A stretch of DNA of 32,000 bases, taken from positions 390,001-422,000 of the forward strand of contig OY970071.1 of the NCBI GenBank assembly GCA_963705375.1. The letters run 5' to 3'. Positions 1 through 32,000 of the stretch are shown here, piece after piece; position 1 is the first letter of the stretch, and each line of letters begins with the position of its first letter. This DNA is from Candidatus Saccharimonadota bacterium (GTDB taxonomy: Archaea; Micrarchaeota; Micrarchaeia; Micrarchaeales; Micrarchaeaceae). The translations under genes and the position numbers were made by a program. A model generated the notes under the pieces. The model ran no database searches and was not told where the DNA came from. It was given only the letters and a program-made list of their open reading frames with translations.

Positions 1-205
1 CTACTATGAAGAGATGAACATAGTCTGGCATGATTTCGAGTGCGAGGACTTCGCACTCCATAGTCTTCGCCTTCTCCTTTATCAGTTCCTTTAGTCTTTT
101 TTCCACGTTCCCGACCAATACCTTTCTCCGATACTTCGGACACCAGACGAAATGATACCCATGAAATGAACACTTGTTTCTAGAAGCGTTATATCCTTTT
201 GGCAT
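1..205 (-). CDS. tnpA: IS200/IS605-family Y1 (HUH) transposase TnpA, N-terminal 68 codons only; the gene runs off the left edge
   Basis: Absent from the ORF track because the window edge truncates it. Reverse-strand translation from the ATG at 205-203 gives MPKGYNASRNKCSFHGYHFVWCPKYRRKVLVGNVEKRLKELIKEKAKTMECEVLALEIMPDYVHLFIV. The YHFVWCPKYRRKVL block and the D-x-V-H-L-F block are the signature N-terminal motifs of IS200-type TnpA. Confidence 0.85.
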   Translation of the reverse strand, partial: MPKGYNASRNKCSFHGYHFVWCPKYRRKVLVGNVEKRLKELIKEKAKTMECEVLALEIMPDYVHLFIV

Positions 206-300
206 GATAATATATGGGCATACTGCATATATATACTTATCGGCACTATACATCAGTTCGCTTTCATCCCACCGCTAAAGCATGTGGGATTTCCCGCTCA
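1..300 (-). mobile_element. Left-end portion of an IS200/IS605-type insertion sequence (tnpA 5' part plus upstream subterminal hairpin); the outer boundary is not determinable
   Basis: The tnpA start at 205 is preceded on the reverse strand by an AT-rich stretch and a perfect 7-bp stem, ATCCCAC (266-272) / GTGGGAT (284-290), with an 11-nt loop. This family uses subterminal hairpins instead of terminal inverted repeats. Confidence 0.5.
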
Positions 301-433
301 CATTGTTAAAGCCTTTTGAGTGTGACGATAGATTTACACAGAAAGGCAGGCGAATGTTGCAAACACTATCCTTTTGGAAGGATTACCTGTACCAGATACA
401 TAGGTTACAATATCACAAAAGGCAGCAAACAAA

Positions 434-1099
434 ATGACACAAAACCGAACGTATAAGTATTTGGAACAAGGAACAGGAACTATAGAAACATATATCGTGG
501 GAAAGATGACCGAGAGCCGCCAAAACAAGAACGTGCCAAAAGAGATAGAGCGCACAGAGATTCTGCGTACCGAGCCCATGCAAAGCCCCCCGGACTTGGA
601 GAAACTTTGTGATTTAGAAGACGGCACAACATTATGCAGGGAACCATCAGAGAAACTATCCGAATTAGATCAATTTAAAGAAGCAGTAAAAATATCATTA
701 AAAGAGAAACAATTAGAAAAAGAGCTGCATCTGAAATCGCAGAGGAACACAGACATCACAATCGAATACGTATGCGGCGGGATATTGTGTACTGCGAATG
801 GGATGTATGATCGCATAGATGATACTTTTGTTGTTATTTGTAAGGATGGCACCAAGTACATATATCCCATAGGTCGAGATCCTTTCCGGGAAGACTTGGT
901 GGAAGGAGACGGCATTAGAGCGATCAGCCTTACCTCAAACCCAGAGGTCCTCTTATATTTCAACCCCAAGATAATGCCCAAACCTCCTGAAACACGGAAA
1001 GCGTATTATATTCCTGATCCCGAAGATAAGGATGCAGTTGAGCGAGTTAAGCAAATCGAAAAGCAAAGATGGGACGAGTTAAGACGCATACTTGAATAG
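434..1099 (+). CDS. Hypothetical protein (221 aa), no recognisable domain; charged coiled-coil-like N-terminal half and a Cys-containing beta-rich C-terminal half
   Basis: Long ORF with an ATG start. The opposite-strand ORFs inside it (334-627, 670-981) look like shadows. I recognise no motif. Confidence 0.5.
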   Translation: MTQNRTYKYLEQGTGTIETYIVGKMTESRQNKNVPKEIERTEILRTEPMQSPPDLEKLCDLEDGTTLCREPSEKLSELDQFKEAVKISLKEKQLEKELHLKSQRNTDITIEYVCGGILCTANGMYDRIDDTFVVICKDGTKYIYPIGRDPFREDLVEGDGIRAISLTSNPEVLLYFNPKIMPKPPETRKAYYIPDPEDKDAVERVKQIEKQRWDELRRILE

Positions 1100-1235
1100 C
1101 AGTTGAAGCTGGAAAGGCAGGTAGGTTGTCGGACAGAAAGATCTCGGAGAAGATGCGTGCCCGAAATATATTTTACACTTGAACGGGGAGATATACCTTT
1201 TTATGCTTTTGCTTTTTATATACGCACGTGATTAA

Positions 1236-1514
1236 ATGCCTAAAAGAAATATGGAAGGCTATCCGATAAACCCTACTCTCGAATACGAGCGTATGTTGAG
1301 CTACAAGGAGAAGCACAGCATGTGGTATCTCTTTGAGACACTGTACTGGGGCATATTCCTGCTTTCAGAAGGAATACTACTAGTAAAATACGTCACCGCG
1401 GGCATGACCCTTGCGACGTTCTTCGGGTGGTCGTTCATCCTTGCGTCTATATTCGTAATAATATACGGCATAAGCATGACGCTGCACCTAAAGCTGATGA
1501 AAAGATATGCCTGA
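1236..1514 (+). CDS. Small membrane protein (92 aa, two predicted TM helices), function unknown
   Basis: ATG-started ORF with hydrophobic stretches WYLFETLYWGIFLLSEGILLV and LATFFGWSFILASIFVIIYGI. It lies directly upstream of secF on the same strand. Confidence 0.5.
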   Translation: MPKRNMEGYPINPTLEYERMLSYKEKHSMWYLFETLYWGIFLLSEGILLVKYVTAGMTLATFFGWSFILASIFVIIYGISMTLHLKLMKRYA

Positions 1515-1581
1515 TTGATTGAATTGGGCCCTACGGGCCCATCCTATTCCTTTTTTATATTCTTTCTGCACAATTGGTTTG

Positions 1582-2733
1582 ATGGCAATAAACATCTATG
1601 AGCTCAAGCACTACAGGTTACTGTTAGTGATACCGATAATGCTGATGCTCATCGGGATATACTTCATACCGAAGATGCAGCTTGATTCCTCGCTGAAAGG
1701 AGGCATAAACCTTCAGCTGCAGACTAACGCCACGCTTGACGTTAGGCAGCTCACGACACAGATAGACTCCAAGATCCCAGGGGCGCAGGCCAGCGTCTCG
1801 ATAGCGCCGGGAGGCATCTCCGTGGTGATAGCGACAAATGCGAGCATAGCCGGCGCAGAGTCATCTCTGCTCGACATCTACAACACCTACGGCAACTATT
1901 CGAAGGCATCTGTCAACATCACAATGCTGCAGGGCGAGATAAATTCGCATCCTGACAACACGACGTTGCAGGGCAAGCTCTCCAATGCACAAACGGCACA
2001 GCAGAAAGCGCGCAAAGACATCAACGCGACGCTAGCAAAGGAATTAGAGTACCTTAGGCCGTTCATCGGGAGCATGCCATACAACAGCAGCAGCGTGATG
2101 GTCATGCTAAACGAGTCCAAGGGCGCATACGCGAACGCAAGCACAAAGTACGAATCCCAGGTCGTCACAACGTTCCATGGCATACTGCCGTTCACGACAT
2201 ACTCGTACAACGAGGTAACGCCAACACTGGGCGCCTTCTTCCTGAACCAGATGCTTGATGTGATCATAGCAGCATTCGTGCTTGTCGCAATAGCGGTGCT
2301 GGTGATATTCAAGAGCCCGATACCGGCTTTCACTGTCGTGTTCGGCGCAGCGAACGACATAATAGTCGCGTTGGGAGTGATGGCCATACTGGGCATACCG
2401 CTTGGAATATCTTCGATCGGAGGCCTTCTGATGCTGATAGGCTATTCGATAGACACAGACATGCTCGCAGCAATAAGGGTGCTCAAGAGAACAGAGGATA
2501 CGCCTCCAGAAAGGGCGCTTGCGGCAATGAGCACAGGAGTCACGATGACGTCCGCTGCAATCTTGTCATTCGCGGTTCTGTTTGTTGTATCATACCTGAC
2601 ATTTGTCCAGACATATTTCGAGATATCGAGCGTTGTGCTTGCAGGTCTAATAGCAGACTTGGCGGCAACGTGGCTCGGGAGCATGCCCATGCTGCTCTGG
2701 TACAAGCAAAGCAAAGAGATGCGTCATAAATGA
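1582..2733 (+). CDS. secF: Protein-export membrane protein SecF (archaeal type)
   Basis: The C-terminal six-TM region contains LMLIGYSIDTDMLAAIRVLKR, typical of SecF. Its stop overlaps the secD ATG by 4 nt (ATGA at 2730-2733). The track ORF opens at a TTG (1519); I prefer the ATG at 1582 (MAINIYELKHYRLL...), but the start is uncertain. Confidence 0.85.
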   Translation: MAINIYELKHYRLLLVIPIMLMLIGIYFIPKMQLDSSLKGGINLQLQTNATLDVRQLTTQIDSKIPGAQASVSIAPGGISVVIATNASIAGAESSLLDIYNTYGNYSKASVNITMLQGEINSHPDNTTLQGKLSNAQTAQQKARKDINATLAKELEYLRPFIGSMPYNSSSVMVMLNESKGAYANASTKYESQVVTTFHGILPFTTYSYNEVTPTLGAFFLNQMLDVIIAAFVLVAIAVLVIFKSPIPAFTVVFGAANDIIVALGVMAILGIPLGISSIGGLLMLIGYSIDTDMLAAIRVLKRTEDTPPERALAAMSTGVTMTSAAILSFAVLFVVSYLTFVQTYFEISSVVLAGLIADLAATWLGSMPMLLWYKQSKEMRHK

Positions 2734-4295
2734 GCATTATAGAATACTTCAAGGACAGAAGGATACTCACCGCGCTAGTCATAGTCCTTGCGCTTGCGGT
2801 GCTCGACTTGCATTACGGAATACATCTTGGCATCGAGTTCGTCGGCGGAACCCAGATACCCATAACTCTGGAGCACTCGGTGAATCTCACCACCATGAGC
2901 ACCCTGATTTCCGACCTGCAGCAGCGAGTCTCAACCTTTGGGCTCAAGCAGGTGACTGTTGAAGGCGTTGGAGATTCCCATGTTTATGTCATAACACCGA
3001 CAGTGTCAGGAAGCGAAATCAACCAGACCCTCGCAATAATACAGAGCCAGGGAAATTTTGAGGGCATAGTCAACGGCAAGGAAGCGCTGAACGGATCGGG
3101 GATCATATCGGGAAGCATAGGCGCAATACCGCCGCGCATCATGAACAGCACGGTGATGTGGGCAGTCACATTCTACCTTACGCAGACAGCGGCATCACGA
3201 TTCGCAGATGTTGTGCTAGGCCAAGGGAACCAACCGCTGTACATGTTCCTTGACAGGCCCAGTTCCACAGCAATCATGGTGAACTCGACGCTTCTTGCAA
3301 ACACAGTTGCAGGCCGCAGCCAGGGCCAGGCGCTTGCTGCCTTGCAGAAAGCGCTAAGCTTGGGCAATGCTACAATACCAGTCATAGCGATGAGCGGCAC
3401 CAACTCCAGCATAAGCAGCGCTGAAAGCTTCCTGAAGAGCCACGCTTACAAAAAAGTGATAGCAGGGAACGACATAAGCGGCACGCTGCTGGATTACATG
3501 CAAAGCAAAAACTACAGCATCAAGTTGGAAAGCAAAGCGAACATGAGCCCTGTTTACATAAGGACCTTCAACGGCAGCATAGTGGATTCATGGCCTGCCG
3601 CGGGCCTGTTGTCAGCACCGATACTTAGCCCAGGAGTCACCAACGGCAACGTGAGCCAATCTTACGAGATATCAGGCGCTGCACCGGCATCGATGACGCA
3701 GGCGCAGCAAGTGACCTACGCGCAGCAGCAATCGAAGGACATTGCAAGCATACTGAGCGGAGGCGCACTGCCAGTCTCGATAATCGCAGGAACTCCGACA
3801 ACGATACCGGCAACGCTAGGAGGCCACTTCGCATACATAAGCATGATAATAGGGCTAGGTGCGGTCCTTGCGATATCTGCCCTAATGACGTTCAAATACA
3901 GGCGCGCATTCCTGGTCGTGCCGATACTGCTCACCACGTTCATGGAACTTTTCATCATCTTCTCGATCATAGGGCTTGTGGGCACGATAGACCTTTCTGC
4001 AGTGGCAGGAATGATCGCGGTTGTCGGCACAGGAGTCGATGCGCAGATCATAATAACCGACGAGATACTCAGCAGAAAGGGCGAGCCCATGATGAAAACG
4101 GTGCTCGGCAACGCATTCTACATAATATGGACCGACGCGCTGCTTCTTGTGATCGCGATGATGCCGTTGTTCTTCTCGACTTCGCTCGTCGAAGTGATAG
4201 GCTTCTCCGAATCGACAATAATAGGCGCACTGCTAGGCGTCGTCATAACAAGGCCTGCATACAGCGCAATAGTGGGCAGACACTACGGAGTCTGA
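2730..4295 (+). CDS. secD: Protein-export membrane protein SecD (archaeal type)
   Basis: N-terminal TM helix, a large extracytoplasmic domain rich in N-x-S/T sequons, and a C-terminal six-TM bundle with AVVGTGVDAQIIITDEIL, a SecD-type motif. The secF-secD order matches known archaeal secFD operons. Confidence 0.85.
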   Translation: MSIIEYFKDRRILTALVIVLALAVLDLHYGIHLGIEFVGGTQIPITLEHSVNLTTMSTLISDLQQRVSTFGLKQVTVEGVGDSHVYVITPTVSGSEINQTLAIIQSQGNFEGIVNGKEALNGSGIISGSIGAIPPRIMNSTVMWAVTFYLTQTAASRFADVVLGQGNQPLYMFLDRPSSTAIMVNSTLLANTVAGRSQGQALAALQKALSLGNATIPVIAMSGTNSSISSAESFLKSHAYKKVIAGNDISGTLLDYMQSKNYSIKLESKANMSPVYIRTFNGSIVDSWPAAGLLSAPILSPGVTNGNVSQSYEISGAAPASMTQAQQVTYAQQQSKDIASILSGGALPVSIIAGTPTTIPATLGGHFAYISMIIGLGAVLAISALMTFKYRRAFLVVPILLTTFMELFIIFSIIGLVGTIDLSAVAGMIAVVGTGVDAQIIITDEILSRKGEPMMKTVLGNAFYIIWTDALLLVIAMMPLFFSTSLVEVIGFSESTIIGALLGVVITRPAYSAIVGRHYGV

Positions 4296-4423
4296 CAGGT
4301 AACAACCGTAGTTTGGGCAGGGCCTTTTAAAACACGCAGCTTCGAAAAGAGCAGAACATCTTATAAGTCTGTAAAAGTAATAACAATAGAGCGCATGTCA
4401 CTGACTTCCGCTAGTATGATGTT

Positions 4424-5059
4424 ATGAACTGCCCAACGTGCAACAGGTCAAGCGACGAATTCAAATTCATAGGGGACTTCTGCGAGTTCTGCGCAGCGGA
4501 AACTGCGAAAAAGCGTGCCCCGTCAAGAGTCGAGATAGAGCAGTGCAGGATGTGCGAGCGTGTGAGGATAAAGGGCGTTTACAAAGAGATGAATAACAAT
4601 TCGGTAAAGGCGATCATAGAGTCGGAAATGAAGATGATGCCGGGCTGGGAAGCAGAGGTGGAGAACATCACAGACAGGCAGGCACTGGTCCGTTTCCATT
4701 ATGGCGATGAAGCGCCGGCGTCTTTTGAGAAGACCGTACAAATCAAGATAGTGCATAGGACATGCGATGATTGCTTCAAGAGGAGCGCGGGCTACTATCA
4801 GGCAGTAGTTCAACTGCGCGGAGACCCTGCCAAGGTAGAGAAAGAGTCAAACAGGATAATCAAGAACCTAGAAAGCAGAGGCGCTTTTGTGTCCAAAATC
4901 GATAAGCTCGATGTGGGCTGCGACATGTATGTGAGCAACAAGACACTGATTACCGAGTACTTCATGCAGAGGAAGCTGAAGCCCAAGAAATCATTCACGC
5001 AATACGGCATGAAAGGGGGCATGAGGCTGTACAGGAACACATACCACCTGCGTCTGTAG
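4424..5059 (+). CDS. NMD3-like zinc-binding protein (short, 211 aa)
   Basis: Four CxxC pairs (CPTC, CEFC, CRMC, CDDC) followed by GYYQAVVQLRG match the N-terminal domain pattern of the NMD3 family. The protein is much shorter than typical NMD3 homologues. Confidence 0.55.
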   Translation: MNCPTCNRSSDEFKFIGDFCEFCAAETAKKRAPSRVEIEQCRMCERVRIKGVYKEMNNNSVKAIIESEMKMMPGWEAEVENITDRQALVRFHYGDEAPASFEKTVQIKIVHRTCDDCFKRSAGYYQAVVQLRGDPAKVEKESNRIIKNLESRGAFVSKIDKLDVGCDMYVSNKTLITEYFMQRKLKPKKSFTQYGMKGGMRLYRNTYHLRL

Positions 5060-5071
5060 CAGACCACCCGT

Positions 5072-5575
5072 TTAGACGGTCGTTGTATGAGATGTTAGAG
5101 AAAGTGCAGAGATGTAGATGCACGGCCTGCTTGGGACAGTGATGCACGAACTCATCGCACTCACATTGACAAGATAAGTGCCGGGCTGTATCAGCTGCTC
5201 GAGATAGCCGCTGACGTTTGCTGGCGTGTAAGCGGTCACATAGTTCAATCCTGTGTTCGTTTTCACCACGAATATTATCGAGTGCCCTATCTGGTTGTCC
5301 AGCGTACCGATGTAGATGCTGTGCATGCTAGAAGGAATCTGTATGAGCACGGTCTGCATTGCGGGATAGCCTTGAGAACTAACAGCTGTAGCTACGCTAG
5401 CAAGTTGATAGGCAGTGCCTTGCGCAGCGCTGACAGAAAGACTTGAAGAGGCATTTGATGCCTGCAACAAAGCCACCACTGTTACCGGCAGGAGTATCAG
5501 CAGCCCTAGCGCAAGAGTTATGAGAAGCTCCAGGCTGGACTGCGACCTCGTGGAAGTTTTTCTCTGCGCACTCAC
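5072..5575 (-). CDS. Pilin-like protein with class III signal peptide (167 aa); short paralogue of the 6804-8363 gene
   Basis: GTG start. The N-terminus MSAQRKTSTRSQSSLELLITLALGLLILLPV has a charged leader, a Q-S-S-L-E-L-L box and a hydrophobic helix, as in archaeal prepilin-type signals. About 150 aa (roughly 88% DNA identity by eye) are shared with the N-terminus of the 519-aa ORF. Confidence 0.65.
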   Translation of the reverse strand: MSAQRKTSTRSQSSLELLITLALGLLILLPVTVVALLQASNASSSLSVSAAQGTAYQLASVATAVSSQGYPAMQTVLIQIPSSMHSIYIGTLDNQIGHSIIFVVKTNTGLNYVTAYTPANVSGYLEQLIQPGTYLVNVSAMSSCITVPSRPCIYISALSLTSHTTTV

Positions 5576-6714
5576 GGAGCTTCTCCCTCTCTGAGGAGAT
5601 TGACCTTCCTCATCGTCAGCAGGTAACTTTTCTCCTTGAAGACTTGCACCTTGAGCTTCTTCAGCAGGTCAGCGAATGCGGCCTCGAACCTGTAATTCCT
5701 AACATGGATGCTGATTATCCCATTCTTGCGCAACGAGAGCCGGACATACAACTGGTAAGCTCCAGGCTTGCCCTTTATTCGCAGCGTAATGTAGTCTATG
5801 TGCATGCCGTGGAGCTTTTCGATCTCTGACATGAATTTGTTGAGCGCCTCCCTGAGGTCGTCTTGGTATTGATAGGTGTAAGAATCGAAACCGGAGACAT
5901 ACACTCTTCTTTCATGTATGCGCTTCCTCACCATGATGTTCTCGAGCACGTCGAATACGGTGATTATTCCGATAGGCGCCGCATTCTTCGTCACAAGCAA
6001 CGATGATATGTTGTGCTCAATGAATTGACGCACCGCGTCAGATATGCCAAGATCTTGGGGTATCGAAACGACATTCGACACCATGATGCTGCTCACTGGA
6101 ACATTTGACGGCGAATACGACTTCGTCTTGCCTTCGGGCAAACGGTCAGGAGATACTGCAAATTTGCGCATTATGTCATAGCCTGTTACCAGCCCTGTAA
6201 ACTTTCCGCCCTGCAGCACAGCAAGCCTATCGACATTGTGCCCGTGCATCGAAGCGAATGCCTCTGAGACGTTCGCGTTTGAGTCTATCGCAAGCACAGG
6301 TGTCGTCATGGCCTCACGCACCTGCAGGCTTTCGAGCGCACCGAGAGATAGAAGCATCTTGAGCAGCGTGTTGCGTTCGAGTATGCCACCTATCTTATCA
6401 CCGTTCATGAATGGCAGGGCCCTGACCCTTGCGCTGTAGAAATAATACACCACGTCGTCCACAGCGGTGCTGTTCGTTATCCTTGGCACCCTGACAGCAT
6501 ACTTCCCTATGCTCTCGCTTGAAGGAAGCTTTAGGCTGTGCCCTGCCCGATATATCGATTTTGAATCGACGATGCCGTAGTATTCCTTGTTCTTTGTTAT
6601 TATGACGGCCTTGTACTTGTCAAGAGATTGAAAGACTTTTCCAACAGGTGTTTTGTAGTCGAAAAACACTGTCTTCGCCACTAGCTTGTCCGGGATGTTG
6701 ATATCTTCGATCAT
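5572..6714 (-). CDS. Protein with four CBS domains (two Bateman modules) and a C-terminal beta-alpha-beta-beta-beta-alpha domain resembling RaiA/HPF
   Basis: Four CBS-like segments, for example MTTPVLAIDSNANVSEAFASMHGHNVDRLAVLQGGKFTGLVTGYDIM and MVSNVVSIPQDLGISDAVRQFIEHNISSLLVTKNAAPIGIITVFDVLENIM. I prefer the ATG at 6714 (MIEDINIPDK...) because a TATA-like box lies about 30 nt upstream and the 31 extra track codons cover intergenic repeat sequence. The stop overlaps the GTG of the downstream pilin-like gene (GTGA). Confidence 0.8.
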   Translation of the reverse strand: MIEDINIPDKLVAKTVFFDYKTPVGKVFQSLDKYKAVIITKNKEYYGIVDSKSIYRAGHSLKLPSSESIGKYAVRVPRITNSTAVDDVVYYFYSARVRALPFMNGDKIGGILERNTLLKMLLSLGALESLQVREAMTTPVLAIDSNANVSEAFASMHGHNVDRLAVLQGGKFTGLVTGYDIMRKFAVSPDRLPEGKTKSYSPSNVPVSSIMVSNVVSIPQDLGISDAVRQFIEHNISSLLVTKNAAPIGIITVFDVLENIMVRKRIHERRVYVSGFDSYTYQYQDDLREALNKFMSEIEKLHGMHIDYITLRIKGKPGAYQLYVRLSLRKNGIISIHVRNYRFEAAFADLLKKLKVQVFKEKSYLLTMRKVNLLREGEAP

Positions 6715-6718
6715 GAAT

Positions 6719-6751
6719 AAGACCAAAAGAATATGAAAGAAAAAGTATAAG
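6719..6751 (-). promoter_or_regulatory. Promoter-like AT-rich box (copy A), duplicated at 8465-8500
   Basis: aagaccaaaagaatatgaaagaaaaagtataag matches aagaccagaaggatatgaaagataaagtataaa at 8465-8497, with about 4 mismatches over 33 nt. On the reverse strand it reads CTTATACTTTTTCTTTCATAT and sits about 30 nt upstream of the CBS ATG. Confidence 0.4.
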
Positions 6752-6790
6752 TACCAGGACGGTACGTGTGCGCAGAGAGTCCGGTGCTTC
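6752..6790 (+). pseudogene. Degenerate fragment of the 5' half of tRNA-Cys, a relic of the tandem duplication
   Basis: ccaggacgg / tacgtg / tgcgcagag are collinear with ccaggatgg / tacgtg / ctgcagag of the intact tRNA-Cys at 8523-8606. The D-loop and part of the anticodon stem are deleted, and no T-arm or 3' acceptor strand is present. Confidence 0.4.
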
Positions 6791-6803
6791 ACGTCTGTAA
6801 AGC

Positions 6804-8363
6804 TCAAACAGGCACGCCGAATTGCAAGCGCGGCATCGAACCGCTTGGCGGGTAGATGCGTGTGCGCATCCAGTAATAGAATTCTTTTGCGTTAGAATCG
6901 ATGTGGAAGCCGACATAAACGGGATTTATGCCCGACGAGCCGTACGCCATAGCATACATCGGTGCGCCGTAGTTGATAGAATAGAAACCTGAAGATGTGG
7001 TCGCACCTGTCGTAAGCACGTAGAATTGGTTCATGTTCGGTAGAGGCACGGATCCTGCATTCACATCGCCGTCAGAGTAGACCTCCCAGTTTTGGGCGCC
7101 AGAACTGAAGGTGCCCCAAAGCCACAGACCGAAATCGCCAGTCGTCACGCCTCCATTGTTGGCCTGCACAGAGGTTCCAAGAAATATGCTTCCATACCCT
7201 ACCTGCTGCGCCTCGCCATACGCATCATAGACAAAATTCATATTGTGGTATGAAGTGCCGGTGTAAACGGCACCTATATCGTCGACATAATATGGAGAAG
7301 TAACCGTCAGGCCATTTGATGCGGACGCGCCCAAGTATTGATTGAGAGAAAATCCTGACAGCGATTCTGAGTTTGCAAAATCATTATAGTAGCTGAACAC
7401 GCTTGCACCATCGTCATATTGGCCATAAGTGCCAGATAGCTGCGGAGCTTCCCCTGTCGAGAGCCCGTCAAAGAGGTTTGTCGAAGTCGAGGCAAACCCC
7501 AAGTATATCGTGTTGGAGCAATGAGAGCACATGAATGCGCTGCTGGAGGCTATGCGGACCCAATATATTGTGTTTGCAGAAGTCGATAGATACAGAGTGT
7601 TTGAAGCTGTGTTCAGCAAAGAGTTGCTTGCCGAGCCTTCAAGCCAATAAGGGACGACAGTGCCATTTGAGTAGAAGAACTCGATGTTGCTAAGGTCTCC
7701 GGCCTCATACGATCGGTACGCCACGGAGTTGACGGGCATCATTATCTGTGAATTGGCAGGGAATGCTGAAGTGCGCGTGTTGGTCAGCAGTATAGGGACA
7801 TAATGCACAATGCCTGCAGGGATTGATGCTGGCGCGGAATAGCCTATCGAAGTTGTTGCAGCGGAAGCTGTTGATGCCGAAACAAAGGACATTGCAGAGA
7901 CATAGACACAGGGCTGGCCTGGGTCCGTGATGCAAGAACTCATCGCACTCACGTTGACAAGATACGTGCCTGGCTGTGTCAGCTGCTCGAGATAGCCGCT
8001 GACGTTGACGGGAGTATAAGCAGTCACATAGCTGAGGCCTATGCTGGTTTTTACGATGAAGGTTATCTCGTGCCCTATCAGGTTGTTCTGTGTGCCGACG
8101 TATATGCTGTGCACATCAGGAGGAACCTGTATCAGCACGGTCTGCCTGGCAGGATAGCCCTGGGAGCCTATCGCAGTCGCGATGCTGGAGAGTTTTGAGG
8201 CGGTGCTCTGGGCTATGCTCACTGAAAGGGAAGCAGACGAGGTCGTTATTTGCAGAAGAGCCAATATCAATACGGGCAGGAGTATCAGCAAGCCAAACGC
8301 AAGAGTTACTAGGAGCTCGAGGCTGGACTGCGACCTCATAGAAATTTCTCGCTGCGCACTCAC
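6804..8363 (-). CDS. Pilin-like protein with class III signal peptide and a large C-terminal putative adhesin region (DUF2341-like plus concanavalin-A/LamG-like), 519 aa
   Basis: GTG start. The N-terminus MSAQREISMRSQSSLELLVTLAFGLLILLPV is paralogous to the 5072-5575 gene. The C-terminal part shows VPILLTN...NIEFFYSNGTVVPYWLEG...IYWVRI (DUF2341-like) and ends with YYWMRTRIYPPSGSMP, a tail typical of LamG-like archaeal surface proteins. Confidence 0.65.
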   Translation of the reverse strand: MSAQREISMRSQSSLELLVTLAFGLLILLPVLILALLQITTSSASLSVSIAQSTASKLSSIATAIGSQGYPARQTVLIQVPPDVHSIYVGTQNNLIGHEITFIVKTSIGLSYVTAYTPVNVSGYLEQLTQPGTYLVNVSAMSSCITDPGQPCVYVSAMSFVSASTASAATTSIGYSAPASIPAGIVHYVPILLTNTRTSAFPANSQIMMPVNSVAYRSYEAGDLSNIEFFYSNGTVVPYWLEGSASNSLLNTASNTLYLSTSANTIYWVRIASSSAFMCSHCSNTIYLGFASTSTNLFDGLSTGEAPQLSGTYGQYDDGASVFSYYNDFANSESLSGFSLNQYLGASASNGLTVTSPYYVDDIGAVYTGTSYHNMNFVYDAYGEAQQVGYGSIFLGTSVQANNGGVTTGDFGLWLWGTFSSGAQNWEVYSDGDVNAGSVPLPNMNQFYVLTTGATTSSGFYSINYGAPMYAMAYGSSGINPVYVGFHIDSNAKEFYYWMRTRIYPPSGSMPRLQFGVPV

Positions 8364-8440
8364 GGAACCTCTACCTCTCTGGGCAGATCCAACCCAGCCA
8401 TTTTAATTCAGCAGATGAGGATGGAACTGTTTCTGCTTAG
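8364..8440 (-). pseudogene. Remnant of the 3' end of a second copy of the CBS gene; the rest is deleted
   Basis: 8364-8440 aligns by eye, with small indels, to 5576-5640, the 3' end of the intact CBS gene (for example ggaacctctacctctctgggcagatccaacc vs ggagcttctccctctctgaggagattgacc, then tcagcag and aactgtttctgcttag vs aacttttctccttgaag). It has no upstream ORF. Confidence 0.5.
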
Positions 8441-8464
8441 TTTTGACGGCAGCCTTCCACCCAC

Positions 8465-8500
8465 AAGACCAGAAGGATATGAAAGATAAAGTATAAATAA
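8465..8500. promoter_or_regulatory. Bidirectional TATA-box region (copy B). GTATAAATA lies 25-30 nt upstream of tRNA-Cys on the + strand, and TTTATAC faces the pilin-like gene on the - strand
   Basis: The AT-rich box gtataaataa (8491-8500) is about 25 nt upstream of the tRNA 5' end (8523). The same box is duplicated at 6719-6751. Confidence 0.45.
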
Positions 8501-8522
8501 GCGGATTGAAGAAAGATAGCAG

Positions 8523-8606
8523 GCCAGGATGGCGGATCGGCTACGTGACCGCCTGCAGAGCGGTATAGGAGGGTTCGACATTCAAACGAAAATCCCTCTC
8601 CTGGCT
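8523..8606 (+). tRNA. tRNA-Cys (anticodon GCA) with a 13-nt insertion (putative non-canonical intron) in the T-loop
   Basis: Hand-folded. Acceptor GCCAGGA/TCCTGGC is 7 bp and perfect. The D-arm is GCGG-ATCGGCT-ACGT. The anticodon stem ACCGC/GCGGT carries the loop CTGCAGA (GCA). The T-stem GAGGG/CCCTC is perfect but encloses 20 nt (TTCGACATTCAAACGAAAAT) instead of 7. Discriminator T is followed by a T5 run. Confidence 0.7.
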
Positions 8607-8610
8607 TTTT
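8606..8610 (+). terminator. Oligo-T tract immediately after the tRNA, an archaeal-type termination signal
   Basis: TTTTT begins at the discriminator position of the tRNA. Confidence 0.3.
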
Positions 8611-8676
8611 GTGTTCTCCTCGAGACCACGCTACTTACAAGATAGGAAAGAGCATGATGCTTACCTCATGACTGAC

Positions 8677-10368
8677 TCATCGGATCTGCGCGGATTGGAC
8701 TATGCTTTCATCAGGATAACTGCCCATGCAGTAGATGTAGCCGCCTGAGACTATGCAGCTAGTAGGTGCTTCTCCTTCATAGAGAGTATTGGTGGTCTGC
8801 CACACAGAGACGATCCCGTTGCCAAGGATCTGCGTGGTTTGGACGACGTTTTCTTGAGACATCCCACCACCCATGCAGTAGATGTAGCCATTTACTGTGA
8901 CGCAGCCTAGGCCATCTGCAGTAGCAGCGAGAGAATTGGTAGTCTGCCATGCCGAGACAAGCCCGTTGCCAAGGATCTGAGAAGATTGGACGAGGTCCCA
9001 GGGATACTCGCCACCCATACAGTAGAGGTAGCTGCCTGATGTGATGCAGCTATGGCCTGCTTCAGCTTCGTAGAGCGAATTGGTGGTCTGCCATGCAGAG
9101 ACAAGCCCGTTGCCAAGGATCTGCGCATATTGGACTGTGCTGTCTTGATTTTGGCCATATACGTGTGATGCGCCGCCCATGCAGTCGATGTAGCCACCTG
9201 AGACGACGCAGCTAGGAAACGCTTCTCCAACTACGAGCGTATTGGTGGTGGTCTGCCATGCCGAGACAAGCCCGTTGCCAAGGATATGCGCATATTGGAC
9301 TGTGCTTTCATAAGAAATATCTCCCGCTCCCTGGTTAGAATGGATACCGCCCATGCAATAGATGTAGCTGCCTGATGTGACGCAGCTAAACTGATATTCT
9401 TCGGTAGCAAGCGAATTGATAGGCTGCCATGACGAGACGATCCCGTTGCCAAGAATCTGTGCGGATTGGACGGTGGCAGTGACGTCGCCAGCAGGATCAG
9501 TGCCGCCCATGCAGTAGATGTAGCTGCCTGAGGTTACGCAGCTAATGCCCTCTTCTTCAGAATAGAGTGAATTGGTGGGGCGCCATATCGAGGTGCTATA
9601 AGAATAAGATAAAAAGCTTGCAGTTTCTGTGACCGCTCTCGTAGGCAGCGTGAGCGTCCACGGGGTCGAGCTGTGTGAAAGTGTGCCTGTCCAGTTCCTG
9701 AATGAGTAGTCGGCGTCTGGCGTCGCAGTAAGGGTGATAGTGTTTCCGGAATTGTAGTTTCCGGTGCAAGGTATCGTCGAACCTGCCGAACTGCACGACA
9801 CTGAGCCGCCAGAGCCAGCAGTTGCAGAGAAAGCATATGTAGAAGAGGATGGTATGGTCGTAGTGCCCCCACCCCCTCCACCGCCGTTTCCGAAGCCTGT
9901 GACCTTGGCACTTACAGATGCGATCTGCGCTACAAGATTAGATTGACCACTCTGGTTGTACCGCAGCCAGAGTGTTCCAGAGAAAGGAGTACCGAGTGCA
10001 TCCGAAGGCAGTGCGCACGGGAAGTCAACATTCTGCTGCGCACCTGCAGCAAGAGTAATATTCGCAGGGCTGAAACTGGAAGGCGCGGAAGAGCCGCTAG
10101 AGCAAGCTATGCCCGTAACATTTATCGGCCGGGAAGAGCCTATCGTCGTCGACAACAGACCATTGGAAAGCAGGACAGGATTACTGCACAAATAGCCTAC
10201 GCGCGTCGAGCACGCTGTGCTCGCAACGCCCGTGCCACTGTTGAAAACACCCAAGCTGAACAGAGAAGCGAGCACGACAGCAATTATCAGAATGGCCCAC
10301 CCATATGTCATAAGGTATTCCATTGCGGACTGGGCCTTCGCTCCAGATTTAAGAATGCACTTGTCCAC
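8677..10368 (-). CDS. Pilin-like protein: class III signal peptide, pilin-like domain, Gly7 linker, InlB-B-repeat-like Ig domain and a six-bladed Kelch-like beta-propeller
   Basis: KSGAKAQSAMEYLMTYGWAILIIAVVLASLF is a textbook archaeal class III signal. The track start (ATG 10443) would give a 37-aa leader, so I prefer the GTG at 10368 (leader MDKCILKSGAKAQ); this start is uncertain. Downstream come GNGGGGGGGTTT and then YAFSATAGSGGSVSCSS...ITLTATPDADYSFRNWTG. Six repeats of about 48 aa follow the pattern ILGNGxVSxWQxxNxL....C(V/I)xSGxY(I/L)YCMGG. Confidence 0.7.
   Translation of the reverse strand: MDKCILKSGAKAQSAMEYLMTYGWAILIIAVVLASLFSLGVFNSGTGVASTACSTRVGYLCSNPVLLSNGLLSTTIGSSRPINVTGIACSSGSSAPSSFSPANITLAAGAQQNVDFPCALPSDALGTPFSGTLWLRYNQSGQSNLVAQIASVSAKVTGFGNGGGGGGGTTTIPSSSTYAFSATAGSGGSVSCSSAGSTIPCTGNYNSGNTITLTATPDADYSFRNWTGTLSHSSTPWTLTLPTRAVTETASFLSYSYSTSIWRPTNSLYSEEEGISCVTSGSYIYCMGGTDPAGDVTATVQSAQILGNGIVSSWQPINSLATEEYQFSCVTSGSYIYCMGGIHSNQGAGDISYESTVQYAHILGNGLVSAWQTTTNTLVVGEAFPSCVVSGGYIDCMGGASHVYGQNQDSTVQYAQILGNGLVSAWQTTNSLYEAEAGHSCITSGSYLYCMGGEYPWDLVQSSQILGNGLVSAWQTTNSLAATADGLGCVTVNGYIYCMGGGMSQENVVQTTQILGNGIVSVWQTTNTLYEGEAPTSCIVSGGYIYCMGSYPDESIVQSAQIR
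8680..9560 (-). repeat. Six tandem coding repeats of about 144 nt (Kelch-like blades) inside the pilin-like gene
   Basis: Six CMG(G/S) blade cores recur: SYIYCMGG (twice), GYIDCMGG, SYLYCMGG, GYIYCMGG and GYIYCMGS. Each is preceded by QILGNG(I/L)VSxWQ. Confidence 0.7.
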
Positions 10369-10581
10369 ACGTGATTCCTGCCATTTTAACGGCACAGATA
10401 CATCACAAACAAACAATAAAAGGTTAAGCCTTCTGCCGAGCATGTAACCTTTACCATACGATAAGATGTTCGAATACAGAAGCAGATATCAGATACCACT
10501 TATTATTGTCAGGTAAAATCGTCTCAGGGCACTTGCCAGGTGTTGGAGCTGGCGGAGCGGATAGGAAGCCAGACGTCCAAG

Positions 10582-11607
10582 TCATCTAGAAATGTTTTCT
10601 ATATTTTTGGCATAAGGTTGAGAACAGACGCTCTGCGGGGCATTATTATCTGCTTCGCATATCTTCGCGGTTAGTAGATTTGCTTCTCCTATGATGGCCT
10701 GTGACTGCAATGAAGAGGTATTGTATATCATTGATACTACAGCTCCCCAGTTGCCATTACTAAAAATATTGAGGGGATCGTAGCCTGCACTCACAATAGC
10801 GGAGCTATTCGCAAAGTCTACAAAAGGTATACCGCCACAGGCTTTTGGTGGTGCATGAGTGTTACCGAGATCGATAGTTGAAAATATGTACTGCTCAGAT
10901 GAATTAGGTTGTTGGAGTAGGCCATACCCCATGAATCCTGTGGGGTTTTCTGTTTTTTGATTTGTTGTTTCTTCAATACCCACAAAAGAAATGTAAGAGC
11001 TAGTATAGGTCGAGTTATAGAAGGTGAAGGTAGGGGTCGATGGAGCATAGTCTGTAGCAGAGGAGGTCATAAAGTGAAGATTTGAGAAATTACCGAACCT
11101 TAGCAAAGCCATAATGATGGCCCATCTTTCTGCAGCACAATAAGGGCAGAACTCTGCACCGATGTATAGAATCTCTGGTTTATCATTGAGGGTTAGCGAA
11201 GGGGCATTGTCTATAGAGAAAATACTAGAAGGGCGGGCAGTACCTATACCTACCTGGTTGCTTATGTTATTTGGTATTTCAAGACTTGAAAGCACATATT
11301 GTGGGACAGGTTTATTATCGTAGCTAACAAGCGCTGTGCTGTTTTTGTTGCACGCCCCATTGGCACTCGGGGGATTCCAAATCATTTTGCTAAACGGCTT
11401 TGAACTGATAGTGATTGGGGCTTGCGAGCCGATCGAGTTTGTAATTGTGGTCGAAACGCTTGTGAGTATCGGAATATTGCTGCTTGACGAAAGAAAAATA
11501 TACACGATATAAAGAAGCATCAACAATATCAGACATGCTGAACCAAAAGCGGCCGTAAGTATCGGCGCTTTTCTGCACCTTACGACATTGGCTGATCTTT
11601 TACGCAC
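10582..11607 (-). CDS. DUF929-family membrane-anchored thioredoxin-like protein with a CPYC motif
   Basis: N-terminal TM helix ([26 protein letters not shown]). The core reads [64 protein letters not shown], which matches the conserved DUF929 core as I remember it. The start is a GTG in the track. Confidence 0.7.
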
Positions 11608-11799
11608 CTATACACCGATTGATCGACTCCAAATGTATCATATTAGAAGTACTAAGCCGTTTCTGTTTGACTTTGCCCTTATGCTTTAAAACACCAATAT
11701 CTAAAGGTGCCTTTGGTACCTCAAACAGGATGAGAAAAACTTGAACCCAATAAAGAAGCCGCAAGATAAATCTAAAAAGGTATACAGGGAATGTAACTC

Positions 11800-12825
11800 A
11801 TGCCAAAGAAAGGTGCTGCGAATATCATAGATTCGCTTGAAAAAATGGCAAAAGGCCTGAATAAGAGAGTAATATTCCCTGAAGGCAGCGATGAAAGGAT
11901 TATTGAAGCTGCAGAAATCGCAAGGAAGGTAAAAATCATAAAACCAATCCTCGTAGGCAACGAGAAGGAAATATCTGAGACTGCAAGGAAGCTCGGAATC
12001 AATCTGGATAATTTTGAAGTGGTAGAGCCTTCGAAGAGCGACAGGTTGGAAAGGTATGCAGCGTTATATTCTAAGATTTCAGGAGTGCCTGAACGCACAG
12101 CCACACTAATCGTCCGGCAACCGCTATTCTATTCTGCGATCGCGCTGGAAAGCCGAGACGTGGATGGGATGATTGGAGGCGCAGTCTACACTTCCGCGGA
12201 TTTTGAAAGCGTGTGTGAAAAAGTCATTGGGCTAAGGAAAGGAATCAGTGTGCCCTCCAGCTTTTTCATAATGGAAATTCCGGATTATGAAGGGGGGGAG
12301 AACGGCGTTTTGATATACGCAGACGCTTCTGTAAATCCAAACCCTACGGCTGAAGAGCTCGCAGACATAGCCGTTTCCACAGGGATGACAGCAAAGACGC
12401 TGCTGGGATGGAAGCCCAGAATCGCAATGCTCTCGTTTTCTACCAAAGGAAGCGCCGTTCATCACGATGTCAGCAAAGTTGTCGAGGCTACAGAGATAGC
12501 AAAAAGAAAGGCAAAAGGAACAGGCATAGAGATAGATGGTGACCTGCAGGCCGATGCCGCGCTAGTCCTTTCAACTGCAGAGAGAAAAATGAACGGAATG
12601 ATAGGAAAGGTTGCTGGCAGAGCCAACATACTTATATTTCCGGATCTTGATGCAGGGAACATATCATACAAACTGACACAGACACTTGCTAAGGCAAACG
12701 CGTATGGCCCAGTACTGCAAGGCTTTGACATGCCGCTGAGCGATCTTTCCAGAGGAGCAAAGGTAAAAGACATTTTCGGAGTGATAACTATTGTTGCAGC
12801 CATAGCGGATAAGTGGAAAAAATGA
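11800..12825 (+). CDS. pta: Phosphate acetyltransferase (short PTA_PTB-type)
   Basis: VIFPEGSDERIIEAAEIA, ADASVNPNPTAEELADIA, LSFSTKGSA, GDLQADAAL and IFPDLDAGNISYKL are canonical Pta blocks. The 341-aa length matches the short form. Confidence 0.9.
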   Translation: MPKKGAANIIDSLEKMAKGLNKRVIFPEGSDERIIEAAEIARKVKIIKPILVGNEKEISETARKLGINLDNFEVVEPSKSDRLERYAALYSKISGVPERTATLIVRQPLFYSAIALESRDVDGMIGGAVYTSADFESVCEKVIGLRKGISVPSSFFIMEIPDYEGGENGVLIYADASVNPNPTAEELADIAVSTGMTAKTLLGWKPRIAMLSFSTKGSAVHHDVSKVVEATEIAKRKAKGTGIEIDGDLQADAALVLSTAERKMNGMIGKVAGRANILIFPDLDAGNISYKLTQTLAKANAYGPVLQGFDMPLSDLSRGAKVKDIFGVITIVAAIADKWKK

Positions 12826-14009
12826 ACAAGATACTCACTCTGAACTGTGGTAGCTCTTCGATAAAATACAGGCTGTTCGATAAGAATTTCGACACAATCA
12901 TAACAGGATTGATTGAGAAGATAGGGGAGAAAGGAACTGAGCTGGTGCACACAAAAGGGGAGAACACCCTAAAGAAGGAGGTAGACGTAAAAGACCACAG
13001 GCAAGCTATAGATCTGATGCTGAAGATGCTCCATGATAGGGAATGGGGCGCGATAAAGAGGGTGACGGAAATTTCAGTTGTCGGCCATAGGGTCGTTCAC
13101 GGAGGACAATTAACTAAGCCAGGTCTTGTATCTAAAGCAGTATTGAACTATCTGAGATCGTTTGAACTGCTAGCCCCATTGCACAACCCACACAATATAA
13201 CTGGAATAGAAGAGGCCAAAAAGGCTATGCCGACGGTCCCTCAGGTCATGGTGTTTGATACTGAGTTTCATCAGACCATGCCCAGGAAGGCATACATGTA
13301 TGGATTGCCTTACAACTTCTTTGACAAATACGCAATCAGGAGATACGGGTTCCACGGGATATCGCATAGGTATGTTTCGGGCAGGGCGGCACAGATGCTC
13401 AGAAAGAAAAATCCAAATCTCATCACATGCCATCTCGGTGCAGGCTCTAGCCTGGCTGCAATAAGAAATGGAAAATCTGTTGATACCACCATGGGCCTTA
13501 CCCCGTTGGAGGGCGTGATGATGGCCACGAGAACAGGAGACATAGATCCATCCGCCATGCAGTACCTGGTAAAGAAATACGAGTTCGATTATGATGAGTT
13601 GTTCAAAATAATGAATAACAATAGCGGCCTGCTCGGCATATCCGGAGTCAGCAAGGACGTGCGGGATATCGAGGCGAGAGCAAAGAAGGGAAATGAGAGG
13701 TGCAGACTTGCATTGGAAATGTTCTGCTACAGGGTGGCAAAGTACATCGGAGCCTACGCCGCAGTACTAGGAAACGTCGATGCGATAGTATTCACAGCAG
13801 GGATTGGCGAGAATTCGGCATCCACGAGAAATGAAATCTGTTCGTACCTGAAAATATTCGGGATAAAGCTGGACCCTGTAAAAAACAGGAAGGCGGTGGA
13901 GAAGGAGATGAAGATTAGCGCAAGAGTTTCCAGGATAAAGGTGCTGGTCATCCCAACAGATGAAGCATTGATGATAGCAAAACAAGCTGCTGAGGCCATA
14001 GGCGATTGA
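12822..14009 (+). CDS. ackA: Acetate kinase
   Basis: MNKILTLNCGSSSIKYRLFD, GHRVVHGG, RRYGFHGISH, CHLGAGSSLAAI, MMATRTGDIDP and VFTAGIGENS are canonical AckA motifs. The ATG at 12822 overlaps the pta stop (ATGA). An upstream ATG at 12813 is an alternative start. Confidence 0.92.
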   Translation: MNKILTLNCGSSSIKYRLFDKNFDTIITGLIEKIGEKGTELVHTKGENTLKKEVDVKDHRQAIDLMLKMLHDREWGAIKRVTEISVVGHRVVHGGQLTKPGLVSKAVLNYLRSFELLAPLHNPHNITGIEEAKKAMPTVPQVMVFDTEFHQTMPRKAYMYGLPYNFFDKYAIRRYGFHGISHRYVSGRAAQMLRKKNPNLITCHLGAGSSLAAIRNGKSVDTTMGLTPLEGVMMATRTGDIDPSAMQYLVKKYEFDYDELFKIMNNNSGLLGISGVSKDVRDIEARAKKGNERCRLALEMFCYRVAKYIGAYAAVLGNVDAIVFTAGIGENSASTRNEICSYLKIFGIKLDPVKNRKAVEKEMKISARVSRIKVLVIPTDEALMIAKQAAEAIGD

Positions 14010-14023
14010 TTATTGGCGATATA

Positions 14024-14407
14024 ATGGAAGGTGCTGTGAAAGGGTTGGGGATCGACATTGTCGACATAAACAAATTCAAGAGCATCATCGGCGGAAATAG
14101 GGGAAAGAATTTCATAGACAGCACCTTCACAAAGGCAGAATTCGCACACGCAGTCTCTATCATAAAGCCGTTCTGCCCGCTCAGCCTGGCAGCCAACTTT
14201 GCAGCCAAGGAAGCCACATACAAGGCGTTTGGAACTGGATGGATCGAAGGAAAAGGTGTGGAGGTGATTCATCAGAAGAGTGGCGCGCCGCGTATCGTAC
14301 TTCACGGAAAAATACAAGAGATAGCCAAAAAGAGAAAGGTGAAAGAAGTGATGGTGAGTCTTTCCTACACAGACTTGAATGCCGCAGCAGTAGTGCTTCT
14401 TATTTGA
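14024..14407 (+). CDS. acpS: Holo-[acyl-carrier-protein] synthase (AcpS-type 4'-phosphopantetheinyl transferase)
   Basis: GLGIDIVDINKF, FAAKEATYKAFG, SGAPRIVLHG and VSLSYTDLNAAAVVLL follow the AcpS pattern, and the size of about 127 aa fits. The track ORF opens at TTG 14006, overlapping the ackA stop; I prefer ATG 14024. Confidence 0.8.
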   Translation: MEGAVKGLGIDIVDINKFKSIIGGNRGKNFIDSTFTKAEFAHAVSIIKPFCPLSLAANFAAKEATYKAFGTGWIEGKGVEVIHQKSGAPRIVLHGKIQEIAKKRKVKEVMVSLSYTDLNAAAVVLLI

Positions 14408-14599
14408 GCCACACGGCCGAATCTTCTACTGCACTGATTAAGCCATTCTTACTAAGTTTTATTTCGGCCGAAAGGAGAACGGGTTCTCTAGCGAATAAAG
14501 GAACACAGATGGCAAATACCTTGCTGGTGCGTCTGGGAATGAACCCTAATTTGCGATAAGTATTTAAGGATGTTGATTGAGGGTATAATGGGGATTCAG

Positions 14600-15865
14600 A
14601 TGGCACAAAAAGCAGCAATCGTCGGTGTCGGATGCACCAAATTTGGAAATATAATGACAGACCCTGAACTAAAGGATCTGACCTTCCAGGAGATGGTATG
14701 TAAAGCGGCGTTCGAAGCAATGGATGACGCAGGAATTTCTCCAGAAGACATCGATGCGTTTTTTGTGGGGAACATGCTCTCGCACACTTCGCAAGTCTAC
14801 AGCCACGCCACGCTTATGGCGGATTGGCTCGGATTAAGAGACAAGGGAGGTTTCCACTTTGATACTGCATGCTCAACAACCAATACAGGAATGGGAATCG
14901 CATCAGATTCCATCAAATCAGGCAAATACAAAAATGTTCTGGTTGTTGCCGGAGAGATAACGTCATCTGTTCCTAAAAATTACAATCCGTTGACAAGAGA
15001 GGCGATAGATGCCCAGACATTATGGGAGTGGACGGATTTTGGCATGGACCATGTTTATGCCTATCACCATTGCTATGATGTGGCCTCAGCCTATGGCGCA
15101 ATTCCCACAATGGGATACATGAAAAAGTACGGACTAAGTTTTGAGAAGATGGACGAGGCAATGTATCATGTAAACAAAGCAGTAAGGATGCATGCTTCGT
15201 TGAATCCGAAAGCGCTAATAAAGGAGGATATGGAACATCTGGCCAAATCAAAGGGATTCAAGGATCCATTTGAATACTGGAAAAGTTCAAACAATCCGTT
15301 CTTTGCTTGGCCAACAAGGCTGTTGAGTGCTTTGAACACTGCAGACGGAGCCTCGGCGTTTGTAGTCTCCGGCGAACCACAAAAATATGACAAGAAAACG
15401 CCAGTTGAGATTATGGGCTTCCACTGGGCAGCCTGCAACTACCCATGGTATGGCAGGGACTCGACCACGATGCCGCAAGACGAGATAGCGTTCAAAGGTG
15501 CGTATAAGATGGCAGGAATTACGCCAAAAGACATAGACTATCTCTACGTGCACGACTGCATGCAGATCCATCAATTGGAAGTTTCCGAAATAGCAGGTTA
15601 TTTCCCGAAAGGAGAGTCCTGGAAAGCGTTCATGGATGACAGAACAACATATAAGGGAGACAAGCCGCTAAACACATCTGGAGGGAGGCATGGGTTGGGT
15701 CATGCATTTGAAGCTTCGGCAGGGGCAGAGACCTACCACATCGTCAAACAGATGCGCGGCGAAGCCGGCAAGCTTCAGTTCAAGACGAAGCCTAAGATAG
15801 CGGTTCAGCATAACCATGGTTATGGCATGCATAGTGCTGTGACAGTGTTAAAGAGCGGTGATTGA
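14600..15865 (+). CDS. Thiolase-like protein (SCP-x / archaeal acetyl-CoA C-acetyltransferase type)
   Basis: MAQKAAIVGVGCTKFG, nucleophile-Cys block FDTACSTTNTGMGIASDSIKSGKYKNVLVVAGE, and C-terminal NTSGGRHGLGHAFEASAG. I prefer ATG 14600, which has a TATTTAAG box about 35 nt upstream; the track start at 14570 is less likely. Confidence 0.85.
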   Translation: MAQKAAIVGVGCTKFGNIMTDPELKDLTFQEMVCKAAFEAMDDAGISPEDIDAFFVGNMLSHTSQVYSHATLMADWLGLRDKGGFHFDTACSTTNTGMGIASDSIKSGKYKNVLVVAGEITSSVPKNYNPLTREAIDAQTLWEWTDFGMDHVYAYHHCYDVASAYGAIPTMGYMKKYGLSFEKMDEAMYHVNKAVRMHASLNPKALIKEDMEHLAKSKGFKDPFEYWKSSNNPFFAWPTRLLSALNTADGASAFVVSGEPQKYDKKTPVEIMGFHWAACNYPWYGRDSTTMPQDEIAFKGAYKMAGITPKDIDYLYVHDCMQIHQLEVSEIAGYFPKGESWKAFMDDRTTYKGDKPLNTSGGRHGLGHAFEASAGAETYHIVKQMRGEAGKLQFKTKPKIAVQHNHGYGMHSAVTVLKSGD

Positions 15866-16270
15866 ATGGACTTCAATATAGCGAAAAAATTCTACGACAA
15901 TCTGGCGAAAGGAAAAATAGTGGGAATAAAGTGCAATAAGTGCAAAAAGTACACGTTCCCACCGATGCTGTTGTGCAGAGAATGTAGCAGCAATGATGTG
16001 ACTTTGGTCGGGATGTCCGGCAGAGGTAAGGTGTATTTCTACTCCAACACCATGCTTCCGGCAAAGAAATTTGCAAAGGAGCCTGCCTCAGCATACGGAC
16101 TTGTTAAGCTAGAAGAAGGGCCAGTATTCTTCACAAAGATCAACAATGCGGACATATCGAGCCCGCAGGCCATAGAAAAAGGAAACAACAAGCTGCCTTT
16201 GGATGTGAAGGCTAAAATCAAAAAAATAGCCGGAATGAACATCGTAACATTTGATATTGCAAAGAGCTGA
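15866..16270 (+). CDS. DUF35 Zn-ribbon/OB-fold protein, the usual partner subunit of archaeal-type thiolases
   Basis: CNKCKKYTFPPMLLCRECSS is a C-x2-C-x11-C-x2-C ribbon, followed by GKVYFYSNT and an OB-like region. Its ATG abuts the thiolase stop with no gap. Confidence 0.8.
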   Translation: MDFNIAKKFYDNLAKGKIVGIKCNKCKKYTFPPMLLCRECSSNDVTLVGMSGRGKVYFYSNTMLPAKKFAKEPASAYGLVKLEEGPVFFTKINNADISSPQAIEKGNNKLPLDVKAKIKKIAGMNIVTFDIAKS

Positions 16271-16293
16271 ACAGGCAATAAGAGAGTGAAGGC

Positions 16294-16545
16294 ATGAAAA
16301 AAGACGAAGTAGAGCAGAGGTTCAAGACGATCGTTGCCGATCTTTTTGGCGTGAATGTCAAAAAGTTAGAAGATGGCACAAGGTTCGTACAAGATCTGCA
16401 CGTCAAGTCGATTGACATAATCGCGCTGATCGCTGCGACAGAGGGAGAGTTCGGCATAAAGCTAACTCCACAGGAAGCGAGCCAGAACACGACAGTGAAG
16501 AAGACCATCGACTGCATCAAGAAGAAGCTCAAGAGCGCAAAGTGA
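16294..16545 (+). CDS. Acyl carrier protein-like protein (83 aa, PP-binding type)
   Basis: VQDLHVKSIDIIALIAATEGEFGIKLTPQEA aligns with the ACP helix II consensus D-L-G-x-D-S-L-D...E-E-F-G-I, and the Ser of KSID sits at the phosphopantetheine attachment position. Size and helical pattern fit an ACP. Confidence 0.7.
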   Translation: MKKDEVEQRFKTIVADLFGVNVKKLEDGTRFVQDLHVKSIDIIALIAATEGEFGIKLTPQEASQNTTVKKTIDCIKKKLKSAK

Positions 16546-16565
16546 ACTATGCTTGATGCATTGAG

Positions 16566-18425
16566 TTAGGTCTTTGACGTTTCCATGTTGGACGCACGTG
16601 CGGCTTTCATGAAAGCGGCTATTCTTTTCGCACAGTCATCGCTTTCCTCCACTTGCACGAAGTTTGCTATGATCGATTTGTATGTGCGCCAAGAGTACCT
16701 GCGGTCCATTAAGACTATGAAAGCGCGGTCGGTCTCGCTTCTAATAGCTCTGCCTGCAGCCTGCACAGCTTTCACCACGCCAGGTATCAGGTATGCGTAC
16801 TCTCTTCCTTTCATGCGGAACCGCTTGTCAAGATAGTCGGTTTTTGCCATGAGCTCAAGGCTCGGCTTTTCCAAGGGTATTCCGACGATGATTATGCCCT
16901 TTATGATGTTGTTAGGATAGTCTATGCCTTCGCTGAGGCTACCGCCCATCACAGCGAAGAGCAGGTTGTTCTCGCCCTCCTTGAATCCGCTGATCATATG
17001 CTCTACCTGGAAGCTACCCATCCCGCTCTTTTGAACGAACTTCACTTCGTAGCGCATGTGCCTGCGCACAGAATTGAGCACTTCGAAGCTTGGGAAGAAC
17101 ACTGCAACATTCCCGGCCACGTTCGCAACTATGTCAGTGATATTCTGAGCGATCTGTTTGTATTGTGCCAGCGTTCTGTGCGTGTACTCGGTAGAAACGC
17201 TGCGGTCTATCAGGCATAGTTTGTTTTCCTTTGGGAACGGGGATTGATAGTTTGCAGAGACTGCATCTGGAAAGCAGAGGAGCTCCTTGTGCATATCGAG
17301 CGGCAGCAGAGTGCCGCTCATGAACACGTTCGCATACGCATCTTTCATCGCAATTATCGCATCGGCAGGGTACAGGCAGACACTTGACAGCCTAAGGTCT
17401 TTCCCGCGCCTTGACAATATGATAACATTAGAATCGCCCTGTGACGACATGGACCTTATGAACCTCGAGATCTGCATCAGCGCAGACCTTTTTGCTTTCG
17501 CGCTGTTGATGTACTCCATGCCGGCATCATCGAGCTGCGCGCATATCTCGTCAGTGTTTTCAGGGATTAGCCGCGGCATGTCTTTCTTTTCGATGAACAC
17601 CTCAGAGACATTTGGATTTTTGAGTTTTGAATCCGACAGGGACTTCATAAGATAGTCAAGATATCCAAGATCCATGCTGCTGTTTATCGAAGAGACTTCT
17701 TTTGCTGCGCGCTCCACCAGTTGAGTGCTGAGCGAAGTGCCGAGATAGGATGACGCGGTATTGATTATGTTGTGGGCTTCGTCCCATATCAGTATGGCTC
17801 CTTTGATCGGATGCCCTATCTTGTTTGCAAATGCCTTTAGCGTGAAAGGATTCAGCACATGAGCATAGTCTGCTATGATGAAATCGGCCTCTTTGGCTAT
17901 TTTCGTAGACACCTCGTATGCGCACATGCCCTTGATTGACGATTCTGCGAACAGCGCGTTATGCCCCTCCATGCTGGCCTCGATGAGACGCCTGTCAATA
18001 GATTCGGCAGCCCTTGCCGCGTTGAGGTAGCTGCACTTCTTCCGCTCCATGAGCTTCTCGCAGCTCTTGTAGAAAGGCTCGCCCTCCATCAGGTTGACAT
18101 TCTCATTCACGCACAGGTTCTTCTTGCCAACAAGGTCGACATACTTTATGCCCCACTCGTACTTTTGCCGCAGGCCTGATAGCACCTCCACCGCGACCTT
18201 GTGCTGAGAGTTCTTAGGCGTTAGGAAGAATATCGGGATATCTTTGCCTGAAGCGAAAGCGATGCACGCGGATATCGATGCGTCAGTCTTGCCTATCCCT
18301 GTAGGCGCATTTATGAATATGCTCCTGCCTTCCGACAGTGCGGTGTGGATGTCAAGCATCATCGCGTCCTGCCCAGTCCGGGTCTTATTGAAACGGAAGG
18401 GAAAGCTTGGGGCAGAGGAGGGCAT
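16566..18425 (-). CDS. xpd: XPD/Rad3-family superfamily-2 DNA helicase with an Fe-S domain
   Basis: Motif I is NAPTGIGKT. Four Cys are spaced as in the XPD 4Fe-4S domain (LCVNE, YKSCEKL, KKCSY, GMCAYE). Motif II is IWDEAHNI, motif V is GGSLSEGIDYPN, and motif VI is QAAGRAIRSETDRAFIVLMDRRY. Confidence 0.85.
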   Translation of the reverse strand: MPSSAPSFPFRFNKTRTGQDAMMLDIHTALSEGRSIFINAPTGIGKTDASISACIAFASGKDIPIFFLTPKNSQHKVAVEVLSGLRQKYEWGIKYVDLVGKKNLCVNENVNLMEGEPFYKSCEKLMERKKCSYLNAARAAESIDRRLIEASMEGHNALFAESSIKGMCAYEVSTKIAKEADFIIADYAHVLNPFTLKAFANKIGHPIKGAILIWDEAHNIINTASSYLGTSLSTQLVERAAKEVSSINSSMDLGYLDYLMKSLSDSKLKNPNVSEVFIEKKDMPRLIPENTDEICAQLDDAGMEYINSAKAKRSALMQISRFIRSMSSQGDSNVIILSRRGKDLRLSSVCLYPADAIIAMKDAYANVFMSGTLLPLDMHKELLCFPDAVSANYQSPFPKENKLCLIDRSVSTEYTHRTLAQYKQIAQNITDIVANVAGNVAVFFPSFEVLNSVRRHMRYEVKFVQKSGMGSFQVEHMISGFKEGENNLLFAVMGGSLSEGIDYPNNIIKGIIIVGIPLEKPSLELMAKTDYLDKRFRMKGREYAYLIPGVVKAVQAAGRAIRSETDRAFIVLMDRRYSWRTYKSIIANFVQVEESDDCAKRIAAFMKAARASNMETSKT

Positions 18426-18530
18426 GGAGCAATTTGGAAGTGCATGCTTATTAGTCCTCTCATTCTACGGCACTGACGACAATAAAAGAGGCATGCATTT
18501 CGAATATCGTGGTGCTTTGACTGTGCGCAG

Positions 18531-19226
18531 CTACGTTCCGGCAATTCCGACAAGATCGGCGAGCCTTTCACAGTCCTCACAGCCCTGTGTGCCTTTTGGA
18601 GGGCTCTTCAGATCGTATATGCGTTCCGCCTTCTGCAGCAGTTCCAGCACCTCTTTGGTGTTCTTCCTGACCTTGTGCACCCTTGGCACGAAAGGCATCT
18701 CAAAGCCTTCTTCTGTAGTGTGTTCAAGATCCAGCTGATCGAAGCGCTCACGGTACGGCGGCTCAAAATAAACAAGGAACATATCGCGCACGGGCTTCAG
18801 GCCGATGCTTTCTGCTATCAATGCATAGCCGTTGAGCTGTATCTCATACACGGGCATGAGCGCGTCCTGCGTGCCGGTGTACCTCGCAGTCTTGTAATCG
18901 AGTATGATGTAGCTGTCGTCGTTCCTCTGGAACACCGCATCGGGAATGCCGGTCAGAGTTGCACCGTCCACGATTGTCCTGAAGCTTGCGGGCTTTATGT
19001 CGATGCGCTTCTTGACTTCGCCGATTTCATCAAGCCAGATTGGAAGCTTGTTGTGCCTTTCTAGGTGCTTTGAGACTATGTGCTTAGTGTATGCGTCGAT
19101 GCTGGAGAATATGCCTGCAAAAGGAGTCTGGTATGGAAGGCGACGGTCATGGCGCTTTATCCAGAAGCAACGAGGGCAGAAGTCGCTTGTAGCAAGCCAC
19201 CCCAGGTCCTTCGCGGAAATCTGCAT
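18531..19226 (-). CDS. PD-(D/E)XK nuclease of the Cas4/RecB-like type, with N- and C-terminal CxxC pairs
   Basis: IPDAVFQRNDDSYIILDYKTA gives the D...D-x-K core, and YEIQLNGYALIAE is a Q-h-x-x-Y-like motif. The Cys pairs are FCPRCFW (N-terminal) and GCEDCERL (C-terminal). No CRISPR array or other cas gene is present in the window. Confidence 0.6.
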   Translation of the reverse strand: MQISAKDLGWLATSDFCPRCFWIKRHDRRLPYQTPFAGIFSSIDAYTKHIVSKHLERHNKLPIWLDEIGEVKKRIDIKPASFRTIVDGATLTGIPDAVFQRNDDSYIILDYKTARYTGTQDALMPVYEIQLNGYALIAESIGLKPVRDMFLVYFEPPYRERFDQLDLEHTTEEGFEMPFVPRVHKVRKNTKEVLELLQKAERIYDLKSPPKGTQGCEDCERLADLVGIAGT

Positions 19227-19311
19227 GTTGAAAGATGTACGCTGCCTCTTTTAATTATTTGCCTAGAGTATACGGAAAATGCATGCGAAACGTGTACACG
19301 GTGTGCGCGAT

Positions 19312-19749
19312 TCACACGTCGAGAACTGCGCTTGCTTCAAAATGCCCTTTTATTTTGGTTATGTGCAGGTCATATTTCGAAACGCCCTTGACGTCAAGCT
19401 TCGCAACAGCAACAGTCTCCTTCCGGCACAATACGGCCGCAGCAAGCGCATAGCCCTTTTTTGTTTCCTTTATGCTCAGCCGCGACACGCCATACGCAAA
19501 GGCACCCTTGGCAGACGCTATCGACAGGGCGTCCTGCAGTACCCGCCACAGCAGGTCGTCGATGTCTCCGGACGCGTCTTTCAGTGAAAATTTGATTTGG
19601 CAGGATCTCTGCGTAGCAAGCTTTCTGATATCAGCAGCGGTGTCGAACATCGCAAGGAGCGCGTTTTCAAAAAGCTCGTCCATGCTTGCGCCATAAGCGA
19701 TGAACTCCACGTCTGCAGTGTGCTCGGTGTACCGGTACTTCCTGCGCAT
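19312..19749 (-). CDS. Archease
   Basis: The YRYTEHTADVEFIAYGASMDELFENALLAMFD N-terminus and the 145-aa length are characteristic of archease. Confidence 0.85.
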   Translation of the reverse strand: MRRKYRYTEHTADVEFIAYGASMDELFENALLAMFDTAADIRKLATQRSCQIKFSLKDASGDIDDLLWRVLQDALSIASAKGAFAYGVSRLSIKETKKGYALAAAVLCRKETVAVAKLDVKGVSKYDLHITKIKGHFEASAVLDV

Positions 19750-19869
19750 GCAGCCACTGCAACCTCTTATATGTTTTGCTTAATAATAGTTAGTGTCCAA
19801 TGAGGAAAAGAGTAACTGCTGAATGGTGATGACGTCCAAATCGGCTGAGGACAAACGTATGGTGCATGG

Positions 19870-21399
19870 ATGGAGTACAGAAAGACCGAGATCCTTGGAA
19901 TAGCATTGCTGTTAGTGACGTTCCTCTTTGCTTCGGTGAACTCGATTGCATTGAGCAGCCCGGCGGTGCTTGACACGGATCCCAGCACTTACGTGATAGT
20001 CGTAATGATGATGCTGTTCCTCTTCATGATCTTCTCATTGAAGGAGGACCTGAGATTCGAGTACAAAAAGGAGAACATAGCGTACTCGATAGCGATATTT
20101 GTTGCGTACATACTGATCTTGTCGTACGCAAGGGTTGCGCTCTCGACAGCGTTCGAGTCATACAGAGTCGATTCACTTCTTTTCCCCTTATTGCTAATGG
20201 CGATGATAACTGCGCTGTTCGGCCTTGATGGGATAAAAAAGATGAAGTATTTGGAGGCCTACGCAGTGTTTGCGTCGCCCCTTTTGTTGTTGCGGATCCT
20301 CTCACTTGATAATGCATTCGCACATGTTAATGCCGTGACAATATACAGCCTGCTGAAAGCGATAGGCATGCCTGTCTCTAATTCCGGATTGGTGATAAGC
20401 GCAGGGAATATATCCAGCATCACGATATCGACTACGTGCGTATCATTGGGGATTTTTGCTGCGTTCATAATGTTCATGATCCCCATAGCGTATCTTTATG
20501 AAGGCGATGCCAGGTCCAAGGCATTCTGGCTCTGTTCGGGATGCGCCCTTCTGCTCGTGCTCAACATTCTAAGGATGTTTGGCCTGTCCTTGATGTGGAT
20601 GTACTATGGGATAGGATCGGTGGAAAACCTGATCCATACCTTTGCCGGCCAGATGCTGTTCTACATCACAATAGTAGCCATGGTGTTGCTCGCTTACAAG
20701 TACGGGCTTTTCTTGAAGAAACCTAAGAATGGCAAAAACTCGAAGAGTAAGAAAAGAGAACATTTGCAGAAAAACCTGATAATTCCTGCGGCAGTCGTTA
20801 TTGCTTTTGGACTGGCGTCGTTTATCCTATCATCACAGTACAGCACCGCCGCGTACGCCCCGGCGATTTCCTTCGGCAGAAGCACAGCAAATCCCATCTT
20901 GAACATTACAGAGCTAAGAAGCCTGGAAGTGGCAAACACCAACATCGTGCAGACAGGCGCAATCAAAGTTGGCAGCATGTTTGTGCTCCAAGGCAACAGC
21001 ACAAACAGCTCCACGTATGTCATTGCAACCGATTTGCAGAGCCCTGCGCAAGGCAAAACGGTGGTCAGTTATGATTCCATCAGAGACGAACACGCGTACG
21101 TTCTGCGTAACGGCGTCACGCTAAGAAGCGCGTTGGTAAGATCAGGGAACTTAAGCTTCTACGTCAACTATTTTGCGCTTCCTTATAATTTAAGCAGCAA
21201 CTATACCTCGATCAACTATGAAATTTTCAGGCTGGCAAAGAACGGAAGTGTTCCTTCATGTGGCGCGCTGAACTCGACGTCAGTCGGGTTTGAGAATTAT
21301 TTTGAGTCCGTCATCTACAACACGATGCGCCTTGATTTCAACTACAGCAACAAAGGGATCATGTGTGAGAGTTATCGTGTGGCAAGCGTGATCAAATGA
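19870..21399 (+). CDS. Exosortase/archaeosortase-family protein with an additional C-terminal extracytoplasmic domain of about 190 aa
   Basis: Polytopic N-terminal 280 aa carrying the family triad in order and spacing: Cys190 (ITISTTCVSLG), Arg235 (LVLNILRMFG) and His256 (ENLIHTFAGQ). A basic loop follows (KKPKNGKNSKSKKRE), then one more TM helix and a sequon-rich soluble domain. Confidence 0.6.
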   Translation: MEYRKTEILGIALLLVTFLFASVNSIALSSPAVLDTDPSTYVIVVMMMLFLFMIFSLKEDLRFEYKKENIAYSIAIFVAYILILSYARVALSTAFESYRVDSLLFPLLLMAMITALFGLDGIKKMKYLEAYAVFASPLLLLRILSLDNAFAHVNAVTIYSLLKAIGMPVSNSGLVISAGNISSITISTTCVSLGIFAAFIMFMIPIAYLYEGDARSKAFWLCSGCALLLVLNILRMFGLSLMWMYYGIGSVENLIHTFAGQMLFYITIVAMVLLAYKYGLFLKKPKNGKNSKSKKREHLQKNLIIPAAVVIAFGLASFILSSQYSTAAYAPAISFGRSTANPILNITELRSLEVANTNIVQTGAIKVGSMFVLQGNSTNSSTYVIATDLQSPAQGKTVVSYDSIRDEHAYVLRNGVTLRSALVRSGNLSFYVNYFALPYNLSSNYTSINYEIFRLAKNGSVPSCGALNSTSVGFENYFESVIYNTMRLDFNYSNKGIMCESYRVASVIK

Positions 21400-22370
21400 A
21401 GTTTGTTTTTGATGCCGGTGTTATCGTTTATAAAGGCCTAGGCACACGGAGAGAGTACCTGTTCCTGAGGAACCCGAGCGGCTGGCTTGACACGCCTAAA
21501 GGACACATGGAAGAGGGCGAGAGCACAGAAGAAGCCGCACTGAGGGAGACGGAGGAAGAGGCAGGCATCAAGGTGAATCCTGACCCGTTCTTCCGGGACA
21601 GCGTAGAGTACTGGTACGCGGAAAAGGGAGAGCGAACAAAGAAGAGGGTCACATTCTTACTGGCAGAAGTCGCAAAGGACACCAAGATCAAAGTGTCCGA
21701 CGAGCACGTCGATTACGCATGGTTGGACTACGCCTCTTCTTTGAAGATGCTTTCGTTCAAAGACCAAAAGGAGCTCATTGCCAGAGTCGGCGAATACATC
21801 GACAGACTTGAAGAGGTGCGAAAACTTAACGAGGAATACCGTGCGTTGCCGGCAAAGCAGAAGGCATGGGACCTCAGCAGGAGCTTCGTGACTGGCGAGG
21901 GCCCCCTTAACGCGAAAATCATGTTTGTAGGACAAGCGCCCGGAAGGCAAGAGGACCAGCAGGGAAGGCCTTTCGTTGGAACGTGTGGAAAGCTTCTTGA
22001 CAGGATGATCGGGCTTGCGGGCCTGAGCAGGAAGAATGTGTACATCACCAGCGTAGTGCAATTCTTCCCGCCGAAGAACAGGATGCCGACAGAAGAAGAG
22101 GTTAACATGTGCAAGAGGTTCCTTCTAAAGCAGATAAAGATAGTGAACCCTGAACTGATTGTCCTTCTCGGAGCGCTTGCATCAAAGACGCTTGCGAACG
22201 TCGACAGTGTGACCAAGGATCACGGAAAACTCCTGAAGCATGACGGGCGTGACTATTTGGTGATGCTGCACCCTGCAGCGGCTGTCAGGCTCAAGAAGTT
22301 CGTGCCGGTGATGGAGGGAGACTTCAGGAAGTTGAAGAGCATTGTGCAGCCGGCTTCAAAGAATGCCTAG
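21396..22370 (+). CDS. Fusion protein: N-terminal Nudix hydrolase and C-terminal uracil-DNA glycosylase-superfamily domain
   Basis: The Nudix box is GHMEEGESTEEAALRETEEEAGI. The UDG-like motifs are KIMFVGQAPGRQEDQQGRPFVGTCGKLLDRMI and VMLHPAAAVR. The start overlaps the archaeosortase stop (ATGA at 21396-21399). Confidence 0.75.
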   Translation: MKFVFDAGVIVYKGLGTRREYLFLRNPSGWLDTPKGHMEEGESTEEAALRETEEEAGIKVNPDPFFRDSVEYWYAEKGERTKKRVTFLLAEVAKDTKIKVSDEHVDYAWLDYASSLKMLSFKDQKELIARVGEYIDRLEEVRKLNEEYRALPAKQKAWDLSRSFVTGEGPLNAKIMFVGQAPGRQEDQQGRPFVGTCGKLLDRMIGLAGLSRKNVYITSVVQFFPPKNRMPTEEEVNMCKRFLLKQIKIVNPELIVLLGALASKTLANVDSVTKDHGKLLKHDGRDYLVMLHPAAAVRLKKFVPVMEGDFRKLKSIVQPASKNA

Positions 22371-22499
22371 CACGGTACCGTACAAATGAGAAACGCTTGC
22401 TTTGTCCCATTAGTTCCTTTCAGGCTCAGACATATCCAATCAGTTGCGTGCAAGGCAAAGCACATTGTTAGAGGCACGCAATAATCATGCATTGAGGCA

Positions 22500-24053
22500 T
22501 TATTTTGTGTCGATCGAATCCGTGAGCAACTCTCTAACTTTTTCTATACCCACTGCGACTATGAGCTTGCCAAGCTTGGGACCGCTGTCTTTGCCTATGA
22601 GTGCACCATATATGGTTTTGAAGAGATCTTCAGACTTTATCTGGCTGTCCTTTGCAACCTCGTATATGAGATTATGGACCTCCAGTTCGCTCATGTTAGG
22701 GGCCAGTCGTTTAATGAAGTCCGTTACTGCCGCTATGTTCTCTGTCACTTTGCTTTGCTTTAGAGAGAAGTTGTACCTCTCCGGAGCATAGCCTCTTGCT
22801 ATCCATTTCTCAATATAACCTGACAAGTACTTTACTCCGTTCTCATCCTGCAGCTTCTTGCCTACTTTTTCCCAGTCTTTGTAGATCTGGTAGTTCAGCA
22901 GCATGTCAGTGAAAGAAGAACTCCAAGAAAGAGTCTTTATGGCTATCTTAAAAGCAAGAAAACGCTTTTCGTCTGCCCTGTTCTCAGGCTTGCTTATGCT
23001 ATTCATACGCTCTACTTCATTGTAGAGCAGCATCAGTTTTTCGCCTGTAGGATCGATGTCTTTGTCCTGCTCGAGATTGGGCTCTATCAGAGCATACTTC
23101 AATAGTTCTGGAGGGACTAGTTCGCTTAATTCGATTGCACTCAGCCCTATTCCTTTTGACTTTGAATATTTCTTCCCTTTTAGGAACACAAAGCCGTATT
23201 TGAATAATATTGGCGGCTCTCTGTTCAGTATCTCCCGGTGTATCGCTTCTGCGGTTGTTGCACTACCCCCTTTTGTCATATGGTCTATGCCACTCCCCTC
23301 GACACTTGAATTGAACAAAGCCTGCCAGGCAGGCCAGTGAAGCCTCCACTGAAGCTTGTATTTATGGTCAGCGATCCTTGCCCTTCCTTTATAACCGCAC
23401 CCTTTCGTGTATTCCACATTCTTATCGCAAGCATAATCGTATTCTTCATCGTTATGCCCGGTCACCCTCGTGGTTGCTATCTTCCCACAATCCTCGCATA
23501 TGGGCATTATCGGACTCCAGTCCTTAAGTTCCTCTATCTTCCTCATGGAAGTTCTTGCAACCACCTCCTTCACTTTTTCTTCTTGGCTCAAGAACAGCTT
23601 TGCGTAATAATCCATCCTGCCGCTATCGTACAGCTCGTTGGCCCTCACCACATTCATATTGAGAGAGAGCTTCTTCATCAGCACTATTGCCTGATCAAGA
23701 TAGTGCTCTCCAAAAGAGCTATGGCAGTTAAGGGGATCTTTTGCATAGACAAGCGGCTTGCCCAATTCTGGCTTAAGCACAGACTCGTATTTTTGCAGTT
23801 CAAAGGGCACTCCGTCAAATGCGTCAAGTATGTCACCAACGAAGTACATCTCGGCATTTCCCACTTTCTCCTCGATTATCTGCTTTAAAACACCAGGATA
23901 GAGAAATTCGCACACAGTACCTAGATGGGCAGGCCCGCTAGTGGTCATGCCACCGGTTATAACGAATGGTGCAGCCTTTCCTGTGATGACACGCTCGGCC
24001 AGCACTTCAGTCCAGTGCCTGCAGATTGCTGCTTCCTTAGATTGTTCCTCCAT
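22500..24053 (-). CDS. lysK: Lysine--tRNA ligase, class I
   Basis: HWTEVLAERVI, GGMTTSGPAHLGTVCEF (HIGH-type motif) and KKYSKSKGIG (KMSKS-type motif). Length and architecture fit class I LysRS. A TTTTATAAAG box lies about 25 nt upstream of the ATG. Confidence 0.9.
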   Translation of the reverse strand: MEEQSKEAAICRHWTEVLAERVITGKAAPFVITGGMTTSGPAHLGTVCEFLYPGVLKQIIEEKVGNAEMYFVGDILDAFDGVPFELQKYESVLKPELGKPLVYAKDPLNCHSSFGEHYLDQAIVLMKKLSLNMNVVRANELYDSGRMDYYAKLFLSQEEKVKEVVARTSMRKIEELKDWSPIMPICEDCGKIATTRVTGHNDEEYDYACDKNVEYTKGCGYKGRARIADHKYKLQWRLHWPAWQALFNSSVEGSGIDHMTKGGSATTAEAIHREILNREPPILFKYGFVFLKGKKYSKSKGIGLSAIELSELVPPELLKYALIEPNLEQDKDIDPTGEKLMLLYNEVERMNSISKPENRADEKRFLAFKIAIKTLSWSSSFTDMLLNYQIYKDWEKVGKKLQDENGVKYLSGYIEKWIARGYAPERYNFSLKQSKVTENIAAVTDFIKRLAPNMSELEVHNLIYEVAKDSQIKSEDLFKTIYGALIGKDSGPKLGKLIVAVGIEKVRELLTDSIDTK

Positions 24054-24123
24054 GATTTCACAGCCTGAACTTTATAAAATCAGTAGGAAGAATATAAAAT
24101 AGCTTGTCTGTCGGATAAATTAA

Positions 24124-24185
24124 TGCACATGCCAAACGCCGTGCATGTGCAGATAAATATAGAGGAGCCTGCTGTAGGCAGGCTC
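24124..24185 (-). terminator. Two perfect hairpins just downstream of the 24188-24733 gene
   Basis: GAGCCTGC (24165-24172) / GCAGGCTC (24178-24185) form a stem with a 5-nt loop starting 3 nt after the stop codon. TGCACATGC (24124-24132) / GCATGTGCA (24143-24151) form a second stem with a 10-nt loop. Confidence 0.35.
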
Positions 24186-24187
24186 AC

Positions 24188-24733
24188 TCACTGTGGGGGT
24201 GATATGATTAGCGGGTTAGTCGCTTTGCCAGCATCATATTTGTAATAGACCTTGTGTCCGAGCTGATAGCGTTCGAGAAGGCCCTGCTTGTAGAGCTTGT
24301 TCAGCCTTGCGCTAGCAGCGTTCCTGCCTCTGTAGTTCATGGTCTTCTGTATGTCTTCTGCGCATGCGATGTCCATCCTCTGCACAAACTGCATTATCTT
24401 TGCGTCAAGACTGGACAGAGGCACTGTTCCGCGAGGCAGCTGGACCATTTGCTGTGCATACGGTGATTCTGGCAGTTCATTCTCACTGCCGGCAGCAAGC
24501 TCGCCCTCTAGCCGTGACAAGCTCCCCACTATGCTGCTCAAGACCATAGTGGTCTTCTTGTTCTCGTCTATCATGTATTTTACAAGTGCGAAGAGGTTGG
24601 AGCTCGTGGCATCCGACTTTGTCTTCTCATCAACCATGGATTTCAGGCTGGTGTTTATGGTGCTCATCTCCTGGACTTGCTGCCTAAGATTTTGCAGCTC
24701 GACCTCAATCTCTTTTTTGGATTTCAGCACCAT
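24188..24733 (-). CDS. Coiled-coil protein with a C-terminal winged-helix DNA-binding-like domain (181 aa); putative transcription regulator
   Basis: The N-terminal heptad-like segment is EIEVELQNLRQQVQEMSTINTSLKSM. The C-terminal segment LSSLDAKIMQFVQRMDIACAEDIQKTMNYRGRNAASARLNKLYKQGLLERYQLGHKVYYKY resembles MarR/TrmB-type wHTH domains. Confidence 0.5.
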   Translation of the reverse strand: MVLKSKKEIEVELQNLRQQVQEMSTINTSLKSMVDEKTKSDATSSNLFALVKYMIDENKKTTMVLSSIVGSLSRLEGELAAGSENELPESPYAQQMVQLPRGTVPLSSLDAKIMQFVQRMDIACAEDIQKTMNYRGRNAASARLNKLYKQGLLERYQLGHKVYYKYDAGKATNPLIISPPQ

Positions 24734-24842
24734 ACGGCAACACCATCATGATCCATCCACACAACAATCATGAAAGAATCACGACTTTATAGTGAATATG
24801 TAAGTATTTAAACCTTTCTTATTTGCGGAACAAAACGACCTA

Positions 24843-25598
24843 TCACAGTTTCTTCCTGTCGAGCAGAATACGACTTTCTTCCTTTGTGAACGCGACTATG
24901 TTGCGCTCCTCTTTCGCAGCTAGGTTAGCTATCCGGTGCTCCTCTTTCACAGCGAAATCGGCAGCGGCATGCTCCTCATTGACTGCGAATGCAAGTATGT
25001 TGCTCCGTTCATAGAAGGGCACGAACATCAGGAGGAAGGCGACGAGCCCCATGGCATGAACAACATAGCTAGATGTAGTAAAGAAGGATATCGCGGTAAG
25101 GAACGCAAGAAGCAGCACCAAGGTGTAGATGACCATGAACATGAATCCACTGTACAGGTGCTCTATTCGCTCCTTTCTTGCAATGTATACCTCGAGAGAT
25201 ATGATAAATGCTATTATGAAAGACAGAGTTATTATCGATGTGCCGAGTGAGATGCCATAATCAGAATACCCCACATAGTAGAGCATCGAGCCTATCGATT
25301 TGACATAGCTGGCCGCGACGCTCATTATGAACACGGATCTCAGATTGCATTTCTTCTGGAATGCCTTATTGAAATTCTTAAGGTAGAAACCGAGGAGGAA
25401 TATCAGTACTGCAGGAAAGTAGAGAGAGTATAGAAGCTTCCCATCAGTTGACACGTTGAAAGGAGAAGATATGAAGAGCGCAAGTCCAGGATTGATGTTG
25501 ATGTGAATGTATGCGAGAGTCCCGTTGAAGTAGTATGTGAAGAATATGCCAAGTGCAAGGAAGATGAGACTTGCCAAGAGTGGCTTCAACAGCTTCAT
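24843..25598 (-). CDS. Polytopic membrane protein (251 aa, about 6 TM helices) with a C-terminal cytoplasmic tail of 10-11-aa acidic repeats
   Basis: Hydrophobic helices run throughout. The tail reads AFAVNEEHAA / ADFAVKEEHRI / ANLAAKEERNIV / AFTKEESRILL. Confidence 0.55.
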   Translation of the reverse strand: MKLLKPLLASLIFLALGIFFTYYFNGTLAYIHININPGLALFISSPFNVSTDGKLLYSLYFPAVLIFLLGFYLKNFNKAFQKKCNLRSVFIMSVAASYVKSIGSMLYYVGYSDYGISLGTSIITLSFIIAFIISLEVYIARKERIEHLYSGFMFMVIYTLVLLLAFLTAISFFTTSSYVVHAMGLVAFLLMFVPFYERSNILAFAVNEEHAAADFAVKEEHRIANLAAKEERNIVAFTKEESRILLDRKKL

Positions 25599-25708
25599 GA
25601 CAACCTCTATCTTCTTGCATTTGTGAATTTAAAGCCTTCTCTTCATGACTTGAAGGATAATAGAAGGTAGAACCGATCTTTTATTCTATCATGTTTCTTC
25701 CAATACAG

Positions 25709-28700
25709 TTATTCCGTTACTTCTTTACTGTCTTTGGATGTGCGGCGTGACGCCAGGAACAGCACAACAACCACTATGACAACCACGATTGCGGCCAGGA
25801 GATAAGTGCTGCTTGACGCAGGTGGTGTGGTATTTGGCGTGTTGCTTGTTGATACGTTTGACTGCGCATTGGACGTGTTAGACGGGTTAGGCACTATTGT
25901 TGTTGTCGGAGTGTTGGTCGTTGTATTTTCCGGGATTGTGGTCGTTGAATGCGGGGCATTGTTGGTCCTATTTGTAACATTTGTAGCCGCAGGGATCGCG
26001 ATCGAGCATACGTCGACAGTGATCGTGTGCTCTATTGGCGGATAACTTATAGCAGTAACGTCCGCGGTGTAGTTGAAGTTGCTGTTCTTGAACAGCATTG
26101 AAGGTGAATCTAATTTAAGCACATACGTGATGCCGTTTATTATAAGGTCGGCCGAATCCGGCGCTATCGCGCTGAGAGTCACGGCGAATGAAGTGCCGTT
26201 CAGTGTGAAGTGTTCGTAGTTGGGTGTTGTGAAGTTGGTTATCTGGTAGCATGTTGTGCCGCTCCGGCTTACCAGTTTCAGGCCAGGGCCTTGAGGCGAC
26301 GATCCGCCACTACTTGCAGTGTAGCCGCCACCTCCACCAGAAGGTGGTGGCAAATACACTGATGTGAAAAGGCCTATGACAGGATCAGCAGGCACGTTGA
26401 AGGTTATCGTGCATGCTGCTGTATTGGAAGTGTAGTTGAGCAAATGCCATGAACTGCCGATCAGCTTGTACGGAGCAGCGTTCGAGCCACAAGGTATGCC
26501 TATCGTAAGGCCGTACACCATTGTCGACGGGGTGCTGTTGACCATTGTGAGGTTCAGAAGGACGACTTTTGAGTAGTGCGTGTAGCTGACGAATGGCGTG
26601 GATGTGTAGTTGCTGGTGACGTTGGAAATGATGACATTGGTGTTCACGTTGTTAGATGAGGTTATCGAGAGAGTCGCGTTCGCTTTTGAATATGTGATGT
26701 TTGTTTCTGTGTTGGATGGCACACTTACAACAAAATTATAAGTTGAATTTGGTATGACAGGGTTGACAGTTATCACATTGCTTGCCGAGTTGAAAACGTA
26801 TGCAGGCACAGTGCCTGTATCTGTCGCCGTTGCATTGAAAGTTAACTGTCCGAGTACCGTCGGCGTGTAAGAAAGCGTTATGCTGTTACCACTAGTATCA
26901 GGTATGGTATTTGTGCTGACCACATTGCCATCGTAAACAAGATTCACTGTGAACGGGCCTGCACCAGTGCCAGCAGGCACGTTAGCGGTATACGTTATGG
27001 CCTGCCCGATGTCTATGTTGTTGCTTGATGGCGTAATGGATATCGTAGGTATCGAGACCATGACCTGTGAAACTGCAGAGCTCGTGCTTCCGATATAGTT
27101 GGAATCGCCGGAATAAGCCGCTGTTATAGAATGGGACCCTAAAGTAAGAGTGTTTGTTGTGAATGTCGATGTGCTTCCAGATGTTGTGTTCGTGCCTATC
27201 TGCGTTGAACCGTCGTAGAACTTTACGACCTCGCCACTTGGCACAGACGGAGACACTATAGAGGTGAATGTTACGGAAGAGCCATACGTTGATGGATTTG
27301 CATTAGAGGCGACGGTCACCGTGGTCGGCATCTTATTGACCCCCTGTAAGACCGTGGAACTTGTGCTTCCGATATAATTGGAATCGCCGGAATACGTTGC
27401 GGTTACGGAATGAGTTCCTAAAGTAAAAGAGTTCGTTGTGAATGTCGATGTGCTTCCAGATGTTGTGTTCGTGCCTATCTGCGTCGAACCGTCATAGAAC
27501 TTTACGGTCTCTCCAGTTGGTACAGAGGGAGATACTGTAGCGGTGAATGTCACGGAAGAGCTGTACGTTGACGGATTTGCACTAGAGGCGACGGTCACTG
27601 TGGTCGGCATCTTATTGACCGCCTGCGAGAATGCGGAACTTGTGCTTCCGAGATAGTTGGAATCGCCGGAATACGTTGCGGTTACGGAATGAGTTCCTAA
27701 AGTAAAAGAGTTCGTTGTGAATGTCGATGTGCTTCCAGATGTTGTGTTCGTGCCTATCTGCGTCGAACCGTCATAGAACTTTACGGTCTCTCCAGTTGGT
27801 ACAGAGGGAGATACTGTAGCGGTGAATGTCACGGAAGAGCTGTACGTTGACGGATTTGCACTAGAGGTGATAGCCACAGTGGTCGGCATCTTATTGACCG
27901 CCTGCGAGACTGCGGAACTTGTGCTGGCAACGTAGTTGGAATCACCAGAGTAAGCAACTGTTATCGAATGAGTTCCTGCGGTAAGAGCATTTGTTGTGAA
28001 TGTCGCTGTGCCACCAGAAGATGTCGTACCAGTACCTATCTGCGTCGAACCGTCATAGAAAGCCACAGTCTCGCCACTTGGCACAGACGGAGACACTGTA
28101 GCGGTGAATGTCACGGAAGAGCCGTACGTTGACGGATTTGAATTAGAGTTGATTGCCGTTGTTGTAGGTATCGTATTGACAACCTGAGAGATTCCGGAAC
28201 TTGCACTGGCAACGTAGTTGGAATCGCCGGAATAAGCCGCTGTTATGGAATGCGTTCCTGCGGTAAGAGCATTTGTTGTGAATGTCGCTGTGCCACCAGA
28301 AGATGTCGTACCAGTGCCTATCTGCGTTGAACCGTCATAGAAAGCCACGGTCTCGCCACTTGGCACCGACGGAGACACTGTAGCGGTGAATGTCACGGAA
28401 GATCCGTAAGTTGACGGAGTACCGCCAGACAAAACAGCAATGATGGTCGACAGTTGGTTTACAACCTGCGAGACTGCAGAACTTGTGCTGGCAATATAAG
28501 TGGAATCGCCGGAATAAGCCGCTGTTATGGAATGCGTTCCTGCGGTAAGAGCATTTGTTGTGAATGTCGCTGTGCCACCAGAAGATGTCGTACCAGTGCC
28601 TATCTGCGTTGAACCGTCATAGAAAGCCACGGTCTCGCCGTTTGGCACAGACGGAGACACTGTAGCGGTGAATGTCACTGAAGAGCTGTACGTTGACGGA

Positions 28701-31186
28701 TTTGAATTAGAGGTGATGGTCACTGTGGTCGGCAGGTTATTGATCGCCTGCGAGAATGCGGAACTTGTGCTTCCGAGATAGTTGGAATCGCCGGAATACG
28801 TTGCGGTTACGGAATGAGTTCCTATTGCAAGAGCATTGGTTGTTAATGTTGCACCACTTCCGGATGTGGTTCCTGTGCCGATCTGGTTTGCGCCGCCGTC
28901 ATAGAACGTTACAGTCTCGCCATTTGGCACAGACGGAGACACTGTAGCGGTGAATGTCACGGAAGAGCCGTAAGTTGACGGATTTGCACTAGCGGTGACG
29001 GTCACTGCGGTAGGCATCTTATTGACAACCTGCGAGACCACTGAACTTGTGCCGCGGATATAGTTGGAATCGCCGGAATACGTTGCGGTTATGGCATGCG
29101 TTCCTGTAGTAAGAGGGTTTGTTGCGAATGTCGCCAGACTACCAGGAGATGTCGTACCAGTGCCTATCTGCGTTGAACCGTCATAGAAAGTCACGGTCTC
29201 GCCGTTTGGCACAGACGGAGACACTGTAGCGGTGAATGTCACTGAAGAGCTGTACGTTGACGGATTTGCACTAGATGTGACAGCCACAGTGGTCGGCATC
29301 TTATTGACAACCTGCGAGACTGCGGGACTTGTGCTGGCAACGTAGTTGGAATCGCCGGAATACGTTGCTGTTATCGAATGTGTTCCTAAAGTAAGAGTGT
29401 TCGTTGCGAATGTCGCTGCGCCACCAGACGATGTTGTACCGGTCCCTATCTGCGTTGAAGCATCATAGAACGTCACGGTCTCGCCGCTTGGCACAGATGC
29501 AGATACTGTGGCGGTGAATGTCACGGAAGAGCTGTACGTTGACGGATTTGAATTAGATGTGACAGTCACAGTGGTCGGCATCTTATTGACCATCTGCGAG
29601 AATGCGGAACTTGTGCTGGCAACATAGTTGGAATCGCCGGAATACGTTGCGGTTATGGCATGCGTTCCTGCGGTAAGAGTGTTTGTTGCGAATGTCGCCC
29701 TGCCGCCTGAGGTCGTACCTGTACCTATTGAAGTACCGCCATCATAGAATGTCACGGTCTCGCCGTTTGGCACAGATGGTGATACTGTAGCGGCGAATGT
29801 CACGGAAGAGCTGTACGTTGACGGATTAGTTCCCGAAGTCAAGGATACAGCTATTGAAGTACTGGCTTTGTTGACTGTCTGCGACAGAGGTGAAGACGTG
29901 CTTGCTGCAAAGTTGGAAGTTAGAGAGTATGCTGCAGTTATGGAGTGCGTGCCCGCAGACAGCGAAGACGTGGTAAGTGTGGCAGTTCCTGAAGAAAGTG
30001 CCACTGCAGAACCTACATTTGATCCGTCGACAGAGAACTGCACCGTACCGGTAGGCGTGCCCGCTGCAGATGCGACTAACGCAGTGAATGTCAAAGAATT
30101 GGAGTATGCCGACGGGTTAGTTCCAGAGGTCAAGGACACAACTGTTAAAGTGCTTGCAGGATTGACTGTCTGTGACAGAGGTGAAGACGTGCTTGCTGCA
30201 AAGTTGGTAGTTGCAGCATATGCCGCGCTTATTGAGTGCGTACCAGCAGACAAAGAGGATGTGGTAAGTGTGGCAGTTCCTGAAGAAAGTGCCACTGCAG
30301 AACCTACATTTGATCCGTCGATGGAGAACTGCACCGTACCGGTAGGAGTACCTCCTGTAGATGAGACTGTAGCGGTGAAGGTCAAAGAAGTGGCGTATGC
30401 CGAAGGGTTAGTCCCAGAGGTCAGCGATACGCTTGTCGAAGTGCTTGCAGGGCCGACGGTCTCCACGACGGCGGAGCTCTCACTACCCTCATAGGTATTT
30501 GCCACTCCGGAGTATATTGCCATTATAGAATGAGTCCCAACTGAGAGTGCAGAGGTGGTAAACGTTGCGACTCCAGCATTTAATGTACCTGTACCTATTG
30601 AAGTACCGCCATCATAGAATGTCACGGTCCCTGTCGGAGTTCCCTCTTTATAAGAAGTCACTGTTGCTGTGAAAGTTACAGAGGCACCGTATGTCGGAGA
30701 GGCTGAGGTCGTAGACAAGGCAGCATAGGTAGCAGGTACCTCTGCAATATACGAGTAAGGAAACAGGCCACCACCATACGGACTCACAGAATAGACGATG
30801 GCATAATTGCCTAGAGCGTTAGCGTCAGTGAATATGTACTCATTCGTATGATAGTAGTAAGCTTTGCCACCATAAACAATGACATAGTTGGTGGCTTGTG
30901 TTAAAGGTGTAAAAGCACAATCTCCGGTTCCGTCGCCCGGCCTACTTCGATTATACAGATAAAGCCAGCAGGACTGATTGGCGGTGAGTATGCTCTCGGT
31001 GAACGGGTAGTATACATCATAGCTCCCGGTCCCGGACGGGGGCAGATAGACCGCGTAGTTTGTCGGCACGCCTGATGGCGGGCTAGGCAGATATTGAGCA
31101 AATGCTGTTGATGGACATGCAGCAAGCAGAATAACCGCAGATAGCATAAGCAGTAAAAGCGGCTTTGTATAAGCGTACAGTTTCAA
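25709..31186 (-). CDS. Giant surface protein (1825 aa): signal peptide, N-terminal Tyr-rich domain, 13 tandem Ig-like repeats, further beta-rich domains, Gly-rich linker, conserved C-terminal cassette, Thr/Asn-rich stalk, TM anchor and RR
   Basis: TTG start in the track. The signal is MKLYAYTKPLLLLMLSAVILLAACPSTAFA. There are 13 units of about 93 aa with the bacterial-Ig-like pattern (S)VTFTATVSPSVP.GETV.FYDGSTQIGTGT...ATFTTN.LT.GTHSITA.YSGDSNY..STSS..SQ.VN. The C-terminus is ...TPPASSSTYLLAAIVVVIVVVVLFLASRRTSKDSKEVTE. Confidence 0.8.
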   Translation of the reverse strand: MKLYAYTKPLLLLMLSAVILLAACPSTAFAQYLPSPPSGVPTNYAVYLPPSGTGSYDVYYPFTESILTANQSCWLYLYNRSRPGDGTGDCAFTPLTQATNYVIVYGGKAYYYHTNEYIFTDANALGNYAIVYSVSPYGGGLFPYSYIAEVPATYAALSTTSASPTYGASVTFTATVTSYKEGTPTGTVTFYDGGTSIGTGTLNAGVATFTTSALSVGTHSIMAIYSGVANTYEGSESSAVVETVGPASTSTSVSLTSGTNPSAYATSLTFTATVSSTGGTPTGTVQFSIDGSNVGSAVALSSGTATLTTSSLSAGTHSISAAYAATTNFAASTSSPLSQTVNPASTLTVVSLTSGTNPSAYSNSLTFTALVASAAGTPTGTVQFSVDGSNVGSAVALSSGTATLTTSSLSAGTHSITAAYSLTSNFAASTSSPLSQTVNKASTSIAVSLTSGTNPSTYSSSVTFAATVSPSVPNGETVTFYDGGTSIGTGTTSGGRATFATNTLTAGTHAITATYSGDSNYVASTSSAFSQMVNKMPTTVTVTSNSNPSTYSSSVTFTATVSASVPSGETVTFYDASTQIGTGTTSSGGAATFATNTLTLGTHSITATYSGDSNYVASTSPAVSQVVNKMPTTVAVTSSANPSTYSSSVTFTATVSPSVPNGETVTFYDGSTQIGTGTTSPGSLATFATNPLTTGTHAITATYSGDSNYIRGTSSVVSQVVNKMPTAVTVTASANPSTYGSSVTFTATVSPSVPNGETVTFYDGGANQIGTGTTSGSGATLTTNALAIGTHSVTATYSGDSNYLGSTSSAFSQAINNLPTTVTITSNSNPSTYSSSVTFTATVSPSVPNGETVAFYDGSTQIGTGTTSSGGTATFTTNALTAGTHSITAAYSGDSTYIASTSSAVSQVVNQLSTIIAVLSGGTPSTYGSSVTFTATVSPSVPSGETVAFYDGSTQIGTGTTSSGGTATFTTNALTAGTHSITAAYSGDSNYVASASSGISQVVNTIPTTTAINSNSNPSTYGSSVTFTATVSPSVPSGETVAFYDGSTQIGTGTTSSGGTATFTTNALTAGTHSITVAYSGDSNYVASTSSAVSQAVNKMPTTVAITSSANPSTYSSSVTFTATVSPSVPTGETVKFYDGSTQIGTNTTSGSTSTFTTNSFTLGTHSVTATYSGDSNYLGSTSSAFSQAVNKMPTTVTVASSANPSTYSSSVTFTATVSPSVPTGETVKFYDGSTQIGTNTTSGSTSTFTTNSFTLGTHSVTATYSGDSNYIGSTSSTVLQGVNKMPTTVTVASNANPSTYGSSVTFTSIVSPSVPSGEVVKFYDGSTQIGTNTTSGSTSTFTTNTLTLGSHSITAAYSGDSNYIGSTSSAVSQVMVSIPTISITPSSNNIDIGQAITYTANVPAGTGAGPFTVNLVYDGNVVSTNTIPDTSGNSITLSYTPTVLGQLTFNATATDTGTVPAYVFNSASNVITVNPVIPNSTYNFVVSVPSNTETNITYSKANATLSITSSNNVNTNVIISNVTSNYTSTPFVSYTHYSKVVLLNLTMVNSTPSTMVYGLTIGIPCGSNAAPYKLIGSSWHLLNYTSNTAACTITFNVPADPVIGLFTSVYLPPPSGGGGGYTASSGGSSPQGPGLKLVSRSGTTCYQITNFTTPNYEHFTLNGTSFAVTLSAIAPDSADLIINGITYVLKLDSPSMLFKNSNFNYTADVTAISYPPIEHTITVDVCSIAIPAATNVTNRTNNAPHSTTTIPENTTTNTPTTTIVPNPSNTSNAQSNVSTSNTPNTTPPASSSTYLLAAIVVVIVVVVLFLASRRTSKDSKEVTE
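27060..30724 (-). repeat. Tandem array of 13 coding repeats (mostly 279-nt period) encoding Ig-like domains; some neighbouring units are nearly identical at DNA level
   Basis: 27381-27588 is repeated without mismatch at 27660-27867 (208 nt, offset 279). A second nearly identical pair lies near 28246 and 28525 (offset 279). Confidence 0.9.
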
Positions 31187-31447
31187 GACATCACGTAGTG
31201 TGTATGTACTTGTACTAGACCTGGCTACACAGTGGCTACCCCCGTATCCACCGAAATACCCACAGAGTGCATTATGTTAGCCCATGCACAAGACATTTAC
31301 CCGATGGATATGATGAGACCTGGAGATATATAAGGTTTTCTAATGTGTTTTTAAAGCTTTGCATCATGCCTGACAAAAAGCACAATGACACACAACCTCT
31401 TCAGAATAGTTTATGGCTGGTTTTTGGACCTAGGCAAAATGGCCTTT

Positions 31448-32000
31448 TTATAAAGGCTGCTGAGGTGGATCTTCGCTCTTTTTGTTTCCAGAGGAGATAC
31501 GGCGGGACGTCAGGAACGCCACCATGGCCAGGATGACTACGATTGCAGCCACAACATAAGTATTGCTTGAAGCAGGAGGTACGGCGGCAGATGCGGGCGC
31601 AGGCGTGTTGGTTGTTGATGCATTTACCGGCGCATTTGATGTGTTAGACGGGTTAGGCACTATTGTTGTTGTCGGCGTGTTGGTCGTTGTATTTTCCGGG
31701 ATTGTGGTCGTTGAATGTGTGGTATTGTTGGTCTGGTTTGTAACGGTAGGAATTGCCATCGCACACACATCGACGGTGATCGTGTGCTCTATTGGAATGT
31801 AGCTTATGCCCGTTACGTCTGCGGCGTAGTTGAAGTTGCTGTCCTTGAACAGCACTGTGGACGAATTGAGTTTAAGCACATAGGTGATGCCGTTTATTAT
31901 CAGATCGGTAGAATTTGGAGCAATTGTACTGACCGTCACAGCGAACGCGGTGCCGTTCAGCGTGAAGTGTTCGTAGTTTGGTGTTGTGAAGTTGGCCACA
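31448..32000 (-). CDS. 3' end (C-terminal 183 codons) of a second surface-protein gene that runs off the right edge; it carries the same C-terminal cassette as the 1825-aa protein
   Basis: ...NFTTPNYEHFTLNGTAFAVTVSTIAPNSTDLIINGITYVLKL...TTTIPENTTTNTPTTTIVPNPSNTSNA...VPPASSNTYVVAAIVVILAMVAFLTSRRISSGNKK is roughly 80-85% identical to the last 180 aa of the 25709-31186 product. The 'M' at 31999 in the track is a GTG in mid-domain, so the ORF continues beyond the window. Confidence 0.8.
   Translation of the reverse strand, partial: VANFTTPNYEHFTLNGTAFAVTVSTIAPNSTDLIINGITYVLKLNSSTVLFKDSNFNYAADVTGISYIPIEHTITVDVCAMAIPTVTNQTNNTTHSTTTIPENTTTNTPTTTIVPNPSNTSNAPVNASTTNTPAPASAAVPPASSNTYVVAAIVVILAMVAFLTSRRISSGNKKSEDPPQQPL

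Follow-up and report, generated by a model that had tools for sequence, protein, structure and literature searches.

In the 32,000-nucleotide stretch of DNA analysed here (the window), six co-directional genes were found to encode a Pta-like enzyme, an acetate kinase (AckA), an AcpS-type phosphopantetheinyl transferase, a thiolase, a DUF35 protein and an acyl carrier protein (ACP). We consider it fairly probable that together they constitute a self-contained acetyl-handling module in which a carrier protein takes the place of coenzyme A (CoA). If this reading is true, acetate/acetyl-phosphate and thiolase chemistry would be run on a small carrier protein, with ACP replacing CoA. An earlier note, made from the sequence alone, had regarded the combination as undescribed, and our literature search likewise turned up no published account of an ACP-linked Pta-AckA-thiolase-DUF35 set; nor was the cluster found to be a characterised bacterial operon.

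The gene cluster, its products and its host

All six open reading frames (ORFs) were found on the forward strand at the positions given in the earlier note (Table 1), and profile searches with Pfam-type and NCBIfam models placed each of them in the family named there. Catalytic signatures were intact in all six products. The junctions were verified base by base and agreed with the earlier reading: the pta stop codon TGA (12823–12825) overlaps the ackA ATG at 12822 (ATGA), acpS starts either at TTG 14006, which overlaps the ackA stop, or 14 nt past that stop at ATG 14024, the thiolase TGA (15863–15865) immediately adjoins the DUF35 ATG (15866), and the ACP ATG comes 23 nt after the end of DUF35. 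For AckA, the ATG at 12822 yields a typical N-terminus (MNKILTLNCGSSS); the ORF listing begins instead at GTG 12813.

Table 1. Genes and intergenic spacer of the six-gene cluster, with positions in the window
Feature	Position	Strand	Basis
pta, Pta-like phosphate acetyltransferase, ACP-linked clade, 341 aa	11800..12825	+	PTA_PTB 316.7 bits, 2.5e-94
ackA, acetate kinase, 395 aa from ATG 12822	12822..14009	+	Acetate_kinase 464 bits, 3.6e-139
acpS, AcpS-type 4'-phosphopantetheinyl transferase, 127–133 aa	14006..14407	+	ACPS 47.4 bits, 2.2e-12
Intergenic spacer, ~190 nt, TATA-like box TATTTAAG at 14561–14568	14408..14599	+	Sequence reading
Thiolase, SCP2/archaeal-ACAT-type, distinct clade, 431-aa ORF	14570..15865	+	Thiolase_C_1 101 bits, 4.6e-29; Thiolase_N 41 bits
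DUF35 protein, zinc ribbon + OB fold, 134 aa	15866..16270	+	zf-ChsH2 28.1 bits, 1.7e-6; OB_ChsH2_C
ACP, distinct basic subfamily, 83 aa, predicted phosphopantetheine site Ser39	16294..16545	+	PP-binding 35.7 bits, 1e-8

The spacer of about 190 nt described earlier exists if the thiolase starts at ATG 14600 (or 14588), not if it starts at 14570 as the 431-aa ORF does. Since thiolase homologues are about 421 aa long and their alignments begin at residue 10–11 of this ORF, ATG 14600 (or 14588) is most likely the true start, giving 421 aa from ATG 14600. The box that the spacer had been said to carry, TATTTAAG at 14561, was confirmed and occurs only once in the window. The spacer with this box is probably the internal promoter of the thiolase-DUF35-ACP unit, and a second promoter at this place fits with the finding that in most relatives each gene trio is a unit of its own, the two being transcribed convergently.

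The genes flanking the module are archaeal (NMD3, archease, class I LysRS, XPD helicase, DUF929 and an archaeosortase-like protein), and the named relatives of the LysRS all belong to Micrarchaeota/Micrarchaeia. The contig is archaeal rather than bacterial and comes from a tiny DPANN archaeon of the Micrarchaeota. As claimed earlier, the profiled window ORFs of at least 120 aa included no member of a Fab, HMG-CoA synthase, reductase or dehydratase family. The rarity of ACP and AcpS among archaea, also part of the earlier reading, agrees with published work (PMC3533463; bioRxiv 10.1101/2024.07.05.601840).

AckA scored 474 bits against TIGR00016 (cut-off 293) and contained all the catalytic residues N7, R91, H180, R241 and E384. 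The acetate-pocket residues V93, L122, F179 and P232 are likewise all present in the window enzyme and are kept in 36–39 of 39 module enzymes; this conserved pocket points to acetyl as the acyl unit. AcpS passed TIGR00556 (66 bits, cut-off 45), matched NCBIfam holo-ACP synthase models to 1e-20 and has equivalents of the B. subtilis AcpS residues D8, E58 and K62, conserved in 49/49 module AcpS. The earlier reading of a dedicated AcpS encoded with the ACP is supported, and both are linked to thiolase/DUF35 and to Pta-AckA. AcpS takes phosphopantetheine from CoA as donor, so the module hosts are not CoA-free.

The 83-aa ORF, first described as ACP-like, passed the PP-binding profile (cut-off 20.8); it matched NCBIfam ACP models down to 2e-15, yet every score was under the model cut-off. 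Its KSID motif, to which attention had been drawn, was shown to be residues 38–41, with Ser39 aligned to Ser36 of E. coli AcpP and invariant (52/52 sequences). The motif of the module ACPs is D-L-H-x-K-S, not D-S-L, and the serine is preceded by K or R instead of D in 48 of 50. The window ACP has a pI of 9.3 and the ACPs of the DPANN/CPR clade are basic (median pI 9.4), whereas those of fatty-acid synthesis are acidic.

The thiolase fell far under the NCBIfam cut-offs (PRK06064, 190 bits against 420; archaeal ACAT equivalog, 143 bits against 600). C101, H328, C330 and H378 were invariant in 56/56 sequences. The AlphaFold model (pLDDT 87, pTM 0.90) showed its best structural matches to 7YVY, 6ET9/6ESQ, BbsB and SCP2-thiolases (TM 0.72–0.80), and the enzyme carries two insertions, each about 13 residues long, that are specific to its clade. 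The retained CxS, HDx and GHx motifs argue for Claisen chemistry on thioesters and disfavour Friedel-Crafts acylation of the PhlC/MucB type. In the DUF35 protein, which is presumed to be a partner or scaffold of the thiolase, the zf-ChsH2 match was above cut-off (23.2) and that to OB_ChsH2_C slightly below (25.5 bits, cut-off 27.1). Its nearest solved chain was 6ESQ_E (1e-10), itself a DUF35 subunit, from the thiolase/HMGCS complex, and the zinc-ribbon cysteines 23, 26, 37 and 40 are kept in 55/56 sequences.

Recurrence of the gene set and its conserved core

A survey of the best 80 of 135 GTDB loci encoding a relative of the thiolase showed all six genes in 31 loci, five genes with no ackA nearby in 8, and a partial set in 14, half of which were cut by contig ends. 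Gene order and orientation followed at least 10 different layouts, and the linkage was retained in more than 50 genomes of two domains despite this rearrangement; in Halodesulfurarchaeum the ACP gene lies within the pta operon. Archaeal hosts included DPANN (Micrarchaeota, Woesearchaeota), Asgard and Halodesulfurarchaeum, and bacterial hosts included Patescibacteria, Clostridia, Chloroflexota, Deltaproteobacteria and Syntrophomonadaceae. Bacteria have the module no less commonly than archaea; it is not an archaeal peculiarity, and the archaeal framing of the earlier note is only partly supported.

The clustering is far beyond chance, since dozens of genomes that are unrelated share this gene set even though it has been rearranged. 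The six families co-evolve (pairwise-distance correlations, r = 0.60–0.92), and the same deep clades appear in the thiolase and Pta trees. Recurrence and co-evolution thus support the earlier view of the six genes as a real, functionally linked unit. The trees, which are neighbour-joining only and include some MAGs of doubtful taxonomic label, split deeply into a clade of ultra-small archaea, Asgard and CPR and a clade of ordinary bacteria; they have no reliable root, and a bacterial origin of the genes is not established.

No seventh enzyme family recurred beside the module at 51 module loci, whether reductase, dehydratase, HMG-CoA synthase, cyclase or tailoring enzyme. The sole recurrent extra gene encodes a divergently transcribed AraC-type regulator (16 bacterial loci). 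One locus (L018) contains a tandem duplication of thiolase-DUF35. Besides, at 13 thiolase-DUF35 loci with the same thiolase family, all followed by 5 kb or more of sequence, no ACP-AcpS-Pta-AckA cassette was present; this thiolase type can therefore work without an adjacent ACP.

The conserved core consists of ACP, AcpS, a distinct Pta clade and AckA. This cassette was found without a thiolase beside a Peptidase_S15/CocE-NonD alpha/beta-hydrolase (L089, L090, L105 and L122). At L095 its neighbour is a GlmU-like NTP-transferase/hexapeptide acyltransferase, and at L091 and L092 it stands alone. Thiolase/DUF35, prominent in the earlier reading of an ACP-linked thiolase system, is not the centre of the system but one of several interchangeable partners of the cassette.

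The Pta-like enzyme and the proposed function

The window Pta passed NCBIfam PRK09653 (315 bits, cut-off 310) and scored under the cut-off of TIGR00651 (288 bits, cut-off 311). It retains the catalytic Ser309, Arg310 and Asp316 (Methanosarcina thermophila numbering), as does the ACP-linked clade as a whole; R133 is replaced by Ser, C312 by Ala and N306 by Ser, and the R87 loop is shortened. R87, K90 and R133, each present in 47/47 canonical Ptas, are all replaced together in the ACP-linked clade. When about 100 Ptas were placed in a tree, all ACP/AcpS-linked enzymes, the window Pta among them, formed one contiguous group apart from the canonical R133/C312 Ptas, with ACP and AcpS adjacent for 31 of its 32 leaves. 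One protein (P0228) is a natural AcpS-Pta fusion. In an unbiased metagenome sample, AcpS was adjacent to 6/30 non-R133 Ptas versus 1/55 R133 Ptas. Loss of R133 was found outside the ACP-linked Ptas as well, in an E133 clade, whose 11 loci have none of ACP, AcpS and AckA in the vicinity, and in a Q133 clade, which mostly has AckA as its only neighbour.

The separate clade adjacent to ACP and AcpS, the lost R87, K90 and R133 and the AcpS-Pta fusion make acetyl-ACP the more likely product of this Pta, rather than acetyl-CoA, and we infer that the enzyme acts directly on ACP. The route from acetate through acetyl-phosphate to acetyl-CoA that had first been proposed is probably wrong in its central step, as the clade has lost these CoA-binding residues.

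In the proposed module, AcpS would convert apo-ACP to holo-ACP at Ser39, and AckA would interconvert acetate and ATP with acetyl-phosphate. The Pta-like enzyme, PlsX-like in function on a Pta scaffold, would then reversibly transfer the acetyl group from acetyl-phosphate to the phosphopantetheine thiol of holo-ACP, giving acetyl-ACP and Pi. The thiolase, which may accept ACP thioesters, would with DUF35 either condense two acetyl units on ACP to acetoacetyl-ACP, or cleave a 3-ketoacyl thioester with holo-ACP as acceptor, the acetyl units passing by way of acetyl-phosphate to ATP. ACP, AcpS, Pta and AckA would form a portable core and thiolase/DUF35 one of several partners by which the carrier is loaded or unloaded. 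As regards the direction of flux, cleavage that yields ATP and synthesis that consumes acetyl-ACP seem about equally likely; neither a source nor a sink of acetoacetyl-ACP is encoded within the module.

An alternative that we consider unlikely, though still to be weighed, is the model of the earlier note, namely that CoA-dependent Pta and AckA make acetyl-CoA and that thiolase/DUF35 condenses it, the product then being handed to ACP or CoA and ACP substrates being mixed. The Pta lacks none of its catalytic residues and scores above the PRK09653 cut-off, other Pta clades lacking R133 have no ACP nearby, and all solved thiolase relatives use CoA thioesters. Moreover, R87 and R133 are part of CoA 'site 2', where mutation chiefly alters Km, more than kcat, and is moderate in effect (PMC6461089), so their loss does not prove that CoA use is lost. 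However, this alternative leaves unexplained why the Pta forms its own clade with ACP and AcpS adjacent, the joint replacement of R87, K90 and R133, the AcpS-Pta fusion, and the cassettes that lack any thiolase.

Less probable still is a polyketide-like or starter-unit module, in which non-decarboxylative thiolase condensation would convert acetyl-ACP to acetoacetyl-ACP or longer poly-beta-keto chains for a pathway encoded elsewhere, such as a variant way into the mevalonate route or into lipid synthesis, or a small molecule. The GlmU-like acyltransferase at L095 would use an acetyl donor, which suggests that the acetyl-ACP-forming direction is possible, thiolase/DUF35 pairs carry out the opening reaction in the archaeal mevalonate route and in the Sulfolobus fatty-acid synthase, and the tandem pair at L018 would fit as well. 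Against this, none of the enzymes named above (reductase, dehydratase, HMG-CoA synthase, cyclase, tailoring enzyme) recurs at the 51 loci or is found in the window, and many hosts are DPANN/CPR with very limited biosynthesis. Thiolase condensation is, furthermore, thermodynamically unfavourable unless coupled to a pulling step. That a fermentative pta-ackA operon lies by chance beside an unrelated ACP/AcpS/thiolase cluster is highly improbable, since the spacer with its own TATA-like box between the trios and the differing nearest relatives of the two halves are outweighed by the linkage across two domains through at least 10 rearrangements, the ACP gene inside the Halodesulfurarchaeum pta operon, the AcpS-Pta fusion and the co-evolving families, which effectively refute it.

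Comparison with known systems

The thiolase/HMG-CoA synthase/DUF35 complex of Methanothermococcus thermolithotrophicus (6ESQ/6ET9) is among the nearest solved structures (TM 0.77–0.79 for the thiolase, 1e-10 for DUF35) and likewise has an SCP2/ACAT-type thiolase with CxS, HDx and GHx encoded next to DUF35. The module differs in lacking HMG-CoA synthase, both in the window and at 51 loci, and in having ACP, AcpS and Pta, which the archaeal complex lacks; the thiolases are 24% identical, and that of the module carries the clade-specific insertions. In the Sulfolobus acidocaldarius fatty-acid synthase complex, a ketothiolase/DUF35 pair is also the C-C bond-forming unit of an archaeon, and the authors of that study described several thiolase/DUF35 pairs per genome, probably differing in substrates. 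That complex is CoA-dependent and ACP-free with a reductase and a dehydratase, whereas the module has ACP and AcpS and neither of these enzymes. The PhlABC/MucABC C-acetyltransferases are similar assemblies of thiolase-like and DUF35 subunits (TM 0.73–0.77), but in PhlC and MucB the HDxF motif is missing and an HMGS-like subunit is required, whereas the module thiolase retains H328-D-C330 and has no HMGS-like gene beside it.

Compared with the Pta-AckA pathway (M. thermophila Pta 1QZT/2AF4 and AckA 1G99; Porphyromonas gingivalis 6IOW/6IOY), the module showed the same folds and catalytic residues, a canonical acetate kinase and translationally coupled pta and ackA. Its Pta differs in belonging to a separate clade with an altered CoA site, whose genes nearly always accompany those for ACP and AcpS. 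To our knowledge, PlsX is the only established enzyme that interconverts acyl-ACP thioesters and acyl-phosphates, the same reaction as that proposed for the module Pta. PlsX handles long-chain acyl groups on the housekeeping ACP and feeds PlsY in bacterial phospholipid synthesis; in the module the acyl unit would be acetyl and the ACP dedicated. PlsX belongs to the FA_synthesis Pfam family, whereas the window Pta matches PTA_PTB only.

Citrate lyase and malonate decarboxylase carry small acyl groups on a dedicated, enzyme-primed carrier subunit, with the priming enzyme encoded in the same operon. Their carriers bear 2'-(5''-phosphoribosyl)-3'-dephospho-CoA and are not PP-binding/AcpS systems, and they have no Pta, AckA or thiolase. 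Like them, the module would run small-acid metabolism on a dedicated carrier, not on free CoA.

The six-gene cluster and its archaeal setting

In the ORF listing of the window, pta, ackA, acpS and the genes for a thiolase (thl), a DUF35 protein and an ACP were found as six ORFs running in the same direction. The six family assignments made in the earlier note were confirmed with Pfam and NCBIfam profiles, and the gene junctions that it had described all held when read in the sequence. The ackA start overlaps the pta stop as ATGA, acpS starts either on the ackA stop or 14 nt past it, the DUF35 ATG directly abuts the thiolase TGA, and the ACP gene, which encodes KSID at residues 38-41, is preceded by a 23-nt gap. 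The box TATTTAAG is present in one copy in the window. Judged from the extent of its homologues, ATG 14600 and not 14570 is the probable start of the thiolase.

The flanking genes were shown by profile searches to encode NMD3, archease, class I LysRS, XPD and DUF929, and all LysRS relatives bearing names were from Micrarchaeota/Micrarchaeia. The host is an archaeon of Micrarchaeota (DPANN). Among the best 80 of 135 GTDB loci, the closest genome match of the thiolase was a Micrarchaeota MAG (84% identity), and an exact-sequence look-up of the thiolase returned no record. No RNA genes were found in the window. Besides the cluster, the window contains an exosortase/archaeosortase-like gene and a NUDIX-uracil-DNA glycosylase ORF. 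A giant protein, nearly all of it Ig-like repeats (13 Big_3_5 and 8 Big_7 stretches, 790 bits), probably sits on the surface of this ultra-small archaeon or serves in adhesion. A run of 40 residues in the Kelch-motif protein matched translated sequence from L005, the locus of the closest Micrarchaeota relative, at 82% identity.

Coordinates of features in the window and in comparison loci (L numbers) from other genomes and metagenomes
Location	Positions	Strand	Feature
Window	8677-10443	-	588-aa protein with Kelch motifs and InlB B-repeat-like domain
Window	11800-16545	+	six-gene module
Window	11800-14407	+	pta-ackA-acpS half
Window	11800-12825	+	pta
Window	14561		TATTTAAG
Window	14570-16545	+	thl-DUF35-ACP half
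Window	14570-15865	+	thiolase (ORF)
Window	15866-16270	+	DUF35
Window	16294-16545	+	ACP
Window	19870-21399		exosortase/archaeosortase-like gene
Window	21396-22370	+	NUDIX hydrolase and uracil-DNA glycosylase domains in one ORF; 4-nt overlap with the stop of the exosortase-like gene
Window	25709-31186	-	1825-aa Ig-repeat protein
L018 (Woesearchaeote)	7931-11682		tandem duplication in module: thl-DUF35-ACP, then second thl-DUF35 pair
L087 (Caldilineaceae MAG)	11810-12214		GCHY-1 (FolE2-type GTP cyclohydrolase, PF02649) gene inside module
L089	4433-5911		P0228, natural AcpS-Pta fusion
L089	5928-6335, 6262-7232		second AcpS-like ORF, then AckA-like fragments
L090	4474-9686		cassette with S15-type hydrolase
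L105	2649-6879		cassette with S15-type hydrolase
L122	6794-11620		cassette with S15-type hydrolase
L091	11016-11804		GCHY-1 gene adjoining thiolase-free cassette
L092	9392-10180		GCHY-1 gene adjoining thiolase-free cassette
L095	7941-12186		cassette with GlmU-like protein

Conserved residues and a distinct group of Ptas

The window Pta matched PTA_PTB (PF01515) with 316.7 bits (Pfam cut-off 24, E-value 2.5e-94) and NCBIfam PRK09653 with 315.4 (cut-off 310), and fell under the equivalog cut-off of TIGR00651 (288.4 vs 311.2 bits). The PlsX family (PF02504, FA_synthesis) gave no match, PTA_PTB being the only hit at E <= 0.1. Reference sequences of M. thermophila, P. gingivalis and B. subtilis Pta and of M. 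thermophila AckA were rebuilt from PDB alignments, and E. coli AcpP and B. subtilis AcpS served as references for ACP and AcpS. In M. thermophila numbering, the catalytic Ser309, Arg310 and Asp316 are kept in the window Pta within an LSDLSRG...KDI motif. All module Ptas covering this region had S309 and R310, with D316 kept or replaced by Glu.

A CoA-binding site differed. It holds R87 and R133, and their mutation chiefly alters the Km for CoA (PMC6461089). In the window Pta, R133 is replaced by Ser and C312 by Ala, and R87 lies within a shortened loop. R133 was absent from all of about 55 module-linked Ptas, which had A, S, T, M, L, I or V instead, and K90 was replaced across the whole ACP-linked clade, whereas none of the 47 canonical Ptas sampled lacked R87, K90 or R133. 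The positions discriminating the two kinds were 29, 87, 90, 93, 95, 133, 137, 148, 258, 259, 306 and 312. In an exhaustive search of 1.84 billion representatives, three features were shown to co-occur: a residue other than Arg at 133, the deletion in the loop and a residue other than Cys at 312 (Fisher 3e-15 and 6e-9). When about 100 Ptas were placed in a tree, all ACP/AcpS-linked enzymes fell in one contiguous group, apart from the canonical R133/C312 enzymes, and ACP and AcpS genes were adjacent in 31 of the 32 leaves of this group.

Loss of R133 was rejected as the sole marker of ACP use, as clades with E133 and Q133 were found with neither ACP nor AcpS nearby. A metagenome scan used as control returned mixed Pta types, and the association of non-R133 with ACP or AcpS adjacency in an unbiased metagenome sample gave a Fisher p of 0.10. 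Membership of the tree clade is a better criterion for ACP linkage than R133 loss. The Pta-like E133/A312 clade, found without AckA, ACP or AcpS nearby in L093, L096, L097, L099, L100, L106, L125, L147, L159, L170 and L172, appears to be an orphan phosphotransacylase-like family.

AckA matched Acetate_kinase (PF00871) at 3.6e-139 and TIGR00016 with 474 bits (cut-off 293). Its catalytic N7, R91, H180, R241 and E384 were present in 39 of 39 module copies, and the acetate pocket (V93, L122, F179, P232) in 36-39 of the 39, the window protein included. A closed cycle in which AckA and Pta would also activate acetoacetate is unlikely, because this pocket is the canonical small one. AcpS matched ACPS (PF01648; 47.4 bits vs 25, 2.2e-12) and TIGR00556 (66 vs 45.35), was just under the acpS equivalog TIGR00516 (54.7 vs 59.8 bits), and had an E-value of 1e-20 for the best NCBIfam holo-ACP synthase model. 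The Mg/CoA-binding D8, E58 and K62 (B. subtilis AcpS numbering) were conserved in all 49 module AcpS proteins.

The 83-aa ACP passed the PP-binding cut-off (PF00550; 35.7 vs 20.8 bits, 1e-8) and missed all NCBIfam ACP equivalogs. It is not a housekeeping AcpP, scoring 56.3 bits against a cut-off of 106 with the best NCBIfam ACP model and 51.7 against 70.45 with TIGR00517. Ser39, at the start of helix II, was found in 52 of 52 sequences and aligned with Ser36 of E. coli AcpP; a low-confidence single-sequence AlphaFold model (pLDDT 51.7) had its helices in the expected places, helix II running from residue 40. The motif reads K-S-I and not D-S-L. In 48 of 50 module ACPs the Ser follows K or R, at a position where housekeeping ACPs have a conserved Asp. 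A matching charge swap in AcpS was not seen, the equivalent of its R14 still being R or K. The window ACP has a pI of 9.3 and ACPs of the DPANN/CPR clade are basic (median pI 9.4), as opposed to the strongly acidic housekeeping type.

The thiolase showed Thiolase_C_1 (4.6e-29) and the motifs A-C101-S-T, H328-D329-C330 and G377-H378-A, and C101, H328, C330 and H378 were invariant in 56 of 56 thiolases; the fourth position of the HDxF motif was M or S and not F. The combination of CxS, HDx and GHx is the mark of true Claisen-type thiolases as opposed to Friedel-Crafts acylases of the PhlC/MucB type (PMC12960953, 2026), and since these motifs are present the enzyme is predicted to be of the former type. 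Its AlphaFold model (pLDDT 87.1, pTM 0.90) had as top structural matches 7YVY, 6HRV, 6ET9, 7PYT and 6ESQ (query-normalised TM 0.72-0.80, 20-27% identity), the fold resembling archaeal ACATs (7YVY, 6ET9/6ESQ), BbsB and SCP2-thiolases. With two insertions of about 13 residues and 143 bits against the cut-off of 600 for the archaeal acetoacetyl-CoA thiolase equivalog NF053570, it appears to represent a divergent clade of the SCP2/archaeal-ACAT group. Only four positions (431-aa ORF numbering) cleanly separated ACP-linked thiolases from 12 clearly unlinked thiolase-DUF35 homologues, the changes being L to T (87), A to Q (100, beside the catalytic Cys101), S to A (117) and K to L (393); these may be determinants of carrier use. 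DUF35 matched zf-ChsH2 (28.1 vs 23.2 bits) and was marginally under the OB_ChsH2_C cut-off (25.5 vs 27.1), and its zinc-ribbon Cys23, 26, 37 and 40 were kept in 55 of 56 sequences. Judged from these residues, all parts of the module look active and the acyl unit looks to be acetyl.

Recurrence, mosaic make-up and alternative partners

The same six genes surrounded all three thiolase homologues looked up, from a Woesearchaeote, a metagenome contig and a Halodesulfurarchaeum genome, the ACP gene of the last lying within the pta operon. A scan of GTDB (one genome per species, thiolase alignment as query) gave 135 loci with a relative, and the best 80 were scored with the six window proteins; genes were detected as stop-to-stop ORFs with phmmer or hmmsearch, all evidence being comparative genomics. 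Among these best 80 of 135, all six genes were found in 31 loci, five genes with no ackA nearby in 8, a partial set in 14 (7 of them ending at contig ends) and thiolase-DUF35 only in 27 (13 with at least 5 kb downstream). At least 10 different gene orders were seen, most commonly thl-duf35-acp convergent with pta-ackA-acpS, and the fully co-directional order of the window was seen in none of the best 80 of 135. Archaeal hosts include Micrarchaeota, Woesearchaeota and Asgard lineages (Borr-, Sif- and Promethearchaeota), and bacterial hosts include Patescibacteria, Clostridia (e.g., Geosporobacter ferrireducens), Chloroflexota, Desulfatiglandales and Syntrophomonadaceae; some host labels of MAGs look doubtful, 'Gammaproteobacteria' and 'Methanosarcinales' among them. 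The cluster is a conserved module that is not specific to archaea. The thiolase and Pta trees showed the same split between a DPANN/Asgard/CPR/Halodesulfurarchaeum clade and a clade of ordinary bacteria; like all trees here they are neighbour-joining and midpoint-rooted, a rooting that does not decide between bacterial and archaeal origin.

The sole recurrent extra gene in 51 module loci encoded an AraC-type regulator, divergently transcribed in 16 bacterial loci. No riboswitch or other RNA element was found upstream of bacterial modules, and a Moco riboswitch in one locus (L043) was rejected as a module element, as it belongs to the next operon. The neighbours of thiolase-DUF35-only homologues in Alphaproteobacteria and Flavobacteriaceae gave no metabolic clue. 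In the Woesearchaeote locus with a tandem duplication, the first thiolase copy is far more divergent (425 vs 623 bits).

Identity of the window module genes to L005 and to the comparison loci L065 and L083
Gene	L005	L065	L083
thiolase	84%	47%	46%
DUF35	71%	43%	46%
ACP	66%	47%	52%
pta	53%	72%	70%
ackA	49%	76%	73%
acpS	38%	41%	52%

The nearest relatives of the window module differed by half, thl-DUF35-ACP being closest to L005 and pta-ackA-acpS to L065 and L083. L001, a further comparison locus, resembled L005 (81% identity for the thiolase). Because its halves have different nearest relatives, the window module is a mosaic, recombinant between two lineages, which shows that the two halves are exchangeable. 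This make-up fits the unusual layout of the window and its internal TATA-like box.

The ACP-AcpS-Pta-AckA cassette was also found without the thiolase. A Peptidase_S15/CocE-NonD hydrolase accompanied it in L089, L090, L105 and L122; in the last three, a CocE/NonD-type (Peptidase_S15) alpha/beta-hydrolase of about 590 aa replaces thiolase/DUF35. A TetR-type regulator lies upstream of the cassette in L089 and L090. The pairing suggests that a serine hydrolase or acyltransferase swaps acyl groups with the carrier. In L089 the AcpS-Pta fusion protein adjoins ACP and a Peptidase_S15/PepX_C hydrolase, and the AckA-like fragments look like a decaying ackA gene. In L095 a GlmU-like protein (NTP_transf_4 and hexapeptide repeats, 424 aa) is encoded between ackA and acp, with a gene of the glucosamine-6-phosphate isomerase/6-phosphogluconolactonase family just upstream; its Pta belongs to the ACP-linked clade, yet keeps Arg at 133. 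The cassettes of L091 and L092 had no obvious partner. In both, ACP is preceded directly by a radical-SAM/SPASM gene, and a gene for DUF5981 lies downstream.

A proposed role for the carrier protein in place of CoA

We lean towards a model in which ACP, primed by AcpS, would stand in for CoA, as it is the simplest one explaining all observations. AcpS would prime ACP at the predicted site Ser39, AckA would interconvert acetate plus ATP and acetyl-phosphate, Ptas of the ACP-linked clade would interconvert acetyl-phosphate and acetyl-ACP, and the thiolase/DUF35 pair would act on ACP thioesters, condensing or cleaving them. Two different directions are suggested. The regulators of AraC and TetR type, the presence of hydrolase partners and the ATP yield of AckA point to catabolism, acetyl groups being captured to make ATP; the GlmU-like partner points to acetyl-ACP as a donor for biosynthesis.

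The earlier note had proposed a route through acetyl-CoA, made by Pta and AckA and passed to a thiolase/DUF35 enzyme working with the carrier. Published work interprets DPANN Pta/Ack genes as ordinary acetyl-CoA fermentation (PMC11216029). For the acetyl-CoA route speak the catalytic residues kept in the Pta and the use of CoA thioesters by all solved relatives of the thiolase; against it stand the CoA-site replacements shared by the ACP-linked Ptas, and we consider it rather unlikely. That the genes form a dedicated biosynthetic unit is more doubtful: the GlmU-like partner is in keeping with it, and clustering of all flanking ORFs from 51 loci revealed no seventh enzyme family that would disclose a pathway. 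Coincidental adjacency, for which the different nearest relatives of the two halves might speak, is highly improbable beside the recurrence of the module in varied gene orders and the co-evolution of its six families (pairwise-distance correlations 0.60-0.92).

Replacement of CoA by the carrier forms part of a wider joint proposal, put forward tentatively from the comparative data. ACP would be a protein-bound CoA substitute in central acetyl metabolism, the new Pta subfamily a phosphate:acetyl-ACP transferase, and the SCP2-type thiolase/DUF35 the first non-decarboxylative thiolase with ACP thioesters as substrates. Archaea of the DPANN and Asgard groups and bacteria of the CPR would thereby gain ACP-dependent making or breaking of C-C bonds with ATP yielded or spent, and the cassette would be a general plug-in connecting acyl-enzyme-forming partners as different as a thiolase, an S15 hydrolase and a hexapeptide acyltransferase to the ATP pool by exchange of acetyl groups.

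ACP and ACP synthase have been reported absent from nearly all archaea (PMC3533463; bioRxiv 10.1101/2024.07.05.601840), and in a full-text literature search covering few subscription journals neither an ACP-Pta nor an ACP-thiolase/DUF35 system was seen described. If true, the proposal would end the working assumption that ACP does not matter to metabolism in archaea. It would equally end the plain reading of Pta/AckA genes in genomes of DPANN, Asgard and CPR organisms as 'acetyl-CoA to acetate' fermentation, which metabolic reconstructions at present take for granted. Two textbook enzyme families would gain a new substrate class (Pta on ACP and a non-decarboxylative thiolase on ACP thioesters), and ACP-type Ptas have a clear sequence signature at positions 87, 90, 133, 306 and 312. 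It would also bear on the 'lipid divide' debate, the Asgard ACP-linked thiolase being the kind of intermediate sought between the CoA-based acyl chemistry of archaea and the ACP-based one of bacteria, and the cassette could serve in engineered cells as a compact CoA-independent maker of acetyl/acetoacetyl thioesters from acetate.

Compared to known systems, PhlABC/MucABC have an HMGS-like subunit and a thiolase subunit without HDxF, whereas in the module HDx is invariant and there is no HMGS-like gene. The archaeal acetoacetyl-CoA thiolase of the mevalonate route has HMG-CoA synthase as partner; the module is without it, HMGCS being found neither in the window nor among the recurrent neighbours of the 51 module loci. 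In bacterial type II fatty-acid synthase, Fab enzymes are combined with ACP, whereas the module has ACP without them: FabD, FabH/FabF, FabG, FabZ and FabI were not detected among window ORFs of 120 aa or more, and none recurred in the 6 kb around the module across these loci. PlsX and the window Pta are alike in the proposed reaction and not in family membership, so that the Pta reaction proposed here has a precedent, from another family, in PlsX.

Follow-up and report, generated by a model that had tools for sequence, protein, structure and literature searches.

Exosortases and archaeosortases decide the attachment or release of surface proteins. The locus analysed here, a window of 32,000 nucleotides from a Micrarchaeota genome (contig OY970071.1, positions 390,001 to 422,000), raises two linked questions: whether these archaea carry such an enzyme, and whether the conserved C-terminal tails of two neighbouring surface proteins are the signal that it reads (Table 1). 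Among archaea, reports of such enzymes are limited to part of the Euryarchaeota (ArtA-E; PMC6098224). We propose that the window encodes a catalytically intact enzyme of the EpsH superfamily that represents an undescribed Micrarchaeota subfamily, and that the PPASS box of the neighbouring proteins is a lineage-specific anchor module rather than a signal whose distribution follows that of the enzyme. We place the probability of this reading at about 0.7.

A sequence-only reading of the window had described the gene as archaeosortase-like and possibly a new subtype. In profile searches, its product scores above cutoff against both general models of the family, PF09721 (65.3 bits versus a cutoff of 25.7, spanning residues 35-275) and TIGR04178 (45.5 bits versus 23), and both models are matched by 27 of 27 aligned family members, which supports its placement as a genuine member of the exosortase/archaeosortase (EpsH) superfamily. 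Like the EpsH-family exosortases (XrtA; PF09721, TIGR02602, TIGR04178), it has a polytopic core that passes the general models. Below the level of the superfamily, none of the subfamily cutoffs of the known exosortases (XrtA-XrtY, CrtA-C) is reached by the window sortase. Its top scores, to XrtW (39.9; cutoff 425) and XrtD (39.6; cutoff 400), are roughly one tenth of the cutoffs, further scores are to XrtX (35.8; cutoff 170) and XrtA (31.2; cutoff 208), and the pattern is similar in all 27 members. ArtA-E models gave no match to the window sortase at E<=1. The idea of a new subtype is therefore supported at the rank of subfamily, and these comparisons support an undescribed, Micrarchaeota-specific enzyme group of which the window ORF is the founding example here. 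The archaeosortase affinity is not supported: the affinity is with the bacterial exosortase models XrtW, XrtA, and XrtD in 26 of the 27 members, ArtC is a weak match in one (5.9e-05), and no other Art model, ArtA included, is among the matches listed (best 25 of 35 families). A search by sequence found no relative of solved structure.

Cys190, Arg235, and His256, the catalytic residues named in the earlier reading, are present as described and invariant in an alignment of 27 family sequences with identities down to 24%. The invariant motifs of EpsH are Cys-x-Gly, Asn-x-x-Arg, and His-x-x-x-Gly (PMC1569441). Two of these are reproduced exactly in the Micrarchaeota family and the cysteine of the other is invariant; the Cys motif, however, reads C-x-x-x-G, with glycine at +4 in most members versus +2 in EpsH. 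In the AF2 model of the whole sortase (pLDDT 82, pTM 0.83), C190 lies just before helix 193-209, R235 lies within helix 214-246, and H256 starts helix 252-278. Because the basic loop follows this last helix, the positive-inside rule would put H256 outside, and the model suggests that each of the three motifs may lie where one of three successive helices meets the outer surface. The arrangement described for the superfamily has at least eight TM helices, with Cys, Arg, and His near that surface at the ends of three helices in succession. That Cys, N-x-x-R, and H-x-x-x-G never vary across such divergence favours a catalytic activity kept in the form usual for the family, and the window sortase is apparently catalytically intact. 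Which of its residues are essential is less certain, since in ArtA of Haloferax volcanii, an archaeal member of the same superfamily with the same conserved Cys and Arg, these two are essential and are joined as critical residues by Arg253 rather than by the His of the Micrarchaeota family motif (PMC9263693).

Beyond the core, the basic loop, single additional transmembrane helix, and sequon-rich domain of the earlier description all stand (183 aa with nine N-x-S/T sequons for the domain), and every family member has the loop, the helix, and a domain of ~183 aa. The 33-residue stretch that includes the loop (residues 272-304) holds ten K/R and one D/E in the window protein, within family ranges of 4-12 K/R versus 0-3 D/E; model confidence is low (pLDDT) at residues 289-298. 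With the loop predicted to be cytoplasmic, the ectodomain would therefore be extracellular. Sequon density across the 27 members is 3.6 per 100 aa in the ectodomain versus 0.26 in the core, and 27 of 27 ectodomains have exactly two cysteines (Cys464 and Cys499 in the window protein); N-glycosylation is suggested by this excess of sequons, and a disulfide by the conserved pair of cysteines. A real and conserved extra domain is supported, extracellular by all indirect criteria. Modelled alone (residues 327-509, pLDDT 81.6), it consists of a helix, a seven-strand antiparallel sheet, and two helices. Of 1.84 billion representatives (clusters at 50% identity), only 111 carry it, and all matches are sortase fusions of ~500 aa, N-terminally truncated fragments, or one read-through fusion. 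Matches of ~240 aa were considered as standalone EpsI-like proteins and rejected, since their N-termini fall within the final helices of the sortase core, which makes them sortase fragments.

An EpsI-like identity had also been suggested for the ectodomain itself. Fusions of EpsH and EpsI are documented among exosortases (PMC1569441), and the Micrarchaeota enzyme resembles these fusions (XrtD and XrtW models, 486-494 aa) in joining an exosortase core to a C-terminal extra region. Alignment to those models ends with the core, however, at position 308 of 494 in XrtW and 250 of 486 in XrtD; none of the 27 members matches PF11984 or TIGR02914 at E<=10, and the ectodomain is exclusive to the Micrarchaeota family. 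An EpsI-like identity is thus rejected at the sequence level. Pfam and NCBIfam searches of the ectodomain gave no match, and Foldseek searches of the PDB with the whole model and with the domain alone returned nothing at E<=0.001. The top matches were helix-grip/START/PYL folds (best E 2e-3, TM-score 0.2-0.36, RMSD >9 A), an identity that we do not assign because these values lie below accepted thresholds.

This faint likeness bears on one alternative, in which the protein, like the exosortase-related families for which no substrate is known, retains the exosortase fold but no longer acts on proteins and has instead, for example, an ectodomain-mediated glycan or lipid role. The changed Cys motif would fit such a role, as would the failure of the sampled loci and CTERM models to yield a cognate signal. 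Against it, the fold resemblance falls under every accepted threshold, and the three putative catalytic motifs keep their key residues strictly invariant throughout the alignment. We regard a loss of activity on proteins as very unlikely.

As judged from the sequences recovered, the subfamily is confined to Micrarchaeota and widespread across them. Sixty-eight sortase homologues measure ~500-525 aa, and family loci are present in at least 78 species-level Micrarchaeota-type genomes (111 clusters at 50% identity). A conserved housekeeping block of archease, sortase, Nudix-UDG, LysRS, and a wHTH gene recurs across these loci; the gene context is this block and not a substrate operon. A conserved neighbour of ~800 aa was considered as the oligosaccharyltransferase AglB and dropped, as it has no Pfam match. 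The enzyme is unlike EpsH exosortases in this context, in its C-x-x-x-G motif, in its low subfamily scores, and in its company, with no PEP-CTERM protein seen when curated CTERM models were run on the candidate tails; it also differs from these bacterial enzymes in having an archaeal host with neither an outer membrane nor an EPS locus context. Nearly all Micrarchaeota, which are host-dependent DPANN archaea of very small genome size, retain this distinct exosortase-like enzyme, and its seemingly intact motifs, private ectodomain, and housekeeping block mark it as core to Micrarchaeota envelope biology.

Table 1. Features of the sortase gene and of the tail-bearing surface protein genes in the 32,000-nucleotide window.
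Feature	Position	Strand	Basis or remark
Exosortase/archaeosortase-family protein, 509 aa	19870..21399	+	PF09721 and TIGR04178 matches
Polytopic membrane core, residues 1-282, ~9 helices	19870..20715	+	AF2 model
Cys190-Val-Ser-Leu-Gly194, putative nucleophile motif	20437..20451	+	C190 invariant, G194 at least 90% conserved
Asn232-Ile-Leu-Arg235, EpsH N-x-x-R motif	20563..20574	+	N232 and R235 invariant
His256-Thr-Phe-Ala-Gly260, EpsH H-x-x-x-G motif	20635..20649	+	H256 and G260 invariant
Basic loop KKPKNGKNSKSKKREHLQK, residues 283-301, predicted cytoplasmic	20716..20772	+	K/R excess
Additional TM helix, residues 302-326, leading to C-terminal domain	20773..20847	+	Model helix 304-326
Ectodomain, residues 327-509, family-specific alpha/beta	20848..21396	+	Domain model, conservation
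Polytopic membrane protein, 251 aa	24843..25598	-	Between conserved block and giant gene
Secreted giant surface protein, 1825 aa	25709..31186	-	Pfam, signal-peptide-like N-terminus
PPASSSTY box directly before C-terminal helix of 1825-aa protein	25802..25825	-	
C-terminal hydrophobic helix LLAAIVVVIVVVVLFLAS of 1825-aa protein	25748-25801	-	
Basic/cytoplasmic tail RRTSKDSKEVTE of 1825-aa protein	25712-25747	-	
Tandem paralogue, C-terminal 183 aa, runs past window end	31448..31999	-	72% identity
PPASSNTY box of paralogue	31556-31579	-	
Hydrophobic helix of paralogue	31505-31555	-	
Tail RRISSGNKKSEDPPQQPL of paralogue		-	

The second question concerns the surface proteins. The 1825-aa protein comprises a signal peptide, Ig-like repeats (13 stretches of Pfam Big_3_5, 789.6 bits), a C-terminal 'CYQITNF...TVDVC' domain, a stalk, and the tail, and the paralogue ends with the same domain and stalk order. 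The tail architecture had been read correctly: a Thr/Asn/Pro-rich stalk leads to the PPASS box, a hydrophobic stretch of 17-18 residues, and RR, with 10-16 further residues beyond RR in both window tails. The spacing of 4.3 kb between the sortase and the tail proteins (21399 to 25709) is likewise as given. Homologues of the giant protein were found at loci L001, L079, L082, and L108. Since the window pair is 72% identical across all 176 aligned residues, the window alone cannot set the box apart from paralogy. Comparison with L001 and L108, in which the box is near-invariant and the adjoining stalk is almost without identity and variable in length, shows that the box is conserved beyond mere paralogy. 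Its five copies (two in the window, one in L001, and two in L108) read [PA]PASS[SN]TY, followed by 16-18 hydrophobic residues and then RR or R.SRK. They occur on two protein architectures. One is that of the giants; the other is a single-Ig protein of 224 aa from L108 that has no CYQITNF domain. Both this protein and the 1825-aa one start with a signal peptide.

These features invite the interpretation, put forward in the earlier reading, that the tail is a cognate sorting signal. PPASSxTY-TM-RR would be a dedicated signal, the enzyme would cleave at the box and anchor or release the giants, and boxes would be specific to each lineage. The tails do resemble PEP-, PGF-, and VPXXXP-CTERM regions in their motif, helix, and basic cluster on Ser/Thr/Asn-rich, poorly annotated signal-peptide proteins and, as in the CTERM class, they form a module common to paralogues. 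Also in favour of a dedicated signal are the tripartite tail at the opposite end from a signal peptide, the near-invariance of five copies beside a divergent stalk of variable length, the two architectures, and the short hydrophobic stretch of 16-18 residues; box conservation, multiple architectures, and a short hydrophobic stretch are what true sorting signals typically show. Few ORFs of the sampled Micrarchaeota DNA (13 of 1345) encode a secreted protein that has one C-terminal helix, with eight of the 13 belonging to just two tail types, and a sortase gene lies within 4.3 kb of the tails in both the window and L001.

Distribution argues against this interpretation. The enzyme, with its invariant motifs, was recovered from 78 species or more, whereas the box was seen in about three organisms in all: that of the window and its close relatives L001 and L108. 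At L079 (two tails) and L082 (one tail), orthologous giants adjoin sortases that are 66% and 58% identical to that of the window, respectively, and lack the box; their tails are of another type, (V/I/T)PxxxPVT(V/L)G. If sorting boxes evolve fast, each lineage would have its own box, PPASSxTY here and the second type in L079 and L082. PEP and PGF signals, however, are conserved over far larger distances (PMC1569441; PMC6098224), PGF-CTERM in euryarchaea of many genera, whereas conservation of the PPASSxTY box fails already between sister lineages; the PGF motif itself is absent from the tails. Conservation extends, moreover, to the TM and cytoplasmic R-T/I-S-(R/K/S) segments, and identical Ser codons (TCA AGC) are used in all copies, as expected of recently duplicated anchor modules. 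The cytoplasmic tails of 12-18 residues are also longer than the ~5 residues that follow the helix in PEP-CTERM (PMC1569441). Linkage is lineage-specific as well: near the two nearest relatives of the sortase, no tail was seen within 10 kb downstream at L111 or ~4 kb downstream at L112, whose sequence ends short of where the window has its tail genes.

Wider searches gave a similar picture. Neither a single 175-aa tail query nor a 5-sequence tail profile returned anything at E<=10 from 5.8 billion proteins, and the empty profile search is meaningful because true tails score 71-97 bits against the profile in a local control. A metagenome scan with the tail alignment gave 600 pattern matches and no tblastn-confirmed hit, with low-complexity filtering probably masking tails, which makes this a weak negative; a DNA pattern scan of JGI metagenomes gave 26 matches, 25 of them out-of-frame chance occurrences and one real (L108). 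Curated CTERM models produced no motif-involving match above cutoff to ten candidate tails. Among ~1.3 Mb of Micrarchaeota loci (~20 kb per genome, or ~2% of each), no recurrent juxtamembrane motif was found beyond the two lineage-specific tail types, and over the 78 loci (~20 kb each) none of the tail types matches the presence of the enzyme. With five copies in about three organisms and no co-occurrence with the enzyme in the sampled loci, the tails are unlike the CTERM class. The sequence-only reading had itself named, among the outcomes that would count against its proposal, a tail confined to the two paralogues with no co-occurrence signal, and the results come close to this. PPASSxTY is at most a candidate cognate signal, one that co-occurrence disfavours, and cleavage of the giants at a dedicated box is in our view unlikely. 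We read [PA]PASS[SN]TY instead as an anchor module of one lineage, common to tandem paralogues and not co-occurring with the enzyme in the sampled loci.

It may be that the tails just serve to hold the proteins in the membrane permanently, as type-I anchors. In the fuller form of this explanation, they are ordinary anchors of fast-evolving, giant adhesin-like proteins, the sortase acts on unrelated Micrarchaeota-wide substrates, and the box is kept for juxtamembrane packing, O-glycosylation, or another protease, such as the signal peptide peptidase (SPP; PF06550) whose gene lies next to that of the giant protein at L079 and L082. It accounts for a phylum-wide enzyme in a housekeeping block alongside a lineage-restricted tail, for homologous giants that bear two unrelated tail types, and for the conservation of box, helix, and cytoplasmic tail as a single module. 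Other substrates are conceivable, as the mechanism that anchors the S-layer protein of Micrarchaeum harzensis is not known (bioRxiv 10.1101/2021.04.28.441871). The S-layer protein described there, however, has no reported C-terminal helix, the ~1.3 Mb of Micrarchaeota DNA contains no alternative recurrent C-terminal signal, and a plain anchor would not usually keep seven of eight positions conserved right against its helix. On balance, we give ordinary type-I anchoring somewhat short of an even chance.

For the enzyme, the best functional analogy is offered by ArtA, which processes secreted, glycosylated surface proteins with a tripartite C-terminal PGF-CTERM signal (PMC9263693). If it works like ArtA and XrtA, the Micrarchaeota enzyme would be a membrane-embedded cysteine transpeptidase or protease that recognises a short juxtamembrane segment on secreted proteins and removes the C-terminal helix and basic tail, after which the cut proteins could be released or transferred to lipid or another acceptor. 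The ectodomain might help to hold the substrate or acceptor; ArtA is not known to carry a fused ectodomain. In overall architecture, the neighbouring giant Ig-repeat proteins look right for substrates. A more ambitious proposal would be a phylum-wide DPANN sortase system with its own glycosylated extracellular recognition domain and fast co-evolving, lineage-specific boxes, in which the enzyme would cut the giants from their membrane anchors and re-anchor them to a lipid on the cell surface of these episymbionts; the faint helix-grip likeness of the model would then hint at binding of a lipid or hydrophobic ligand. Such a system seems quite unlikely. If true, it would be the first archaeosortase-type system beyond Euryarchaeota with a defined substrate class, and a way into how Micrarchaeota surface proteins attach.

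For the anchoring of S-layer and adhesin-like proteins in Micrarchaeota, a standing question (bioRxiv 10.1101/2021.04.28.441871), the sortase family is the obvious candidate. An alignment of the family could yield a curated subfamily model. We also recommend that PPASSxTY not spread as a new CTERM class without proteomic support.

One further gene of the tail region may be mentioned. The 251-aa membrane protein matches no Pfam or NCBIfam family and was considered as a diverged signal peptide peptidase, an identity that we rejected because it bears no similarity to the SPP at the L082 position. It is found only alongside the PPASS-type giant gene, in the window and in L001.

We propose that the exosortase/archaeosortase-family protein of the window represents a new enzyme subfamily, probably of membrane-embedded cysteine transpeptidases or proteases, a reading to which we give a probability of about 0.7. 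The enzyme is a superfamily member with intact signature residues, occurs phylum-wide, carries a private ectodomain and lies in a housekeeping context. The sequence-only reading had pointed to Cys190, Arg235 and His256, to a basic loop, to an extra hydrophobic helix and to a sequon-rich C-terminal region, all of which are found in the sortase. Compared with subfamily profiles, as that reading had advised, it falls within the exosortase/archaeosortase family and in no curated subfamily: it scores above the curated cutoffs of PF09721 Exosortase_EpsH (65.3 bits vs 25.7) and the TIGR04178 signature (45.5 vs 23) and reaches no subfamily cutoff (top scores, XrtW 39.9 vs 425 and XrtD 39.6 vs 400), and the archaeosortase models ArtA-E give no match even at E<=1.

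A search of 5.8 billion proteins recovered 68 homologues, nearly all 495-530 aa long and attributed to Micrarchaeota-type archaea, with a top identity of 66%. Their source names are just "exosortase/archaeosortase family protein", so belonging to the family is no novelty in itself. Scanning one genome per species yielded 78 sortase loci, all in Micrarchaeota-type MAGs save two labelled Marsarchaeota, three labelled plain "archaeon" and two labelled Acidoferrum/Acidiferrales bacteria, which are probably mis-binned. In some assemblies frameshifts or stops split or truncate the gene (L008:10001-11533, L111:5459-6824, L112:4573-5922), and the many fragmented genes of L111 and L112 probably reflect sequencing error, not pseudogenisation.

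Invariant in a 27-sequence alignment (identity down to 24%) are C190, N232, R235, H256 and G260, along with P205, A207, Y208, G212, F264 and Y265. The EpsH family was defined by three motifs, Cys-x-Gly, Asn-x-x-Arg and His-x-x-x-Gly, located at the outer ends of three consecutive helices (Haft et al. 2006, PMC1569441). N232-I-L-R235 and H256-T-F-A-G260 match exactly, whereas C190-V-S-L-G194 has its Gly moved to +4. Both general models are passed by all 27 members, and 26 show partial similarity to the bacterial exosortase models XrtW, XrtA and XrtD; ArtC is touched by one (5.9e-05), and no other Art model is among the matches listed (25 of 35 matched families). The earlier description "archaeosortase-like" thus gives way to a sequence affinity with bacterial exosortase models. 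No solved structure of any sortase relative was found.

The AlphaFold2 model of the sortase, built on the family alignment, is confident (pLDDT 82.2, pTM 0.83), with about nine core helices, a disordered basic loop, a helix at 304-326 and a compact C-terminal domain modelled as one helix, a seven-stranded antiparallel sheet and two C-terminal helices; a domain-only model agrees with it (pLDDT 81.6). The structure prediction once suggested for this region gives a compact, confident fold, with no PDB match at E<=0.001. A helix-grip/START/PYL assignment was rejected, the top PDB matches reaching only TM-score 0.2-0.36 at RMSD >9 A, and the idea of an EpsI-like domain fails by sequence, as none of the 27 members matches PF11984 or TIGR02914 at E<=10. 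Searched exhaustively with HMMER, 1.84 billion representative proteins included no more than 111 with the domain, which in every case either spans roughly residues 320-510 of a protein near 500 aa or lies in a shorter entry. The shorter entries inspected begin within the sortase's last core helices and are therefore gene fragments, and one 859-aa entry (P0116) is a read-through fusion of the sortase with the downstream Nudix-UDG. The domain is thus private to this Micrarchaeota sortase family.

Family-wide, the loop preceding the last helix has 4-12 Lys/Arg vs 0-3 Asp/Glu, and each domain has exactly two Cys (C464 and C499 in the window sortase) and 4-9 sequons, a density of 3.6 per 100 aa where composition predicts 1.7 and the core has 0.26. 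From loop charge, Cys pair and sequon excess we infer a cytoplasmic basic loop and an extracellular domain that probably bears N-glycans and a disulfide. Such a topology would position C190, R235 and H256 towards the outer side, in line with the EpsH proposal. By analogy with that proposal and with ArtA, in which Cys173, Arg214 and Arg253 are essential (PMC9263693), the sortase would be a membrane-embedded cysteine transpeptidase or protease acting at the outer face of the membrane, where it would cut the C-terminal helix and basic tail off secreted surface proteins; these would then be released or passed to an acceptor, and the ectodomain may aid binding of substrate or acceptor.

Across the family the sortase (+) sits in a conserved block between archease (-) and Nudix-uracil-DNA-glycosylase (+), followed by LysRS (-) and a ~180-aa winged-helix-like gene (-). 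Sortase and UDG lie next to each other throughout the family, and in the window an ATGA overlap joins the sortase stop to the Nudix-UDG start. The synteny is of a housekeeping kind and is not that of a substrate or polysaccharide operon. Only in the window and in three relatives' loci, L001, L079 and L082 (sortases 68%, 66% and 58% identical to the window's), is the block followed by a giant Ig-repeat surface-protein gene, so the 4.3 kb proximity of sortase and tail to which the sequence-only reading drew attention holds in the window and, as linkage, is a lineage-specific juxtaposition. Between block and giant gene, the window and L001 have a polytopic membrane protein, found only beside PPASS-type giant genes, whose C-terminus bears repeated units of type A(A/V)(D/N)F(A/T)(V/R)KEE...; the same slot in L079 and L082 holds a signal-peptide-peptidase gene, the product of which (in L082) proved unrelated on comparison. 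C-terminal helices could alternatively be substrates of this intramembrane protease.

Features of the window and of relatives' loci (L handles)
Feature	Location	Strand	Remarks
Sortase	19870-21399	+	509 aa, real ORF
Basic loop	sortase residues 283-301		KKPKNGKNSKSKKREHLQK
Further hydrophobic helix	sortase residues 302-326		
C-terminal region of sortase			183 aa; nine N-x-S/T sequons
Nudix hydrolase fused to family-4 uracil-DNA glycosylase	21396-22370	+	PF00293 + PF03167; TIGR00758 162 bits
LysRS, class I archaeal-type	window 22500-24053; L004:12849-14396	- (window)	TIGR00467 263-264 bits vs cutoff 147.6
LysRS, class II bacterial-type	L001:7659-9095; L003:12101-13531		TIGR00499 548-555 bits vs 427.6
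Polytopic membrane protein	window 24843-25598; L001:9838-10698	-	251-286 aa; no family match
Signal peptide peptidase	L079:15703-16863; L082:15117-16235	+	PF06550; directly beside giant gene
Giant protein	25709-31186	-	1825 aa; signal peptide, 13 Big_3_5 Ig-like repeats (Pfam 789.6 bits), C-terminal domain, stalk
Tandem paralogue	31448-31999	-	C-terminal 183 aa, cut by window end
L079/L082-type tails	L079:19272-20822, 20925-21518; L082:16249-21527	-	on giant Big_3_5/MBG_2 proteins
~800-aa protein	L004:18510-20924	-	equivalents in L005, L006, L007, L010, L084

The tail described from the sequence is present at the C-terminus of both minus-strand window proteins: a Thr/Asn/Pro-rich stalk, PPASSSTY or PPASSNTY, a 17-18-residue hydrophobic stretch and RR with 10-16 further residues. 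The two tails are 72% identical across all 176 aligned residues, so the window alone shows just paralogy. The orthologous giant protein of L001 (50% identity over the C-terminal 196 residues) keeps PPASSNTY exactly, with a stalk differing in sequence and length. Scanning the JGI metagenome collection with degenerate DNA that encodes PPA-S-S-(S/N)-T-Y-hydrophobic-hydrophobic-A gave 26 matches, 25 out-of-frame by chance and one genuine: L108, a 1.7-kb peat contig with two tandem tail genes. The first is orthologous to the C-terminus of the giant protein; the second encodes a complete protein of 224 aa that has a signal peptide, a single Ig-like region, a stalk and APASSNTY but lacks the CYQITNF...TVDVC domain. 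When the five copies are aligned on the box, it reads [PA]PASS[SN]TY, with near-zero identity in the 20 residues before it; the helix and the next R-(T/I)-S-(R/K/S) segment are also similar, and the Ser codons TCA AGC are common to all three copies with DNA examined. Within the 1825-aa protein (26500-28300, -), two consecutive ~95-aa Big_3_5 units are near-identical (KMPTTV.VASSANPSTYSSSVTFTATVSPSVPTGETVKFYDGSTQIGTNTTSGSTSTFTTNSFTLGTHSVTATYSGDSNY), which points to very recent internal duplication or ongoing repeat homogenisation.

A second tail type, common to tandem paralogues inside L079, reads ...(S/A)(V/I/T)P(T/A)(V/I)(V/M)PVT(V/L)GI.VAIAIG..YYNSR(K/R)...; its (V/I/T)PxxxP before the helix resembles the VPXXXP-CTERM signal of archaeosortase B.

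That PPASSxTY is the recognition motif of the sortase is suggested by a box standing as a sharply conserved island against a short helix, by its presence on two protein architectures, and by the rarity of secreted single-C-terminal-helix proteins (13 of 1345 ORFs sampled), eight of which carry one of the two tail types; this sample covers ~2% of each genome, so dispersed substrates would mostly be missed. We nonetheless judge it unlikely. A five-tail profile and a single 175-aa query against 5.8 billion proteins found nothing at E<=10, where true tail copies, scoring 71-97 bits, would be expected at E<1e-11, and only the five known copies score in 1.46 Mb of loci. The giant homologues of L079 and L082 keep the C-terminal domain, stalk, helix and basic end but have a different juxtamembrane sequence. 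The two nearest database sortase relatives, L111 and L112 (72% and 68% identical), show no tail around the sortase in frameshift-rich sequence that extends 10 kb downstream in L111 and only ~4 kb in L112, the L112 contig stopping short of the position of the window's tail genes. Neither tail type is matched by a curated CTERM model (NCBIfam for the L079/L082 type), and 12-18 residues follow the helix vs about five in the PEP-CTERM description (PMC1569441). PEP-CTERM and PGF-CTERM are recognisable across phyla or many genera (PMC1569441; PMC6098224), whereas the box here changes among lineages whose enzymes share identical catalytic motifs. With five box copies against 78 sortase loci, the cognate signal once proposed finds no co-occurrence support, and the tail does not go with the enzyme, at least as a family-wide signal. 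The tails may instead be plain type-I anchors of fast-evolving adhesin-like proteins, the enzyme acting on other substrates, for which we put the chances slightly short of even; these readings overlap, and their probabilities are not meant to sum to one.

A new sortase-signal pair is therefore not supported by co-occurrence. What is new is a coherent Micrarchaeota-wide subfamily without a curated model, its private, putatively extracellular domain, its affinity in sequence to bacterial exosortase models rather than archaeosortases, and its conserved housekeeping synteny. No literature linking Micrarchaeota or DPANN with exosortases or archaeosortases was found, and a study of the Ca. Micrarchaeum harzensis S-layer leaves open how anchoring is achieved (bioRxiv 10.1101/2021.04.28.441871).

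Several neighbouring genes deserve mention. One locus only, L084 (sortase 58% identical to the window's), has a four-gene prenylation/CAAX-processing-like set directly upstream of archease and sortase (4176-7338), in which genes for a polyprenyl synthase and a methyltransferase are joined by those for an Rce1-like CPBP intramembrane protease (PF02517) and a UbiA prenyltransferase; the set could bear on lipid anchoring. Many loci have, 5-9 kb downstream of the sortase, the conserved ~800-aa protein, which begins with an N-terminal helix; an initial guess of AglB oligosaccharyltransferase was dropped, as it has no Pfam match at E<=0.01. The LysRS class is swapped in place at one syntenic slot, on the same strand between Nudix-UDG and wHTH genes: most other loci also have class II, judged by length and Pfam, and the class differs from the window's even in its closest relative, L001. 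The window looks archaeal from its SecDF-like genes and pilin-type signal peptides (both a reading of translations), its archaeal-type LysRS and its archease, the last called by synteny with loci where that gene is PF01951. A three-gene cluster with archaeal class III (pilin-type) signal peptides (…QSSLELL…) occupies 5072-10443 (-); one member, of 588 aa, has an InlB B-repeat-like domain and Kelch motifs, a CBS-domain protein lies inside the cluster and a DUF929 protein (10582-11607) adjoins it. Short pilin-like genes and CBS genes are also a recurrent feature of L003-L010, where they lie upstream of the sortase block.
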